Positions 1 to 64,000 of a stretch of 64,000 bases of DNA are shown piece after piece. Source of the DNA: Rhizophagus irregularis (Eukaryota). The notes beneath the pieces are model-generated. The model saw nothing but the letters and a program-made list of their open reading frames with translations, had not been told where the DNA came from and searched no databases. The translations under genes were made by a program, and so were the position numbers. The DNA is taken from positions 4,526,001-4,590,000 of the forward strand of contig NC_089435.1 of the NCBI RefSeq assembly GCF_026210795.1, given 5' to 3'. Position 1 is the stretch's first letter. Each line of letters begins with the position of its first letter.

Positions 1-602
1 AACCAATTCTAACGAGAAGTGGTTCAGATAATGAATTCCTTCATCTTCGCATAATAAACTCTTCTCCTTTTGGATTTTATTTGATAAAGTGGTCATCCCT
101 GGAATCTTCGTAGCTTCGATTATTACCTTTGGGGCATTAAGCTTCCGCAATTCCTTTTGAAGCCTACTGAGACTAGATGTGCAGGCAACCGGATTAGGGG
201 ATGTCTCAGCTAATGCTTTAGCTATAAGTTTTACTTCTTTTTCACTAAGGCTATCCCGCATAATACGCTGAGCCGTTTCTCTAATAATTTCTCCTTCTGG
301 GATAATATCTGATACTTGGTAGGCGCTTTTAGCACAGCATATATTCACTTCCGCTTCTGTATCTCCTTCTTTAGGGGTTACTTGACTTTTAGTTCGACTA
401 GTTCTTTGAGAAGGTATCAACGCAAATGCTTGTTCTTTACTAAAGTTATATCCTTTTTGAAGATGATCGTGAGCCTGACGCCTTTTCTCTCTATCACCTG
501 GTAAGAGTCAAGTATTTCTGGCGCATACCGGCTAAGCTCTTCGAGACTCATTTCATTGGTAAGTCTGTGGTCTGTAACGAACTTGGTTGTAATAGCAGAC
601 AT
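1..602 (-). pseudogene. 5' part of a frameshifted gene running off the left edge; helical protein, possibly the N-terminus of a tyrosine-recombinase/resolvase-like protein
   Basis: ORF 417..602 (MSAITTKFVTDHRL...) plus an open minus-strand frame I translated over 300..1 (PEGEIIRETAQRIMRDSLSEKEVKLIAKALAETSPNPVACTSSLSRLQKELRKLNAP...HFSLELV). No catalytic residues are in the window; the family call is recollection only. Confidence 0.35.
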
Positions 603-1034
603 GATGTGGTAAGTAGACTATGGTGGTAGTTAGATTAATCTGTGGTATTCAGATTATATATTGTGGGATAAAGTTCAATTCGAAAATATATAACTTATGG
701 GAGGTCTTTTTGAGGCCACCTGCTCCAGCTGAAATATGTTTTGCATATATTTGAAAATTGTGGGTAAATAGGATATGCGGAAAAAAAGACATAGTCATAG
801 AACCCCCATTCCAAGGCTATAAACGAATTATCTATACCGATTCACATTTTAGTAAAGTGCACGCGCTAGAGCTAATATATGTTCCAGTCCTAAAACGTTT
901 GTCTTGGTGAATGCATCATATAAAGCACTTGGTCTATATTTCGAAGGAGCTAGATTCGGATGGTAGAGGAATTTTATGAGTATATTATTTCTCTAAACTT
1001 TCGTCTCTTCATGCCTCCAGCATAATTTTAATAG

Positions 1035-1358
1035 TTAGCATAAAGTAAAATCGTGCCAATTAGCTTTGAACAAAATCTGCAATAGGCTTATTTTTTTGTT
1101 AACCACTGCTAGTAAACTCCTTTCTGATACGATACCCCAAATACGATAGGAAATGAAAGAGAGATGTCTTCTTAATATTGGTAATTCATGTAAAGGCGGA
1201 ATCAAAAGCCTTTCTTCTCTCCAATGCATATAACCATCACATAATAATTTACGATATGCTGGCCCATTTATAATGATCATGCGATTAGATTTGGGATTAT
1301 AGATTTTTTCACAGGTTTGACGCTCGCGAACTTCTGTTAGTTGATCTAATGTATCCAT
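1035..1358 (-). CDS. small protein with a 2-cysteine-adaptor-like motif (seen in large DNA viruses)
   Basis: CEKIYNPKSNRMIIINGPAYRKLLC resembles the NPxTGRxIxxxGPxYxxL 2C-adaptor consensus. Confidence 0.45.
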   Translation of the reverse strand: MDTLDQLTEVRERQTCEKIYNPKSNRMIIINGPAYRKLLCDGYMHWREERLLIPPLHELPILRRHLSFISYRIWGIVSERSLLAVVNKKISLLQILFKANWHDFTLC

Positions 1359-1469
1359 AGCGTCAGTATGAAAAGTTGTTTATGACTTATCTTAATACCG
1401 AATAATTTAAATACAATTTTTATTATGAAATTAAAAGTGAAAAAGGTTTTTATATCCTAAAATACTTAT

Positions 1470-1757
1470 ATGGATCGTGTTACTTGCCCGTATATCAAGA
1501 GAAATGGTTCCATTTGTGGGGGAGTCTGCACTTGTTTAACTGGCTGTGCAAGGCACTGGAAATTATATGAAAAAAATATGAAAAAAAAACCCTGCCTTAT
1601 TTGTGGATTTCCTACTGATGCTGATTCGGGGTATTGCTCCAAATATTGTTCCAGATATTCTGCAAAGTTTCATGCACTGAATTATCGAATGAGGCAGAAG
1701 TGTGAGGCTGAGGCCCTTCAACCCGAAATTCCCTCTGAATTGTCTGCTGAGGAGTGA
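1470..1757 (+). CDS. small Cys/His-rich putative zinc-binding protein
   Basis: CPYIKRNGSICGGVCTCLTGCARH and CLICGFPTDADSGYCSKYC clusters; ATG start, 95 aa. Confidence 0.5.
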   Translation: MDRVTCPYIKRNGSICGGVCTCLTGCARHWKLYEKNMKKKPCLICGFPTDADSGYCSKYCSRYSAKFHALNYRMRQKCEAEALQPEIPSELSAEE

Positions 1758-1949
1758 GCAAAAAATTTTATTTCATTCATTAGATGATTATTATATAAAA
1801 TTTTGGCAGAAGCCTGCATCCTGGCTGGAGTGATGCAAGAATAGAGATATTTTTTTAATAATATATACCAAAAGATGAAGCCTTCTGCGGAATTATTATA
1901 TAAAAATATGGCAAAAGGCTTCATCTACCTGATTCATAATCGAATAGTA

Positions 1950-4900
1950 TTAGAACATATCAAATAAGTCCTGAATATCTTCTGTGATTTGCGTGATATT
2001 CACTTTGCTAGAACTAGTGAGATTATCTAATATTAATTCATCGGGTGTGAGTTTACTGTAACCATATCGAGTATCTTCATCGTTTTTCCAATAAATTTCT
2101 TCACCCGTTTGATATGAAGGTAATCTAGGAGTGGATCCTTCTGGGATCGCGTCTTTATTATCAAATGAACCTACTAGGTGGTAATATCTACGATTCTTGT
2201 CTATAGTCTTAAATTTCAACTCATAGGTTGCTTGTAGTGCTGAGTTTAGTAAACCAAGTTTTGCCCGATCTGTTTTCAATCCTGATTTTTTAGCTTTGCG
2301 CGATGTATCTGAATTATCAAAAACTTGAGCCATTTTTGATACCAAATTCTGAAGATACAATATCGATTCAGGAGAATTCAGGCGTGTTTTAACATCATCA
2401 GCTTTATATCTTGATCTATCGTCGATATTTTTAGCTGGTGTACAAGTTTTTAACAATTCCAGGCAAATTTGATGCCTCTCAGCACGAGTGAAAGTTGTAA
2501 GCCTATCTTCTCTGTAATCTTTATGGGTGATAGCTTCAACAGCCGTTTCATTGTTAATGCCAGCATCTCGTAATTGTCTATAAGCTCTGAACCATCTCAT
2601 ATGATTATAATCCCCATACTTCGAAATGAAATCTTCAGTCAATGATTCGGGAGAAATCTCATAACATTCCACAATATGATGCCGGTCTAGAGATCGCATT
2701 TCTTCTAAGGTCTTCTTCGGCTTGTTTTCCAAAAATTCAGCTGTCTCATGATTGACAATAGTAGCGTTAGATATATCTGATATTTCCTCCACTTTAACTA
2801 TAGAACACTTTGCTTTTACCACTTGCAATAATGTACTTTCTTCAGATTTAGGGCCAGAGTTTATGATCGAAACGCACATGCCAGCTTTTCGAAGGAAATC
2901 AACCATCCTCCAACCAAATAAGCGCTGGGAACGAAATTTTTCTAACATATAGGCCACCCATAATCGAATGGTTGGTACATCCTTATTTCGAATAATAGAA
3001 TTGATATCTGGAAATATTCCTCTATTCTGAAGCTCTCAGGGGAGACATTCCCGTTTGGCATTTAATAACCACTGAAATAACCCTTTTTCTGTAATGGGAA
3101 CGTTAGAAGATCTCTGCTCAATATGACATATATAATCCTTAATACATCGCATGCGAAACAATATTTGATTTGTTCCAGCATTAGTTTCTATATAGCTATT
3201 GAAGAGACAGAATGCTCGCTCAAATTTTGGGTTAGTGCAAGATACTCCTATTTTTAAAGTGCTAATATAGGCAACTAGGTCTACGTGTTTCCACGGTTCT
3301 TCTACATTGCTAAAGTCATAGGCCTTTTCTGCTGGATCGGATTTACCGTGATATTCCTTGATCCGTAATTCTGGAAAATCAGTCTTAAGAGCACGAACGA
3401 TTCCTTGTACATTCTTCCTGAGATGGCAGATAAGCGAAGCACTTTTCTAATTCTCAAAAGGTAGTGAAGATATTTGCTTGGCCCAATCCCAGAGTTCAGC
3501 TAACACAGCTTCTTTATTGGGAGCCAAGCGAAATGTCTTACCTTTCTGAGGCTGGTAAGTATTATGAATAATGGAGAAAGGTATATTTTTGTGAAGAGCC
3601 TTAATCCATTCGATATTAAGGTCAGTTAGATCACTATCTATGACGATAATGCGCCTAGCATCTTGGATTAATTTATATAATTTTTCTATTGATTGCCCCG
3701 CTATATGACTTTGCGCCTGAGCAATTATAGACACTATTTCATCAAGCCATAAATTGTACTGGCTCGGGAGACATTTACATTTTTTATTACATTTACACTT
3801 CAGTTATTGGTAATGCGATGTAAACTCTCTATCTGGCAAACCACCCTCTTATGATCAGATAGATTTATATTACCATCAATATCACAATATGACTTGAGAT
3901 TAAGTCTTGTAGTAACAGCATTTGAGTAAGAGTGGCGTGTAGATAATACTAGCAAATTTACATTATTAGGGATAGCCAAATTTTCAAGAATATAGGTTTT
4001 CCCAGTTTCCCAAGGCAACCCCACATAAATATCGCCTTCATTGGGTAATTGTCTTACATACATACCTCTCCTCATATACTTCTGTCGCTGTAAGGGTCTC
4101 ATTATACTTGACTCAAGATGGCATTTTTATGAAGGCTTTAGGGAAACCTGGACCTTTTACTTTGTGAGAGGGGTGTGGAGGATTTTTATTTTCTTGCTGA
4201 ATTTTTTCTGCAATAAATGGGTCGCATTCAAAAACTTCCCCGCGCTCATCACTATTTTGCCGAAAATATTTTACGATGAATTTACTACTACTAGCGCATA
4301 CACGACCGAACCACTTCTGATCCTTGTCATGTATACGTTTACATTGTGAACATTCTAGTAAAGCTTTCCGGTTAAAATATATGAAGTTTTCTGAATCTTT
4401 TTCTTCAATAGTCCAATCCCTAAGATAGTTAGAATACTTTTGCAAAACTAGGTCCGCGCATTTTTGTAATACATCCTGACCCACGATTATCCTTAGCGGA
4501 TTATTATTTTTTTCTGTACTAAGCATTTGAGGTCTTACTTCAAGCCTTAAGCTAGTAGGTGGTTGAACTTTAGCGTGATAGAACGCATTCCACCCATTAT
4601 CTAGTGAGAATTGAAGAATACATTTTACATGACCTTTTTTTGCTGATCTGATTAGACGAAGGTTGAAGTTGTGACCAGGCAATTTCCGATCAATGAACTT
4701 GCCGAATTTTTCTCCAGTTAAGCTATATACTAATTCTAAGAATGCTTTGAGTTCATGATGATCGATAAGGAGAGCCGGTGCGTATAAAATATGGTAGCTA
4801 CACTTGCTAGAATCTGAAGATGTAGCAATAACTAACCCATTGAGAATGTTTTCCCAACTACAGTCAAGAATTCGATACAAGGCTTTTATGAAAAATAGGC

Positions 4901-5099
4901 AGATTCGAATGAATACTTCTTGCGCCTTAACACCAGTTGTTTTCATATCTTCCTGCGAAACATCTATATCAATCACGGCTCTTAAAGGCTTTTGACCATT
5001 AATACATTCATGAATCCCGGCTAAACCATATACTTCTGAAATATCGTCTACAACAGAAAACTTTGGGGCTCGATCATCTTGATCAATTTTGATAACCAA
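1950..5099 (-). pseudogene. AEP primase (PrimPol-like) fused or linked to a UL9-like origin-binding SF2 helicase; broken by stops and frameshifts
   Basis: AEP motifs LRAVIDID, KCSYHIL, FID, FNLRL and CSQCKRIH in 4113..5099. Walker A-like LPWETGKT, STRHS, CQIESLHRI, WLDEIVSII (~3730-3750), DSDL, EYHGKSD, YISTLKIGVS, QILFRMR. Collinear fragments 3800..4102, 3447..3734 and 1950..2957. Confidence 0.8.
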
Positions 5100-5318
5100 T
5101 TTATTTTCAACTTCATCTCGGTCATAGCCCTATAAAAAAATATACATACTGTTATCATACGGTATAACCGTATTTTGCGATCAGTATCTTTAAAGTATGA
5201 ATAATGTATTATTATCGTATTACACATACGGTATATATTCGGTATTCTGCATACCGTATCATACATATTGTATTAACGCACATATGTTTAACGTGAAAAT
5301 TATACTGACATAAAGAAT

Positions 5319-5763
5319 GATATCCCAGTGTGAACCGTACGTTTCCCACTGTTGATTAATTTGCGAACAGCACGATATCCCAGTGTGAACCGTACGTTTC
5401 CCACTGTTGATTAATTTGCGAACAGCACGATATCCCGTTGTGAACTGTACGTTTCCCACTGTTGATTAATTTGCGAACAGCACGATATCCTGGTGTGAAC
5501 CGTACGTTTCCCACTTTGATTAATTTGCGAATAGCACGATATCCCAGTGTGCACTGTACGTTTTCCACTTTGATTAATTTGTGAACAGCACGATATCCTG
5601 GTGTGCACCGTACGTTTCCCACTTTGATTAATTTGCGAACAGCACGATATCCCAGTGTGAACCGTACGTTTCCTATTTTGATTAATTTGCGAACAGCACG
5701 ATATCCTAGTGTGAACCGTACGTTTCCTACTTTGATTAATTTGCGAACAGCATGATATCCCAG
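5319..5763. repeat. tandem array, 8 units of 54-55 bp
   Basis: unit GATATCCCAGTGTGAACCGTACGTTTCCCACT(G)TTGATTAATTTGCGAACAGCAC starts at 5319, 5374, 5429, 5484, 5538, 5592, 5646, 5700; partial unit at 5754. Confidence 0.95.
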
Positions 5764-5984
5764 CAATCCGTATGTTTACATATTAAAAATATACCATTAG
5801 TACACGTATTTACATAGAATGTTTTTATTTTATTAATAATATAATGTATAAATAAATATAACAGATAATTTATTATTTAAATTGATATGCAATTAATAAT
5901 TTGTGTAATTAAAATCTAATAAAAGAATACTTCTATTATAGTAATAAAATTATTATAATTAAATATAGAGAAAATAAAAAAAAG

Positions 5985-6555
5985 AAAGAATTAGTAGTTA
6001 TAAAAGAAGAAGTGATAAAAAGAGATACAATTAGTAGTGATAAAAAGAAGAAAAATTAGCGGTAATAAAAAAAAAGATACAATTAGTAACGATGAAAGAA
6101 AGATACAATTAGTAGTAATAAAAGGAAGAAAAATTATTAGTGATAAAAAGAAGATACAATTAATAGCGATAGAAGAAAAATTAGTAGTGATAAAAAAAAG
6201 ATATAATTAGTAACAATAGAAGAAAGATACATTTAGTAGTAATAAAAAGAAGAAAAATTATTAGTGATAAAAAGAAGATACAATTAGTAGCGATAGAAGA
6301 AAAATTAGTAGTGATAAAAAAAAGATATAATTAGTAACAATAGAAGAAAGATACAATTAGTAGTGGTAAAAAGAAGAAAAATTAGTAGCAATGAAAGAAA
6401 GATATAATTAGTAGTGATAAAAAGAAGAAAATTAGTAATGATAAAAAATTAGTAGCGATAAAAGAAAGATACAATTAGTAGCGATGAAAGAAAGATACAA
6501 TTAGTAATGATAAAAAAAAAAGATACAATTAGTAGCGATACAATTAATAGCAATA
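5985..6555. repeat. degenerate ~20-25 bp A-rich minisatellite
   Basis: recurrent GATACAATTAGTAG(C/T)GATAAAAAGAA variants. Confidence 0.85.
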
Positions 6556-7279
6556 AAGACCGAAAATAAAAGTAACTGTACCTATTTTATTAAATTATAA
6601 ATAAATCTATTTTAGAAAAGTTCAAGACAAGATAAAAAATTAGTAATAAAGAATAATACAATTAATTATATTTAAGTTTAAAAAAATATTACTTCATAAA
6701 CGTTAAATATTTTCTTTTTGTGAAATGTATTTCTTTCTATATCTATTGGGCAACCTTTTATTTGGTATCGTTTAAAATTTTCTTCTATAAAAAAATGAAA
6801 TAAATAAATAAGTGCAATATTTGAGATAATAATTCGAATAAAAAGCAAAATAAAGAATAAAGAGTAAAAGAGAAACAGTTTGTATTTTTCCCAATTTATA
6901 TCATTCGCGTGCATGCAAAAACAAACAAATGATCGGCATCCATGTGATAATTATCCAATCATAATTTATGAATGAAAGCGATTAAATCACATGATATATA
7001 TATATCCGGGTTTATGCCGATATTGTAGATATGAATTTTTGTAAGATATAATAATATATTCGAAATTGCATTACAACATCTATTAATCTATTATGGTATA
7101 GATTTAATTTTATTCAAAATAATAAAATTTGTTCGTTATAATGCCAAACAGTCAAGTCGCGAGCGATTAGATTGATAGTTCGGTTGTTAAAATCTGAAAA
7201 TAGTCGAGCTCCACATATAAAAAGAAGAAATTAATAACGAAAAAACAAGAATCCGGAGACTATTAGAGATACCAACCAA

Positions 7280-7825
7280 TAAATTGAAATCACGATTTCA
7301 AGAAAAATTCTCGCGAATTTTTCTTGATATTGCTTATTTTAAAGTTTAAAAGACTGACTAATAAATAAATTAAAATCACGATTTCAAGAAAAATTCTTGC
7401 GAATTTTTCTTGATACTGCTTATTTTTAAATTTTAAATAAATTGAAATTACGATTTTTTAAGAAAAATTCTCGCAAATTTTTCTTGATGCTGCTTATTTT
7501 AAAGTTTAAAGACCGATTAGTAAACTGAAATCACGATTTCAAGAAAAATTCTTGCGAATTTTTCTTGATACCGCTTATTTTTAAAGTTTAAATAAATTGA
7601 AATCACGATTTTTTAAGAAAAATTCTCGCAAATTTTTCTTGATACTGCTTATTTTGAAGTTTAAAGACCGATTAGCAAACTGAAATCACGATTTCAAGAA
7701 AAATTCTCGCGAATTTTTCTTGATACCGCTTATTTTTAAAGTTTAAATAAATTGAAATCACGATTTTTTAAGAAAAATTCTCGCGAATTTTTCTTGATAC
7801 CGCTTATTTTTAAAGTTTAAAGACC
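7280..7825 (+). repeat. left subterminal repeat array, ~60-70 bp units with palindromic core
   Basis: GAAATCACGATTTCAAGAAAAATTCTCGCGAATTTTTCTTGATACCGCTTATTTT about 8 times. Confidence 0.9.
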
Positions 7826-10412
7826 GTAAAAAACTAAATATAGTGCATGTGATATTTAACCTCATTCCTTTTTTACATCAGCTCATAATTTAAACTTATT
7901 ATAAATAGCAAAGCGTGATACTGTTAAGAATTTGGTCGATTTATTATTATACGATTGAGGTTGTGAACGGGATCTCAGCCATCTTTTATGAATCAATTAA
8001 ATTCAAATCTTTTGACGCCACCAGTTCATTTGATTAGATTTTATAAAAAATTTGTTTATTATTATTTATTGTATATTTTATGCTGTACATATCCGGATGT
8101 AAACTAAAAATATTTGTTTTAATATTTTAAAATAATAACGGATTAATTAATTAACAATAATAAAAAATTTAATCAAATTATTTAATTTAATGATCAAGGC
8201 TTTTAATAATCAAGGCTTTTTAATGATCAAGGCTTTTTAACGGTCAAAGCTTTTAATAAACACGGCTTAATTTTAATTAAACATCTTTATTAGATTACAG
8301 ATTTCTTCTTTTCGATGATACATATGGTACCTTCAGATATTGTTTTTCGAATGTTAAAGCTAAGAAATCCGGATCTCAGCCCATCATCTATCTAATTAAA
8401 AAAATTTTGTCATATTTAGATTACCTGGTATAAATAATTTGAATTGTGTAATATTGAAAAGTGTGATATTCTTGCGTTCAATCTATTTCGTAATTATCAT
8501 ATCATAATTAACTAACTACGATAGCCAATCTTTAAACTAATACATTTATAGTTAATTAAATTTTAACTGGATTTTAATACTAACAAAAAAAAGTATAATT
8601 TCTCTTATGCATTTATTTGCAGTCATTTCCACTCTTTTAGTTACCACGAACTATTTCTATAATAATAATTTTTACTAAAAAACCGAAACTACCTTTTTAG
8701 TCTTTTTTTTATTAATTTTTTATCCCTCTTTTTATCATTATTGTTTCTTTTGGTTAACTTAACCAAAATTTTTTTATTCTTATTGGATTTTTTTTTAGGG
8801 GTTTTTTTTTAATCGGAATTTATCAAAATTTTGGATTTTTTTTTAACCCAAAAAATATACCCTGTAAAAAATCTGATCCGTGTTTTATCTTTCCATATTT
8901 TTTTCTGTAAATGCATCATTTTAATGGAATTTATAGCCTTAAATCATGGAAATTTTCATCTCGCTAACACGGATATCCGTGAATGTATCATTTTCACAGA
9001 ATTTTTACGGAAGACACAGAGAAATAATGGAAATATTCGGATAAAAATTTTTTATAGGAATAGTTTATTCTTTTTTTTGGTTTGGGTTAAGACTATAGAA
9101 CTATGTCCTACGGCTTTTTGTGAGATTTTTTTTAGTCAATGATATTGTTCTGACTAATAAATTTGTGTGAAAATTTTTTTTTTAGTGAGAATTTTTGATT
9201 TAGTGAGAACTTTTTCTGTTTATTGAGATTTTTTTTTCGATTTAATGAGAATTTTTTTTATAAGATTGATTTTTTCAATATTATTTCTGACTAATAAATT
9301 TGTGAAAAATTTTTTTGATATTAACGAATTTTTTTGTGAGATTGTTTATAATTATATAGATATTTTGTATTAAATCAATAATAAATTTTTTGATAAATCT
9401 ATATAACTAAAAAAACTATATAACTAAAAAAATTTGTCTGACGTTTGGACTAGTTTTATTTGATTATATATAGATTGAAATTCGAAGAAAATAGTACCAA
9501 CAAAACTTTTTTATTAAAAGACCAAAATACATATATATTTTATTAATTAGTATGCCTTTGTGTACATGTACTCACTGTAAAGCTTTAACAAATGGTATTG
9601 GAAAAGAAATTCATAGAACAACAGTAATTCGTCATATGAAAAAAGAACAAGAGGAGCAAGAACTAGAAAATGCATACCAAAGTCTTCATTCTGAAGAAAA
9701 TTATTTTGAAGAAAATGAAGAAAATGAAGAAGAAAACTCATATGAAGAACGCTCATCTCCTATGGAAATATCGGAAATATCTGACAATGAAGAAATTCTT
9801 ATAGAGGAAGAAAATCTTACTACCTTACATAATGATGAGGCTTCTATGGAAATTCTCTCCAGTTTTTAAGATGAGGATGAGGAAATTGATGATTACTATC
9901 ATGAAAGCGATGACTTAAACCATTATGATTCTCAAAGTGAATTAGAGTTTGATACCTCTGATGATAAAGAAGGTGAATTTCGAAATAATTATAATAATAT
10001 TTTAAATTAGTAATTTACCAACTTTTTTTAGATAATACGACTTTTTCTAATGAATTGTTCGAAGGATTAAGGCTTTTATATGTGAAATCGAATTTTAATT
10101 TTTCTGAAGCAGCATTTAATAATATATATAAAGCCTTCAATAGAAATAAAATAAGTTTTAATAAAGTAAAAAGAAAGCTTGGTTCAATAGTAGGAATTGA
10201 ACCAAAAATATATGATATGTGCGTTAATTCATGTTGTGCATTCGTAGGAGTTTTAGAAAATGAAACAAAATGTAAATTTTGTAAGGAGGATCGATATTAT
10301 AGTAATGGTAAAGCGAGAAAAAATCTACCTTTTATTTCTATAATTGAGCGTTTAAAGCTTCAATTTAAAAACCCTGAAAGATCTAAAGAACTATTATATA
10401 GGCACAATTATA

Positions 10413-11373
10413 CAGTCAACTCTCTTTATAGTCACACATTTGGGACAGTCCATATTTGGTGATTGTAAAGAGATGTGACTATATAAAAAATTTCTTATAT
10501 TTGTATATCATAATTCCGGCCAAAAATTAACATAATTTTAGCCAGAATTATACTTAAAACTTTATTGTATCGTAACTTCGCCAATATTAATCGTAGAGAG
10601 ATGATCTTACCGCCATTCGATTCGTCTTGATGAGACGGTTCTAATGGTATAAAATACGTCGAAATCCAATCACTAGATTAATTTCCGAAATTAAAAAAAT
10701 ATTAATGGTTTTTGTGTAATAACTCTGCCAATATTGATCCTAGAAAGACGATCTTACTACCATTCGATTCATCTTGATGAGACGAATCTAATGGTATAAG
10801 ATACATCGAAATCCAATCACTAGATCAATTTCCGAAATTAAAAAATATTAAATGGTTTTTAAGTAATAACTCCGTCAATATTGATCACAGAGAGATGAGC
10901 TTACCACCATTCGATTCGTCTCGATGAGGCGATTCCAACGAGCTATAAATCGTCCTTTTACGATCACTAGGTACTGAGAAATCTAGCAAAATGTTAAATG
11001 GCGCAGTAAACGTAAATCAAGAAATATTATAATGCCGATGTTCAACATTTTGTTGAATAACTCGTCAGCCAGTGATAGGAAAAGGATAAAACTACCACCA
11101 TTCGATTCGTCTCAGTGAGACGATTCTAACAAGCTATGATACATCTTTGTACGATTATTAGATGCCAAGTTATTTAATATATTCTTTATATAACTGTGAT
11201 TATAAACGGTTCTTTTTAATATAAGATTTTTAAGGATAGGTGTGATAGTGACTATAGATAGATTGTGACTATATAGGATAGATTTTAATAATAAAGTGTT
11301 TTGAACATTCAACTGGTGTGACTATATAGTAGAATGTGACTATAACGGGAGTGACTATAGAGGGAGTTGACTG
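10413..11373 (+). mobile_element. Tc1/mariner-type MITE, family A, empty copy
   Basis: TIR CAGTCAACTC(T/C)CT(T/C)TATAGTCAC; TA duplication at 10411-12 and 11374-75; removing it restores the transposase frame RHNYTCNKGEF. Confidence 0.95.
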
Positions 11374-11543
11374 TACTTGTAATAAAGGAGAATTTGCTCA
11401 TAATAACATAGGTAACATCTTTGATGGACAGATTTATCAAGAATTATTAAATGACGAATATTTTCCCGATCCAAGAGACATCGCATTTACTGCTTCTTGC
11501 GACGGCTACCAAATATTTCGTCAAAAGACCGATGATTGTTGGG

Positions 11544-11787
11544 TAAGGTTGCTTGTCTAAACCTCTTCAAAATCCTACGATTAGTTTCGTCAAAATTTTA
11601 CTATAGATTTATTATAGTTTCGGCAGAGTTTTGGCAGTTTCGGCATTTATAATAAGTTTCGGCAGTTTCGCCATTCTCCAAAGTTTCGCCAGTTTTTTAA
11701 TATAACTTTAATATAGTTTCGGCAGAATTTCGCTTTTCGGCGAAACGCTATCTTGCCTAAACCCCTAGGTTTCGGCAAGCAACCTTA
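11544..11787. mobile_element. hAT-type MITE, family B
   Basis: TIR TAAGGTTGCTTG...CAAGCAACCTTA; 8-bp TSD TTGTTGGG/TTGTTAGG. Confidence 0.9.
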
Positions 11788-14184
11788 TTGTTAGGTGTTC
11801 CTGTTTCTAAATAATAATTTACCTCAAGAATTAAGAGTAAAAAAAGAAAATTTAATGGTAACTTTAATAATCCCGAGGCTAAAACAACCTCAAGATTTTA
11901 ATTCATTTCTCTATCCATTAATTCAAGAAATGAAATCCTTACAAGGTATATTTTAAATAAATGGTACGTAATAAATGTAATATTTATTAATAATATTTTT
12001 AATATTTACAGATGGAATCTCTTGTTACGATGGTAACAAAGAGGAACAGTTTACTCTACGTGCTTACATTCTGGCTTGGACTGGCGATATCCCTGCCCTT
12101 TCAAAGGTTCTATGTTTAACAGGACATAATTCATACTCAGGTTGCAGATTTTGTAATCTTCGAGGGACTTTAAATGAAACGAATAGACATGTGTATTATC
12201 CATTGCAACAAAATATTAATCCTAAACGATTACCAATTCGAACACATGATGAAATACTGAATAGCACAAATCAAATAGAACGTCTGGAGAGAGATCGTAA
12301 AGAAACTTATATACGTGACTGCAGTTGGTCCAATATTTTAAAATAAAAATAAATTCTTAGTAATTAATATTAATATATTTTCTCAATTTTAAAAATTTTT
12401 TGTTTAATAAAAAAAATTAGGAATTAAAGGAAAGAGTATTTTATTTGAGTTATCTTCTATAAATTTTACACGTTCATTTCCAGTAGATATAATGCACCTT
12501 TTTTTCGAAAATGTTGCACCCCATATGTTTCGACATTGGATAGGAAAATTCTATCCAAAAAATAATGAATGGAACTCAAATGAATATACAATAAGTTCTA
12601 AAACATGGGTTGAAATTGGTGAAATCATGGAACGAAGTAGATCTCATATGCCACCTGATATTAGACCTCCTCCACGCAATATCGTTAAATATTAAGCTGG
12701 GTTTAAAGCTGTAGAGTGGGTTAATTGGATCATTTTATTCTCTTTACCATTACTAAAAGGGCGATTGCCGCAAAGGTAATAAAAAAAATCAAATTGTTGG
12801 CAGATAAAATAATAAAAAGTCTGCTGATAACATTATTTAACTTAAAATAATAGTAACCTCTTAGGATGGTCAAGATTTGTTGAAGCTGTCAAGTTATGCA
12901 TTCAACCTCTAATAGAATTTGAAGAGCTAGATTTAATTCGAAATTTATTAATAGAATTTTACAATCATTATGCAAAGTAATTTTCTTATGAAATTTATAT
13001 ATGCCTTTTTCTTTAAACGATATTTTTATTGATCGCGTGAATTTTTTTGTGCAATAGTTCATATGGCATTGGAGGAGAAAGATTACCGGCATTTTTAATT
13101 TCTTTTCATTATTTATTACATGTAATAGATTCGATTGAAGACTTTAGCCCTTGTCGTGGATTTTGGCAGTTTTCGATGGAGAGGTTTTGTGGAATGTTAA
13201 TTCCACTTGTTAGCTCTTGAAAACTACCATATGTGAATTTGTTTAATAATGTGTTGATGCAAGAAAGATTTAAGTATCTGCAACTTTTACCAATATATAA
13301 TGAAAAAGTTTTTTCCAATTTTAAAGAAAAAGAAAAAAAAACATGGCCGGTGCATAGAGTATATTCTAATGAATTATATGTTCACGAATATGAATTTTAT
13401 TCACCATTTGTTAATTGTATATTAACAAAAAATGAAGTCATAAAGTTAAAGCAATGTTATGCAGCTATATTTCAAAAGAATACTAGCGAAATTACAGTGA
13501 TTTTATATTATAACTCACATAATAATATGTATAAGAATATTCTTTTTTAAAAAAAATAATATATAATTTTTTTTATATAGAACATTAAAGAAAACTATGC
13601 TAAGTATGGAAAACTTCGTACAAAGGATGGTAACATTATATCATCTAAGTGGTGGAAAAAAGAAAATGATAGTAGTCGAAATGATTTTTGCGTCGCTGTA
13701 AGAAATAAATATATTAATTATTATTATTGTTTCATTATATATTCAAAATTCAAAATATTAATAAGATAATTTTATTATATAGATTAATTTAACTGTTGAC
13801 TTACAAGAAAGAAATTACCGTGCTCCTCTAAATTTGAGAGAAGAAGAAATTTTTGGACAAATTGAATATTTTATGGTTCATGAATTTCAAAATCAAGAAG
13901 CGAATGTTTGCATATATTCGAAAAATCAAAAAATTAGAGAAAAATAGTAGTGTGAATTTAAAATTTTTTGATAGTTTTGGTCCTTTACAATATGTGGAAG
14001 TAATTGGTATTGATAGAAATGTCAGATTTTTTGAAGTACTCCTTGAAAAAAAAATATTATTATATAATAGATAAATATGAAAATTGGTAATAAAAATCTT
14101 TACCTTGAAAATTCATATTATTAATTCTCTAATAAATAAGAAATATTTGCTTAAATTTTTTTTTCTTTGAATTTACATAAATAA

Positions 14185-14700
14185 GAAATTCTCGCAAATT
14201 TTTCTTAGTGATCGTGATTTTAGTTTACTAATCGGTCTTTAAACTTTAAAAATAAGCAGTATCAAGAAAAATTCGCGAGAATTTTTCTTGAAATCGTGAT
14301 TTCAGTTTGCTAATCGGTCTTTAAACTTTAAAATAAGCAGCATCAAGAAAAATTCACGAGAATTTTTCTTAAAAAATCGTGATTTCAATTTATTTAAACT
14401 TTAAAAATAAGCGGTATCAAGAAAAATTCGCGAGAATTTTTCTTGAAATCGTGATTTCAGTTTGCTAATCGGTCTTTAAACTTTAAAATAAGCGAGCATG
14501 AAAAATTCATGAGAATTTTTCTTAAAAAATCGTGATTTCAATTTATTTAAACTTTAAAAATAAGCGGTATCAAGAAAAATTCGCGAGAATTTTTCTTGAA
14601 ATCGTGATTTCAGTTTGCTAATCGGTCTTTAAACTTTAAAATAAGCAGTATCAAGAAAAATTCGCGAGAATTTTTCTAGAAATTGTGATTTTTAGTTTAC
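14185..14700 (-). repeat. right subterminal repeat array, inverted relative to 7280..7825
   Basis: AAATAAGCGGTATCAAGAAAAATTCGCGAGAATTTTTCTTGAAATCGTGATTTC repeats; degenerate copies continue to ~15110. Confidence 0.9.
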
Positions 14701-15939
14701 CGTATACGGAATTTATTTTTATTTTTTTTTTTTACCGTATACGGAATTTAATACGGAATTTATAAAAACGTATATCAAATATATATAAAACGTATCATTT
14801 CCATATACAGATTTCTTATAGTTTGAACTTAAAATAAAAATTCAACGATATTAAGGAAAATACTCGCGAATTTTTCTTAAATTAAGCAGTAGATCGGTTG
14901 AACCTTAAAAAATAAGCGGTATTAAGGAAAATTCTCGCGAATTTTTCTTAAATTAAGCAGTAGATGTAGATCGGACTTTGAACATTAAAATTAAGCAGTA
15001 TTTTGCGCTTTAAAGATTAAATACTATTAAGAAAATTTCGCGCGAATTTTTATTGATGATCGTAATTTAAATTGGACGTTAAAAATAAGCAGTAATAAGA
15101 AAATTTTACTAATCAGGGTTTGTACTTTAAAAAAAATTTATTAAGGAAATTGTCCTGAATTTTATTAATGAATGCGATGTGGTATATGACGAAAGATCAT
15201 ATTCATGCCTTCCGAGCGTGTTTTTTCTTTAAAATATTTTTCGGTGACATATTGTATCTGTTTAAATATTATGGAATTGAATTTTTTACCATTTTTATAT
15301 TGGCGTTCATGTAACAAGAAGGGTTCAAGTTGATTCGAAAAATCTTCCTGATTTAAAATACTATGCGATAGTCTATTCTATCATTTCACTTGATTTGGCG
15401 TTCGTTCGATATCAAATCGCAATTTGGAATATTCTTTATAATATACCCATTTTGGTGAGTGTCACTGAGTGATCGTAAGTAATATTAGCAGGATTTTCCA
15501 TAACTTTCATTTTTTCTGTATGGTATTTTCGTAGTGTGACTTTATAACTGACATCTAACCTACTGGAGTGTATTCTTTTAAGTTGGGCGTGGGGTCTACC
15601 GTATGTAGGGTTGACAACGCCGTATCTAGTATAAAGTTGTAAAGTTAATAAAAACAATAAAAACAAATACAATATCCAGTACAACTATAGAAAATACGTT
15701 ATAAACGTATGAATTTAATATAGTATACACAGTCTTTAGAATAATACATTATATACGTATGGATTAAATATACCGTATCCTTCATTTATAATATTTTTTG
15801 CGAACAGTATACAAAATACTGATATACAGTAGAAATAGTATACGTTTCAAACGTATGAATTTAGATACCGTATCACACAGTATATTTACCGTATACTTTA
15901 TTGTATTTTTTGCTAAACACATTTTGCGAACAGTATACA

Positions 15940-16431
15940 TTATACTGTTATACAGTATATAAAAATACGAACCGTATCAAAGATACATGTATACAGTGTA
16001 AAAACCGTATGCATATTTTTTATAGGGTAGGCATTATACAAACAGGAGCCTTTTTCATTCAGAAAGAGGAATGAATAGATTGGGAGATCATCCAAAGAAC
16101 CTATGATATCTGACATATCTCTAGGTGGTGATAGGAAAATTTCCTGAATGGTATTTAGCAAGTCCTTGGAAGAAAAATTATCATTAAACTTTTCCTGCCT
16201 TAAAGAGTACTGAAATGATGGGATCGTGGTAATGCTGGTTGAGGCGCAGGTAGCTTCTTCATTATCTGACCCATAATTAGACTCATAGTCATTATAACCA
16301 TCTGACCTTAAGTCAGATCTATTATCAGTACAACTGCTCAAATCACTTAAATATTCATCGGGGCCGGCACCGTCATAGCGGGTGAGAGTTTCAGTGTGAT
16401 CAGTTTGGTCAAAATTAGTTGGTGTATGCAT
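15940..16431 (-). CDS. hypothetical acidic Ser/Asp-rich protein
   Basis: 163-aa ATG-initiated ORF with coding-like composition; no domain recognised. Confidence 0.35.
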   Translation of the reverse strand: MHTPTNFDQTDHTETLTRYDGAGPDEYLSDLSSCTDNRSDLRSDGYNDYESNYGSDNEEATCASTSITTIPSFQYSLRQEKFNDNFSSKDLLNTIQEIFLSPPRDMSDIIGSLDDLPIYSFLFLNEKGSCLYNAYPIKNMHTVFTLYTCIFDTVRIFIYCITV

Positions 16432-16938
16432 GTTGTTAGTTTGAAAATGTTTATATTACTTTATAAAATTCGGAAATGTTTAATTATTTTTTTTCGATAA
16501 ATACAAAAAGAAATGATAGCGAACTTAGTAGGAAAAATGTAAAAGAAAGACATCCAGATATATCTGTAAAAATGAAGCTTTCTGCAGAATTATATTATAT
16601 AAAAATGGCAGAAGGCTTCATTTTTAGATAAGTACTCGGGTATGATATAGCCTTCGCGTAATATAGAGGCATACCAAAAAGAGATACGAAGTTGGCACCT
16701 CCAATTCTCTAACCAAATGATCCACTAGCCCAAACCCCAAATGCCACTCAAATATTCCTCAAATATCCCTTAAAAGTTGCGGAAAGGGAAGACTAGAGCC
16801 TGGCCACGTGATATCAAAAATTTAGGCGCAGTAAGTTAACGATAATTTTGGCAAGATTTTTGGATACAATAATTCAGCATTCATGGTAGGTGAACTAATA
16901 GAATATCCCTGAATTGATACTGTGCTGGATGTCATCTG

Positions 16939-17155
16939 ACACCGAGCCCTCTGGGATCACTATCATATGATTCTCCTAACAATATGTGTATGGAGTATCA
17001 CTTGACACAGAGCCCTTTGGGATTACTATCATATGATTCTTCTAACAATATATGCGTAGAGTATCACAAAAACTTTAGGCGCAATAAATTAACAATATAT
17101 GCATAAGTCACTGAGCCCTCTGGGACTACTATCATATGACACTCCTAACAATATA
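16939..17155. repeat. three ~45-65 bp direct repeats
   Basis: GAGCCCTCTGGGA(T/C)(C/T)ACTATCATATGA(TT/CA)CTCCTAACAATAT three times. Confidence 0.8.
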
Positions 17156-18040
17156 CATATCTACTCGCGACACCCATTTTAGAAAAAAAAAATGATGTGT
17201 AGTAAATTTTGATTAATTTTGGCCAGCACTATTTCATAATTTCAGCCAGAACTTTAGGTAATATTTCGGCATCCAAGCTGGCATAAAAGTGAACTGGAAC
17301 TGGCAAACTAATAGAGCACTCACAGTTTTGCCAGTTCCACTGACAGTTCTACGGTAGCTACCAGGTCGCTATCAGGTCACTACTACGCCAAGCCGTTAGG
17401 CTGGATCCTCAAATCACATGCCCAAAAGATCGGCTGGAATTATGACATAGTGTCCAGCCAAAATTAATCGCAGATTTACATCGAAATACTGCGCCACTCG
17501 ACACCATATTTTTTTACCACATTTCAGCATCTAGAAAGGCAACCAAATAGGCACAAAGAAACGGTAAGTACTTCAATATAGAATTTGACATTCAATCAGA
17601 CGTGAAAGGTCGTATCAACAATATATAACTTAAATTACAAATAGAGTAGAAACAGGAAGAAAAGAGAGGTACCTAGGTTAAAGTGTGGGGGTATTTAGAT
17701 TATAACGTGGTAATAAAATCATACATAAGAGAAAAATACAGATATCAAGAAAGGTATAAAAATATAGCTAGAATGTGAATAAAGATAGCATCAAAATAAA
17801 AGGGGTAGATTATAGTGTAGTAGCCAGATTATGTATTCAGATTAAAGCGTGGTAATTAGGTCATAGTAATTAGATTATAGCATGATATTTAGGTTATAGT
17901 GTGGTATCTAGAATATAACGTGGTATTCAGATTATAATATGATATTTAAATTATAGTGTGGTACTATAACCTAATCCAAGTGGGATACCACGCTATAATA
18001 TAATTATATTATAGCGTGGTATCCCACTCAAGTCTGTCAG

Positions 18041-19957
18041 TAGAGCTCCGAATGGGTCAAGTCAGGTCAGGTTAATTGATAAACCTGACCTGAAATTTTT
18101 TTTCAGGTCAGGTCAGGTCAGGTTATATCAGGTTGTCTGTTTGACCTGACCTGACCTGAAACCTGAAAAATTTTCAGGACTATTTTTATTAAAGTATTAA
18201 AAAAAAACGGTCAAAACTTTTTTTTTAATATAATATTATGAAAAAAAACGTTTTTGCAACGTTTTTTATTAAAATATTGAAAAAAAATATTGCAAAACAT
18301 TTTTTTTAAATGTTTTCGCTAGAGCTCCGAACAGGTCAGCCAAATTCAGGTAACCTGACCTGACCTGACCTGAAATTCAGGTCAGGTATGAAATTTTTAA
18401 AAAAAATTCAGGTCAGGTATGAAGATTGACCTGACCTGATTGACCTGTTGACCTGAAACTATTGATTCTACTATATAATAAAAGTGAGTTGCAGTATTGC
18501 GATTCACTTTTTTATATTGATTTTATATAATAAAAGTGAGTTGCAGTATTGTGATTCACTTTTTTATATAGAATATATATAAAAAAGTGAATCGCAATAC
18601 CGCAACTCACTTTTTTTATATAGAATCTATATAAAAAAGTGAATCGCAATACCGCAACTCACTTTTTTTATATAGAATCTATATAAAAAAGTGAATCGCA
18701 ATACCGCAACTCACTTTTTTTATATAGAATCTATATAAAAAAGTGAATCGCAATACCGCAACTCACTTTTTTTATACAAAATCAATATAAAAAAGTGAAT
18801 TGCAGTATTTGGATTCACTTTTTTATATGATTTTAATATAAAAATGTTGAATCGCAATATTTCGAGAAAAAACGTTGCGAAAACGTTTTTTCATAATATT
18901 ATATTAAAAAAATGTTTCGTAACGTTTTTTTTTGATATTTCAATAATAACGTTGCGAAAACATTTTTTTCATAATGTTATATTAAAAAAAACGGTTTGCA
19001 ATATTTTTTTCAATATTTTAATAAAAAACGTTGCAAAAATGTTTTTTTTCATAATATTATATTAAAAAAAAAAGTTTTGTACTATTTTTTTTCAATACTT
19101 TAATAAAAATAGTCCTGAAATTTTTCAGGTTTCAGGTCAGGTCAGGTCAAACAGACAACCTGATATAACCTGACTTGACCTGACCTGAAAAAAAATTTCA
19201 GGTCAGGTTTATCAATTAACCTGACCTGACCTGACCCATTCGGAGCTCTAGTTTTCGCAACGTTATTATTGAAATATCAAAAAAAAAAACGTTACGAAAC
19301 ATTTTTTTAATATAATATTATGAAAAAACGTTTTTGCAACGTTTTTTCTCGAAATATTGCGATTCAACATTTTTATATAAAAAAGTGAATCCCAATACTG
19401 CAATTCACTTTTTTATATTGATTTTGTATAAAAAAAGTGAGTTGCGGTATTGCGATTCACTTTTTTATATAGATTCTATATAAAAAAAGTGAGTTGCGGT
19501 ATTGCGATTCACTTTTTTTATATAGAATTAATATAAAAACGTGAATCGCAATATCGCAACTCACTTTTATTATATAAAATCAATATAAAAAAGTGAATCG
19601 CAATACCGCAACTCACTTTTATTATATAAAATCAATATAAAAAAGTGAATCGCAATACCGCAACTCACTTTTTTTATATAGAATCTATATAAAAAAGTGA
19701 ATCGCAATACCGCAACTCACTTTTTTTATATAGAATCTATATAAAAAAGTGAATCGCAATACCGCAACTCACTTTTATTATATAAAATCAATATAAAAAA
19801 GTGAATCGCAATACTGCAACTCACTTTTATTATATAGTAAAATCAATAGTTTCAGGTCATCAGGTCAATCAGGTCAGGTCAATCTTCATACCTGACCTGA
19901 ATTTCAGGTCAGGTCAGGTCAGGTTACCTGAATTTGGCTGACCTGTTCGGAGCTCTA
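18041..19957. mobile_element. hAT-type MITE, family C, outer copy
   Basis: termini TAGAGCTCCGAA...TTCGGAGCTCTA; ACCTG/CAGGT pentamer arrays; internal ~52-54 bp AAGTGAATCGCAATACCGCAACTCACTT repeats; flanks AGTCTGTCAG / AGTCTGTG give only an imperfect TSD. Confidence 0.85.
18320..19250. mobile_element. family C MITE nested in opposite orientation inside the outer copy
   Basis: same TIR; perfect 8-bp TSD GTTTTCGC at 18312-19 and 19251-58. Confidence 0.93.
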
Positions 19958-20278
19958 AGTCTGTGATCTAGTATCACTTGATTTTTGTTTCTTACTAGAT
20001 TTAGTGGTTGATGTTATAGTACTACCATTCTCTGAATTTTCATTACTTGTTAACATCATTAAGACATTGATTTTTGTTTCAGAATCAATCTTGTTACAAT
20101 CATAAGCAAGATGTCTTTTAAGTTTTGCCACTTTAGCTGTGATCCAATAAAATTCACAAAATGAACAAGTTGCTGAGTAGTATCCTTTAGAATTAGGTAC
20201 AGGGTCTCCTTTTATAATCCATTCCTATATTTTACTAATAAGTTGTCCACCTATTTTCTTTAAAGAATTGGATGACAT
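19958..20278 (-). pseudogene. BED zinc-finger N-terminal remnant of a hAT transposase
   Basis: own translation MSSNSLKKIGG...W...YYSATCSFCEFYWITAKVAKLKRHLAYDC with an internal stop; truncated at the MITE. Confidence 0.6.
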
Positions 20279-21295
20279 TTTATATTTCTATTTTCTAACA
20301 TTTAAGATTTTAGGGTAAAGATGGTCATCAGTCCTACTGGTCCTACTCGGACCTGAACCAGTCGGTCCTAGGACTTGTAAGACCAGATCGCGGTCTTTCA
20401 TTTTTACTTGGCACAGTAGAACCAGTCCTAAAACTGACCCGGTCTTTGTATCAGTCTTTATATATATAAGTGATTTTTATAATAATAACGTTATTAAAGA
20501 TATAGCGTATCAAGGTGAACTGTTGTTAGAAGAATTATGCGAAGCGCCTCTTAGCTTATTTAGAGTCTACTTCTGTTCCACTTTCATGATTCTATCTCTA
20601 AACTCAGATTCCAACTCCTCAATTCTGGCCTTGAGTTTGGCTTTTTCAGCATCATGCATCTCATTATATTTCCCATTCGACTCTTAGAACCTCAGCATTC
20701 CTGCGCTTAAGTTTAGCTATTTCAGCATTAGACACTGAGAGCTTGTTTCTAAGATAGGGATCTCAGTATTCTTTTTTCTAAGCTTTGTATTCTTAGCCTC
20801 AAGTTCAGTGATACGCTCACTGGTCGAATAAAGAAGCATCGGTATATGAAACATCAAATAAATATCAGATCATATCAGAAAATTGAAAATTTTCTGATAT
20901 TTCTTAAACATTTAAGGCAAGAATCGATATACTCATTAAGTATGATATTACATTACATAAAATCTGATATTTGTAATATTCATAATACAAAAAAATCAGG
21001 TTTTTTGTGAAAAGCTATCATTTAGCCGATATGTCTTTGATATAGTATATGCACAATTGGAAAGCTTTCATAGGTCTATCAATTTTTTGTTTTGTTTAAA
21101 TATATCAAATATATCTGTATATTTTTTTTTATGCGAAAAATAATTATTTAAAAATTTTTTTCTTTTCATGTGAAAAAAAATAATTATTAGTATATTTGTA
21201 AAACAATAAATAAAATTAGCCAGTATAATTTTGTAAAACAATAAAAAATTGCATCATTATTGTTTAATTTTTTTTTTCTTTTCGTGAGAAAAAAA

Positions 21296-21937
21296 TAGAA
21301 TTTCGAACAGGTTGACCAAATTCAGGTAACCTGACAGGTTGACCTGAATTTTTCAGGTCAGGTTTAGCAATTGCAATTCAGCATCAGTTTAGGTTGTAAG
21401 TATAACCTGAATGACCTGTTGACCTGAAACTATGATTTTATATAATAAGTGAGTTATGGTATTATAATTCACTTTTTATATTGATTTTATATAATAAAAG
21501 TGAATTGCGATATTGGGATTCACTTTTTTATATTGATTTTATATATAAAAAGTGAACTGCGGCATCAGAATTCACTTTTTTATATCGATTATATATATAA
21601 AAGTGAATTGCGGTATCGGAATTCACTTTTTTATATCGATTTTATATATAAAAAGTGAATTTCGGTATCGGAATTCGCTTTTTTATATTGATTTTGTATT
21701 TAAAAAGTTAGTTGCGGTATTGCGATTCACCTTTTTTTATGATTTTAATATAAAAAACTGAATCGCAATATTTCAGAAAAAATGTTTTGCACCATTTTTT
21801 TTGATATTTTAATATAAATCCTGAAAAATTTTCAGGTTTCAGTTCAGGTCAGGTCAAACAGATAATCTGATATAACCTGACCTGAAAAAAAATTTCAGGT
21901 CAGGTTTATCACCTGACCTGACCCATTCGGAACTCTA
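21296..21937. mobile_element. diverged family C MITE
   Basis: TAGAATTTCGAACAGG...CCCATTCGGAACTCTA; same internal repeats. Confidence 0.8.
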
Positions 21938-24900
21938 GTATATATTACTTTGCGAAAGGATTAGAGAAGAGTTTTCCAATTGTTAAATAAATTATTTTTT
22001 ATTCGTTTTTATCTTTAAAACAATTTCGTTTTGATTGTATCATCTTGAATTTACGAGATAGTATGTTACGTGTATATATATATTTCTCAGACGACTAGAC
22101 GTGTAGTCGTGTACAGTATCAGTCGTCAATTTTGTCAATAGGTAAACATTCTTTGATTAAATCTATGCATCATAGTATTAAACGTATTCTAATGAAGCAT
22201 CCTTGGAATATAATTTTGCAATTAAGCATTAAATTTTTTTGGGATGGGAGAATAGAGATATCGGTCGAAGACCGATAACCCCCATCTGCGGTGACCAATA
22301 GAAATTAATGTTACTAATTACAGATTTCAATATTGGATATCATAAAATTTCAGTCCGCATCGACTGAACATATTACAGGTTACAGTACAAGTCAAATAAT
22401 TTATTAATTTATTAAAGGATAATTTTTATTTTTTTATGCTTGTGATCATAATTGGAGATTATTTACGTAGATCAAAAGATTTACAAAACCAATAAAATTT
22501 TTAAATTATATTTGGTACACCTTAAAATTAATTAAAATTAATTAATTAATATATAATACTATTCCCATGAATCAGAAATATTGATCCAATGATCCAATGA
22601 ATCGGAAATATTGCGAAATATAATAACTATTTGAAACCAATAAATACAAATATTTTTTTTCATGTCCTTTGTTCTAATCTAAAAATTGATTCAACTCTTT
22701 CTAAAATGTCCCGTTTGAAAGTCAGACTCACGTATAATAAATATCTTTAAAAAGTTAATTCATAGTAATGTTACAACACATAAAAATATTAATTTCTAAT
22801 AACAAAAAAAATATATATATTAAAAAAAAATTCTTTCTCTTAAAAAAAAACTTAAACTTCTTTTTTGGCGCTCGATCTATATTATAATTCGTGCCTACAT
22901 TTGGTACCACATAATAATTTGTAAAATTATAAACATAAACGGTAAAAATGATCGATAAAATAAAAAAGGTATTAAATCATTTTTAACCTAATATGGTTTT
23001 TTTGTTTGACGCATGTTATTTAATTCAATCATTGCATATGCACGACCAAATTTTACGTAAAGTATATTGATTTGCGTAAAGCCGTATATTGATTTTATGT
23101 AAAGTAAAAAATCGGTAATTATAACATAAGTTATCAATTATTAAAGATGAATTTTATTAACCTGCATACGGTTATTACGGTATATCTTTAATAACAGATA
23201 AATTATGTCCTTTGTTCTAATTTTATAATTGATTAACTTTTTCTTAATGACCGATCGAATTTCAATCAAAGTCTTTATTTAAAAAAAAAAATGTCAGATA
23301 GAAACAAATAATTACAATAATTCATCCTAATTATAGGAAACAAAAGACTTTTTGATGATAATATATATTTAAGTCGGATCATTAACTCTGAAACGAATGC
23401 GTCATCAACATGATAAAAGAATATTCTTAAAACTTCAAACCTCGTTCGTATACGTGATGTTATAATATAATATCTTCAATGTCTTGTGAATGTAATTCAC
23501 CCAAGACTCCCAATGTTCGGCGATATGTTCATTCGGCAAATTATCCATTTGGCGAAATGTCCATTCGAAATGGTAGTTTCGGCGAAACGTACTTTTCGGT
23601 GAAATTAATCATGTCGAACGTTTGATTGCATGTGAGAATCAAAAATTAAACCTAATTTAACATTTTACACGGCATAAATTTATTAAACTGTGAAACCCGG
23701 CAATAAACAAATGTCATGATAAAGAAATGTATACATGTATATTGATGTATATTGTTCTCAATTACTTAAAATGATATCCTGAGTACAATCTTTACCAAAA
23801 ATAAATCATCTGAAACTGAAATTTTATCAAAAAAAATAACTAAAAAAAAAACCACAATTACTAAGGAACAAAGATTCATGAATATTCGGATTTTCAATAT
23901 TTTAAAAAAATTGATGATCTTCATGAACACAAACTTTGTTTATTTTTTCTTTTACAAAGAATATATTTATTAAAACTTTGTAATCTAAATTTAAACCTTT
24001 TGACCTAAATTGCTTACGTAAAACTGATCTTTGTCTTTTTTGACTAGTTTATGTATTTATAATTCTTATGGCGTGATTGATTCATGTGAATTTAGTTTCA
24101 TCACGTGAGATTAAGCAAAATATTTATCATTAAAGATCATCTTGACCCAAATGTGGTTTTCGTCGCGCTGTATCCGGAATTTTTTAAAGTAATTTACATT
24201 TTATAATACGTTGCATACATAAATACCAGTAATGTTTCCAGGTTACAGATTTATTTACAATTATATGGATAATCAGATATATTATCGCAATTATCTCTTT
24301 ATTTTCTATATACAGGACGAATATTTTTAGAAATTGTATGACAATTTCGTTTTTACTTAAAGATTGAAACGATTAAATCACCTTTTTAACTATTAATATC
24401 AATAATGCATTATCTGAAACGAAATATGAGTATATGACATCAATACATCAATATCAATCATTAATTGTTATTAATAACGAAAAACGCTCGTTCTTTGACA
24501 AAGAGATAAAGAATAATTTATAAATTTTGTAACTTAATTATAAATACATTTACGAAAATAATTAATAAAAATATTATGATAAAAATATATTTCACGTAAT
24601 TAATTCATTGTTATATCTCATGTTTCACAAAATCAATTTCAGATAAAAAATTTTTGTCAATTATTTCTTTAATAAAGAAACTTGGTGAGCATGAAATCAC
24701 GTTAATTGGTTTTTTACATTTTCATTGATGTCTTTAAAGTTGTTCATTGTACTTTTTTTCTTCATTGCTTATTAGTTCTGACTAACTATTTTGAATCTAA
24801 CAATTGATCATCGTGTTACTTTATTTTTAACGACACACTTTTTTAATAATAAATTACAAGTTACACAATTAATTTTGGTTCTTTGTCTGGAATTATTTTT

Positions 24901-26751
24901 ATTTTTGTTACCGAAATTTTGGTTATTTCTGCCCAGTAAAATAAATAGCATAACATTAATTGGAACTTTTGGAACAGTACACACGGGGATAATCCGGAGA
25001 TCAAAGATTTGGTTAATCGAAATTTCGGCGACCAGTTCTTGGTTATAATTAATACACTGCATAACTAACTGCATATAATTATGAAACTAATTAAATTAAA
25101 TTTTTAATATTCTTGTGAAAAAAGTACAATACTTAAATCTTTGTTAAATAAAATTAATTTTCAATTTGCATTTATTTAAAGTTAGCACGTTTTATTAAGA
25201 AGAATATTATTCTTTCTTTTTTTTTTTCATGTTCATTGTTCTTCATGTATTAAAATAAGGAATGATAATATTTCGGATTTTATTCTGATTTTAGACCATC
25301 TCTTCAACTATTAGATGAAAGTTCTTAAAAGTAAGAATAAATGAGAATTTCGATTATTACAGTAATTCTAATCTAAGAATCTTTAATTTTCGATCTAATT
25401 ATTTAATTCGTTCGATTACTACAGAAATTGTTACCGTACTAAATGATAAAATCTAAAAGGGAATACGAATGGCATCAAAAATTTTTTAAAATTTTTTTTT
25501 GGTTTATTTTTTATAAATTGAACACCGCATATTTTTAGTAATTTGTTTATAATAATAAAAAATATATATAATAAATATTTTATTAAATTTAATATAAATA
25601 AATTATTTTATTTTATTTTACTTTATTTTATCTTTATTTTATGTTTGATAAAGAAATTTTCTCTAAAAAGAATATTAACAACGATTCTTAAAACTTTCTA
25701 TTAAAAAAGTTAAGTAATTATTCTCTTAATATGATTGAACGATAATAATATAATCATTATTTCATTATTTCATGTTTTGAACAAGTTCATACCATGTTAT
25801 TCTCGAATTTACATAAAAGGCAAAAAAATAAAAAATATGGTAACATTTTTTTTAATACCTGAAACGTAATTTATAACATTTAACCCAAGTAAATTAAGTG
25901 AATATTCGGGAAAAGGAAAGGGATGTTAATTAATTGAAACAAAAATCCTATCACACGTAAGAGTCAGAAATAGTTTAAAATATATATATATTGTATGTAA
26001 TATACATATATATATATCAGATATAATATTCCGCATATTGACAACAATGCATGATACAAAGGAGCCACTTCTTTTTAGCTAATATTGCATATCGTGTAAC
26101 CAAACTTGCCAAACATATTTAAGTAATAGTCCATTTTTTTCGATATTAAACACCGCATTAATGTTTATTACCCAAATTAAACAATTTTTTATGTAACATA
26201 CTAAATTTGGGTTATAGGTTCTTTTATATAGGCGTGGTTTCATAATATAATTACTGCGGCATTAATTGTTTTATTTCTTCAATACTCAATATCTTTTGCC
26301 AAGAATTTTAAACCCGAAGGGAATTTTTCATGTATTATTTTAAATTATATAGGAAAAAAAACAATTATCATATTTTTTATGATTTTTCTATTGTAATACC
26401 TATAAATAAAATAATGTATATTTCATCAAAAAAAAAAAACCCCTCCCCTTTCCCTTCTTTTGAAACAAATTTACCGATACACTATCCGAGTTTTTTTTTG
26501 TTACGTGTTACGAATTAACAATTAGACAATATTATCCGTTTCAGGCAAAGAAACCGAAAATTTACATATTGTTGTTTTTTTTTTATTTTTATTTATAGAC
26601 TTATTAAATTGAAGATCTGTACAATCCATATGTGGTAACCAAAAAAAAATTTTTTATATAAATATATCCTCTTTTTTCAACAAATTTTCGGTTTCCTCGT
26701 TAAAAATCTGTCGCAGAGCGCAGAATCATATAATTAAAATTAAAATTAAAA

Positions 26752-26790
<39 letters not shown>

Positions 26791-26872
26791 CTAATATTCT
26801 CTCTTTTTTTTTCTAACATCAAAATATTTCTCTCCCCCTCTCCTCCAATTTATTTTATTTTTTTTATTAAGA

Positions 26873-28393
26873 ATGCATATAAATAATAAATCCATTTTTT
26901 TATTCCCATTCTTATTATTGATTTTTAATCATATTCCTTCTATATCTTCACAATGTATAGAACCACCTTTATTCGGTAAAACACATAATAAGGCTTGTCC
27001 TTCTGTATCCGAATCACAAAAAAAACCTCTTAATAAGATCACAAATTCATTAGTTAATGATGATGATAATTCTAATAGTATGATAAAAATAATGTTTACT
27101 TGTGATGAAAAGAGTACTCCAGAAACATGTAAAAAAGCAGATATAGCATTTAAAAATGCAGCAACAATAGTTGAAAACACATTCGATCTAAAAGTTCCAA
27201 TAGCGGTCAATGCTAGTTTTGTAAAATTATGTGGTACTTTCATAAAATGTGCAGTTGGTCAACCTGAACCTCTTGGAGCTGCTGCTCCTTCTAGGCTTCT
27301 TCCTATAAAAGATAATACTGATGGTGAAACAAGATTGTTTCCACAAGCTTTAGTAAAACAATTACAATTATCAGAACATCCAGAATTTTCCCCTGTTGAT
27401 ATTGTAGCAGGTTTTAATTCTAATAGTAATGCTTTTTGGTTCAGAGGTGATCCTCCAATTGGTAAAGATCAAGTAGATTTTGAAATAATTTTGGTACATG
27501 AATTTTTACACGGTTTAGGTTTTATCACTTCTTGGGATGATTATTTTAATGCTAATGCAAGTAGTTTAACTCCAACTCCATCATTTATTTTCACTAATCC
27601 GGAAGAAACTGATGGAATAAAGGAAGGTCCTATCACATTTACCGGTTTTCAGGAATATATTTTGGATAGACATTTAGTATTAACAAAAGACAATTCTTCT
27701 CTTACACCTATTGCCAAAAAAATAAATGGTTTTGCCCCTCTTAATACCAAATTTGATGATCAAAAAGCTTTCCTTGATGCATTTACTAAATCTCCTGTAT
27801 ATAAAGAGACCGAAATAATGTTTAAAAATTCCATTACTAGAGGTTCAGTTGCAATTAGATTAGTTGATGGTGAAAATGTTTTAATTGAAACCGGTTTGGT
27901 ACCTTTTAAACCTGGTTCAACTTTTAGTCATGTTGATTTTGATGCTTTTGGTAATACTACCGATTTCTTGATGAGATTTAAAGCTCCTCGTCAAGTTATT
28001 CTTGATGATTTATCACCTATAAATGGTGATCCCGAATATACAAATCCAATTGGTCCAAAAATTATTAGTATATTTAAATCTCTTGGGTAATTATTATTTT
28101 TTTTATTATTATTTTATTTTATTTTATTTATTTTATTTTTAACGTGAAAACTAAATCAATTTTTTTTATTATTTTTTTTTAGATACCCTATGAAAGAAAA
28201 TTCTAGTACCTTTAAAATAATTTCCAATCAAAATCAAGATTCCTTGACCAAACCATCTCAAAATTCTAATAAAACAAAATTAACAACTGAACAACAACAA
28301 CAACAACAACAAACTAATAACGCATTTACCATAACAACAAACACATTATTATTATTTTTATCATCATTCCTTATTTCCAATTTATTACTTTAA
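26873..28393 (+). CDS. secreted zincin-like metalloprotease, probably GPI-anchored; 2 exons (26873..28086, 28183..28393)
   Basis: hydrophobic signal peptide; LGAAAP; ILVHEFLHGLGF (HEXXH); STFSHVD; DFLM. A GT..AG intron at 28087..28182 joins in frame (SLG-YPMKEN) to an S/T/Q-rich stalk and hydrophobic C-terminus. Confidence 0.85.
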
Positions 28394-31300
28394 TAATTGA
28401 AATTTAAAACAATAATTGAAAAAAAGTAATTTTATTTTTTTACAATAGAAATTACAAAGGACAATGCAAAGGACAATGCAATTAAACTTTCTTTTTCTTA
28501 CTTTCTTTTCTTTCTTTCTTTTTTTTATTCGGTGTTTAAAAAGGGGGGGAGAGTATATTTTATTTTAGATATAAAAAAAAAAACCTTTAAAAGTGTTATT
28601 ACACTAATTTTTTTAAGATTTTTATTATGTAATTTTATCTTCTTTTTCTTTGTATAATTTCTTTTTTATTAATAATAATTTTCTGAATAATAATTTTTAA
28701 ATAAATATTATATATATATATACACAACATATATATATATATAATATGTATACAATATATATATATATATATATTATATATATCCGATCGATTTTTAAAT
28801 AAAAGAAAAAAAATAAAAAAAAAATAAAAATAAATTTAAAAATAATAAAAAAAAAAAAGATAAATTTATTCAAAGCAAAAATATTCGTCGTTTTTTTTTT
28901 TTACCAATCGAAATATATATTTAAATTCGAAATATACTGTATAAATTTGGAAAAAATAATAATTATATATAAACAAATCGTCAAATGAATGATCGATTAA
29001 TTCGATTATCCATTTTATATTTATTTATTTATTTATTTTTTTTTTAAGGTTGGACCAATAAAGGAAAAAAAAAAAGGAATTATAAAGTTTATAAAGTTAT
29101 TAACATCAACCCCTTTATTTTCATTAAATTGGTGTAACACACTCAACTTTTGATAATTACGATATTTGGTTAATAAAATTATTTGTAAAAAAAAAAAATT
29201 CTATTATAAATAAAATATAAATATTAAAATATAATATATTGTATATATTTTTTGTTTAAAAAAAAAATTGTTCGATAAAAAGGGTACAAATAATAATTAT
29301 GAACCAATTACCTAAACATGATAATCTTTCGAAATTCTAAAAAATGATTTCCTTAGATCCTAATTTATCTATGACATAATTATTTATCAAACAATCCAGA
29401 AAGAATAATCAATCGGTCAATATTTCTGAATAATCGGCATGTATTTATATATTAGTTTAGAACTATTGTCATGTGGAACATAATAAAATGCGTAACACGT
29501 ATAACCAATGTACGCACGCACGCATCGCACGCATCACACGCTTCTCACGCTTCTAGGTGAAAAAGGTGAAAACCTATATAAAAAATTTCTTATCAACTAC
29601 CGAAAAAAAGATAAAGAACGGATTTTGTAAAATTATGGAGGATATTTTCATTTCCGTGGGCTGACCGGCTGAAATAATAAGTAAGTTCGCTCACTTCGCT
29701 GACTTTATTGTCGGTTCAGATCAGCCAGATCGGCCGGTCATTCGGTTCAAGCGGCAGAATTTGGTCATCAAGCGTTAGGGCGTTAACGTGATAAATTTCA
29801 CGTTCACATGATCTACTACATTGAATGATATGATTGGTTAAAATCACGTGAAATTTTCAATGCCCGGGAACAGGGTTGTGATTATAGTGTCCCAACTCCC
29901 AAGGATTTTTAATGCCCCAGACTCCAAGATAATTGTCTCAATTACGTACATTAAGTTGAAATCTTTTAATTTATAATATTCCTATCAATGTAAATTATTT
30001 AACTTGTCTCACTGTAATAAGCCATATTTTATTAATAAATATGACCCAGACATTAAAAGTTCTTGACCAAGGACTTGGACTGTCCCAGGCTGTCCCATTC
30101 AAGGACATGCTTTTAAGAAGTTACGTAATTATGTTATGAGGGTACAACGTTCTTTATGCAAATATGACACGCGATCTGTTACAGATCTATCAGTGATATG
30201 TTAAAATGTATTACCCAGATTATGATTTATGTGCAATGATTATTTTGGCCGGTTGACGGTTGACAATTTTTACTACTAAATTACTAAATTGAACACCATC
30301 ATTATTTCCTCTATACCCTATAGTAATTAATAACACATTTAATGTGCGATTGTAATTTTTTCCCATAAAAATACAGTATTTGCTAATTTGCCAATGGAAG
30401 TTTTAGTTGTAAATAATGTCCTTGATGATTTTAACTATCATATTCTCGTCATGCATGTGTGCAGTAATATATAGATAGATTCAATATATTTTTATGATTC
30501 AATCGAATTCTTTAGGTACTTTGATTTAATTACTATCATCAGTTTATAATCCAGTAATTTTTATTTTGATCGTATATCTCAACAATCTCATATTAACATA
30601 ATAATAAAATTATTAGATAGTAGCGAGGATTTATTCATGAACGGCCCAATCAAATTGATAATATTATTAGTGAATGAATTTCAACTAATAGTCTAATGTG
30701 GATTAGATCAATTATTTGGTTTTAATCATCCGATAACTATTTATTAAAATATATAAGATTATGAAAAGAAGATCATTAATGTTTGATAAAAAATAATACT
30801 CAAAATGTTCATTATTGATATATAACTTCAACGTAGTTAAGTTAAATATTTATCATTATTAGATTTTTTGTTGGAAATACAATTTCTTAAAAAATATTTT
30901 ATATATTAAAATACAAAGTTCTTACATGCTTATATGTGTCTAAAAGTAGGATATTTATGAGAAAGAATCTAAAAAAAATTTTTTTTTTTTTCTATAAAAT
31001 AAAGATTGTATTTCACGAAAAAAATTGTCAATATACTATTTACAATATGTTATCCTATATATTTTCTATTCTGTTTTTGGAGAATCTTGTAATACATCTA
31101 TTAACGATGATCGCTACGACCTATTATAGACATGTGCTTTATTATCATATACAGCTTTATACGTTCATATACATTCATACACAAAATTTACATTTACTTT
31201 TTACGTATTTAGCAAGTCAATTATAAAGATGAACACGAAAAGAGATATGATTTTTTTCAAAAAAAAAAGCTAGTAGTTCAAAATAAAAAAGAAAAAAAAA

Positions 31301-34300
31301 GAAAACCAAAATATAAAGGAAAACTCCCATAATTGAAAAGCTCTATTTGTCTATAAAAAAAAATCTATATCCCAGTTCATATCTTCAACCGCCATATATA
31401 TATATATATACTTCAGAATTATCCTGATTAATAGCCATAATTGCATAGGAAGTGTACCAACGTTAAGACGCTTATTTTAAAGAAAAAATGAATTGATACA
31501 TGCCCTACAAAAATTTACAAAGTTTTTTAGTCACTATCACCTTATACCATATGAGGTTTACCACCCTGTTAATTATGCCTAAGCAGGGAACCCCAGGACA
31601 CCCATGTGGCCATCATAGGATCTATGGTAAATGGACTCATATAGTATTCAATAACAACAACTAAGTAAGTGACATGACATAGGGATATGTGTCATTTCCA
31701 ACGGGACCACAGCCTGCCCTTCCATATGAATCAGCTTGGGGATCACCTATATGGCATCATTGTAGCTACGACTTTGTGCACAAAGCAGATGGCTACTAGC
31801 CTGTAGCATATGGTACGTACTACGAGCACATAAACCCCTATGTCAATCATAACAGTTCACCATCCGGAAGACTTTCAGTGAACCCTGCAGTGCACACCTA
31901 CACATACGTCCATCCGGCGAACTATTATAATTTATACTTACCACTCAATGATGTGTCCTAGCCTCAAATAACAGCTCTAATCTGTCCTTTAAATATCAAA
32001 TTTGGCGTCATCTTGATAGTCTTAAAAGTACTGTTTACATTGATTTTAATCCATCTGCCTAAAGAAAATTGAAAGAAACTAAATGTGAAGGCAATAATGC
32101 TTTGACAGGACAGAAAACGCGTAAAAAAGGACCACAAAATCGTCTATACTGAAAGGATGGTTTCTAATATGTTTTTTACCTACAAAAACAAGTTTCCAAG
32201 AGAAACTCGTTACCTATATGTTGTCTGTAGGCAGTCCCGCACAATAAACACAGTACATACCTATGACGGATACCATAATTTTGTATTTTTTTTTACGACG
32301 TTTTTTTTTGCTTGTTTGATGTATGTTGCTCTAACCTTGGACTAGACCTAGATAGGGACACCTAGATAGGGACTTTATTGTGTGAAAAAAAAGTTAAAGT
32401 GGGTTACCTTTCTCCCGAAGGATAGAGGAATAATGAGAGATGTGTGATTAAAAAAAGAAAAAGACTGTATAGGACCTCGAAAAAAAAGGGAAGAGAAAAA
32501 GATGAGAAAGGGAAGGGGAAAGAGCGAGGAAAATAAATATATTTTTTTTTGTTGTACAAGTTTTGATATCAGATGATATCAATGATTCTTGCGGACGTAA
32601 AATCATGATTAAGTACAGTAATACATAACAAAATTTTTTTGACAAATTTATACTGTAATTCATCTATCTATCTATTTATTTAACTTTTACCTATAATTAA
32701 ACTAATTATTTTTGATCATTTCGGAATTTTATTGAGTTGATAATCATATGCATCAGTATGTAGTCATGCAGTCGCGTCATGTAAAAAAAATAATTTAATA
32801 ATAAATCGTGTTGCTGCGCCACTACATCGGTTTCGTCACTTTAGTAACTTTATGTAAGGGAGTTAGTTGAAATTTATGAACAAGCAAATACACAACAATT
32901 TTTGAGAAATAATATCTCAATGATGTGAATAGATTGATTAGCGCAAATTTCATGAAATTTTTAAGGGACGAGATCCTATAAAGAAATTAACTTGTCACTA
33001 ATTTATCAATTCATTTGAGATTAATTCAGCATGTTGAAATGTAATGATTTTCTGAATTAATCTTTCTAGATATACGAGTTACTCTGTTCTCTATTAGAAT
33101 CTGTTTGACTTAAATTAATTCCTTAAGCAAATTTGTTTGTATGGTAATATTTTATCTAAAGATTCTTTAGAAATTAAATTGGTAAATATAATAAATGGAA
33201 TACTTTGTTGTAACGTATTCTTTAAAGTATTAGAAGTATTATCTGAATAAGAAAATTTCACATTTAAGCATATGTTCTCGAATTTCATTATTATGAGAGA
33301 ACAAAAGTTGAAATCTATGGAGTTGATCTTAAAATCAGTACAATATTTTTTTTCAGTTTCGAGAAAAAACTTTTTCGAAGTTCATATGATATTATATCAA
33401 AAAAAAATTTATTATCTAAATTCATCAAATTCATAAAATTTTAATATTTAAAATTATCGAATTCTTAAATATTAAATATAGTCTTGAATCTTAAACCTTC
33501 AAAAGATTTGCAACCATAGAAATATAGTTACGGGTTGGTGCTTATATGACGACAATATTCAAAGAGACGAAAATCAGGTAATCAAGAATGACTCTATTTC
33601 TGATTGGGACGCTCTTCCTTCACATATGAACAGTATAATAAGGCACTCTTTGACCTGAAGCATGAGGATAGCTGAAAGTTACCTTTCTCGCAATTAGATC
33701 AGACAGACAATCTCAAAAGAATAGTTGTAATTAAATAAGCATTTTCTAGAGCCTGACCAGATTTCAACCGGCATTATGATGACTTTGGTCAACATTATAT
33801 GCAAAAAAGTGTGTTTAATATCGGCAAATACAAAATTATGTTAAAGGTTCTTCTGCGTACATTTTATATACTTTGCATCTTTCTTTTTCAGTTTCATCAT
33901 CTTTCAAATTCATGCGAATCAGTAAATCTCAAGGTTATTTCCATGAAATTTATATATATCCTTATCCTTTGATAATATCTGTTGATGCCCATAGACCGAT
34001 AGACGAACGATGTTTTATTTTATATGATGCAAATCGTAATTCTTGCGTTTTGAAAGACGAATGTTTTCTTAGAAATGTATACATTAATGAACTTAAACGT
34101 ATACAAGAGATAAAATTTTAAATTGACTTACTTTATATGTTGTATTATATTCAAATTTGAATTGAGTACAACTAAATAGTTCATTCTAGTGATCGATCAA
34201 TTAATTACGTTATTAGCTAATAATCATTTCAACTAATTACGTTATTAGCCAAATAGTTCATTTTAGTAATATTAATAAACTAAAAATTTAGTCAGCATTA

Positions 34301-35051
34301 ATTAATTAATTGACGTATAGTAAAATTGTCATTTTAATCTAAGCGGAGTATTGAAATTTCTACGCTAAGAATGCGAGACGATCATGGATATCAAAAGTAG
34401 AAATTTGAGACTAAACCCATCAAAGTCGAAAATTTTACAAAGGGGGCATCAGGAAATTTTCTAAGCATTGTTCTCATAGACTATGAAGCTCTACGCACGA
34501 TTTTTACGATTTGAATTACAAATTTTTTTTTTAACATCATATCGAGAATCTGATGAGTTTAAAGATCACTATTGTAAGAACACTGGATGCAATACAAAAC
34601 ATCTAAATTTTTTATAACGTAATAATACTATCAATATCGTAAAGATATGAAATTACCACCATTCGATACGAAAGTTCGTACAAACTTACTTTTTCCAAAC
34701 CTTGTAACAGATTTGAAATTTTTAAGTTCCTGACTCCTCCTAAAAAATTCTCTAATCTTTTGATTAATCTGTTAAAATATTGTATATTGTATATGTTTGT
34801 GATTGAAACTTTATACATCATCAAACCTTAATTTTCAAATTAATCTGTTTAAATTGTTTAATAAAATGTTATAATATTTCCTTATCTTTATAGATAATGA
34901 ATGATATAATTCCAAATTTTATAACAAACATTAATTTTTTTTAATCTAAAGAAATTAAATTTGATATACAAATAACTATTAGTTGGGGAAAAACTAAATA
35001 AAATTAACTAATCTGGTAAATTAAATAAATCACAACTAATTACTCAATTAT

Positions 35052-35691
35052 TTATATAAATGCGATCACGAATATAGCTATAATACATAATGTTCCAACT
35101 GCCCAAATCGAACTTCTAGCACTTGCAACATCATACCAATATAAAGGCAAATAAATCTATAATCAATCATGATGAAAGAAAAGAAATCAAATTAATTTTT
35201 GAAAAAAAAGAAAAATGACGAATACTATATTTTTTAAAAAAAAAAATTTTTTTTTTACCAATCGAAGAATGATATAAATAATACAGATAATATCAACAAC
35301 AGTTCTTATTTTGTTATCATCTTTTCCTGATGCAGGTTGTAGAAAACGAGAGAATGCTTGTGTAAATACTGCTATTGAGAAAAAAGCCAGTCCTTCAAAT
35401 GTATTATTTGCCGCTGCAACTGCTCTTTTTCCCCAATCAGACTATATAATGTTTAAAAAGAGATTTTGATATTTAGTATTTGAAAAAGAAAAAAAAAAAC
35501 ATCTGATAAATCTGAAAGAAAAATTAAAAGATACAAACTAATTTGGTATACTGGTCTCTTGGATTTGAATTATCATACCCTTCTTCATGTAATGATTGAG
35601 CTCTTCGTATTGGTACTAACGAAAAAAACCATATTAAAAACATGGCAAAAACACATGAGAATTGAACAACAAATTCCGGAGGAAATGCCAT
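35052..35691 (-). CDS. MAPEG-family membrane protein, 146 aa; exons 35691..35539, 35441..35259, 35156..35052
   Basis: spliced manually with GT..AG introns: MAFPPEF...GYDNSNPRDQYTKL|SDWGKRAVAAANNTFEGLAFFSIAV...IYIILRL|IYLPLYWYDVASARSSIWAVG...; four hydrophobic segments. Confidence 0.85.
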
Positions 35692-36257
35692 ATTTTTTTT
35701 TATCTTATTTTAATTTGTTTTAATTAATATATTATCAGTCAAAAATCGATTGAATAAGAAAGAGTAAGAGAAAAAAAAAGTGTAGTATTTTTTTTTTTTA
35801 CCTTCTTTTTCTTAAATAGGTGAAACAATGAAACACTAATTTATTGCAAAATGAATATCGGATATTTCATTTCTTTATTTACATATTTATGACTAAACTT
35901 TCTAAATTAGTATAAATTAGTACTAGTCTAAAAAAAAATGAAACCAGGATCTTTATATTAGATTTTAGCGACACAAATAGAGTAATTGTGAAGTGAAAAT
36001 GGTACTCTCATCGAGTTATAATACTAGTACTTTTTTATTACGTTATTTTTTCCATAAGCAGTGATATATCAAGATCTTGTGAAAGATGATTGGCTGAAAT
36101 AAGGTCATCAGACTTGAAAACATGATCAAACTATAAAAAAAAAAACCTTGTGATACAATCAAAAGCATAAATATATAAGGGCGTCATAATAAGGGCGTAT
36201 TATAAACAATTTGTTTTTAAAACGCATTGGCTTTTGAACTTTGTTGTTTTTTAAACA

Positions 36258-37859
36258 ATGTCATTATATTTACCAACAGAATTATTGGACAAAATTTTTT
36301 CTTCGATTGATGGAAATGATATTAAAACATTACATTCTTGTATATTAGTGAATAGAGTTTGGTGTAATACGATGATTCCATATTTATGGAAAAGTCCTTT
36401 TCATCTAGCAATTATGCATCAAACGGAAAAACTTGTACCCGCATACTTTCCTTTTTTTTCCAAAGAAGCAAAACATATTTTACAACTTCATATACCTTCT
36501 ACTTCACCGATTTTCGATTATCCAATGTTTTTAAGAGAATTGGATTTTAATGAAGTTTATTTATTAATAAGAAAATGGTGTGACTTTAAAAATAATGCAA
36601 CAAATAAATTCATCGGATTTGAAGTTTTTAAACAACGAGGACGACAAACTCTACTTTTACTTCAAGAGCTAAGTAAATTATTTATGTTAAAGTGTAATAA
36701 ATTAGAAAATTTGTCTTTGGATACTAGGTCAATTAGATATGGACCTTATGGAAATTTGGCTGAATGTATGTTGTTAACACAGTACCCCGGAGCATCACAT
36801 TGTCTTGCTCCATTAAAGAAATTTGTTTCGAGAGGATCGTATGATAAAGATGCAATATTCAGATCAATGGTTCATTATTGTAAAAATATTGATGAAATGA
36901 TTATTGAGGATAATGATTCTACTGAAAGTGAATCACTTGTAAATTTAATTACATCTCAAAAAAGATTACAAAAATTTACGATTGGAAACTGGTGGGGATC
37001 TTTATCAAAGATATTAAAATCTTTGGGTAATCAATGGAATAGTTTGATTTATGTTGAAATTCATGGATGTCACTTCTATAATTATTTGGATGATTCTTCA
37101 ACCTTTGAAGGACTAATTTGTTGTAAAAATTTAGAGACTTTAAAGATTGAAGATTGTTATAATTTAACAAATGACATTATGAAACCATTAGGAAATACGA
37201 TATTCCCAAAATTACATACTCTTTATTTCTCTAATTATAGGGTAATTGATGATGATTTAGGAGATCATCCTTATCAAGGAATAATTCAAAACAATGATCA
37301 AAATATTCCAGATCATCCTTACTTAGCACTAATAACTATTATTAAGAATTCAAATGCAACATTAAGAAATGTGAGATTAAATATGGATTTGGTTAATTAT
37401 CCTAATATTATTTCAATTTGTGCGACATATTGTCCGAACATTACTTATTACAAAGCAAGAATTCAAAATCATTCGGAGATGAATCAATTATTACAACTCC
37501 TAAAATCTTGTACTCAATTAGAACAACTAGAGATAACAGCAGAAAAATGGGATAGTTCAGTCTCTATTGGATTGCCATGGGAAATTGATTTATTCTTTCC
37601 AGAAATTGGAAAATTATTACCAAAAACTTTAAAATATTTTGATATTGATGGATGGAGTTGTACACCATTGGGTTTAAGTAATTTTTTAAAGAATTGTAAT
37701 GTTGATATTAAGAGGATGAGTTGGATGTGTTATATTAGTAGCGCTGATTATTTGGACGTTATAGAGAAATATGCGAAATTAAAGGGTAGAAAAGTTAATG
37801 GACACAGAGAAAAAAAAGAATGGGGTCTTAATCTTACTTTGATTGTAGATTTTGACTGA
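36258..37859 (+). CDS. F-box + leucine-rich-repeat (RNI-like) protein
   Basis: N-terminal LPTELLDKIF...LHSCILVNRVWC...PYLWKSPF; LRR-like CKNLETLKIEDC, CPNITY, CTQLEQLEI; intact 533-aa ORF. Confidence 0.92.
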   Translation: MSLYLPTELLDKIFSSIDGNDIKTLHSCILVNRVWCNTMIPYLWKSPFHLAIMHQTEKLVPAYFPFFSKEAKHILQLHIPSTSPIFDYPMFLRELDFNEVYLLIRKWCDFKNNATNKFIGFEVFKQRGRQTLLLLQELSKLFMLKCNKLENLSLDTRSIRYGPYGNLAECMLLTQYPGASHCLAPLKKFVSRGSYDKDAIFRSMVHYCKNIDEMIIEDNDSTESESLVNLITSQKRLQKFTIGNWWGSLSKILKSLGNQWNSLIYVEIHGCHFYNYLDDSSTFEGLICCKNLETLKIEDCYNLTNDIMKPLGNTIFPKLHTLYFSNYRVIDDDLGDHPYQGIIQNNDQNIPDHPYLALITIIKNSNATLRNVRLNMDLVNYPNIISICATYCPNITYYKARIQNHSEMNQLLQLLKSCTQLEQLEITAEKWDSSVSIGLPWEIDLFFPEIGKLLPKTLKYFDIDGWSCTPLGLSNFLKNCNVDIKRMSWMCYISSADYLDVIEKYAKLKGRKVNGHREKKEWGLNLTLIVDFD

Positions 37860-40800
37860 GATAATATGAAATGTAGTTCAATATAAAGTGATTCTCATAT
37901 TTCAGTTCTTGAATTTTTCTTATATTTTACAAAAAAATTTGATTATCTTTTAAGAACCTATTTATTCAAAATGATACGGACGTTTAAATTAACTTTAGAG
38001 AAAAGCGAATCAAAGAATGATTAATGTAATATAAAGAAAAATATATAGATTCATAAAATATGCAACAAAATTGTTTAAATGCATAAATTATTTATTATAG
38101 AAAATTTCAGCTAATAAAATTATCTAATTTAAAATTGATCAATGTCACCTGCTGTCTCCTCAAGTATACTATTATAAATAATAATGAGTAACCGATATTT
38201 ACACTCCTATTGAAGTCAAAGCTAAACTTGGCGGCATCACAGCTTTTACCTATCACCAAAATGATTCTAAATCTACCCTCACGAAGAGCCTTAAAAAACC
38301 CGTAATTGATTTTGTACCCTCTTTCAAGATAGTTTGGACTTCAGGTTAAAAAGGTGAAGAATTTGCATGGAGATTAAGCGAATTAAATGATAAAAGATTG
38401 TACTTGTTGATATTACTTGAAAGGAAGACAACATCACCAAACTGGATAATTAAAAACTGACCATCAACCATTATAACATAATTATCAAAAGTTTGTTTGA
38501 TAAAGCTACTTCAAAAATATTTTACTATATGCAACCATTGACAACTATGAAATTTAAATTATTTGGATCTAAGAATATATAAATTAGTGAATGTTCTCAT
38601 ATAAATATTCCTTTTGATTAACAAAAAATCAATCAATCTTACTTGATTTCTTAAAATTTGCAAAAACACCAGCGTGAAAAAATAAAAATAATTTCATGTT
38701 GCTTTATCAACAGGTTTTCGTCCAAAGTGATTACCTTTGCCAATAATTATCTGCAGAATTAAACGTGTATTTCTGGAGTGACGATGATAAGGCATTTAAT
38801 CACTGTATGGAGGATATAATTTTAAAGCTTTCAAACGTGGAAACCATGACCGATGTAACGAAGCGACGTGTTGTGAATTTATTCCAACAATATTACACGC
38901 ATCAATCGCCATCACTAAAAACTTACTTCTCAAGATATTCTTATAGTGTTGCGGAAGGATATTTCAGGAGATGATTCAACCGGTCGAGTTGACTATGCAA
39001 TCAAAGCTCTAGAAGACCTCTGAAGGAAAATCTCATAATATTAAGATTGGATATGCGCAAGTAAGTCTACTATTTAGACTCGCGTTTTTAGAAGATTCAA
39101 TAATATTAACGCATTTTATTCCTTAGAATCTGGCACAACTTGAAAGTGCATTCCAAACAAATAAGAAAAAACGGACCGAACAAATAATTGTGTATATTAG
39201 TCCACTATGACCCAACTTCATTGAATAATTCACATTCTTGTATAAAATTTGTCAATCACTCAATAAAATTCGTATAATCCGCCTAATCCATTTTTCCCGG
39301 CTCTATAGATGTACAAATCAAAGCAGGTATATTACTCTTGTCATTTTGGCCTTTGCAAGAAAATATGAATAAAATGTCTATAAATTTAGCGTTTTTTACT
39401 TCATAATTATGATTGATTATCTATCACGTGCTATAAATTTGGAAACTGTGGGTAGCTTTTCTGTTCTATTTTCTTTTTTTTTTTACGAAGGGTGATCCCC
39501 TTACATGGGGAACACGTCTGTTAACTTACTTTAGTTAGTTATTCTTACTATGTATTTTTACCTCTAGTATTTTTCCTACACAAAGTTAGTCCATATTTCA
39601 CTCTTGAAGAATAAAATAAATAAAAAACTACAATACAAGCGTAAGTTTACAGAATACCGGAATGACAGACAGTACATTAGTTGCAAAAGATTTCTATTCG
39701 TATTTTGGTGGCATAGATTCACTTCAGAATACGTGACAATACTAAATTTCGTAACATTTCTGTGGGATATTTGAAGCGAGACAATTTTTTAGGAACGATA
39801 AGATAGATTTTTATTTATGAGAAAGGAGAGAAAGATGAAGGAGAGGATAACTACAGAGAAAACGTTAAGCATGACGAAACAGAAGACACGATCTGTCAAC
39901 TAACTTCATTCACAATAATATACTTAATCATTTAAAGAAAGAAACAAATAATTTAGAAGAAAACGAAAATGACAACGACGAGCAAAATGAGGCCAAATCA
40001 AGTACACATAATAACAGCAATACACAAACAAATAATTTGCTGTGTTATCTTATCAAATTTCTCTTCACGCTTAATACTCACAAAGATTGGAAAATGGATG
40101 GTATAAACTTAAGCAATAACCTAAGGGGGATTGGTATAATTAAACGCGGCCATTTTGACCTCTCAGATACGGATTATACATCACAAATAAGTGATAAGCA
40201 TTGGATGAAGTCATAATCCCATTTTTATCAAAAGTTGAAGGATGGCGAAAAAAAGCTGATAAATATGTTTGGTGAAGAAAACAAAGGATGCTCTTAAAAC
40301 CAGTCATTTTGGCGAGAAGTAAAAGAGTTTTTGCAAAGCAAAATGGGTTCGAGAATGATGAGTTTACTGGAGAATCACCGCTTCTTTTCGATATAACTTC
40401 AATAAAATTACTCTGTGATGGTTATGTAGATTTATTTTTTTCACATGGCAATTAGCTACTTATCAGGATTGGCTAACAATATTCATGGACAAGATGACAG
40501 ATCATCTAGAAAAAGGAGATTGGAAGCTGATGAAAAGAGCCTTTGTCGCCTCAAAAATTATTAATAAAAATTTAGACAACGAATGTTATATGAGTGGACT
40601 GGGTTGCTGTGATTGCATGTGACTTGGTGTATTAATTTATTTGGAAGTCCAAAAGTGCTTCGTAAATAAATGCTTTCTTGACAAAGGAGAAATTCATTCA
40701 CCTGTCAAGGCAGAAATTCATTCTTTATAACTCAGATGGCAGCATATGTCTCCCATTTCGCAGTCTTTTCATTGAAGGATGGGCCTGATTTGATCGTGTT

Positions 40801-41272
40801 TTGGATAGGCATTGTAGCTCAATTTTTAATAGTCAGTATAGTTGGACATGTGCCGCTTCCTATTTGTGAAATAGATTGACTAGAATAATCTTAAAGTAAA
40901 ATAAATAAATAAGTAAGTAGACGCGTTTTTTCATGGTTTTTATTTTAATATTTTAGTTAAATGAAACAAGTCTTAAAGATTTATTTTTTCAATTTTATAG
41001 CGTAATTTCAGTATTTTGGTTAAATGAAATAAGTTTAGGAGGCTTAGGCTAAGTTCTTCAGCATATATAGAATTACCCAAATATTAGTTTTTTATCAAAA
41101 TATCTTAAAAGGTATGAACATTTTTGTGTAAAATCACTGTGCCACACGCAACTGGATTTTACCTTACAGCGTAATTTTGGCGCTTTTATTGGCCTTTGAA
41201 GATTAAGCAAACTCATTCCGCAGATGTAAAATTATTAGTATTTTTCAATTTTACTAAAAATTTTGTAAATAG

Positions 41273-41591
41273 TATTCTCCTAACTTTAAGCACCACTTTT
41301 TAAGGGAAAAAATTTTACTAAAATTAGGGGTGGTGAATTTTTTTTGTATCGTATTCCTTAATTTTATTAGATTTATTTAAAACTTCACATATATTGGTTT
41401 GCTTTACGGTACATGAATAATTGAAGAAGTTATTCTTGCTAAAAATGAAAAATTATCAAATTATCAAATGTAAAATATAAAATATAATGAAAATTAATAA
41501 TAAAAATTTTCAAATTTAAGGTGGTACTTATAATTTCCCCAAAATTTCAGGTGGTACTTAAAATTGGGCGGTGCTTAAAATTGGGAGAATA
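41273..41591. mobile_element. degenerate MITE
   Basis: inverted ends TATTCTCCTAACTTTAAGCACC / GGTGCTTAAAATTGGGAGAATA. Confidence 0.65.
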
Positions 41592-42497
41592 TGTTATTAA
41601 ATTTAATAAAATGTAAAAGTGATATTTTTAAATGTTTTTATTGTAAAAGTAAATAAAATAAAATTTTTTATTATAATATTCTAAGAAAAAAATATCTTTT
41701 TTTGTCTTTAAAGATAAATGTTATAAGCCAATCAAAATTTAGAAGTATGCCACAAAATCACATAGAAGAAAATTTTGTTTGATGCTGATTACTTTGCCAA
41801 GAAAGAATTTTGATGTTTGTATAGTAAAGTAAATAAAAATATTACAAATATGACACTATGTTATATACAAAGTAATATTAATGATAATATAGCAGATATT
41901 CTAATACATAAATTTTATTATTTTAATAATGTTAATATAATTACAAATGTGTTTTACAAATTATTTAGTAAAGAAATTACAATTAAGAAAAATAAAATCA
42001 CTAAAAGAACTTCTTTATTTCTGAACTAAAATACATTTTAAAAAGTATTTTACAGCTTTTTAGTTCTTTAACAATATTATTATTATCTGCTGCAATCAAT
42101 ATTTCTTTTCAGAATAGATAATCATTATTTAGTTCTTAATTCCAATAATTTATAATTTTTGCATTTGATTTCAGATTTTTCAGTTTTTTCAATAGATAAA
42201 GCAAAATATATATTGTATAACAAAAGAATATAGATTGCCTACTAGTTATGAATTGTAAAATTCTATATTATTATTTAAAATATCAAGTAAAGTATATACC
42301 TTATAAGTCATTTCACCATTAGAATTGCAAATTGCTAATCTTTAATTAACCAAATTATTTGTAATATTTATCATAATATTTGAAGAATATACACTCCCCG
42401 GTAAAAAGTATCTGACTACCCTAAAAATTAAAAATCATAAAAAATTCAGTGGGCCCAACAATAAATTTATATTTATTTTAAAAGTTCGAGACATGAG

Positions 42498-42730
42498 TAA
42501 GGTTGCTTGCCGAAACCTAGGGGTTTAGGCAAGATGGCATTTCGCCGAAAAGCGAAATTCTGCCGAAACTATATTAAAGTTATATTAAAAACTGGTGAAA
42601 CTTTGGAGAAAGGTGAAACTGCCGAAACTTATTATAAATTCCAAGACTGCCAAAACTCTGCCAAAACTATAATAAATCTATAGTAAAATTTTGACGAAAC
42701 TAATCATAGGATTTTGAAGAGGCAACCTTA
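42498..42730. mobile_element. family B hAT MITE (opposite orientation to the 11544 copy)
   Basis: TAAGGTTGC...GCAACCTTA; perfect TSD GACATGAG. Confidence 0.92.
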
Positions 42731-42961
42731 GACATGAGACACTTTTTAAAAGTATTTTTTTAGTTTAATTATTAGTAAAAATTGACGGAAATTTTTAATT
42801 TTAAAAATGGCAAAATTCTTAACTTTTTAACTAAAGCAGTTACGGCCAAATGAATGCCAGAAATCAATTCTTTGACTAAAAAATAGCTTATGTTTAAAAA
42901 ATCAGAAAGGTTGGACTGGTAGTTGTCAAAAAATCCACCACTGAAGATTATAATTTTTATA

Positions 42962-43158
42962 CAGTGATACCTCTATAAGTGCACCCTCTATAAGTGCACG
43001 CACTATATAAATTCTCTTTAAGTGCACGGTGGATCTGATCCCAACTTATAAGAGCTCTTAATATTTTACTCTCTATAAATGCACACTCTCTCTAAGTGCA
43101 CATTCTACTATTTTTTTACTATGGTCCCAAGGGTGGTGCACTTAGAGAGGTGTTACTG
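42962..43158. mobile_element. short Tc1/mariner-type MITE
   Basis: TA|CAGTGATACCTCTATAAGTGCACC...GGTGCACTTAGAGAGGTGTTACTG|TA. Confidence 0.88.
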
Positions 43159-44764
43159 TATGTAAAAACAGTAAAATCACCATTTTTGCCAAATTTTAGT
43201 GATCTTCAGTAGTGGATTTTTTGACAACTACCAGTCCAACCTTTCTGATTTTTTAAACATAAGCTATTTTTTAGTCAAAGAATTGATTTCTGGCATTCAT
43301 TTGGCTGTAACTACTCTAGTTAAAAAGTTAAGAATTTTGCCATTTTTAAAATTAAAAATTTCTGCTAATTTTTACTAATAATTAAGCTAAAAAACACTTT
43401 TAAAAAGTGTCTCATGTCTCGAACTTTTAAAATAAATATAAATTTATTGTTGGGCCCACTGAATTTTTTATAATTTTATAATTTTTAGGGTGATTGGATA
43501 CTTTTTACCAGAAAGTGTACATTTTAGTGGTAAATTTTTAATGAGTAAATTTTTACTAAAACTTATAAAAGTTCTCTAGTATACTTAGTTTGAAATCATT
43601 TATTAATTTAACTACAAATTAGAAGTATACTTAGTTTAAGATCATTTATTAATTTAATTACAAATTAGATAAATAATAATATTTTCATTTATCATTATGT
43701 GCAATATATTCAATATATTTTAAAATGTTCTGAATATTTGAATCATTTAACAATTTTAGTATTTTCACTTTATGCTTTAAAATTTTTTTTTTTTATTAAT
43801 TTATTATAAATGTAATTTTGTCATATTATAACTATGCTTACTTATATATACTAAATTTATAAAAATGAAAAAAATAAAATATATATAAGAACTAAACATT
43901 ATGAGACATAATTACTTTTTCAAAGAAAAAGTTAACCTGTTATTTAAACTAGTACAGTCAACTCTCTTTATAGTCACACATTTGGGACAGTCCATATTTG
44001 GTGATTATAAAGAGATGTGACTATATAAAAAATTTCTTATATTTGTATATCATAATTCCGGCCAAAAATTAACATAATTTTAGCCAGAATTATACTTAAA
44101 ACTTTATTGTATCGTAACTTCGCCAATATTAATCGTAGAGAGATGATCTTACCGCCATTCGATTCGTCTTGATGAGACGGTTCTAATGGTATAAAATACG
44201 TCGAAATCCAATCACTAGATTAATTTCCGAAATTAAAAAAATATTAATGGTTTTTGTGTAATAACTCTGCCAATATTGATCCTAGAAAGACGATCTTACT
44301 ACCATTCGATTCGTCTTGATGAGACAAATCTAATGGTATAAGATACATCGAAATCCAATCACTAGATCAATTTCCGAAATTAAAAAATATTAAATGGTTT
44401 TTAAGTAATAACTCCGTCAATATTGATCACAGAGAGATGAGCTTACCACCATTCGATTCGTCTCGATGAGGCGATTCCAACGAGCTATAAATCGTCATTT
44501 TACAATCACTAGGTACCGAGAAATCTAGCAAAATGTTAAATGGCGCAGTAAACGTAAATCAAGAAATATAATAATGCCGATGTTTAACATTTTGTTGAAT
44601 AACTCGTCAGCCAGTGATCGGAAAAGGATAAAACTAAAAACTAACTCTCTCCCGTTCTGCTCACTTGACAATATTTACGAAAAAATAAAAAATTTTTTCG
44701 GAGTTTTTTATTACTTTTTCTTTATAATTTCTTTATTTTAGATAACTACTACGACACTTTACAA

Positions 44765-46261
44765 ATGGGTAAAGATAACAAAAAGAAAAATAACCAGTCT
44801 AACAAAGATACTACATCTAAACGTCCTGCCTCTAGCTCTCCAACTGGCAACGTTTCTGGTCAAGGTTCCTCTATGTCTGGCCCTTCGAACACTCCACCTT
44901 CGACCACCTCTACTAATAAACGTACCAGAGTCAGTGCTGAAGACTCTGTCATGGATGTTGATAAACCTCTCACGCCTCCTGGCCCTGTTGAGACAACTTC
45001 CGCTGAGATACCTTCTCAACCTGATACCTCCTCTCTTGATGCCTCTCAACACGCTCCTAACGATAAAGGCAAAAGCCCAGAAATTACTCCCGCCGTTTCC
45101 TTCCCTGAACGTGCTGCCTCCCCGGACGCGTCCCAAGCTGCAGTACAGTCTCAACCTACACTTTTTTACGCCTCGGCTGCTCCTAATGACGTCGAAGGCT
45201 TTTGGACTCACTTCGCTTCGAACCGCGACGCGTGCGACGCGGTTGATAGGCAACTTTCCTTGTTTCCCTCTTATGGTAGTCGTGCCACGTGTAGTGGTTC
45301 CAACGATTTGAAGAGGATCATCATCCACTTCCGAAAAAAGGATGATCTTGACAAAGCCACAGCTTCCGCTATGGATTCCTTGTTTGGCTTGCATTTCCAT
45401 GCATATGACCCCCAGGCTATTAAGGCAGACGAACACGCGCGTACCCTGGTGGTTACCGATATCCCCCTTTTTATAACTGACGCTCTTTTGCGTGGTACTT
45501 TTTCTCGTTACGGCAATATTACTTGCTGCCATACCCGTTTATCTAAACTTTATCGTACTGCATACATTACCTTTGAATCTACTGGTGCTTTACGGGACCT
45601 CGACTCTACCTGGGGCGTCCTTTGTGGAGGACATTGTTTGCGTATCTGCCCCGCTACCTTCTCACCTGACCAACGTGCTGAAAGACGCGCTTATGTCGCT
45701 TTACTTGCCGGTCTTCCGCGTGGTACTATAGCGGTCGATCTTGCTGAAATTGCCGATGAAATTTCCGCTAGATCTGTCAATGTTCCCTTCTCTATGAATT
45801 CCTACAATCCGAAACCTTACGCTTATTGCCATTTTGCCTCTGAAACGGCTATGGAAAACGCTAAATCTATTTCATGTGCCCTTAAGAAAGTTGGCCTTAC
45901 TTGGCATTCTCCGGATGAAGTTACTTCTCTTTGTCATCGATGTGGTCGCCCGAACTGTAACCCTGATCGATGTGGTTCTTCATCTAGACCTAATCGCCCT
46001 TCTCGCCCTTGGCAATCTAATGATAAATTACGTGCTTTATATAATAAGCATCTACCTCCTTCTCATCCTGCTAAACGACATAACCGTTTTGCCCGCCCTG
46101 ATAACAATAATGATGGACAAAGCCGTACCAATGCTTCTCGCCATCGTTCTAAATCCAGACCTAATAACCGACAACAATCTCGTTCTCGTTCTCAACATCG
46201 ACCATGGAATCGTGACAATCTTAACAACAACAATAATAATCAACGTCGTCGTATTCCCTGA
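44765..46261 (+). CDS. LINE ORF1 (RRM-like domains and Cys knuckle)
   Basis: RTLVVTDIPLF..FSRYGNI..TAYITF; LLAGLP..YAYCHF; CHRCGRPNC; RS-rich tail. Confidence 0.85.
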   Translation: MGKDNKKKNNQSNKDTTSKRPASSSPTGNVSGQGSSMSGPSNTPPSTTSTNKRTRVSAEDSVMDVDKPLTPPGPVETTSAEIPSQPDTSSLDASQHAPNDKGKSPEITPAVSFPERAASPDASQAAVQSQPTLFYASAAPNDVEGFWTHFASNRDACDAVDRQLSLFPSYGSRATCSGSNDLKRIIIHFRKKDDLDKATASAMDSLFGLHFHAYDPQAIKADEHARTLVVTDIPLFITDALLRGTFSRYGNITCCHTRLSKLYRTAYITFESTGALRDLDSTWGVLCGGHCLRICPATFSPDQRAERRAYVALLAGLPRGTIAVDLAEIADEISARSVNVPFSMNSYNPKPYAYCHFASETAMENAKSISCALKKVGLTWHSPDEVTSLCHRCGRPNCNPDRCGSSSRPNRPSRPWQSNDKLRALYNKHLPPSHPAKRHNRFARPDNNNDGQSRTNASRHRSKSRPNNRQQSRSRSQHRPWNRDNLNNNNNNQRRRIP

Positions 46262-46779
46262 TGCAAATGAACTTGATCACTATGCCTGATGGCATGGATG
46301 TTACATATCCTGCTCCTCCTACTGTGCTTACTGATTGGAAATCTATTGGTGCTGCTCTTGAAAAAGTAGTTGAAGAATTAGCCCTTCTTACCACACAATT
46401 TGCTTCTATGAACAGCCGCATCACTAATTTGGAATCTGCTATGGCTGCTCGTACTCCTATTCCTGGACCTTTTGTCGCTAAACCTTCTTCCTACATCCCT
46501 TCCTCTATGCAAGGATGGGATGATACAGTGAATCGAACTGATAATAATATCCTTGTTGATGTTAATTCTCCACCTTTGCAATCAACAAGTGGTTTTTCCC
46601 CGATTCCTCATTTTGCTCCCATCCCACCTTCCAACGTCACTCCTTCCTCCCCTATTGATATGGAACAGCGTCTCTCCTCTCTTTCTGATACTGTTGCCTC
46701 TTTGGCTGGTTCTATTAAAGAAGGAATCCAACAAAACAACCTCATCTTGGCTCGGCAACAAGGCCAAGCCAATCAATAA
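46261..46779 (+). CDS. ORF1 C-terminal segment or separate small ORF with coiled-coil-like stretches
   Basis: ATG overlaps the ORF1 stop (TGATG); heptad-like LEKVVEELALLTTQFASMNSRITNLE. Confidence 0.55.
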   Translation: MQMNLITMPDGMDVTYPAPPTVLTDWKSIGAALEKVVEELALLTTQFASMNSRITNLESAMAARTPIPGPFVAKPSSYIPSSMQGWDDTVNRTDNNILVDVNSPPLQSTSGFSPIPHFAPIPPSNVTPSSPIDMEQRLSSLSDTVASLAGSIKEGIQQNNLILARQQGQANQ

Positions 46780-46833
46780 TTGTTCTTTTTTTTTTTTCCC
46801 CCTTCTTTATTACCGATTTATCAGTGTGTAATA

Positions 46834-49800
46834 ATGATGGACAACAATAAACATAATTTTTCCCCTCACCCCTCTCCCCTTATTAAATTTGGTCAATTAA
46901 ATGTTAATGGTTTATGTTCCCCGGTTCGACAACAACATTTGCTTAATTTTTTTCTTCACTCCTCTTTTGGTGCTTTATCTATTAATGATACGCGTCTTTC
47001 CCCTTCAAATGCTAAATTTATTTTTAAAAATGAACACTCCCAACATCACTTTAAGTCCTATTGGGCTTGTTCATCTTCTTCTTCTCGCCCTCATGATGGT
47101 GTTGGTATTTTATTACGTAATCCCCTTCATAAACATGTTCAAACAATTGATCCTTGGAACGGTCGACTTCTTAAATTAGATTTGTTTTTTCATCAAACTA
47201 AAATTTCTATTATTTCTGTATATTATCCCCCTTCCGGCTCTGTTCATCAATCTATTTGCAATGATCTTATTGCCAAACTTCTTTCTTGGCTCGATTATGC
47301 CCGAGCTAATAATTATTTTGTAGTTATTCTTGGCGACTTCAATGCTGATGTAATCGCTCATTCTAATTATTCACCTAATCATTTTAAGCTTCTTCGCTTG
47401 CTTTCCTCTCGGTTTTTTACCGATCATCAAGCTCACTCCTCTACAAATGGTCCTGATCCCACTTTCTTTTATGATAATGGATCTTCTCGACTGGATTATA
47501 TTTGGTCTTCGCCTGGTTTTCCTGCCCCTGGTCTTTTTTCGCAAGTGGTTACTTGTCCGAATCTTTTTGATCGACCTTTCACCGACCACAAAGTTCTTAC
47601 AACTGTTTTTGACTTTAATTCTTGTTTGGCCATTTTGGCTAAATCTCGTCTTAAACAAAAAAAAGAAATGCGTACTATTTTTTCTTATGCTTCCACTTCA
47701 GTTGAACAATGGAATAATTTTACCGTTGAAGTAGATGATTCTCTTGGAGTTTATTTAGATAGCCATTATCGCCCTAATTCTGATTTCTCCTCCCTTTCTC
47801 TTGATCGTATGTGGCATGCATTGAAAGCTGCCATAATTAGTGCTGCAATTGAAACATTACCTTTTCAAAAAGTCTCTAATACACACCGACATTCGTACTC
47901 TCCTGAATTAACTAAACTTATTGCTATTAACAAGTTTTTAGATCGATTTTTATATCGCCTTACTACTCGTCGCTCTAATCGGCCCGCTCAGATTGTGCAA
48001 ATGACTGCTGCCTTGCCTTCCCATCTTGAGAACCTAGCTTCCTTACTTCCTGATTATTCAGTTCCTACCTATTCCACCACCCCTGCATCTGTATTTAAAT
48101 CGTTTTTACGATCACAGAAGAATTTAGTTTCTGCCTTTTTATCTACTAAATTCGCCCAACATCTTACGGACTCAGTGGAATATTATACTGCACTACGTGA
48201 CGAACACTTTTCGAACTCGCTCGGCACCTTTATCGATTCTGCCTTATCAGTAGAAAAACGTTCAATTGTTCTTGACCGTGTTCTGGTCGTTTTGGACTCA
48301 ACTCCTACTTTATTAACGGATCCTTCGGATATTAAACATGCAGCTGTTTCTCATTTCCAATCAATTGTTTCTCCTCCGTTGGTCCACTATTCTTCCATCA
48401 CTTCATTTCCCGCCCGATGGCAACAAGCTTACACTCCTCTTACAAATGTGTCTGCTTCATTATATGATCCTGTTTTGGCGCCTATTTCCCTACAAGAATG
48501 GTCTGCTGTGATTTCCTCCATGCCAAATAATAAAGCTTCCGGCCCTTCAAAAATTTCCTATGAGATGATTAAACACTTGTCCGGTGAAGCCTTGGATTTT
48601 TCTCTTTTACTTGCCAATACTTGCCTTTCTCGCGGTGATATTCCTGCTGACTGGCGTGAAGCCGTGGTTTATCCTATTCCTAAACCTCATGACTTTGATG
48701 CTCAACTTAAGAACACTCGACCTATTACCCTTCTGGAAACAGTTCGAAAATGTGTAGTTAAGGTCGTCACGAATCGTCTTTCCAACATCCTTGCTGATAG
48801 TAAAATTCTTCAAGGTGGTAATTTTGCTGGTTTACCTGGTGGTTCTACTGATGTCCCTATCAAAATGCTGGATGCGATTATTCATCAACATAAACATGAC
48901 TCTACTGATGATCAGGAACTATGGATCGTTTCTCAAGATATCTCTAAAGCTTTTGATTCTATGGATTTAAATATGCTTAAATTAGCTTTAGATAGGTTAC
49001 ATATCCCTGCACTTTTAGTGCGATTTATTTTAAATCTTTTTACACGACGAAATAATAAGATAATTACTTGTCATGGCGATACAGCTGCTTACAGAGTACG
49101 TGTTGGTATCGATCAGGAGAAATCATTTCCCCTCTTCTTTGGGTTATTTATTTGGATCCTTTACTTACTGTTTTGAATCAACAAGCACGAGATCCCTTTA
49201 TTTTAAAATCTTCAGCCCTTTTAAATTATTCTCCACTTGAATTTGAACAACATTCTTTACCGGTTTCACATTTAACGTTTATGGATGATTCTACACTCAT
49301 TGCTTCTTCAAAATCTGGCATAGAAGACCGTCTTTCTATTACTGCTGAATTTTATACTTTAAATAATGTTCAAGCTAATTCTGCGAAATATGTTCTCCTT
49401 TCATCCTCTTCCCCCTCCTCGAAGATTATTTTTGATCTTTCCCCTTCTCCTTTAGTTCCCATTCCTTTCCTTTCCCTTTCTTCTTTATCTGTTAAAACTT
49501 CGTTTCGTTTTTTAGGAGTATGGTTTTCTTTATCTGCCTCTTCTGCTTTTGTTCTCAGACAAGTGCGCTCCATGGTTAAAGATATGGCAGCTCTCCTGGG
49601 ACCGAAGAAATTATTAGCACAGCATGTGGCCTATCTTTATAATGCTGTCCTTCTTCCGCGATTGGAATTTCGCCTTCAAACTACCCTTTTTTCTGAAAGT
49701 ACTATTCAAACAATTGTCAAGCCTATGTTTTCGGTACTTCGAAGAAAAGCTGGTCTTGCTGCAACTACCCCGTTACCTTTATTATTCCTCAAACTCCCCT

Positions 49801-52208
49801 TTTCTATTCAAAATGCTTTTTATCGCTTTCTTTCTTCCCATATTGCATCTTGGCAAAAAATCTTCACTCACCCTGATTTCAAAAATTTTGCCCTTTATGC
49901 TATCTCCTATCTTCAAGGATATTTGGGTGCTGAGAGTTGCCCGACTACTATCAACTTAGAACCATGGTCACAAATCGTTTCTTTGCGAACGCACACTTTG
50001 TTTAATTCGTTATTGTTTTCTTCGCGTTTGAACATCACGTGGTCTCTTTCCTTCCGGCCTCCGAGGCGTGATCTACAACCTGCTTTGCCACTTCGATCTA
50101 TTCTACCTCATTCCATCTTTCAATCAAGTTGGAAACTTTGGAAAAACCTGAATATATTTGTGCTTGCTCAGTTGGTTTCTCCTTGTGGACGTTATCTTAT
50201 GAATTGGCCTGACCTTCGTTATCTTGGCATCGTTGGTCGTAAAGGACGGATTCCTAATTGGTTTACTTTTATCAATAATAATTTTCTTTCTTCTTTTTCT
50301 TCTACTTTACTTTTATCTTCATATTTTATTAATTCTTCTTTTACTTTAGTTTCTCCTTGTTTATTAGATCATACTGTTAAAGATTATTCTTTTTATCCTC
50401 AATGGGCTATTAATCTTGACTCTGCTACCCAAACTTTATCTGTTGGTCGTGTGTGTATCACCTACAAGAAACAAAACTCGGCTATTATGTCGCATTGGCT
50501 TCCTGTATCTCCCTCGGCTGATGAACGATCCTATAACCCTTGTCCTGGTTGTGCTCTTAACATTCCTGCCTTATCCAAGAAATCTGCTATCAAACAACGT
50601 TGTAATAGTGAGAAGTGTTTTTTCAATATCACCCTGTCGGAAACTGTGGGTTACCCTACTAGAAACGCCAAAGTTTTTGCGGCCTACCTCCCCATCACTC
50701 TTTCTACTTCATGGAGTTATGCCACGTCCTTGGCTCTTGTTCATTTGATGAACCCGCCCTCAACCGCTTCTTTCACCTTTTCTCCTTCTGTTAAGGACCA
50801 TTTAGATGATGATGTTTTGCCGTCTTCTGTGCAATCTTTGTATACCGATGGCTCTTTCCGTCCTGCCAATGATTCTTTATCCTCTTCCATGGCTTCTGCT
50901 TGGATTGCTCTCGATGATGATGGATTTATCCTTGAATCTTCATCCATGCATCTTCCCTCTTGTTTCCCTTCGGCTTTACGTTCTGAAATTTATGCTGTCT
51001 TATTAGGATTGACCGCCCTCTCCCGTGATTCTTCAATTTCTATCTATACTGATTGTAGTCAGTTAATTTCATTATGGACACGTTTTGTTGATGTTCCTTT
51101 CTCACCGAAGTTGCTTCGAGAACCTAATCATCTTCTTTGGTTTTCTATTCGACAACTTATTATGGATCGTAACCTCCATGTCGATTTGATTAAAGTCCCT
51201 GCTCATGGCGATGACATTTATAATGAACAAGCGGATTCTTTGGCAAAAGATGCTCATTCATCTATACAACCTTCTGTTTCGCCTTTGGCATTTTGTCACG
51301 CTCCATGCTTGTTAACTTTTAATTCTTTACCTGTTGACATGAATATTCGTCACTTTCTTCGCTCTATAGCAGACGCTCATGCTCTTTTATCTTTTTGTTC
51401 ATTGGCACGTTTTACTGCTCTTGGTTCTCCTTCACTTTTTGATTGGGCTGGTATATATTTTTGCCTTTCACAAATCAAAGGTTTTGCTTCACATAAGAAT
51501 GGTCGTCCGGAATTCTGGATCTTCCGTATCAAACTCCTTTTGGATATGTTGCCTACCTTAACTACTCTTTAACAACGCAAACCTTACTTATACTCTCCTG
51601 ACTGGCTTTGTCTGCAGTGTAACTCTGCTCCAGAAGATTTGAATCATCTTTGGACTTGTCCTTATATTTTACCGGAATTAAATCCTTGTTTAACACACCG
51701 GTCTGAAGTCATTAAATTTAGAGATTCTTGTTTATCTTCCTTTCTATCCTTGAAATCTTTGGATATTTCTTTTCAAACTGAATTCTTTGCTTTGGAATGT
51801 TGGAACTATGAAGCTCCTTCTTTATCCTGTCTTTGGCTTACTCGAGGATTGTTGCCTGCACATTTAACGACATTTTTGAATCAACATTTCTCTCTTTCTG
51901 TTATATATAAGACTATTTCTCCCCTTCTTAATGACTTCCAAGTCGAATTATATGGTGAAATTTGGCTATGCCGGAATGTTCTTTTTCATGCTTGGGAAGA
52001 GTCGCAGGGTATCTCGGCTGCTTCCAAATTACGTGGCCCTTCTACAAATTCTTCTTCTAATACTATCTCTCCTCATCATCACGACTCCTCTTTGGCGACA
52101 GTTTCTCAGGGATTCCTGGATTTCTTGGATATCCTCTTCTATAATTCGGGGTGGATCATAGATCTCGCACCTGGATTTTCTGCGCCGCTTAACAGTTCAA
52201 CCTCTTAG
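46834..52208 (+). pseudogene. LINE ORF2 (AP endonuclease, reverse transcriptase, RNase H, C-terminal Zn motif), with frameshift and nonsense lesions
   Basis: APE: NVNG, GDFN, SRLDYIW, TDH. RT: KASGP, RPITLLE, DISKAFD, GIDQ/GEIISPLL (frameshift ~49118), FMDD. RNase H: YTDGS, RSE, YTDC, VPAH..NEQAD. TAA at 51570, then CLQC..DLNHLWTC. Confidence 0.93.
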
Positions 52209-53129
52209 GATCTCTTTCTGGTAAACGGACTGGATTTTTGGATGTTGGATAGTTGACTCACACTGGCCTTCGGGTAAAGTTGGGGTATGCGATTCTGTAA
52301 TAGTTTAGTTTTTCTTTGCTTTAATTTATTTTAGTTTAGATTTCTTTACTTGTATGAGTCGTGAAGCTACTCTTTTTTATTTTTATTAGTTTATTTTCTT
52401 ATTTTTGTAATATTGTTCGATGTTATTTTCGAAGTTCTAAATATAAATAAAAGATAAAGTCGTAAGACTGTTTGCACAGGAAAAGGATAAAACTTGGGTT
52501 GGTCACCCTATCTTGGTGGTTAGTCACTGAGACCCTCATTAAGCCTGAGTATGGTGAGGTCGCAGGTTCGATTCCCATGACCACGGAAATAAAAAGAATT
52601 TTACTGCGGACGCTACAACCAATAGCGTGAAGGTACAGGATTAGTGTAGTTGGACTGCATCATGGTGAATTAGTGTGTACGGTTAGGCCGCACATTTCAA
52701 CTAAGGGTCATGGTGTCCTTCTAACGTTCCCTATGAGGCCATTGGTATGTGCGCAGTCCTGTCCTTGAGGTCGCTACTATACCTTAGGGGGACTTCCTGT
52801 CCGGGTGGTCGGCTCTACGATACCGCTTGGGGTCAGTAATGGCTAGATGGTCGTCCTAAATGGTAAAGCTGAGGGTGCAATGTCTTAGTGGTAGTTAGAC
52901 CTTCTGTTAGGTCTTAGACCAACCAAGGTGTTCGTGCACAGAACAGGTAGCATGGCTATGGCTTCGATTCCCTACTCCCTTGGGTCCTTTCGAGGAGAGA
53001 TCCCTGGTGGTTGATACCCACCATAAGGGGTGATCCTGGACAGATGCCTGCTACTTCCTGTCTGAGTGGTCACTACAAAGTATACCACTTGGGGTAAACA
53101 ACTGTACTATCGGTGCTAGGTAATCGCGG

Positions 53130-55528
53130 TAGGGTTGGTAAAATAACCGTTAGTTATGAATTTGGTTAATTAACCGGTTAATTAACGGTTAGTTAACGGT
53201 TAATTAACCCATAAATAACCTGTATATATAATTTTAAGGAAGTTAAAATAAATTTATAATTTATTAAATATTATAAAATTTTAATATATTTTATTTATTC
53301 TTCATCATCTAAATTAATAACATTTGCTTCAAATCCAAATATACTATCATTATCAGAACTATTATTATTATCATCTTCTTTATTTTCATTATCAGAACTA
53401 TTATTACTATCTTCTTCATTTTCATTAAAATTACTAATCTGTTTCTTTTTTTGTATTTTTACAAGTCTATTACACATTCGAAGATTTCCATAAATATAAA
53501 CTAATTTTTTAACACGTTCATTTTTCAATCTATTTCGAATTTTATTATGAATAAAACCAAAAGTAGAAAAATTTCTTTCTGCAGCTGCAGAAGATGTAGG
53601 AATTGAGAGAATTTTAATAGCCAGTTGTTGAAGTTTACTAGTTGGCCATGATTGCCACCATAAAGATGAATTAAGAATATTAGCAGATTTCCAAATAATT
53701 TCATTATCATAAGGTGAATTTTTATTACGAAAATTTACCAATTCAGCAAATAATTCTACTGCTTCTTCCTGATTAAATCTTTTATTTACAAATGTTGTAA
53801 ATTCTACATAACCAATAGATTCAACTTCATCATTTTTACTTTTTTCCAAAAATTGTGGATCTAACATATAAGCTGTTATCATAATAGGATGATAAGTATA
53901 TTCCCATCGCTTTGCAATAAGTTCTTGAAGTTTATCAGAAAAATTACAATCTATTTGATTAATTTGATTCATTACTTCTTTGAAATATGAATAAACATTT
54001 GAAAGAATTGAAATATCTGATTCAAATAACTTTAATGCTGAAACCATTGGTTCCATAATTTTTGTTATTATATCTAAATCTTCCCAAAACTCATCTGATA
54101 AAATATGAGCTCTTAAAGTTAAATCCATATTTTGACGAATTCTTATATCCATTAAAGCCTGTTCAAGTGCTGTTCTTGAATTTTGAAGTGATTGAAAACA
54201 AGCAAGATGTGTTCCCCATCTTGTAAGTGCTGGTAAAACCAATGCAATTTCTTTAGAATAATTTTCTTTTTGAATACGTTTCAATTTAGCTGTTGCCTGT
54301 ACATGTGCCTTAAAATAATTGACCAACTTTTTTGCATTTTCAACAACAGATTTAATTTGATCAATCTTTAAAATATCACTAATTAAAAGATTCATTACAT
54401 GAGAATTACATCCTAAACAAACAATACTTGGATAACTATCTTCAATAATTCGCCAAGCTGCTTTCATTACACTAGCTGTATCTGTAATAACTGCTGAAAA
54501 TTTATTAATACCAACAATTTCCATTTGTTTAATAATTTCATCTGCAACCCATTTAGCTGTATGAGATTCTTCACCAGAATAAATAGCATCAAAGAATAAT
54601 GGTTTTGGAGTACAAATAACAAAATTTTGAACTGATTCTCGATTAATATTAGACCAACCATCTGAAACCATTGTAAGAGATTTAGCTTGTAAAATTTGTT
54701 CATTACATTCAGCTTTAACTTCATCAAAAACATCATCAAGTAATTCATCAGCAAGTTTTCTTCGATTAGGTAATTTGAATGCTGGACGTAATTGTTGAAA
54801 AAACTGAATAACATAATTATTTTCAAGAAAAGAAAAAGGAACTCCAGCAGCAAATAATGCTTGAGCTAGTAAAATTTCAAGAGTATCTTGTTCTTCTTCA
54901 CTCATACGATCAACAAAATTCTCAATTGTTGTATTTTTTAAATGCTTTTTTGATGTTTTTACTGTAGGAATAAAAGTAGAAGTAGTAGCATCAGAAGTTT
55001 CTAATAGTTCAGGGAATTTGTTGTTTCTTTGTTTTTGCACTTTCTGGAGCTCTAGGACAACTATCATTAAGATGAACTTGCATTCTTTTAGCTGTACCTT
55101 GTTCAAAAACTTTAGAACAATAATTACAACGTACAGAAGGATGTGTTTTTTTCTTAGACCTACTACTTTCTTCATTACTTTCTGCTTCAGTAATTATTGT
55201 CCAATGTTTCCAAACAGTTCCCTTTTTTTTTACCATGATAATGAACAATAAATTTGCAAAAAAAAGTGTTTTTTTAAAAAAAATTTATCTTAAAAAAAAA
55301 GATCATGCAATATGTAGATCATAGATTTAATCAATATTTATATTAATTAATATTTAATTGTGTAACAAAATAATGGATTATCATTTAATCACATGATTTA
55401 AATTCTGCATTTTGATTGGCTAATTATAAATAACGGTTAATTAACCATTTTAAATCAATCATAACTAACAAAATTAACGGTTAATTAACCATGGTTAATT
55501 AACCGTGGTTAATTAACCCCCATCCCTA
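53130..55528 (-). mobile_element. hAT DNA transposon, ~2.4 kb
   Basis: termini TAGGGTTGG / CCATCCCTA; perfect 8-bp TSD AATCGCGG; subterminal TTAACCG/CGGTTAA repeats. Confidence 0.95.
53295..55248 (-). CDS. hAT transposase (BED finger + DUF659-like catalytic region + dimerisation domain); one frame break near 55020
   Basis: WKHW..CNYC..HLNDSC; SDGWSN; ITDTAS; CNSHVMNL; TRW; SSAAAERNFS. Confidence 0.9.
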
Positions 55529-55898
55529 AATCGCGGGCTGTAGTGGCCTTTGAGTGAGACTTAGTACCTAAAATGGTAGTATGGAAGGGTACTAGATGGT
55601 TGATGTTACCTGTCGAAAGTCCTCCATGAAAGTAGATGCTCTCTAAAGGTCGTTAAATAAATTGAGTATCAGTATCATGCAATAGGTATAGGATGAGTAG
55701 GCGGCGTGTGCTAGCTTCAGATCGGCCTAAAATGGCCCGATGGGAGATGTCTTCTATAGCGGTGCTCGTTACCTGAGGAATTAAGTACTGGTATAATGGT
55801 TGCCCATTGAAGATGATAGGACGCATACCCGCATTAGTCTCATAAGAGGCAATGGGTGGTCTGGCCGTAAACACTTGCAAAGGAAAAGGATAAAACTA

Positions 55899-56875
55899 GG
55901 GTTGGTCACCCTATCTTGGTGGTTAGTCACTAAGACCCTCATTAAACCTGAGTATGGTGAGGTCGCAGGTTCGATTCCCATGACCACGGAAATAAAAAGA
56001 ATTTTACTGCGGACGCTACAACCAATAGCGTGAAGGTACAGGGATTAGTGTAGTTGGACTGCATCATGGGTAATAGCGTGTACGGCAGGCCGCGCATTTC
56101 AAGTAGGGGTCGTAGTGTCTAACGTTCCCACTGTGCATGGGGCCATTGGCATGTGCGCAGTCCTGTCCTTGAGGTCACTACTATACCTTGGGGGGACTTC
56201 CTGTCCGGGTGGTCACTCTACGATACCGCTTGGGGTCAATAATGGCTAGATGGTCGTCCTAGATGGTAAAGCTGAGGGTGCAATGTCTTAGTGGTAGTTA
56301 GACCTTCTGTTAGGTCTTAGACCAGCCAAGGTGTTCGTGCGCAGAACAGGTAGCATGGCTATGGGGTTCGATTCCCTACTCCTTAGGTCCTGGTTGGTGA
56401 TCCTGGTGGTTGATACCCACCATAAGGGGTGATCCTGGACGGATCTGCTACTTCACTCCTGTCTGAGTGGTCACTACAAAGTATACCACTTGGGGTAAAC
56501 AACTGTACTATCGGTGCTAGGTAATCGCGGACTGTAGTGGCCTTTGAGTGAGACTTAGTACCTAAAATGGTAGTATGGAAGGGTACTAGATGGTTGATGT
56601 TACCTGTCGAAAGTCCTCCAATGAAAGTAGATGCTTCTCTAAAGGTCGTTAAATAAATTGAGTATCGGTATCATGCAATGGGTATAGGATGAGTAGGCGG
56701 CGTGTACCTAGCTTCAGATCAGCCTAAAATGGCCCGATAGTGGATGTCTTCTATAGTGGTGCTGTTAGCGAGGAATTAAGTCTTTCGGTATAATGGTTGC
56801 GATTGAAGATGATAGGAGCACGACCCGAGATTAGTCGCAGAGGCAATGGGTGGTCTGGCCGTAAACACTTGCAAA
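55899..56875 (+). mobile_element. tRNA-headed SINE-like element, copy 2 (intact, 977 bp)
   Basis: same head; second GGTTCGATTCC near 56365; flanked by GGAAAAGGATAAAACTA at 55882 and 56876. Confidence 0.88.
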
Positions 56876-58609
56876 GGAAAAGGATAAAACTACCACCATT
56901 CGATTCGTCTTCAGTGGCAGACCAATTCTAACAAGCTATGATACATCTTTGTACGATTATTAGATGCCAAGTTATTTAATATATTCTTTATATAACTGCG
57001 ATTATAAACGGTTCTTTTTAATATAAGATTTTTGAGGATAGGTGTGATAGTGACTATAGATAGATTGTGACTATATAGGATAGATTTTAATAATAAAGTG
57101 TTTTGAACATTCAACTGGTGTGACTATATAGTAGAATGTGACTATAACGGGAGTGACTATAGAGGGAGTTGACTGTACACCAATATGTTATTAATAAAAA
57201 ATTTTTTTTAAAAATTAAAGTAAATTTTTTAAATTATTTTATTTATAATTTAAATTTTAAGACATAAATGTAAATTTATTAAAGTTTTCAATTTAAATAA
57301 AATTTTTTATTATTTATCAAATTCTTCAACTTTAGAATCTTTATTTTCATTATATTGACATATAAATATTTATATTTTCATCTTATCAAAACACTTTTTT
57401 CAAAATCTAACTGTAACTTTAAATCTTAAAAACATATAATAATTTGTCTCTAATAGTAAGAAGATTAGGATAAAGCTGGCTTTCAGTTAGTAATTACACT
57501 TTTTACAGTAGACTAAACTCCTTTGATCAGTTGTAGTTTATAATAGTAAAGTAAGGTATATGAAACACTAATGTTCATTTTGAAATATATGGTCATTTTT
57601 TTCAAGTTTTTGTCATAATAGATGTATTGAAAGTGGGCATCAGAAATATTTGCAGAAATAACAAGACTGTGTATAAGCTCAACAATATCACAGTTAAGCT
57701 CTTTTTTTTGGTTAGCCATAATTTTTTTGTGATAAGATTTTATTTTTATTATATTCAGCAATCACGTGCATAATTGTTGCCTCTTTAATAACAATAACTG
57801 TAGTAACCTTTTTACGTAGTGATAAATCTTAAGTTGTTTCCAATATTGTCAAATATTTAAAAATTATTGATAAACGTGAATAATTACTTTTTTTCATTGA
57901 TTGTTAATTAAAAAAATTAAAAAATTTAGTCATATTCTGTATTATCTATAAAGTAAAAAAAGTGTATTTTTGTTGATAAAGTTAAAGGTAAAAATATTTC
58001 TTACCTATTATATAATAGTTATGTTCATATAACTTGATTGTTGATTTTTATGTAATATTACCAATTTAGGTAATAATTTTTATGTATCAACACTTTTGCA
58101 CTGGACTATATATTATTATGATTTTTTTCCTTTTTAGTTAATTAACCAATAGAATTTAAGCAAATCCTAAAGTAAGATTTCATATAAAAGTGAAATTCCT
58201 ACTGGCAACATATCTTAGTAGTAAGTAAAATCATAGTACAACCTAAATTAATTGTAAAAAAAAGCTAGTATATTTTATAAATATCATATGATCCAGCAAT
58301 TCAATTTTAATAAACATTTTTTTATTTTGATTAGCTTAATATAATTTACAATAACAAAAAAAAATTATTAAAATCAGATCAGATTACTAAAATTCTGATT
58401 TGATCTGAATTTTTAGGAGCTAATCTAAATGATTATATCATTATTATAAATAATAATACAACTAAAAAAATTTTTAGGTAACTGTCAAGATCTGCCTTAA
58501 AATTTGCCCAATAACTTTTCTAATAAAATGCTAAATTATTCCATTTATTTTACTTTATACTTTAAAATATTAAAATTAAAAATCATTTTTATAACAGCTA
58601 GTCTATTAT

Positions 58610-59785
58610 TAAAGCTCCTAACGGTTTAAGCCAAACTGGGAAACCGATCTGAAACTGGCTCAAAATTTGATTCAGTTCAGTTTGGGTATTAGAACCGAAA
58701 AATTGGCAGTTTGGTTCAGTTTAATCCAATTTTTTATAAAAATGTGAAAACCCAAATAGCCACCCATCTAGTGATCGTACAAAGTCAAGCCATATATCAT
58801 TGGATTCGTCTCAACAAAACGCATCAAATGGAGGTAAAATCATGTCTCTAACATCGATAGATCACACGTTAACCCACGCTAAATGTTTTATCAATAATTG
58901 AAATTAGCAAGCTATTTATCAGTGCTAGAGGCATGATCTTAGCACCATTCAACGCGTTTCAGTGAGACAAATCCAATGAATATAAATTCGTCCATGTACA
59001 ACCACTGGATGGCGAATAATGTCAAGTTTTGCATTTTTTTAAAATTTTTGAACGTTAAAAATTAAAAATACTGATACATGAATTTATTCGTTGTCCAATG
59101 GTCATACAAATATGAATTAGGACTCATTGGATTCGTCTCGATGAGACAAGTTGAATGGTGGTAAGATCACGTCTTTAGCATCAATAAATAGCTTGTTAAT
59201 GCCAATTTTTTATAAATCATTTAGCATAAATTAACATATGATCTATTGATGCTAGAGACATGATCTCACCACCATTCGACTTGTCTCATCGAGACGAATC
59301 TAATGAGTCCTAATTTATATTTGTACGACCATTGGATGACGAATAAATTCATGTATCGGAATTTTTAGTTTTTAATGCTCAAAAATTTTAAAAAAATGTG
59401 AAACTTCATATACAGACAAATTTATATTCATTGGATTCGTCTCACTGAGATGCGTCGAATAGCGCTAAGATCATATCTCTAGCATCGATAGATAGCTTGA
59501 TAATTTCAATTATTGATAAATTATTTAGTGTGAATTAACGTATGATCTATCAATACTAGAGACATGATCTTACCGCCATTCGACGTGTCTTGTCAAGACG
59601 AATTTAATGATATATGGCTTGACTTTGTATGATCACTAGATGAATGGCTATTCGATTTTTCACATTTTTATAAAAATCGGATTAAACTGAACCGAACTGC
59701 CGGTTTTTTGGTTTGGTTCTTACGGATTTCAGCTCTAATCTGAACTGTCTGTAATCCAGAACAAACTGACCTGTTCGGAGCTTTA
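58610..59785. mobile_element. hAT-type non-autonomous element with six internal palindromic modules
   Basis: TAAAGCTCC...GGAGCTTTA; TSD TCTATTAT. Confidence 0.88.
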
Positions 59786-59925
59786 TCTATTATACTAAGA
59801 CCCTGCCTACCACTAAAATATGTTATTAATAAAAATTTCACTTTCATATAAAACCTTACTATAGGATTTCCTGTCTGTAAAATTACTGCTATCATACTTT
59901 GAAGTAATTTTCTGTTCAGGTGGTC

Positions 59926-61239
59926 AGGACCTCAGAAAATACTTATATAGGTAAGGTCCCAAAAATATTTTTTATTAGTAGCTCTAAGCATATGTTTTTA
60001 CTATAATCGCTAAACATTGTTGATATTTAACCTTAAAAATTATATAAAAATAAGCAAATCAATCTTCTAACCTAATTAAATTTTTATTATAACACATATA
60101 ATTTATAAAATATATTTATTAATTAATATATTTTATTAAATCCAATTTTAAATATGTTGTGAAGCTAAACTAAACATAATATACAAGTAGATTAATAATA
60201 TTCAATTAATAAAGTTAATAAACAGTAAAAGAAAAATTTGAAATTAATACTATTACAAAAAATGTAAATTTCTCCATAAGTATTATACTTACACCCATAA
60301 AAATTAATATGTAGGTAGTTTCGACCTTGCTGAACAATTTTTCAATTAATTTAGAAAGTCGATTTCATTTGACCAAAGAGATGTAATTACGCTCTAACGG
60401 AGAAATAAAAAATTTGAAAGTTAGTACTATTATGAAAAATGCACTTTTCTCCATAAGTATTATACTCACACTCATGAAAATTAATATATAAGTAGTTTCG
60501 ACCTTGCTGAACAACTTTCAATTAATTTAGAAAGTCGATTTCATTTGACTGAAGTGGTGTAATTACGCTCTGAAGTTATAAACGAAAAAGTGAAAAATTT
60601 AAAAGTTATTACTGTTAAAAAAAATATGTTTTTCTATAAAAATATCATACTTAGCCTTATGAAAATTAAAATACAAGTAGATTTAACTTGCTGAACAAAC
60701 TTACTTAAGCATAAAAGATAATTTGATATAACCAAAGTGGTGAGTATTGAAATTATATTTAAAGTAAAACATATTTATAGTAATTTTACTATTTAACAAA
60801 ATAAACATGTATAATATAGTAATTTTATATTAAAAATAATACACTGAGTTTAATAAAAATTAAAAAGATACTATTAACAGATAATTAATAAAACATTGAA
60901 AAAAAAAAATGAAATTTGATCAAAAAAAAATTTTTGTTTATGTATTTATATAAAATTGTGAAATGTAGTATAAAATTAACACTCACCGTTAGTGAAAATA
61001 AAATAAAAATTAATTATAAATTCAATATATAATATTTTAAAAAGTTATATAAATATGAAAAATAAGCAACTAAAAACTCTTAGTATTTTAAAATAATACC
61101 AAAAATATGCAATTTAATTATCTTACATAGTATAAAATTTTCTTAAAATTAAGCATTATAAAATTCTTACATCATAAAACTTTACTATGTTGGCTAAGCA
61201 CCTTAGTACCTTACATATATAAGCATTTTCTGGGGTCCT
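59926..61239. mobile_element. non-autonomous TIR element with internal ~180-bp direct repeats
   Basis: AGGACCTCAGAAAATACTTATATAGGTAAGGT versus ACCTTACATATATAAGCATTTTCTGGGGTCCT; TSD not evident. Confidence 0.7.
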
Positions 61240-62138
61240 ATTGGAATCATCTCAATAAGACAAATCTAATGGTAGTAAAATCAAATTTTTAGGATTAATA
61301 GTTAATAAAAAATTAAATAAAATATAAATGATACATTTTTATATTTATATTTTACTTAATTTCTCATCAAGTATTAACCCTAGAAATGTGATTTTACTAC
61401 CATTAGATTCGCCTTATTGAGACGATTCCAATGAGCTATATTTTATCCCTTTCTGATTATTGGATCAAAAGTTAGCAAACTGCTTGATTGGTGATGATAT
61501 TTGGTGAAAATGCTAATCAGTTACCAATTGGTTACCAATTAGCTACTTAATTGGTGACCGATTGGTGACTGATTGATACCTGATTTTTCACTTTTCGATC
61601 TGTGCATAAAAATATTACTACCACTTTTTGACCATTAATTAGAGAATCGTAGAAATGTAATATATAACAGTATTTTTTATTTATTTTTTCTAATAACTTT
61701 TATTGTTAATAGTTATGAATAAAATTTCTTGGCAATTGAATAGAACATTAACAAAAATTGCAATTAATCTTCATTATTTTTTGCAATTATATTATCTTAG
61801 GTTAGAATACCAGTCAAGTATTTTTTGCTAAAATAATCGAATCACTTGACTTTTTGTTTTATTTTTTTACTTCTGATTGAAAAAGTGGGCAAAAGCCATA
61901 TTAAGAAAAATAATAGTAAGTTTTTTAAAAATATTAAGTTAAAAGAAATTTTTCTTAATAAATGCCACTAGTGTCAAATATCACTAGTAGAAAAATCTGA
62001 ATCTCTTAACTTTTTTTTACTTTTTTATAGCATATATAGTATATACTACATATATATATCATAAGGTATTATAAAAAAATTTTAATTTTTTTTTCCCTAA
62101 ATTTTCTACTCTTTTACTAATAATACTAGTGATACAGA

Positions 62139-62697
62139 TAAGGTTACCTGCCTAAACTTTTTCAAAATTCTACGATTAGTTTCTCCAAGATTTTACTATA
62201 GTTTTATTATAGTTTTGGTAAAGTTTTGGCAGTTTTGACATTTATAATAAGTTTCGTCAGGTTTCACCTTTCTCCTAGGGTTTCGATCTGGATCTGATCA
62301 ATCCAAATTCAAATCCGGATTCCCTTGTTTTTTGGACATCTGAATCTTACTTTTTTATAACGGATGAATCCGTTTTTATTAATTTGAGCCAGCACTATAA
62401 ATTTGGCCAGAGCTAGCAAATTTTGCAGACAGTTAATCTTTGACGTTTAATATTAATTCTGGTCAAAATTATAATTTTGGTCAGAGTTAAGGTCAAATTT
62501 AGAATCCGGATTCAATTTGAATTTGTAAGAGAAGATTCAGATTCTATCCAAATTGCTTTAAAAAATAGGATCGAAACCCTACTTTCTCCAGAGTTTCGAC
62601 AACTTTTTAATAAGACTTTCATATAGTTTTGGCAAAGTTTTACTATTTCAGTATTTTGCCAACTTACCAAAACCCCCTAGTTTCTCCAGCAATCTTA
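62139..62697. mobile_element. diverged family B MITE with nested insertion
   Basis: TAAGGTTAC...GCAATCTTA; TSD GATACAGA. Confidence 0.85.
62276..62581. mobile_element. hAT-type MITE
   Basis: TAGGGTTTCGATC...GATCGAAACCCTA; TSD CTTTCTCC. Confidence 0.9.
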
Positions 62698-63071
62698 GAT
62701 ACAGAAATAAAAAAATCTAATAATCTTAATAAGTATAATAAACATGTTATTAATTTTGTTACCAATTAATATTTAAAATTAATAATACTAATGATACCAG
62801 GGATAATAAAAATCCATTCTAATTCCTGTCCTAGTTGTTTTAATAACTTGGACAAAATTTTCTAGCAACTAAATGGGTTGACTATAATACATAGAATTAG
62901 TAGTAACCAGTAATAACAGTCGATGCAAAACAAATAATATAATCATAATTCTACGTATATGTAATGCATAAATTGGCATACTTCAGTATTAAAATTGTGT
63001 AAAAAATAACTATTCTAAAATATATACAGTAATAGTAAAATCTGTAAAATATTCATTAGGATAGCAAAATA

Positions 63072-63713
63072 GGACTCCGCGCCAGACATCACATATATAA
63101 CTCACATTTGAGTTTTAGCAAATTCAATCAAAATTAGGTTAAACTCATAATTTTAGAAAGAGCAAATTGATTGAAAATTAATTAATAGTCATAATTATGA
63201 GTTTTAGCAAATTGTATTAATTTTACAAAGTCATATTTTATATTTAAGCAAATTGGTACTTTTTTTTAAATTTAACTTATCCTTTGTTTTTAACTTTATA
63301 AATAATATTTTTAAAAATACTAGTTTCGTCCAGGTCATATTTTGGCCAAAATTAAGTATAATTCCGGCCAAAATTAAACATAATGCGGGCCAAAATCCGT
63401 CCGTTTAGTTTCGCAACATTTTATTTTTAATAATTTTATTTAATTTATATATTATTTTTATTAATTATTATTTTATCTATAATCGACATATTTTAATTAT
63501 AAAAATTGACAGTTTAATTTATATTAATCATTTATTTTTTTATTGATAATAAAAAAAAAGATTATTAACTTATATTTTGAGTTTTAGCAAATTAGTATAG
63601 ATTTGAAATGTGATGATTTGATTTTTAGCAAATTAGGTCTATTTTAGCAGGAGCAAAAAGTACTTAAATTCATGCAGATCAGTTATGAGTTATATATGTG
63701 ATATTCGGAGTCC
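63072..63713. mobile_element. Mutator-like non-autonomous element
   Basis: GGACTCCG..ATCACATATATAACTCA / TGAGTTATATATGTGAT..CGGAGTCC; 10-bp TSD TAGCAAAATA. Confidence 0.8.
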
Positions 63714-64000
63714 TAGCAAAATACAGAATTTAAATTTACAACAGCTCACAAGTTTTTAAATATGCAATTGAAAAAGGACTCCATTTATTTATAAGATAGA
63801 TTACTAGAAACTTAAGGTAAAATTTATAATTGAAAATTTTTAAAGATCCTATTATATGTAAATAAATTACACCTAAAAAAGGAAATATTATACTAAATTG
63901 TTATGATTTTTTTCCTTTTTAGATCAATTAACCAATAGGATCACTAGTAAAATTACTAGTAAATTTAAAATTTTTTCTAGAGACCTCTATTAAGAATAAG

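What the first reader, a model, noticed from the sequence alone, without database searches (positions are those of the whole stretch)
1..5763. Virus/plasmid-like replication module: AEP primase-UL9-like helicase, 2C-adaptor-like ORF, Zn-finger ORF, possible recombinase, repeat array
Seen: compact, apparently intronless ORFs with AEP and SF2 motifs, now pseudogenised. Established: AEP primases, UL9-like origin-binding helicases and 2-cysteine adaptor domains occur in large DNA viruses and are not standard fungal genes. Inference: relic of a self-replicating integrating element. The gene leaving the left edge may be a tyrosine recombinase/telomere-resolvase-like integrase (recollection, unverified).
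Basis: partly seen in the sequence, partly recalled or inferred. Interest (0 to 1): 0.72.

Follow-up and report, generated by a model that had tools for sequence, protein, structure and literature searches.

The report
Fungal hairpin-telomere mobile element
This is a broken copy of a repeated DNA element, likely from a root-symbiotic (mycorrhizal) fungus, that pairs a virus-like DNA replication gene with a gene predicted to make a hairpin-telomere enzyme and ends in a perfect 50-base palindrome, so it likely once copied itself as a small linear DNA with sealed hairpin ends, as some phages and algal viruses do.

Summary
The module is real and larger than reported. The left gene is predicted to be a protelomerase (hairpin telomere resolvase), not an ordinary integrase. 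A model of a full-length homolog matches TelA, TelK and ResT (Z 13.5, 13.0, 8.7) above lambda integrase and Cre (7.4, 6.5), with R-K-R-H-Y conserved. The AEP primase/UL9-like helicase gene is split by a 10.9-kb CACTA-type transposon (5128-16027). The 54-bp array belongs to that transposon, not to the module. The element continues to 18028 and ends in seven 17-bp repeats and a perfect 50-bp palindrome built from the same unit. In other sequencing runs, shared sequence stops at the palindrome's outer edge, with at least four different flanks. The window's gene order recurs in 3 of 21 informative metagenome loci; 8 of 21 carry a D5-like helicase gene instead. Named relatives are all glomeromycete fungi. 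Best reading: an integrated relic of an N15-like linear, hairpin-ended replicon. Enzyme activity, a free form, the left end, the integration route and capsid genes were not seen or tested.

The parts
1..602 (-). 5' part of a predicted protelomerase (telomere resolvase) gene; frameshift near 507; runs off the window's left edge. The database gene model of this locus (P0122) ends before the last three catalytic residues.
   Evidence: 88-89% identical to full-length homologs P0123/P0124; frames; model and fold searches; P0122 sequence
631..647 (+). Single degenerate copy of the 17-bp terminal repeat unit just upstream of the protelomerase gene; likely an autoregulatory binding site (inferred)
   Evidence: 4 mismatches here; a copy at about the same place upstream of the gene in 11 of the 64 metagenome loci
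849..1358 (-). Conserved accessory ORF with a weak 2-cysteine-adaptor-like N-terminus; stops at 1037 and 995
   Evidence: PF08793 below cut-off in one homolog
1470..1757 (+). Intact 95-codon Cys/His-rich ORF, likely zinc-binding; no family assigned
   Evidence: homologs at 31-48% in L004, L032, L044, L045, L057, L064
1873..1926 (.). Imperfect inverted repeat around an AT-rich core; candidate origin or initiator-binding site (inferred)
   Evidence: second copy at 16567-16626; kept with altered but still complementary arms in L044 and L045
1950..5127 (-). Main part of the AEP primase - Zn ribbon - UL9-like SF2 helicase gene; stops at 4115, 3449, 3038; frameshifts near 4060 and 3800
5128..16027 (.). 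Inserted 10.9-kb CACTA/CMC-type DNA transposon (not part of the element): terminal inverted repeats starting CCCTATA, 3-bp duplication TAG, Transposase_21 remnant at 11981-12346
   Evidence: depth step and mixed flanks at 16027
5319..5763 (.). 54-bp tandem array, a subterminal repeat of the inserted transposon
   Evidence: an 11-bp motif of the unit recurs only at 15797 and 15923, near the transposon's other end; not found in 64 element loci
16028..16431 (-). First 142 codons of the primase-helicase gene
   Evidence: tblastn of homolog P0026 residues 1-142, 64% identity, continuing at residue 141 from 5129
16567..16626 (.). Second copy of the spaced inverted repeat, upstream of the primase-helicase gene
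   Evidence: 19-bp arms, 95% complementary, 22-bp spacer
16932..17166 (.). Three copies of a 66-bp repeat in the element's right non-coding arm; role unknown
   Evidence: region multi-copy
17696..17963 (+). Seven direct copies of a 17-bp unit; likely accessory binding sites for the protelomerase (inferred)
   Evidence: 1-2 mismatches each
17979..18028 (.). [quoted passage not shown]
   Evidence: flanks diverge at its outer edge

Best explanation
The locus is a decayed, chromosome-embedded copy of a repeated fungal element that likely replicated as a linear DNA with hairpin ends, using its own primase-helicase and a predicted protelomerase that would cut and reseal the terminal 50-bp palindrome. 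Shown: gene content, breaks, the nested transposon, the palindrome, repetition, and a sharp right boundary. Predicted from structure: the left gene is a telomere resolvase. Inferred steps: (1) The AEP/UL9-like protein binds an internal origin (candidate: the spaced inverted repeats on either side of its gene), unwinds and primes; a host polymerase would elongate, since no processive polymerase gene was seen. (2) Replication through a hairpin makes a palindromic junction. (3) The resolvase dimer binds the two inverted 17-bp units and cuts at the symmetric centre (18003/18004), restoring hairpins. (4) The extra units and the unit before the resolvase gene serve as accessory and autoregulatory sites. 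(5) Copies enter chromosomes with a 25-bp outer arm of the palindrome retained, either by host repair of a resolvase-protected end or by an integrase in the unseen left part. This last step is the least supported.
For: Fold of full-length homolog P0124 (pLDDT 87). Of 48,161 chains, the only four with Z of 8 or more are protelomerases: TelA 13.5 (rmsd 4.9, 258 aligned), TelA 13.2, TelK 13.0, ResT 8.7; lambda Int scores 7.4 and Cre 6.5. Foldseek top hits: TelA in PDB (E 1.8e-3, TM 0.48) and EhV-86 telomere resolvase in BFVD (E 1.2e-4). Atlas: 18 of 30 hits are ResT-TelK_cat clusters at up to 0.94. Catalytic residues in 16 diverse rows: R212 16, K231 15, R302 15, H331 13, Y343 11. hhalign to 14 TelN-family proteins aligns the first R and K (E 0.002, probability 12.9%). 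The palindrome has a symmetric centre, is the longest non-dinucleotide perfect palindrome in the window, and exceeds the longest (16-28 bp) in 20 shuffles. N15 telRL is 56 bp; TelT needs 28-bp arms (passages). The palindrome region is covered by several distinct contigs in 4 of 4 runs, and at least four different flanks begin within 1 bp of its outer edge. Gene order is kept at about 50% protein identity in L044, L045, L057. Median dN/dS is 0.29 over 24 pairs of uninterrupted resolvase frames.
Against: No free linear or hairpin molecule was seen; contigs cannot show one. No activity was tested. The Pfam ResT/TelK model did not hit any of 16 diverse members. The profile match to TelN is weak, and Cre is nearly tied with TelA by Foldseek E-value. 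Shared Atlas features (146-153 of 256) are below the level typical of true family members. Known protelomerase replicons either do not integrate (N15, recalled) or use a separate integrase and an internal telRL (phaeoviruses); here the palindrome sits at an integrated end, which resolution alone does not explain. An active resolvase would break the chromosome at this site. The left end lies outside the window. Most copies are decayed: 8 of 53 metagenome loci with 150 or more aligned codons were uninterrupted. The link between the enzyme and the palindrome rests on co-occurrence in one window and on a shared 17-bp unit.
Confidence: 0.6

Rival explanations
1. The element is a self-replicating tyrosine-recombinase transposon: the protelomerase-fold enzyme has been repurposed as integrase/excisionase, the terminal repeats and palindrome are its att-type binding sites, and a circular intermediate is amplified by the primase-helicase. 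No hairpin form exists.
For: Many dispersed copies with a boundary sharp to 1 bp and unrelated flanks. No other integrase was seen in the window or in 64 loci. Phaeovirus att ends also carry an inverted repeat and imperfect direct repeats (passages). Cre is close behind TelA by Foldseek E-value.
Against: Tyrosine recombinases cross over between two inverted sites (established knowledge), which here is the palindrome centre, yet all copies keep 25 bp beyond the centre. The spacer is fully symmetric, as in telomere-resolution sites. Structure favours protelomerases by about 6 Z units.
Confidence: 0.22
2. The module is the replication and genome-end arm of a larger temperate DNA virus or satellite of the fungus, whose capsid and integrase genes lie beyond the left edge or were lost.
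For: Primase and resolvase are both nearest to giant-virus proteins among annotated hits. Phaeoviruses combine a telomere resolvase with integration. A 1.5-Mb giant-virus insertion is known in R. irregularis (abstract and passages). Upstream helicase modules are swapped (UL9-like or D5-like), as in mosaic viruses.
Against: No capsid, packaging ATPase or PolB ORF appears in the window part or in the flanks examined (up to 2.5 kb downstream). What follows the resolvase is a coiled-coil ORF, then F-box/LRR or aspartic-protease-like ORFs. No relative was found in IMG/VR. The right arm ends 1.6 kb from the helicase gene.
Confidence: 0.13
3. The genes are passive cargo spread by other transposons or segmental duplication, and the palindrome is an unrelated miniature repeat that happens to lie nearby.
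For: The window is dense in transposons. No single contig spans helicase gene to palindrome in another sample.
Against: Overlapping contigs and joints chain 16028 to 18018 in other runs, at a summed depth far below that of the neighbouring transposons. The palindrome's unit recurs upstream of the resolvase gene in 11 loci. Purifying selection acts on the resolvase across copies. GC is 36% in both element parts and 27% in the insertion.
Confidence: 0.05

Closest known systems
Phage N15-type linear plasmid prophages (TelN, telRL, replication gene 37)
   Same: Protelomerase-fold enzyme, a 50-56 bp palindrome and a replication gene in one element; a copy of the site lies near the resolvase gene (N15 record; mechanism from passages of PMC13685816).
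   Different: Fungal host; AEP/UL9-like or D5-like helicase; many chromosomal copies; palindrome at an integrated end; only 10-15% identity to solved protelomerases; no capsid or partition genes seen.
Phaeovirus endogenous elements (Ectocarpus EVEs, EsV-1) and EhV-86 telomere resolvase
   Same: Eukaryotic host, integrated state, telomere resolvase with a telRL-like palindrome (passages of PMC13236599); EhV-86 protein is the best viral fold match.
   Different: Those are giant viruses with capsids, a separate tyrosine integrase, att ends and an internal telRL. Here the module is a few kb, no second recombinase was seen, and the palindrome is terminal.
PAST telomeric transposons of cyanobacteria (TelT)
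   Same: A mobile element that carries its own protelomerase and cognate telomere (passages of bioRxiv 10.1101/2024.11.13.623437).
   Different: PAST moves with TnsBC/TniQ and sits at chromosome ends. This copy is internal, has a primase-helicase and shows no Tn7-like genes.
AEP-UL9 replication proteins: HSV-1 UL9/UL52, NCLDV C962R-like AEP, bacterial CyRepA1 (NF042913)
   Same: Helicase part matches UL9 and CyRepA1 plasmid initiators (E 9e-43, 147 bits; 22-25% identity to 18 plasmid records). Primase part matches C962R/UL52 clusters.
   Different: Below the CyRepA1 cut-off of 200 bits; expanded as a fungal multi-copy family and linked to a protelomerase.
Fungal tyrosine-recombinase transposons (Crypton, Glomhopper/DUF3504, Starship/DUF3435, DIRS, Ngaro)
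   Same: Same enzyme superfamily, same hosts for Glomhoppers (abstract and Background of PMC13465315); possible cargo genes as in Starships.
   Different: No DUF3504, DUF3435 or Phage_integrase hit in 16 members; protelomerase-like fold; carries a replication gene and a terminal palindrome, which those sections do not describe.

Membership tests
Protelomerases (ResT/TelK/TelA) | Protelomerase fold, distinct from integrases | tested here: met
   four protelomerase chains on top, Z 13.5-8.7, against 7.4 or less for integrases; searches agree
Protelomerases (ResT/TelK/TelA) | Catalytic R-K-R-H-Y set | tested here: met
   (16, 15, 15, 13, 11 of 16 rows); only R and K were aligned to TelN directly
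Protelomerases (ResT/TelK/TelA) | Sequence match to Pfam ResT-TelK_cat | tested here: inconclusive
   no hit in 16 members or 12 proteins; language-model features do match
Protelomerases (ResT/TelK/TelA) | Cognate palindromic target in cis | tested here: inconclusive
   50-bp perfect palindrome at the element's end, unit repeated before the gene; binding not shown
Protelomerases (ResT/TelK/TelA) | Hairpin formation on the target | not testable with these tools
   needs a biochemical assay
Linear hairpin-ended replicons (N15 type) | Free linear molecule with closed ends | not testable with these tools
   only short-read contigs were available
Linear hairpin-ended replicons (N15 type) | Own replication initiator | tested here: met
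   AEP/UL9-like gene; D5-like alternative with DUF5906
AEP-UL9 primase-helicases | AEP motifs and Zn ribbon fused to UL9-like SF2 helicase | tested here: met
   the structure model was too poor to add much (pLDDT 43.8)
CyRepA1 (NF042913) | Score above curated cut-off | tested here: not met
   80-147 bits against 200
Crypton/Glomhopper/Starship transposons | DUF3504 or DUF3435 recombinase | tested here: not met
   no such Pfam hit in 16 members
Crypton/Glomhopper/Starship transposons | Short direct repeats at both ends | not testable with these tools
   left end outside the window; no genome held
Endogenous giant virus or Polinton-like virus | Capsid, packaging ATPase, PolB genes | tested here: inconclusive
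   none in window ORFs or short flanks; the left part is unseen
2-cysteine adaptor domain (PF08793) | Pfam match above cut-off | tested here: not met
   no hit for the window ORF; 14.7 bits against 22 in 1 of 28 homolog models
CACTA/CMC transposon (the insertion) | CMC-type termini, 2-4 bp duplication, Transposase_21 | tested here: met
   CCC termini and TAG duplication; PF02992 E 1.7e-6, 27.9 bits against 28.6 on a fragment; the terminus rule is recalled

The most novel reading that the evidence does not exclude
A new class of eukaryotic self-replicating mobile DNA: a capsid-less nuclear replicon of mycorrhizal fungi that is bounded by telomere-resolution palindromes, is released from chromosomes as a hairpin-ended linear plasmid by its own protelomerase, swaps UL9-like and D5-like primase-helicase modules, and carries F-box/LRR genes between sites and species.
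Probability: 0.3. Interest if true: 0.92.

Novelty: new variant of a known kind. Interest (0 to 1): 0.8.

Why it matters
Hairpin telomere resolvases are known from bacteria, phages and algal giant viruses. My searches of the held library found no paper with both 'protelomerase' and 'mycorrhizal', and one unrelated paper with 'telomere resolvase', 'fungal genomes' and 'viral'. About two-thirds of R. irregularis repeats were reported as unclassified (passages of PMC11075540); this names a candidate family among them. If active, it would be a nuclear linear plasmid in fungi, a source of programmed chromosome breaks, a possible carrier of F-box/LRR genes, and a eukaryote-adapted protelomerase with a predicted target that can be tested in one assay.

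Tried and rejected
No genome was held, so the left end and empty sites could not be read. Sequence searches did not identify the resolvase: Pfam, PHROGs, NCBIfam, PDB profiles (22, 44) and phage tblastn gave nothing significant. No relatives in IMG/VR for the primase, helicase, resolvase or palindrome (12, 29, 46, 47, 113) or in prokaryote genomes (118); these scans need short exact words and miss distant relatives. A search with six distant, unnamed homologs returned only 3 of its own inputs, so their hosts are unknown. The primase-helicase model was poor (pLDDT 43.8); its fold searches gave only weak, consistent hints (giant-virus primases; HSV helicase-primase Z 5.1). The 54-bp array as replication origin: rejected. 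An ORF end upstream of the Cys-rich gene in L004, L032, L059 and L064 looked like the helicase tail, but hhalign found only 19 columns (probability 2.9%), so I do not count those four as the same gene. Contigs that run unbroken to the palindrome centre plus 15 bases might hint at a free hairpin form, but the same words appear in several contigs, so I draw nothing from it. In 3 of 4 runs no contig continued into the window's right flank; this is not proof of absence. No RNA holder was listed. The look-ups of earlier findings by sequence were empty. Supplements of the papers were not read, including the curated R. irregularis repeat library of PMC11075540, which may already hold this family under another label.
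Full report
Setting. The window is AT-rich (30% GC) and full of transposon remnants. All named hits of the helicase query among the 120 listed of 164 and of the left-gene query (21 hits) are glomeromycete fungi: Rhizophagus, Glomus, Funneliformis, Entrophospora, Paraglomus, Cetraspora, Diversispora, Gigaspora, Scutellospora. The host is therefore likely an arbuscular mycorrhizal fungus (inference).

Observation. The minus-strand frames from 5127 to 1950 align with intact homologs at 75-87% identity. They carry stops at 4115, 3449 and 3038 and frameshifts near 4060 and 3800. The helicase part matches PF02399 in 25 of 28 homologs, HSV-1 UL9 in the PDB (E 3e-4) and, below cut-off, the plasmid initiator CyRepA1. 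The N-terminal part has AEP motifs and lies next to AEP_C962R and UL52 clusters in the Atlas (0.95-0.98). The Cys-rich ORF is intact but unassigned. The 2C-adaptor label is only a sub-threshold resemblance.

The array is not part of the module. The first 142 codons of the primase-helicase gene lie at 16431-16028 and join the rest exactly across a 10,900-bp insertion (5128-16027). The insertion has terminal inverted repeats, a 3-bp duplication and a Transposase_21 remnant. The 54-bp array is 190 bp inside this insertion. An 11-bp motif of its unit recurs only near the insertion's other end, and the unit was not found in any of 64 element loci. Summed contig depth in four runs drops 5- to 8-fold across 16027.

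The left gene. Full-length homologs are about 365-390 aa. Sixteen rows down to 29% identity conserve R212, K231, R302, H331 and Y343. No sequence library named the family. A confident model of P0124 did: TelA, TelA, TelK and ResT are the only chains with Z of 8 or more among 48,161, ahead of lambda integrase and Cre. Foldseek ranks TelA first in the PDB with Cre close by E-value but lower by TM-score (0.48-0.51 against 0.32-0.36), and EhV-86 telomere resolvase first among viral models. The Atlas agrees. Profile comparison with TelN proteins is weak but aligns the first two catalytic residues. This copy is dead: it has a frameshift near 507, and its database gene model ends before R302. Among uninterrupted copies dN/dS is 0.29 (24 pairs, 0.21-0.44); among 45 interrupted ones it is 0.38.

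The right end. Beyond the helicase start the element continues for 1.6 kb: a spaced inverted repeat that also occurs just past the gene's 3' end, three 66-bp repeats, seven 17-bp units, and a perfect 50-bp palindrome (17979-18028) made of two inverted units. The same unit sits just upstream of the resolvase gene in the window and in 11 of 64 loci (13 loci had a match; 2 were elsewhere). Contigs from four runs cover 16028-18018 as a chain of overlapping pieces and joints, though none spans it whole. At higher zoom, summed depth is several times that of single contigs up to the palindrome and falls to one contig or none after 18029. Different flanks start within 1 bp of the outer edge: the window's own (run X9), one shared by X9 and X11, one in X16 on a divergent copy, and one to three more entering at the mirror position in X11 and X16, one of which matches only part of the palindrome. 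Five loose-end rows were not shown. The window's flank is a hAT-like remnant (label recalled from its BED-finger-like ORF).

Other loci. Sixty-four short soil-metagenome contigs hold the resolvase gene. Of 21 with at least 500 bases upstream, 3 show the window's full order (L044, L045, L057; L044 and L045 are near-identical), 4 have the Cys-rich gene behind an unidentified ORF end, 8 have a D5-like helicase gene (DUF5906 confirmed in L021 and L046; the rest by similarity to L021), and 6 show none of these. L001 pairs a resolvase 91% identical to P0124 with the D5-like type, so replication modules are exchanged. Of 39 loci with at least 200 bases downstream, 30 have a conserved coiled-coil ORF; F-box or LRR ORFs follow in 4 and an aspartic-protease-like ORF in 3. 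The 90% cluster of P0124 includes three Rhizophagus species and Glomus cerebriforme, which suggests recent spread between species or strong constraint (inference). Database names GLOIN_2v1778877 (helicase) and GLOIN_2v1778880 (resolvase) are three tags apart, as the four-gene order predicts.

Mechanism. A protelomerase-fold enzyme, a symmetric palindrome of the size used by N15 and TelT, and a primase-helicase are the parts of a linear hairpin-ended replicon. I put 0.6 on that reading. The geometry argues against a simple integrase: a recombinase dimer acts at the centre of two inverted sites, yet copies keep 25 bp beyond the centre. The gap in the reading is integration. The 25-bp arm could be the enzyme's footprint on a broken replication junction captured by host repair, or the crossover of an unseen integrase next to the telomere site, as in phaeoviruses. 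Neither was tested.

Literature. Nine paper searches plus one on telomeric transposons listed no description of this element; I saw at most 20 rows per search. Read: PMC13465315 abstract and Background; passages of PMC10640383, PMC11075540, PMC13685816, PMC13236599 and bioRxiv 10.1101/2024.11.13.623437. Others were seen as listings only. Subscription journals and Repbase were not searchable.

Verdict. Real, larger than reported, and more unusual: a candidate protelomerase-bearing mobile replicon family in mycorrhizal fungi. It works like N15-type or phaeovirus telomere systems by prediction, and is not a member of the Crypton, Glomhopper or Starship families by the domain tests run. Interest 0.8.

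Noticed in passing
window 9495-14100, inside the insertion: Fragmented CACTA-type transposase, flanked by long inverted arrays of 74-155 bp units (7278-7826 and 14237-14691) that may mark a second nested element.
   Followed up: partly
window 18041-19957: Two nested non-autonomous elements with termini beginning TAGAGCTCC; the inner one (18320-19250) has an 8-bp duplication; 52-bp arrays inside. A related copy lies at 21296-21937.
   Followed up: no
window 44669-52208: Long non-LTR retrotransposon (gag-like ORF, endonuclease, reverse transcriptase, RNase H motifs by eye) with few breaks.
   Followed up: no
window 53295-55193: Uninterrupted 632-aa hAT transposase (DUF659, Dimer_Tnp_hAT), with a perfect 30-bp palindrome at 55477-55506.
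   Followed up: partly
window 36255-37859: Single-ORF 534-aa F-box protein (PF12937, E 1e-4), the same broad class as the ORFs found downstream of the element in other loci.
   Followed up: partly
window 26795-28090: 431-aa ORF with a signal-peptide-like start and an HEFLHGLG metalloprotease-like motif; no Pfam hit at E 0.05.
   Followed up: partly
window 15940-16455: The open frame holding the helicase N-terminus reads on into the transposon end, giving a chimeric ORF that a gene caller would take for a gene.
   Followed up: yes
proteins P0225, P0228, P0245, P0262, P0275, P0285: Distant (29-36%) resolvase homologs with intact catalytic residues on unnamed contigs of up to 22 kb; hosts unknown, possibly outside mycorrhizal fungi.
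   Followed up: partly
L004:2548-2823, L040:1860-2234, L020:1783-2121: Downstream of the coiled-coil ORF, an ORF with a weak retrotransposon-gag hit (E 0.01) and, in other loci, an aspartic-protease-like ORF (E 1.5e-4); could be element genes or captured retroelement pieces.
   Followed up: partly
L055:966-1427: NUMOD4-HNH endonuclease ORF downstream of a resolvase copy.
   Followed up: no

Follow-up and report, generated by a model that had tools for sequence, protein, structure and literature searches.

Independent insertion of a LINE and a SINE at a single site of a Mariner-type MITE in Rhizophagus irregularis

A non-LTR retrotransposon has been regarded as sequence-specific when one type of flank is found in more than 20% of its copies (Kojima 2015, PMC4494074). 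According to the available text of that paper, the crocodilian Tx1-Mar LINEs and SINEU-3 insert in Mariner-N4_AMi, and their truncated copies show independent insertion (77/88, with 313/347 for full-length copies). In the crocodilian case, as in the one described here, an APE-type LINE and a SINE occupy one site of a non-autonomous Mariner-type element, the duplication is of 16 bp and tandem SINEs are arranged around a duplication (PMC4494074). The crocodilian case differs in being from a vertebrate and in having a U2-derived SINE, whereas the Rhizophagus SINE is putatively tRNA-headed and ~980 bp long. In addition, the Rhizophagus LINE has an RNase H and a long branch of its own, the target sequences are unrelated, and the Rhizophagus elements are young (MITE copies 98% alike), with unbroken ORF2s on record.

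Tx1L of Xenopus is likewise a sequence-specific APE retrotransposon within a DNA transposon, Tx1D, and its isolated endonuclease nicks its site (PMC4494074, PMC1950540). However, Tx1D is of the piggyBac type, the hairpin loop of Tx1L (a trait of this member, not of its clade) has 11 residues against 7 in the Rhizophagus LINE, and the available text of these papers describes no SINE partner. Specificity of the APE endonuclease is also known from the insect elements R1Bm and TRAS1 (PMC1950540, PMC1919474); the hairpin loop of R1Bm is two residues shorter than that of L1, as in the Rhizophagus LINE (PMC1950540), and the R1 clade includes elements with RNase H (PMC4640811). These elements differ in their targets, rDNA and telomeres, and the Rhizophagus RT is closest to human L1 among solved structures (67 bits, against 47 bits for R2). 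Among early-diverging fungi, Grem-LINE1 of Mucor circinelloides is an L1-like LINE of non-random location, but it is enriched in pericentromeric regions and has a poly(A) signal, and the available part of the preprint describes neither RNase H nor a fixed target (bioRxiv 10.1101/706580).

The curated R. irregularis library contains SINE, L1-Tx1, L1-R1 and I families (PMC11075540) and probably includes the LINE and SINE analysed here under some name; the words "site-specific" and "nested" are absent from its available text, and "target" from one supplementary table. No literature description of target-specific LINEs or SINEs was found for Glomeromycota or for any fungus; Repbase, subscription journals or the library files of PMC11075540 may hold one. 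The strategy, with its SINE and Mariner-type MITE, is already published for crocodilians, and what appears to be new is its occurrence in a fungus and a kinase-targeting clade. With this case, LINE/SINE pairs that target transposons are known from fungi as well as from animals, and the fungal pair, whose LINE lineage bears RNase H, appears to have arisen by convergence. Young elements with unbroken frames provide material for studying how APE endonucleases come to recognise particular sequences, a question relevant to site-directed gene insertion, and LINE/SINE stacking in a MITE accounts for some of the nested repeat structure in this model root symbiont.

The window, i.e. the whole 64-kb stretch of DNA analysed, whose protein matches indicate R. 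irregularis, contains five exact copies of the 16-mer GGAAAAGGATAAAACT, against 0.19 expected from 100 shuffles. They start at positions 11078, 44620, 52479, 55882 and 56876, all on the + strand, and no sixth site was found in the window at up to two mismatches. The four positions and the array order (target-LINE-target-SINE1-target-SINE2-target) given in the preliminary description of this DNA for a filled MITE were confirmed, as was the empty MITE at 10413..11373 with its single target. The features of the window are the following:

10413..11373, + strand, empty MITE of 961 bp with a TA duplication and terminal inverted repeats from CAGTCAACTC
11078..11093, + strand, unoccupied target, immediately preceding internal repeat unit 4 of the MITE
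43955..44619, + strand, left part of the filled MITE (TA at 43953-43954)
44620..44635, + strand, target copy 1, 16-bp duplication
44636..52478, + strand, LINE, full-length but broken, 7843 bp
44765..46779, + strand, ORF1 with an RRM and a cysteine knuckle-like stretch, in two pieces of 498 aa and 172 aa
46834..52208, + strand, ORF2 with APE endonuclease, RT (FMDD), RNase H and C-terminal CCHC
52479..52494, + strand, target copy 2, exact 16-mer
52495..55881, + strand, SINE copy 1, 980 bp after removal of the hAT
53130..55528, - strand, hAT DNA transposon inside SINE1, with an open 626-aa transposase frame
55882..55897, + strand, target copy 3, exact 16-mer
55898..56875, + strand, SINE copy 2, 978 bp, 48.5% GC
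56876..56891, + strand, target copy 4, exact 16-mer
56892..57175, + strand, right part of the filled MITE (TA at 57176-57177)

The MITE has a TA duplication and terminal inverted repeats, lacks an ORF and is multicopy, as is usual in MITEs of the Tc1/mariner type, and on the first two traits we take it to be pogo-like. Its end was joined to varied flanks in public runs X2 and X24. Its other three internal repeat units have a different sequence at the position equivalent to the target. The filled MITE (43955-44635 plus 56892-57175) was aligned with the empty copy with 954 matches, 12 mismatches and 3 gap events (98% identity), and because of this likeness the target must predate the insertion. 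The length of 16-17 bp previously proposed for the target holds for the 16 bp in most junctions, since 8 of the 10 LINE joints and 5 of the 6 SINE joints listed (see below) end at T; the 17th base, an A, is part of the next element or of the MITE and lies outside the duplication.

The LINE lacks a poly(A) tail and ends in ...TTTGCACA, and its 5' motif AACTCTCTCC recurs 5'-terminally in 5 distant relatives. The presence of ORF1 and of an ORF2 with APE and RT, together with the absence of LTRs (the 16-mer is the sole terminal repeat), identifies it as an APE-type non-LTR retrotransposon. Pfam matches were obtained with RRM_1, Exo_endo_phos, RVT_1 and RNase_H. The last of these, together with the D-E-D-H-D residues in the RNase H of P0105, an unbroken relative with an ORF2 protein of 1774 aa, bears out the RNase H that had been attributed to this element. 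In the window copy ORF1 is interrupted near 46256-46261, and in ORF2 the frame shifts near 49114, a stop codon occurs at 51570 and one more single-base difference is present near 52109; this copy cannot serve as an active donor. A cluster of 143 members is headed by an unbroken ORF2. The APE catalytic motifs are conserved across 101 aligned relatives, and the domain is predicted (pLDDT 89) to adopt the L1-endonuclease fold (Z 24.4, rmsd 2.9 over 226 residues), with 7 residues in the hairpin loop between the T and S anchors. The fold matches listed did not include the endonucleases of R1Bm and TRAS1, which excludes nothing.

SINE2 ends in ...TTGCAAA, also without poly(A), and contains B-box matches at 55968 (perfect) and 56365 and an A-box-like stretch recognised by eye. 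A tRNA-like head was detected by ARAGORN at positions 18-93, at the relaxed 80-90% threshold only and not at the default, and the head had no match in Rfam. Searching 44000-57300 against Rfam returned nothing relevant, and hence nothing to indicate a ribozyme or retrozyme of a known type. The SINE has no ORF of 100 aa and matches thousands of contigs in public runs; it is noncoding and multicopy and moves by target-primed reverse transcription (TPRT), as evidenced by truncated copies with the target duplication. The hAT, present in SINE1 only, is flanked by the 8-bp duplication AATCGCGG at 53122-53129 and 55529-55536. After its removal, SINE1 and SINE2 were aligned over 1000 columns with 916 matches, 42 mismatches and 26 gap events, in agreement with the substitutions, indels and single hAT reported before. 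At 13 of the 16 sites where SINE2 departs from the run-majority base, SINE1 has that base. SINE2 is the more diverged copy, which fits an order with the newest element on the left, yet the LINE, which is leftmost, is also degraded.

Contigs of public sequencing runs were compared with the window, a procedure that detects a joint only if both of its sides are in the reference. For the LINE, 10 of the 15 joints listed (108 in total) link the end of the target to 10 different LINE-internal points; an 11th truncation joint was found besides these, and one joint was common to two runs. For the SINE, 6 of the 15 joints listed (25 in total) link the target end to SINE-internal points, and a seventh was found at low depth. 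Hence, no fewer than 11 distinct 5'-truncated copies of the LINE, and 6-7 truncated copies of the SINE, start right after the 16-mer; the chance of even one truncation joint at the target is, with generous numbers assumed, 0.05 at most. This shows that the 16-mer is the target-site duplication of independent LINE and SINE insertions at the same nucleotide, which is the trait used by Kojima, and for the LINE the 11 truncation points behind a duplicated target are the signature of TPRT. The separate, repeated insertions regenerating the target that the preliminary description had envisaged are thus borne out.

In run X3, an unbranched contig with a depth of 2815 runs from the left part of the MITE through the target into the LINE 5' end, of which it covers 245 bases, against a summed depth of 2466 just inside the LINE, which suggests that most full-length LINE copies in this run are flanked by MITE and target. 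In a diverged subfamily (ORF1 62%), gene model P0092 begins in a MITE-like stretch of the same orientation. The LINE-end pattern gave 0 matches in genome and metagenome contigs, and the SINE-end pattern gave 0 in genome and viral contigs; neither the empty-site 27-mer nor the RT was found in viral contigs. Use of the loose-end tables as an unbiased copy count was rejected, the MITE-end control (15 contigs, X2) being too weak at an about eightfold lower SINE depth.

An RT tree was built from 112 sequences (75 of 80 loci plus 37 chosen proteins, short RT matches being dropped), with three generic sequences, P0100-P0102, as outgroups. All relatives of the LINE fell on a long branch away from these outgroups. 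The C-terminal LPT..CCHC motif, presumably an L1-group trait, was present in 77 of the 89 relatives having the knuckle, and the APE-RT-RNase H architecture fits Proto1, or the RNase H-bearing L1 group. The RNase H-bearing LINE clades listed in the available text of PMC4640811 do not include Tx1. The link to Tx1 drawn earlier holds as an analogy, and membership is not supported by the RNase H and the 7-residue loop. The named relatives among 20 looked up were from Rhizophagus or Entrophospora only.

In a sister clade found in soil metagenomes, insertions with a ~16-bp duplication lie in the D-L-G codons of protein-kinase genes; 4/4 of its 5' junctions and 2/3 of its 3' junctions were on target, the off-target one being in L017. 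In L006, a target-like motif was discarded because it proved to be coding sequence of ORF1 in a tandem copy. To judge from the sister clade, a family of host genes may itself serve as a fixed target. The chances seem to us evenly balanced that arbuscular mycorrhizal fungi have an RNase H-bearing LINE lineage of their own that keeps a fixed ~16-bp stagger and has repeatedly been re-aimed at different multicopy sequences, namely the Mariner-type MITE (with a passenger SINE), at other DNA-transposon repeats and at kinase D-L-G activation-loop codons. If so, its LINEs would be a directed force in the turnover of a hugely expanded kinase family, and the lineage a natural panel of retargeted integration enzymes.

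TPRT is the established route of LINE insertion and duplicates the target. Very probably, the LINE family and the putatively tRNA-headed SINE insert independently at this one MITE site, each with a 16-bp duplication, the ORF2 protein likely nicking it and copying the SINE RNA. The APE domain, which may by itself read the target sequence, would nick the bottom strand immediately ahead of the first G (on the top strand, ...GATC/GGAAAAGG...). The RT would then prime at the nick and copy the RNA starting at its 3' end, which has no tail (GCACA in the LINE, GCAAA in the SINE), possibly helped by target-bearing read-through RNA, which is conceivable because no terminator follows the SINE until 57015. 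The second cut is made at a distance of 16 bp, varying by 1-2 bases, and reverse transcription frequently halts early, leaving 5'-truncated copies. An intact 16-mer stays on both flanks, so that the site is reusable and arrays build up. Aiming at a dispensable repeat would lower gene damage, and the MITE may in this sense be a safe harbour. The LINE family of the window may well mobilise this SINE; their partnership is deduced from the common site, because the only common 3' sequence, CGTAA..TTGCA[AC]A, is a weak motif, and folding of the SINE head and both 3' ends revealed no significant structure (z -0.6 to 1.2).

It is improbable, though far from negligible, that specificity comes mainly from RNA-DNA pairing, with target-bearing read-through transcripts annealing to a loosely chosen nick made by a not very specific endonuclease. 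Both elements lack a poly(A) tail, and the first five-T run lies at 57015, which is ~140 bases inside the MITE; Pol III transcription of the SINE would therefore take in the target. Specific integration can be reinforced when element and target are transcribed together (available text of Kojima 2015, PMC4494074). The first nick must still fall here, however, and the three paralogous MITE units in the window carry no insertion. The two kinase-targeting families have a common hairpin loop unlike that of the MITE-targeting LINE, which fits read-out by the protein, although kinship explains it equally; few RNA reads fell on the target junctions. It is rather unlikely that the target is only a strong hot spot, with many or most copies elsewhere. 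Such a preference is compatible with the 583 and 657 loose ends that are unlisted, with a loose end in run X12 that has other sequence before 44680 (an off-target or variant LINE copy), with L017 of the sister clade, and with crocodilian SINEU-1 and SINEU-2, found at the target in just 23% and 13% (PMC4494074, available text). Against it, the X3 depths favour the target, and none of the six loose ends listed per run lies at the LINE or SINE 3' end, although this is a weak test.

Multiplication of one old insertion together with the MITE, or growth of the array by unequal crossing-over, is very improbable as the explanation. The MITE is mobile and abundant, and composites moving as units may account for some full-length copies, but hitchhiking as the sole cause is refuted by the truncation series behind one site, the same test as applied by Kojima (PMC4494074, available text), and the divergence of the two SINEs, with SINE1 close to the run majority, also speaks against it. 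Scarcely credible, finally, are a 16-mer that is a fixed end of the elements and an array produced by misassembly, both of which the preliminary description had itself considered. The empty MITE has the 16-mer once, in register with its own repeat units, the 16-mer precedes copies truncated at arbitrary internal points, and both junction types are present in the public-run contigs.

The 16-mer GGAAAAGGATAAAACT occurs five times within the window, against 0.19 copies expected. One copy lies in an empty MITE and the other four in a second MITE copy which, with its inserts set aside, matches the empty one at 954 of about 970 positions. These four separate a 7843-bp LINE, a hAT-interrupted SINE and a second SINE, bearing out the repeated site within a MITE, and the alternating stack of targets and elements, of the preliminary description.

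10413-11373: empty MITE, 961 bp, uninterrupted, with TA flanks, inverted ends and one 16-mer copy
43955-44635 and 56892-57175: filled MITE
44636-52478: LINE
52495-55881: first SINE
53130-55528: hAT inside the first SINE, flanked by an 8-bp duplication of its own; its 626-aa transposase frame is open
55898-56875: second SINE

The 16-mer stands in register, preceding the fourth of four internal MITE repeat units, and the other three units in the window have a different sequence at the equivalent place and are unoccupied; it is therefore a native part of the MITE. There are three levels of nesting, hAT within SINE within MITE. Further tandem and fold-back repeats were found at 5319-6543, 7278-7839, 14176-15106, 42386-43523 (apparently split by an insert), 58693-59713 and 61240-61432, and some of them share the internal repeat unit of the MITE. 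A perfect 50-bp palindrome (17979-18028) adjoins a nested fold-back repeat cluster (18041-21939).

Separate insertions at one site had also been proposed. Contigs of public sequencing runs were compared with a reference consisting of the left MITE part, the target and the LINE, and with the second SINE. For the LINE, 10 of the 15 joints listed (108 in all) connected the target's end with 10 distinct internal points (47432, 49126, 51136, 51921, 51989, 52078, 52084, 52088, 52224 and 52380), eight of them departing from the 16th base of the target, some with a few extra letters; a separate table of the same analysis gave an eleventh point, 50367. For the second SINE, 6 of the 15 joints listed (25 in all), from two runs, linked the target to internal points (55979, 56513, 56525, 56532, 56559 and 56676), and a low-depth seventh lay at 56702. 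Such joints represent copies that lie at other loci and are truncated at the 5' end, as separate TPRT events characteristically leave them; both series behind the same 16-mer confirm the proposal. The same test ruled out hitchhiking for SINEU-3 (PMC4494074). By chance, at most 0.05 such insertions would be expected, assuming a 150-Mb genome, up to 5000 sites and up to 3000 copies. Since the tables reveal only joints with both sides inside the reference, preference for the site is proven, exclusivity is not. Two hints bear on the share of copies at the target: in run X3 a single unbranched contig crosses the left MITE part, the target and the LINE 5' end (depth 2815 versus 2466 just inside the LINE), and in run X12 three contigs carry other sequence ahead of 44680. 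Pattern scans of viral, genome and metagenome contigs, meant as an unbiased count (empty-site 27-mer, LINE end, SINE end), gave no matches. The gene model P0092, from a diverged subfamily, starts upstream of ORF1 in sequence that resembles the MITE and is oriented the same way.

The APE-RT query gave 102 protein matches, the named ones nearly all from Rhizophagus irregularis, and a search with the longer protein gave 87, from R. irregularis, R. clarus and unnamed JGI records. ORF2 encodes APE, RT, RNase H and CCHC domains, in this order. Both ORFs are broken in the window copy; P0105, which heads a cluster of 143 members including fragments, is an unbroken 1774-aa ORF2 with 91% identity to the window ORF2 across its second half. 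The best match of the APE model (pLDDT 89) was the human L1 endonuclease (Z 24.4, rmsd 2.9, 226 aligned), level with cellular AP endonucleases. The catalytic motifs are kept in the 101 aligned sequences with one exception: aspartate replaces the metal-binding glutamate of L1 in 84 of the 101 (ORF2 residue 52, window 46987-46989). Most metagenome relatives retain the glutamate.

The motif AACTCT[CT]TCC, a candidate internal promoter element, is conserved in distant family members, close to their start (window 44643-44652; L001, L009, L020, L023 and L027), with five of six matches at a 5' end. In X24, a poly(A) RNA run, the LINE 3' UTR (52243-52494) was covered about 1300-fold and the body near zero, many inserts ending near 52290 and 52420; short RNA, truncated copies within other transcripts or A-rich sequence capture might be responsible. 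The gene model P0345 joins the C-terminus of this LINE to LTR-element integrase-like sequence, its neighbour at another locus.

The SINE (978-980 bp, GC 48-50%) lacks a long ORF and a poly(A) tail. Its head is called as a tRNA at relaxed thresholds only. It contains two B boxes, a perfect one at 55968 and another at 56365-56375, the latter perhaps marking a composite or dimeric SINE. The SINE and LINE 3' ends show a slight, unstructured likeness. Identical site, strand and duplication length suggest that the SINE is mobilised by this LINE family, using the LINE protein.

A fixed site, a 16-bp duplication, a truncation series and regeneration of the site were observed. The APE domain would nick before the first G of the target, and priming would take place on the tail-less RNA end. 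The second cut may be placed by geometry, 16 bp being found at two unrelated targets, the MITE and a kinase. A dispensable target would be of benefit. Read-through pairing, in which the RNA carries the target, is a rival compatible with these steps; no five-T run precedes 57015 in the SINE, so a Pol III transcript would presumably continue through the target.

The crocodilian Tx1-Mar and SINEU-3 in Mariner-N4_AMi work alike, with a 16-bp duplication and tandem SINEs, according to PMC4494074, as does Tx1L in Tx1D (PMC1950540, excerpt). The LINE was not filed as Tx1, since it has RNase H and a short hairpin loop and the RT tree holds no Tx1 reference; Tx1 is absent from the list of RNase H-bearing clades excerpted from PMC4640811. 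The excerpted text of PMC3747384 gives fungal SINE-LINE pairs only for Magnaporthe and Blumeria, without target specificity, and that of PMC11075540 describes a curated R. irregularis repeat library naming SINE and L1-Tx1 families, without target analysis. Our literature search found no fungal case of a target-specific LINE/SINE. LINE/SINE targeting of the MITE is well supported as real, and represents the fungal version of a strategy already described in animals.

A sister clade that targets protein-kinase genes is the more surprising lead. A metagenome profile scan gave 155 loci, of which the best 80 (25-50% identity) were retained; among these there was no close match to this MITE or SINE. 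An RT tree of 112 sequences places them together with the Rhizophagus elements in a single divergent group, in which a clade with support 1.0 has a fixed target of its own. At each of the four 5' junctions available (L016, L017, L021, L048) the LINE follows CA[CT]AATCC[CT]AAATCAC. Read on the opposite strand, this sequence holds the D-L-G-L-C codons of protein-kinase genes; the four genes hit are separate paralogues, 76-86% alike. The same 16 bases open the 3' flank at two of three 3' junctions (L015, L016); the 3' end of L017 is off target.

Target copies of the kinase clade (LINE antisense to the gene, ~16-bp duplication)
L015: 6324-6339
L016: 84-126 (target doubled at the 5' end) and 7823-7838
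L017: 577-592
L021: 1108-1123
L048: 282-297

Pfam matched the 5' flank to the kinase C-lobe and the 3' flank to the part of the kinase before it, the two overlapping at the target motif. Kinase type and named relatives suggest mycorrhizal fungi as the source of these contigs. The hairpin loop of the endonuclease is shared by the two kinase-targeting families and differs from that of the Rhizophagus LINE, which has 7 residues; this difference is confounded by kinship.

Two contigs of one family, L001 and L002, have a common flank of at least 11 bases, GTGTTACATTT (L001:132-142, 5' junction; L002:5551-5561, 3' junction); the 3' flank looks like a DNA-transposon repeat, and the tail of the element resembles that of the window LINE. 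LINEs stand head-to-tail in L004, L006 and L023, and the gene models P0111 and P0128 each fuse two LINE copies in tandem; these tandems have little or no spacer. Several other metagenome relatives have poly(A) ends. The 5' flank of locus L009 (1-725), read by eye, corresponds to the N-terminal lobe of a kinase-like gene, with the junction at an A-run, and is reported as a putative further kinase insertion, at a site different from D-L-G-L-C.

Follow-up and report, generated by a model that had tools for sequence, protein, structure and literature searches.

The unit at 55899–56875 (+ strand) of the window, by which we mean the whole 64,000-nt stretch of Rhizophagus irregularis DNA analysed here, belongs to a high-copy 977-nt non-coding retroposon, whose most distinctive trait is that it occupies a single fixed 17-bp site of a MITE, where a LINE is inserted as well. 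We read 55899–56875 as a non-coding repeat unit of about 977 nt seated at this MITE site and likely to be a tRNA-headed SINE, with predicted Pol III transcription and copying by a LINE, and give this reading a probability of about 0.8. The element is likely an exceptionally long, MITE-homing, SINE-like retroposon that is present in RNA, with the adjoining LINE as its candidate partner. An initial annotation of the window had called the unit mobile, non-coding and SINE-like, and this is borne out by target-site duplications, 5′-truncated copies, many copies and presence in RNA. The limits and composition of the unit stand as described there. That description did not extend to a further copy of the unit, to the duplicated target sites, to the MITE and LINE around it or to an internal module repeated three times.

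A non-coding unit nested within a MITE

Both edges proposed at the outset, 55899 and 56875, fall precisely between two copies of a target motif, which in sequence comparison abut the 977-nt unit (hereafter unit 2) exactly. Its composition is likewise as first described: GC makes up 48.6% of the unit but 26.8% and 23.8% of the two flanks, the longest T run inside the unit is 4, and no credible ORF is present, the longest stop-to-stop frame overlapping 55899–56875 being 95 aa. The recurrence of CTA(G/A)ATGG also holds, with three occurrences of CTARATGG in unit 2, every one as CTAGATGG, while CTAAAATGG is found twice.

An empty copy of the host MITE lies elsewhere in the window (10413–11373, +; 961 bp, TA-flanked) and contains a single target site (11078–11094), compared with four in the filled MITE at 43955–57175. 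The filled copy has been opened at the motif and holds, all on one strand, the LINE, motif, unit 1, motif, unit 2 and motif, yet it still has a terminal inverted repeat and a TA flank at either end; its left arm (43955–44619, with TA flank and terminal inverted repeat) agrees with the empty copy in 675/684 columns, and its right arm (56893–57175), in which the first T5 run lies at 57015, in 279/286. Motif comparison places the first target-site copy, GGAAAAGGATAAAACTA, at 44620–44636, the second (16/17 match) between the LINE and unit 1 at 52479–52495, the third between units 1 and 2 at 55882–55898, and the fourth between unit 2 and the right MITE arm at 56876–56892 (all +). The LINE occupies 44637–52478 (+). 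Unit 1, recognised by self-comparison, is split into a 5′ part (52496–53129, +) and a 3′ part (55537–55881, +), the latter being of the type that RNA and most DNA contigs show. The two units agree in 915 of 999 alignment columns and differ in 84. The two parts of unit 1 are separated by a hAT DNA transposon inserted on the opposite strand (53130–55528, −), which encodes DUF659 and a hAT dimerisation domain and is flanked by an 8-bp target-site duplication (TSD) at 53122–53129 and 55529–55536. Palindromic GGTTAATTAACC subterminal repeats are present at both hAT ends, and its 632-aa open frame is uninterrupted; the transposon is possibly young.

Several further features of the window were recorded. 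The host MITE (10413–11373, 43955–44619) contains internal repeats of about 147 bp, and related repeats that do not include the target motif lie at about 58770–59640 and 61240–61440. Three open frames of 361, 136 and 338 codons at 1950–5129 (−) have no Pfam match at E≤0.01 and are probably pieces of one larger mobile-element gene. A 431-codon frame at 26795–28090 (+), with a hydrophobic N-terminus and a HEFLH motif, resembles a secreted zinc metalloprotease and has no Pfam match; a frame of 534 codons at 36255–37859 (+) encodes an F-box-like protein. Minisatellite-rich repeat blocks, some of them inverted, occupy 5319–6559, 7278–7839, 14176–15002 and 18041–21939.

A tRNA-like head and promoter boxes

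Unit 2 begins with a tRNA-like head (55899–55988, +) that includes an A-box-like sequence at 55912–55922 (2 mismatches), a hairpin at 55914–55935 and an exact B box at 55968–55978. A second tRNA-promoter-like module (56243–56375, +) has A-box-like sequences at 56243 and 56284 (1 mismatch each) and a further exact B box at 56365–56375. The two B boxes that had been noted, in the head and near 56365, are therefore both exact, and none of 5000 shuffled sequences had two. The accompanying claim of a tRNA head holds for these boxes and is weakened in respect of overall tRNA-likeness: ARAGORN with default settings reported 0 tRNAs, and the matches that it gave under relaxed settings were rejected, as shuffled sequences yield about 2–5 each. 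An Infernal comparison with Rfam, put forward in the initial annotation as a check on its reading, produced no family that fits; the sole tRNA match, to tRNA-Sec, scored 17 bits (E 2.5) and 16 bits for the two heads in the window against a cut-off of 47, which is too weak for tRNA-Sec to be accepted as the source tRNA. Rfam gave no match to the 3′ part of the element, and no tRNA match to the head of L001, a metagenomic copy of the element described below; this head may resemble class II (Ser-type) tRNAs.

A tRNA origin is not proven, because the Rfam match lies below the cut-off, the L001 head has no tRNA match and the ARAGORN matches are like those of shuffled sequence; judged from sequence, the tRNA head is plausible but weak. 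The motif TGGT occurs 18 times on the + strand against 9.4 expected, a count reached by 2/300 shuffles, which fits D-loop-like pieces and proves nothing. Pol III transcription of the element is a prediction from the A and B boxes together with the lack of T5 runs.

Element RNA in soil and root-zone libraries

Among the 24 runs listed, six element-bearing runs are recorded as RNA, and four of these, from four studies, were mapped. RNA contigs cover the element in 4/4 of these soil and root-zone libraries, which were selected for holding the element and whose contigs carry no strand, ends or true level. One contig of 960 nt begins at 55919 and ends on the first base of the motif that follows the unit. 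Depth on the element is 72, 270–960 and 154–425 in three of the runs and about 3 in X18, against 0–3.3 on the MITE arm in the same four runs; in the DNA runs, depth on the MITE arm equals or exceeds that on the element. Because the MITE arm is nearly absent from the RNA and deep in the DNA, carry-over of DNA is an unlikely source of these contigs. None of the RNA contigs in the four runs extends into the MITE, though one would have to go some 140 nt beyond the unit to reach the first T5 run, and none crosses the unit–target–unit junction at 55883–55918. That the contigs stop short of the MITE although the element has no T-run terminator at its 3′ end counts against the reading as a Pol III SINE.

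Contigs start at 55919 in X15 and X20 but near 55948 in X16 and X18, and so hint no more than weakly at a 5′ end. A joint in X15 leading from 56763 to 55768 was considered as a sign of circular RNA and rejected, as it reflects the better fit of the 3′ end of unit 1. The RNA letters are those of the DNA family majority, and at 7 of 11 sites compared they are shared with unit 1 or L001, identifying unit 2 as a minority type within the family. Loose ends in X15 and X16 at 56199–56276 come from low-depth RNA contigs of a diverged relative, with which the module core and TAGATGG motifs are common; these contigs hint at related families or species.

Chance-level folding overall and one covarying module

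The unit had also been described as hairpin-dense. The six stem pairs listed in support are all present, as are complementary GGTCA/TGACC ends, yet the description does not hold for the unit as a whole: the z-score of the whole-unit fold is +0.34 on the + strand and −0.60 on the − strand (20 shuffles each), and hairpin counts are within chance, with 11 perfect hairpins of at least 5 bp (10.2 expected by chance) and 5 of at least 6 bp (2.6 expected; 31/300 shuffles as high). None of 22 windows of 100 nt falls below a z of −1.2 on the + strand, and the lowest value on the − strand is −1.62. Two blocks of unit 1 fold more stably than their randomised versions (12/300 and 3/300). In four diverged blocks, compared in both directions, structure is kept no better than under random changes in 8/8 comparisons; compensatory helices that had been picked out by eye in these blocks were rejected, as their shared-pair scores were no better than random in all eight. 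The covariation term of a three-copy alignment is unfavourable (+4.25).

What survives of the claim of a structured RNA is one small module, present three times on the + strand (56159–56196, 56197–56238 and 56455–56498), which covaries. The module consists of a conserved TCCTGTC leader, a 10-bp helix and a GGTC..ATACC core. In an alignment of nine rows that represent three paralogues picked by eye, 90/90 cells of the helix are paired and 3/10 pairs are changed on both sides, while the helix slid out of register is 38–67% paired; RNAalifold recovers the same helix unaided. A search with a model of the module returned the nine training modules and one partial match at chance level. The head of L001 has a hairpin in the equivalent place with other letters (8/9 pairs, shuffle P about 0.01).

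Known structural RNAs offer no match. Five of five Rfam searches found 0 matches to SRP, RNase P/MRP, snRNA or telomerase RNA at E≤10 (E≤5 in one of the searches). The sequence at 56529–56545 presumably recalls the Alu-domain motif of fungal SRP RNA; Rfam searches of unit 2 gave no SRP match. As regards self-cleavage, Rfam yielded no ribozyme match, and a consensus hammerhead core motif is absent from unit 2.

This evidence bears on a different origin, in which one functional, abundant cellular non-coding RNA, able to bind a host protein through its repeated hairpin, gave rise to the copies, either as retropseudogenes or as a SINE family, with mobility as a by-product; BC1 and BC200 are the comparison for such an origin. 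Near-identical RNA contigs of high depth in metatranscriptomes of three of the four studies, the consistent pairing and doubly changed pairs of the threefold module, and the L001 head hairpin kept with different letters all speak for it. However, the RNA letters are those of the family majority, which many young copies would explain equally well, no global signal of structure is seen in the fold, the covariation term or the eight diverged-block comparisons, no Rfam family matches, and the case for the module is made by three paralogues chosen by eye. We regard such a cellular origin as unlikely. A related and similarly doubtful proposal is that the element, composed of tRNA-like modules and a threefold protein-binding hairpin, is a domesticated, very abundant Pol III RNA of about 1 kb in arbuscular mycorrhizal fungi that has a cellular role and is still spreading, by means of a MITE-homing LINE, as the longest known SINE. 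One such role might be to soak up RNA-binding or RNAi proteins in symbiosis.

Evidence for independent insertions at one MITE site

The reading as a site-specific retroposon draws on copies beyond the window. A scan of metagenomes for the pattern of the internal module found one locus, L001, which is a MITE copy with another outer flank, 95–96% identical to the MITE copies of the window. L001 holds the element directly behind the motif and has no LINE, its head letters differ, and it departs from the window in junction letters and cargo order. A head-motif scan of metagenomes returned 0 matches; the module motif and the target motif each had 0 in viral contigs and in prokaryote genomes, and 0 relatives of the LINE were found in viral contigs.

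Four DNA runs were mapped onto the region (2396–9916 contigs per run), giving thousands of short contigs whose summed depth far exceeds single-contig depth, a measure that does not give copy number. In run X2, at least six joints (among the 15 of 28 listed) lead from 55897–55899 to 55979, 56525, 56532, 56561, 56676 and 56681; such joints, which link the motif end to points inside the element, indicate 5′-truncated copies in tandem. A loose end at 56457 in run X3 joins the left MITE arm to an internal position of the element. The share of aligned sequence that continues into unlike DNA is 0 in 4/4 DNA runs, and no end of the element appears among the 24 of 725 loose ends listed; at the MITE end (57177) the flanks are mixed, with an agreement of 0.51. 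Duplications around insertions measure 16–17 bp. One site has thus been used in independent MITE copies, namely the window, L001 with its other flank, and the X3 junction, and the element occurs in different MITE copies (window and L001), yet also head to tail. The listed joints and loose ends thus speak for a single site that has been entered repeatedly and independently, although copies may also lie outside the MITE.

Alternatively, one ancient insertion into the MITE may have been amplified passively as a composite DNA transposon, with no continuing retrotransposition. Since the filled MITE retains its inverted repeats and TA flanks at the two ends, it could be mobile as a whole; against this, many different 5′-truncation points lie behind one motif, the window and L001 differ at their junctions, in cargo order and in the head, and the tandem units have diverged at 84/999 columns, and we consider such passive spread very improbable. 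Least credible of all is a non-autonomous LTR element (a Helenus-type TRIM with LTRs at 55529–55898 and 56523–56892) or retrozyme-like circular RNA multimers, since the 370-bp direct repeat (92% identical, around a 625-bp core) that suggests a TRIM is a hAT-truncated tandem unit, its apparent left LTR being the 3′ part of unit 1 severed at the 8-bp hAT TSD, the duplications are 16–17 bp rather than the 5 bp that accompany the two LTRs of a TRIM, and no ribozyme match and no RNA contig over 55883–55918 were found; the LTR reading was rejected, although tRNA-bearing TRIMs are known in fungi (PMC10886601), the available part of that Helenus report making no mention of Rhizophagus or Glomeromycota.

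A candidate LINE partner and a proposed mechanism

The LINE adjoins the element at the same site and in the same orientation, in one copy (n = 1, 44637–52478). Its ORF1 (about 44765–46261, +) contains an RRM, and its ORF2 (46834–52208, +) encodes an APE endonuclease, reverse transcriptase (RT) and RNase H, interrupted by a frameshift near 49083–49167 and a stop near 51570. The two pieces of ORF2 share 98% and 92% identity with a Rhizophagus irregularis protein, and among its 42 protein matches 41 bear the name of this species; the nearest solved structures, human L1 ORF2p (74.5 bits) and R2 (66 bits), do not discriminate its clade. Between ORF1 and ORF2, and overlapping the end of ORF1, lies a 179-codon open frame (46240–46779), which is an additional ORF or else the tail of ORF1 after a frameshift. 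The R. irregularis gene model P0001 (3845 aa) contains two endonuclease–RT units, which suggests tandem LINE copies elsewhere in the genome.

The 3′ tail of unit 2 (56856–56875, +) weakly resembles the final 20 nt of the LINE; with the window length chosen post hoc, 24 of 7760 windows from the LINE body score equally, and the likeness fades at 22–30 nt. Blastn found no further similarity between LINE and element, and unit 2 has neither a poly(A) nor a simple-repeat tail. The partnership is tentative because there is one LINE copy and the tail likeness is weak; it is nonetheless likely that a LINE family using the same site copies the element into the MITE.

A cycle consistent with these observations would start with internal A and B boxes driving Pol III, which would read past the single T4 run of the element. 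Near-full-length element RNA, without flanking MITE, is present in the libraries and could serve as the intermediate. The APE endonuclease of the LINE would then nick at the start of the motif, GGAAAAGG, and its RT would prime on the 3′ end of the element, perhaps recognising the short 3′ end, weakly alike, that the two have in common. Such a nick at the motif start with 3′-end priming fits the junctions, of which the 3′ is fixed in 3/3 insertions in the window and the 5′ are ragged. Integration duplicates the 16–17-bp site, and 5′ truncation is frequent. As each insertion would regenerate the target, LINE and SINE copies could stack within the MITE, and a process of this kind would produce the head-to-tail pile-up of LINE and SINE observed here, with the MITE serving as a harmless, multicopy landing pad.

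Relation to known retroposons

The closest parallel is the crocodilian SINEU-3, which, like the Tx1-Mar LINEs that accompany it, inserts into Mariner-N4_AMi, where it has a 16-bp TSD and occurs in tandem (PMC4494074). According to the available part of that description, both systems pair a non-autonomous retroposon with a LINE at one site in a non-autonomous DNA transposon, both have TSDs of about 16 bp that are sandwiched between tandem copies, and both include 5′-truncated copies, which mark independent insertion. In contrast to SINEU-3, with its U1/U2-derived head and poly(A) tail, our element has a tRNA-like head and no poly(A) tail, is 977 nt long with internal repeated hairpins, and resides in a fungus; SINEU proper (snRNA head, poly(A)) is further set apart by the lack of any U1/U2 match in Rfam and of poly(A) in unit 2. 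The LINE described here, unlike Tx1-Mar, has an RRM-containing ORF1 and RNase H, and the likeness is one of behaviour, not shown membership. The best reading by analogy is that the element may work as SINEU-3 and Tx1-Mar do, as a target-specific, LINE-mobilised SINE, but is not a SINEU. In Xenopus, the APE-type LINE Tx1L targets Tx1D, a non-autonomous DNA transposon (PMC4494074), which resembles the arrangement here in its APE-type LINE and non-autonomous host; Tx1D is of piggyBac type, and the available portion of that source mentions no SINE partner for Tx1L.

SINEs are defined as shorter than 700 bp in general, with a working limit of <1 kb, and as nontandem, and a tRNA-derived head calls for ≥60% identity to a tRNA over ≥60 nt (PMC3531059). 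Our element is non-autonomous and non-coding (longest frame 95 aa), bears the marks of target-primed reverse transcription (TPRT; 16–17-bp duplications and truncation joints), and at 977 nt lies below the 1-kb limit and above 700 bp, while its tandem copies depart from the nontandem definition. The claim that it is much longer than typical SINEs is upheld by SINEBase, whose 175 families measure 75–662 nt, about 300 nt short of the element (PMC3531059). Fungal tRNA-derived SINEs include Mg-SINE and SINE2-1_BG (PMC3747384). In common with SINE2 elements, some of which are complex or multimeric, and as far as the available description extends, the element joins an A/B-box head to a body that traces to no known source, has a second B-box module and TSDs, and probably depends on a LINE; it differs in its 977-nt length, fixed target, tandem arrays and lack of a simple-repeat tail. 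A curated TE library of R. irregularis lists SINE as a newly curated family, and SINEs are reported to be upregulated in colonised roots (PMC11075540); the available text gives no sequence, length or target for this family, which may or may not include our element. Our literature searches turned up no account of a SINE from these fungi that is long or targets a MITE, and Repbase or the PMC11075540 library may already contain the repeat.

Significance

Homing of a LINE and a SINE to one site in a DNA transposon, previously described for crocodilians and, for the LINE alone, in Xenopus (PMC4494074, as available in part), likely arose in a fungus also, in the form of an element whose length extends the range of SINE sizes by about half. 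With a defined target of 17 bp in a multicopy and probably dispensable element, the LINE endonuclease would be a candidate tool for site-directed insertion. The RNA of the element, deep enough to assemble from soil metatranscriptomes, could serve as a sensitive marker of active R. irregularis. Finally, the element puts a name to part of the two-thirds of R. irregularis repeats that are reported as unclassified (PMC11075540).
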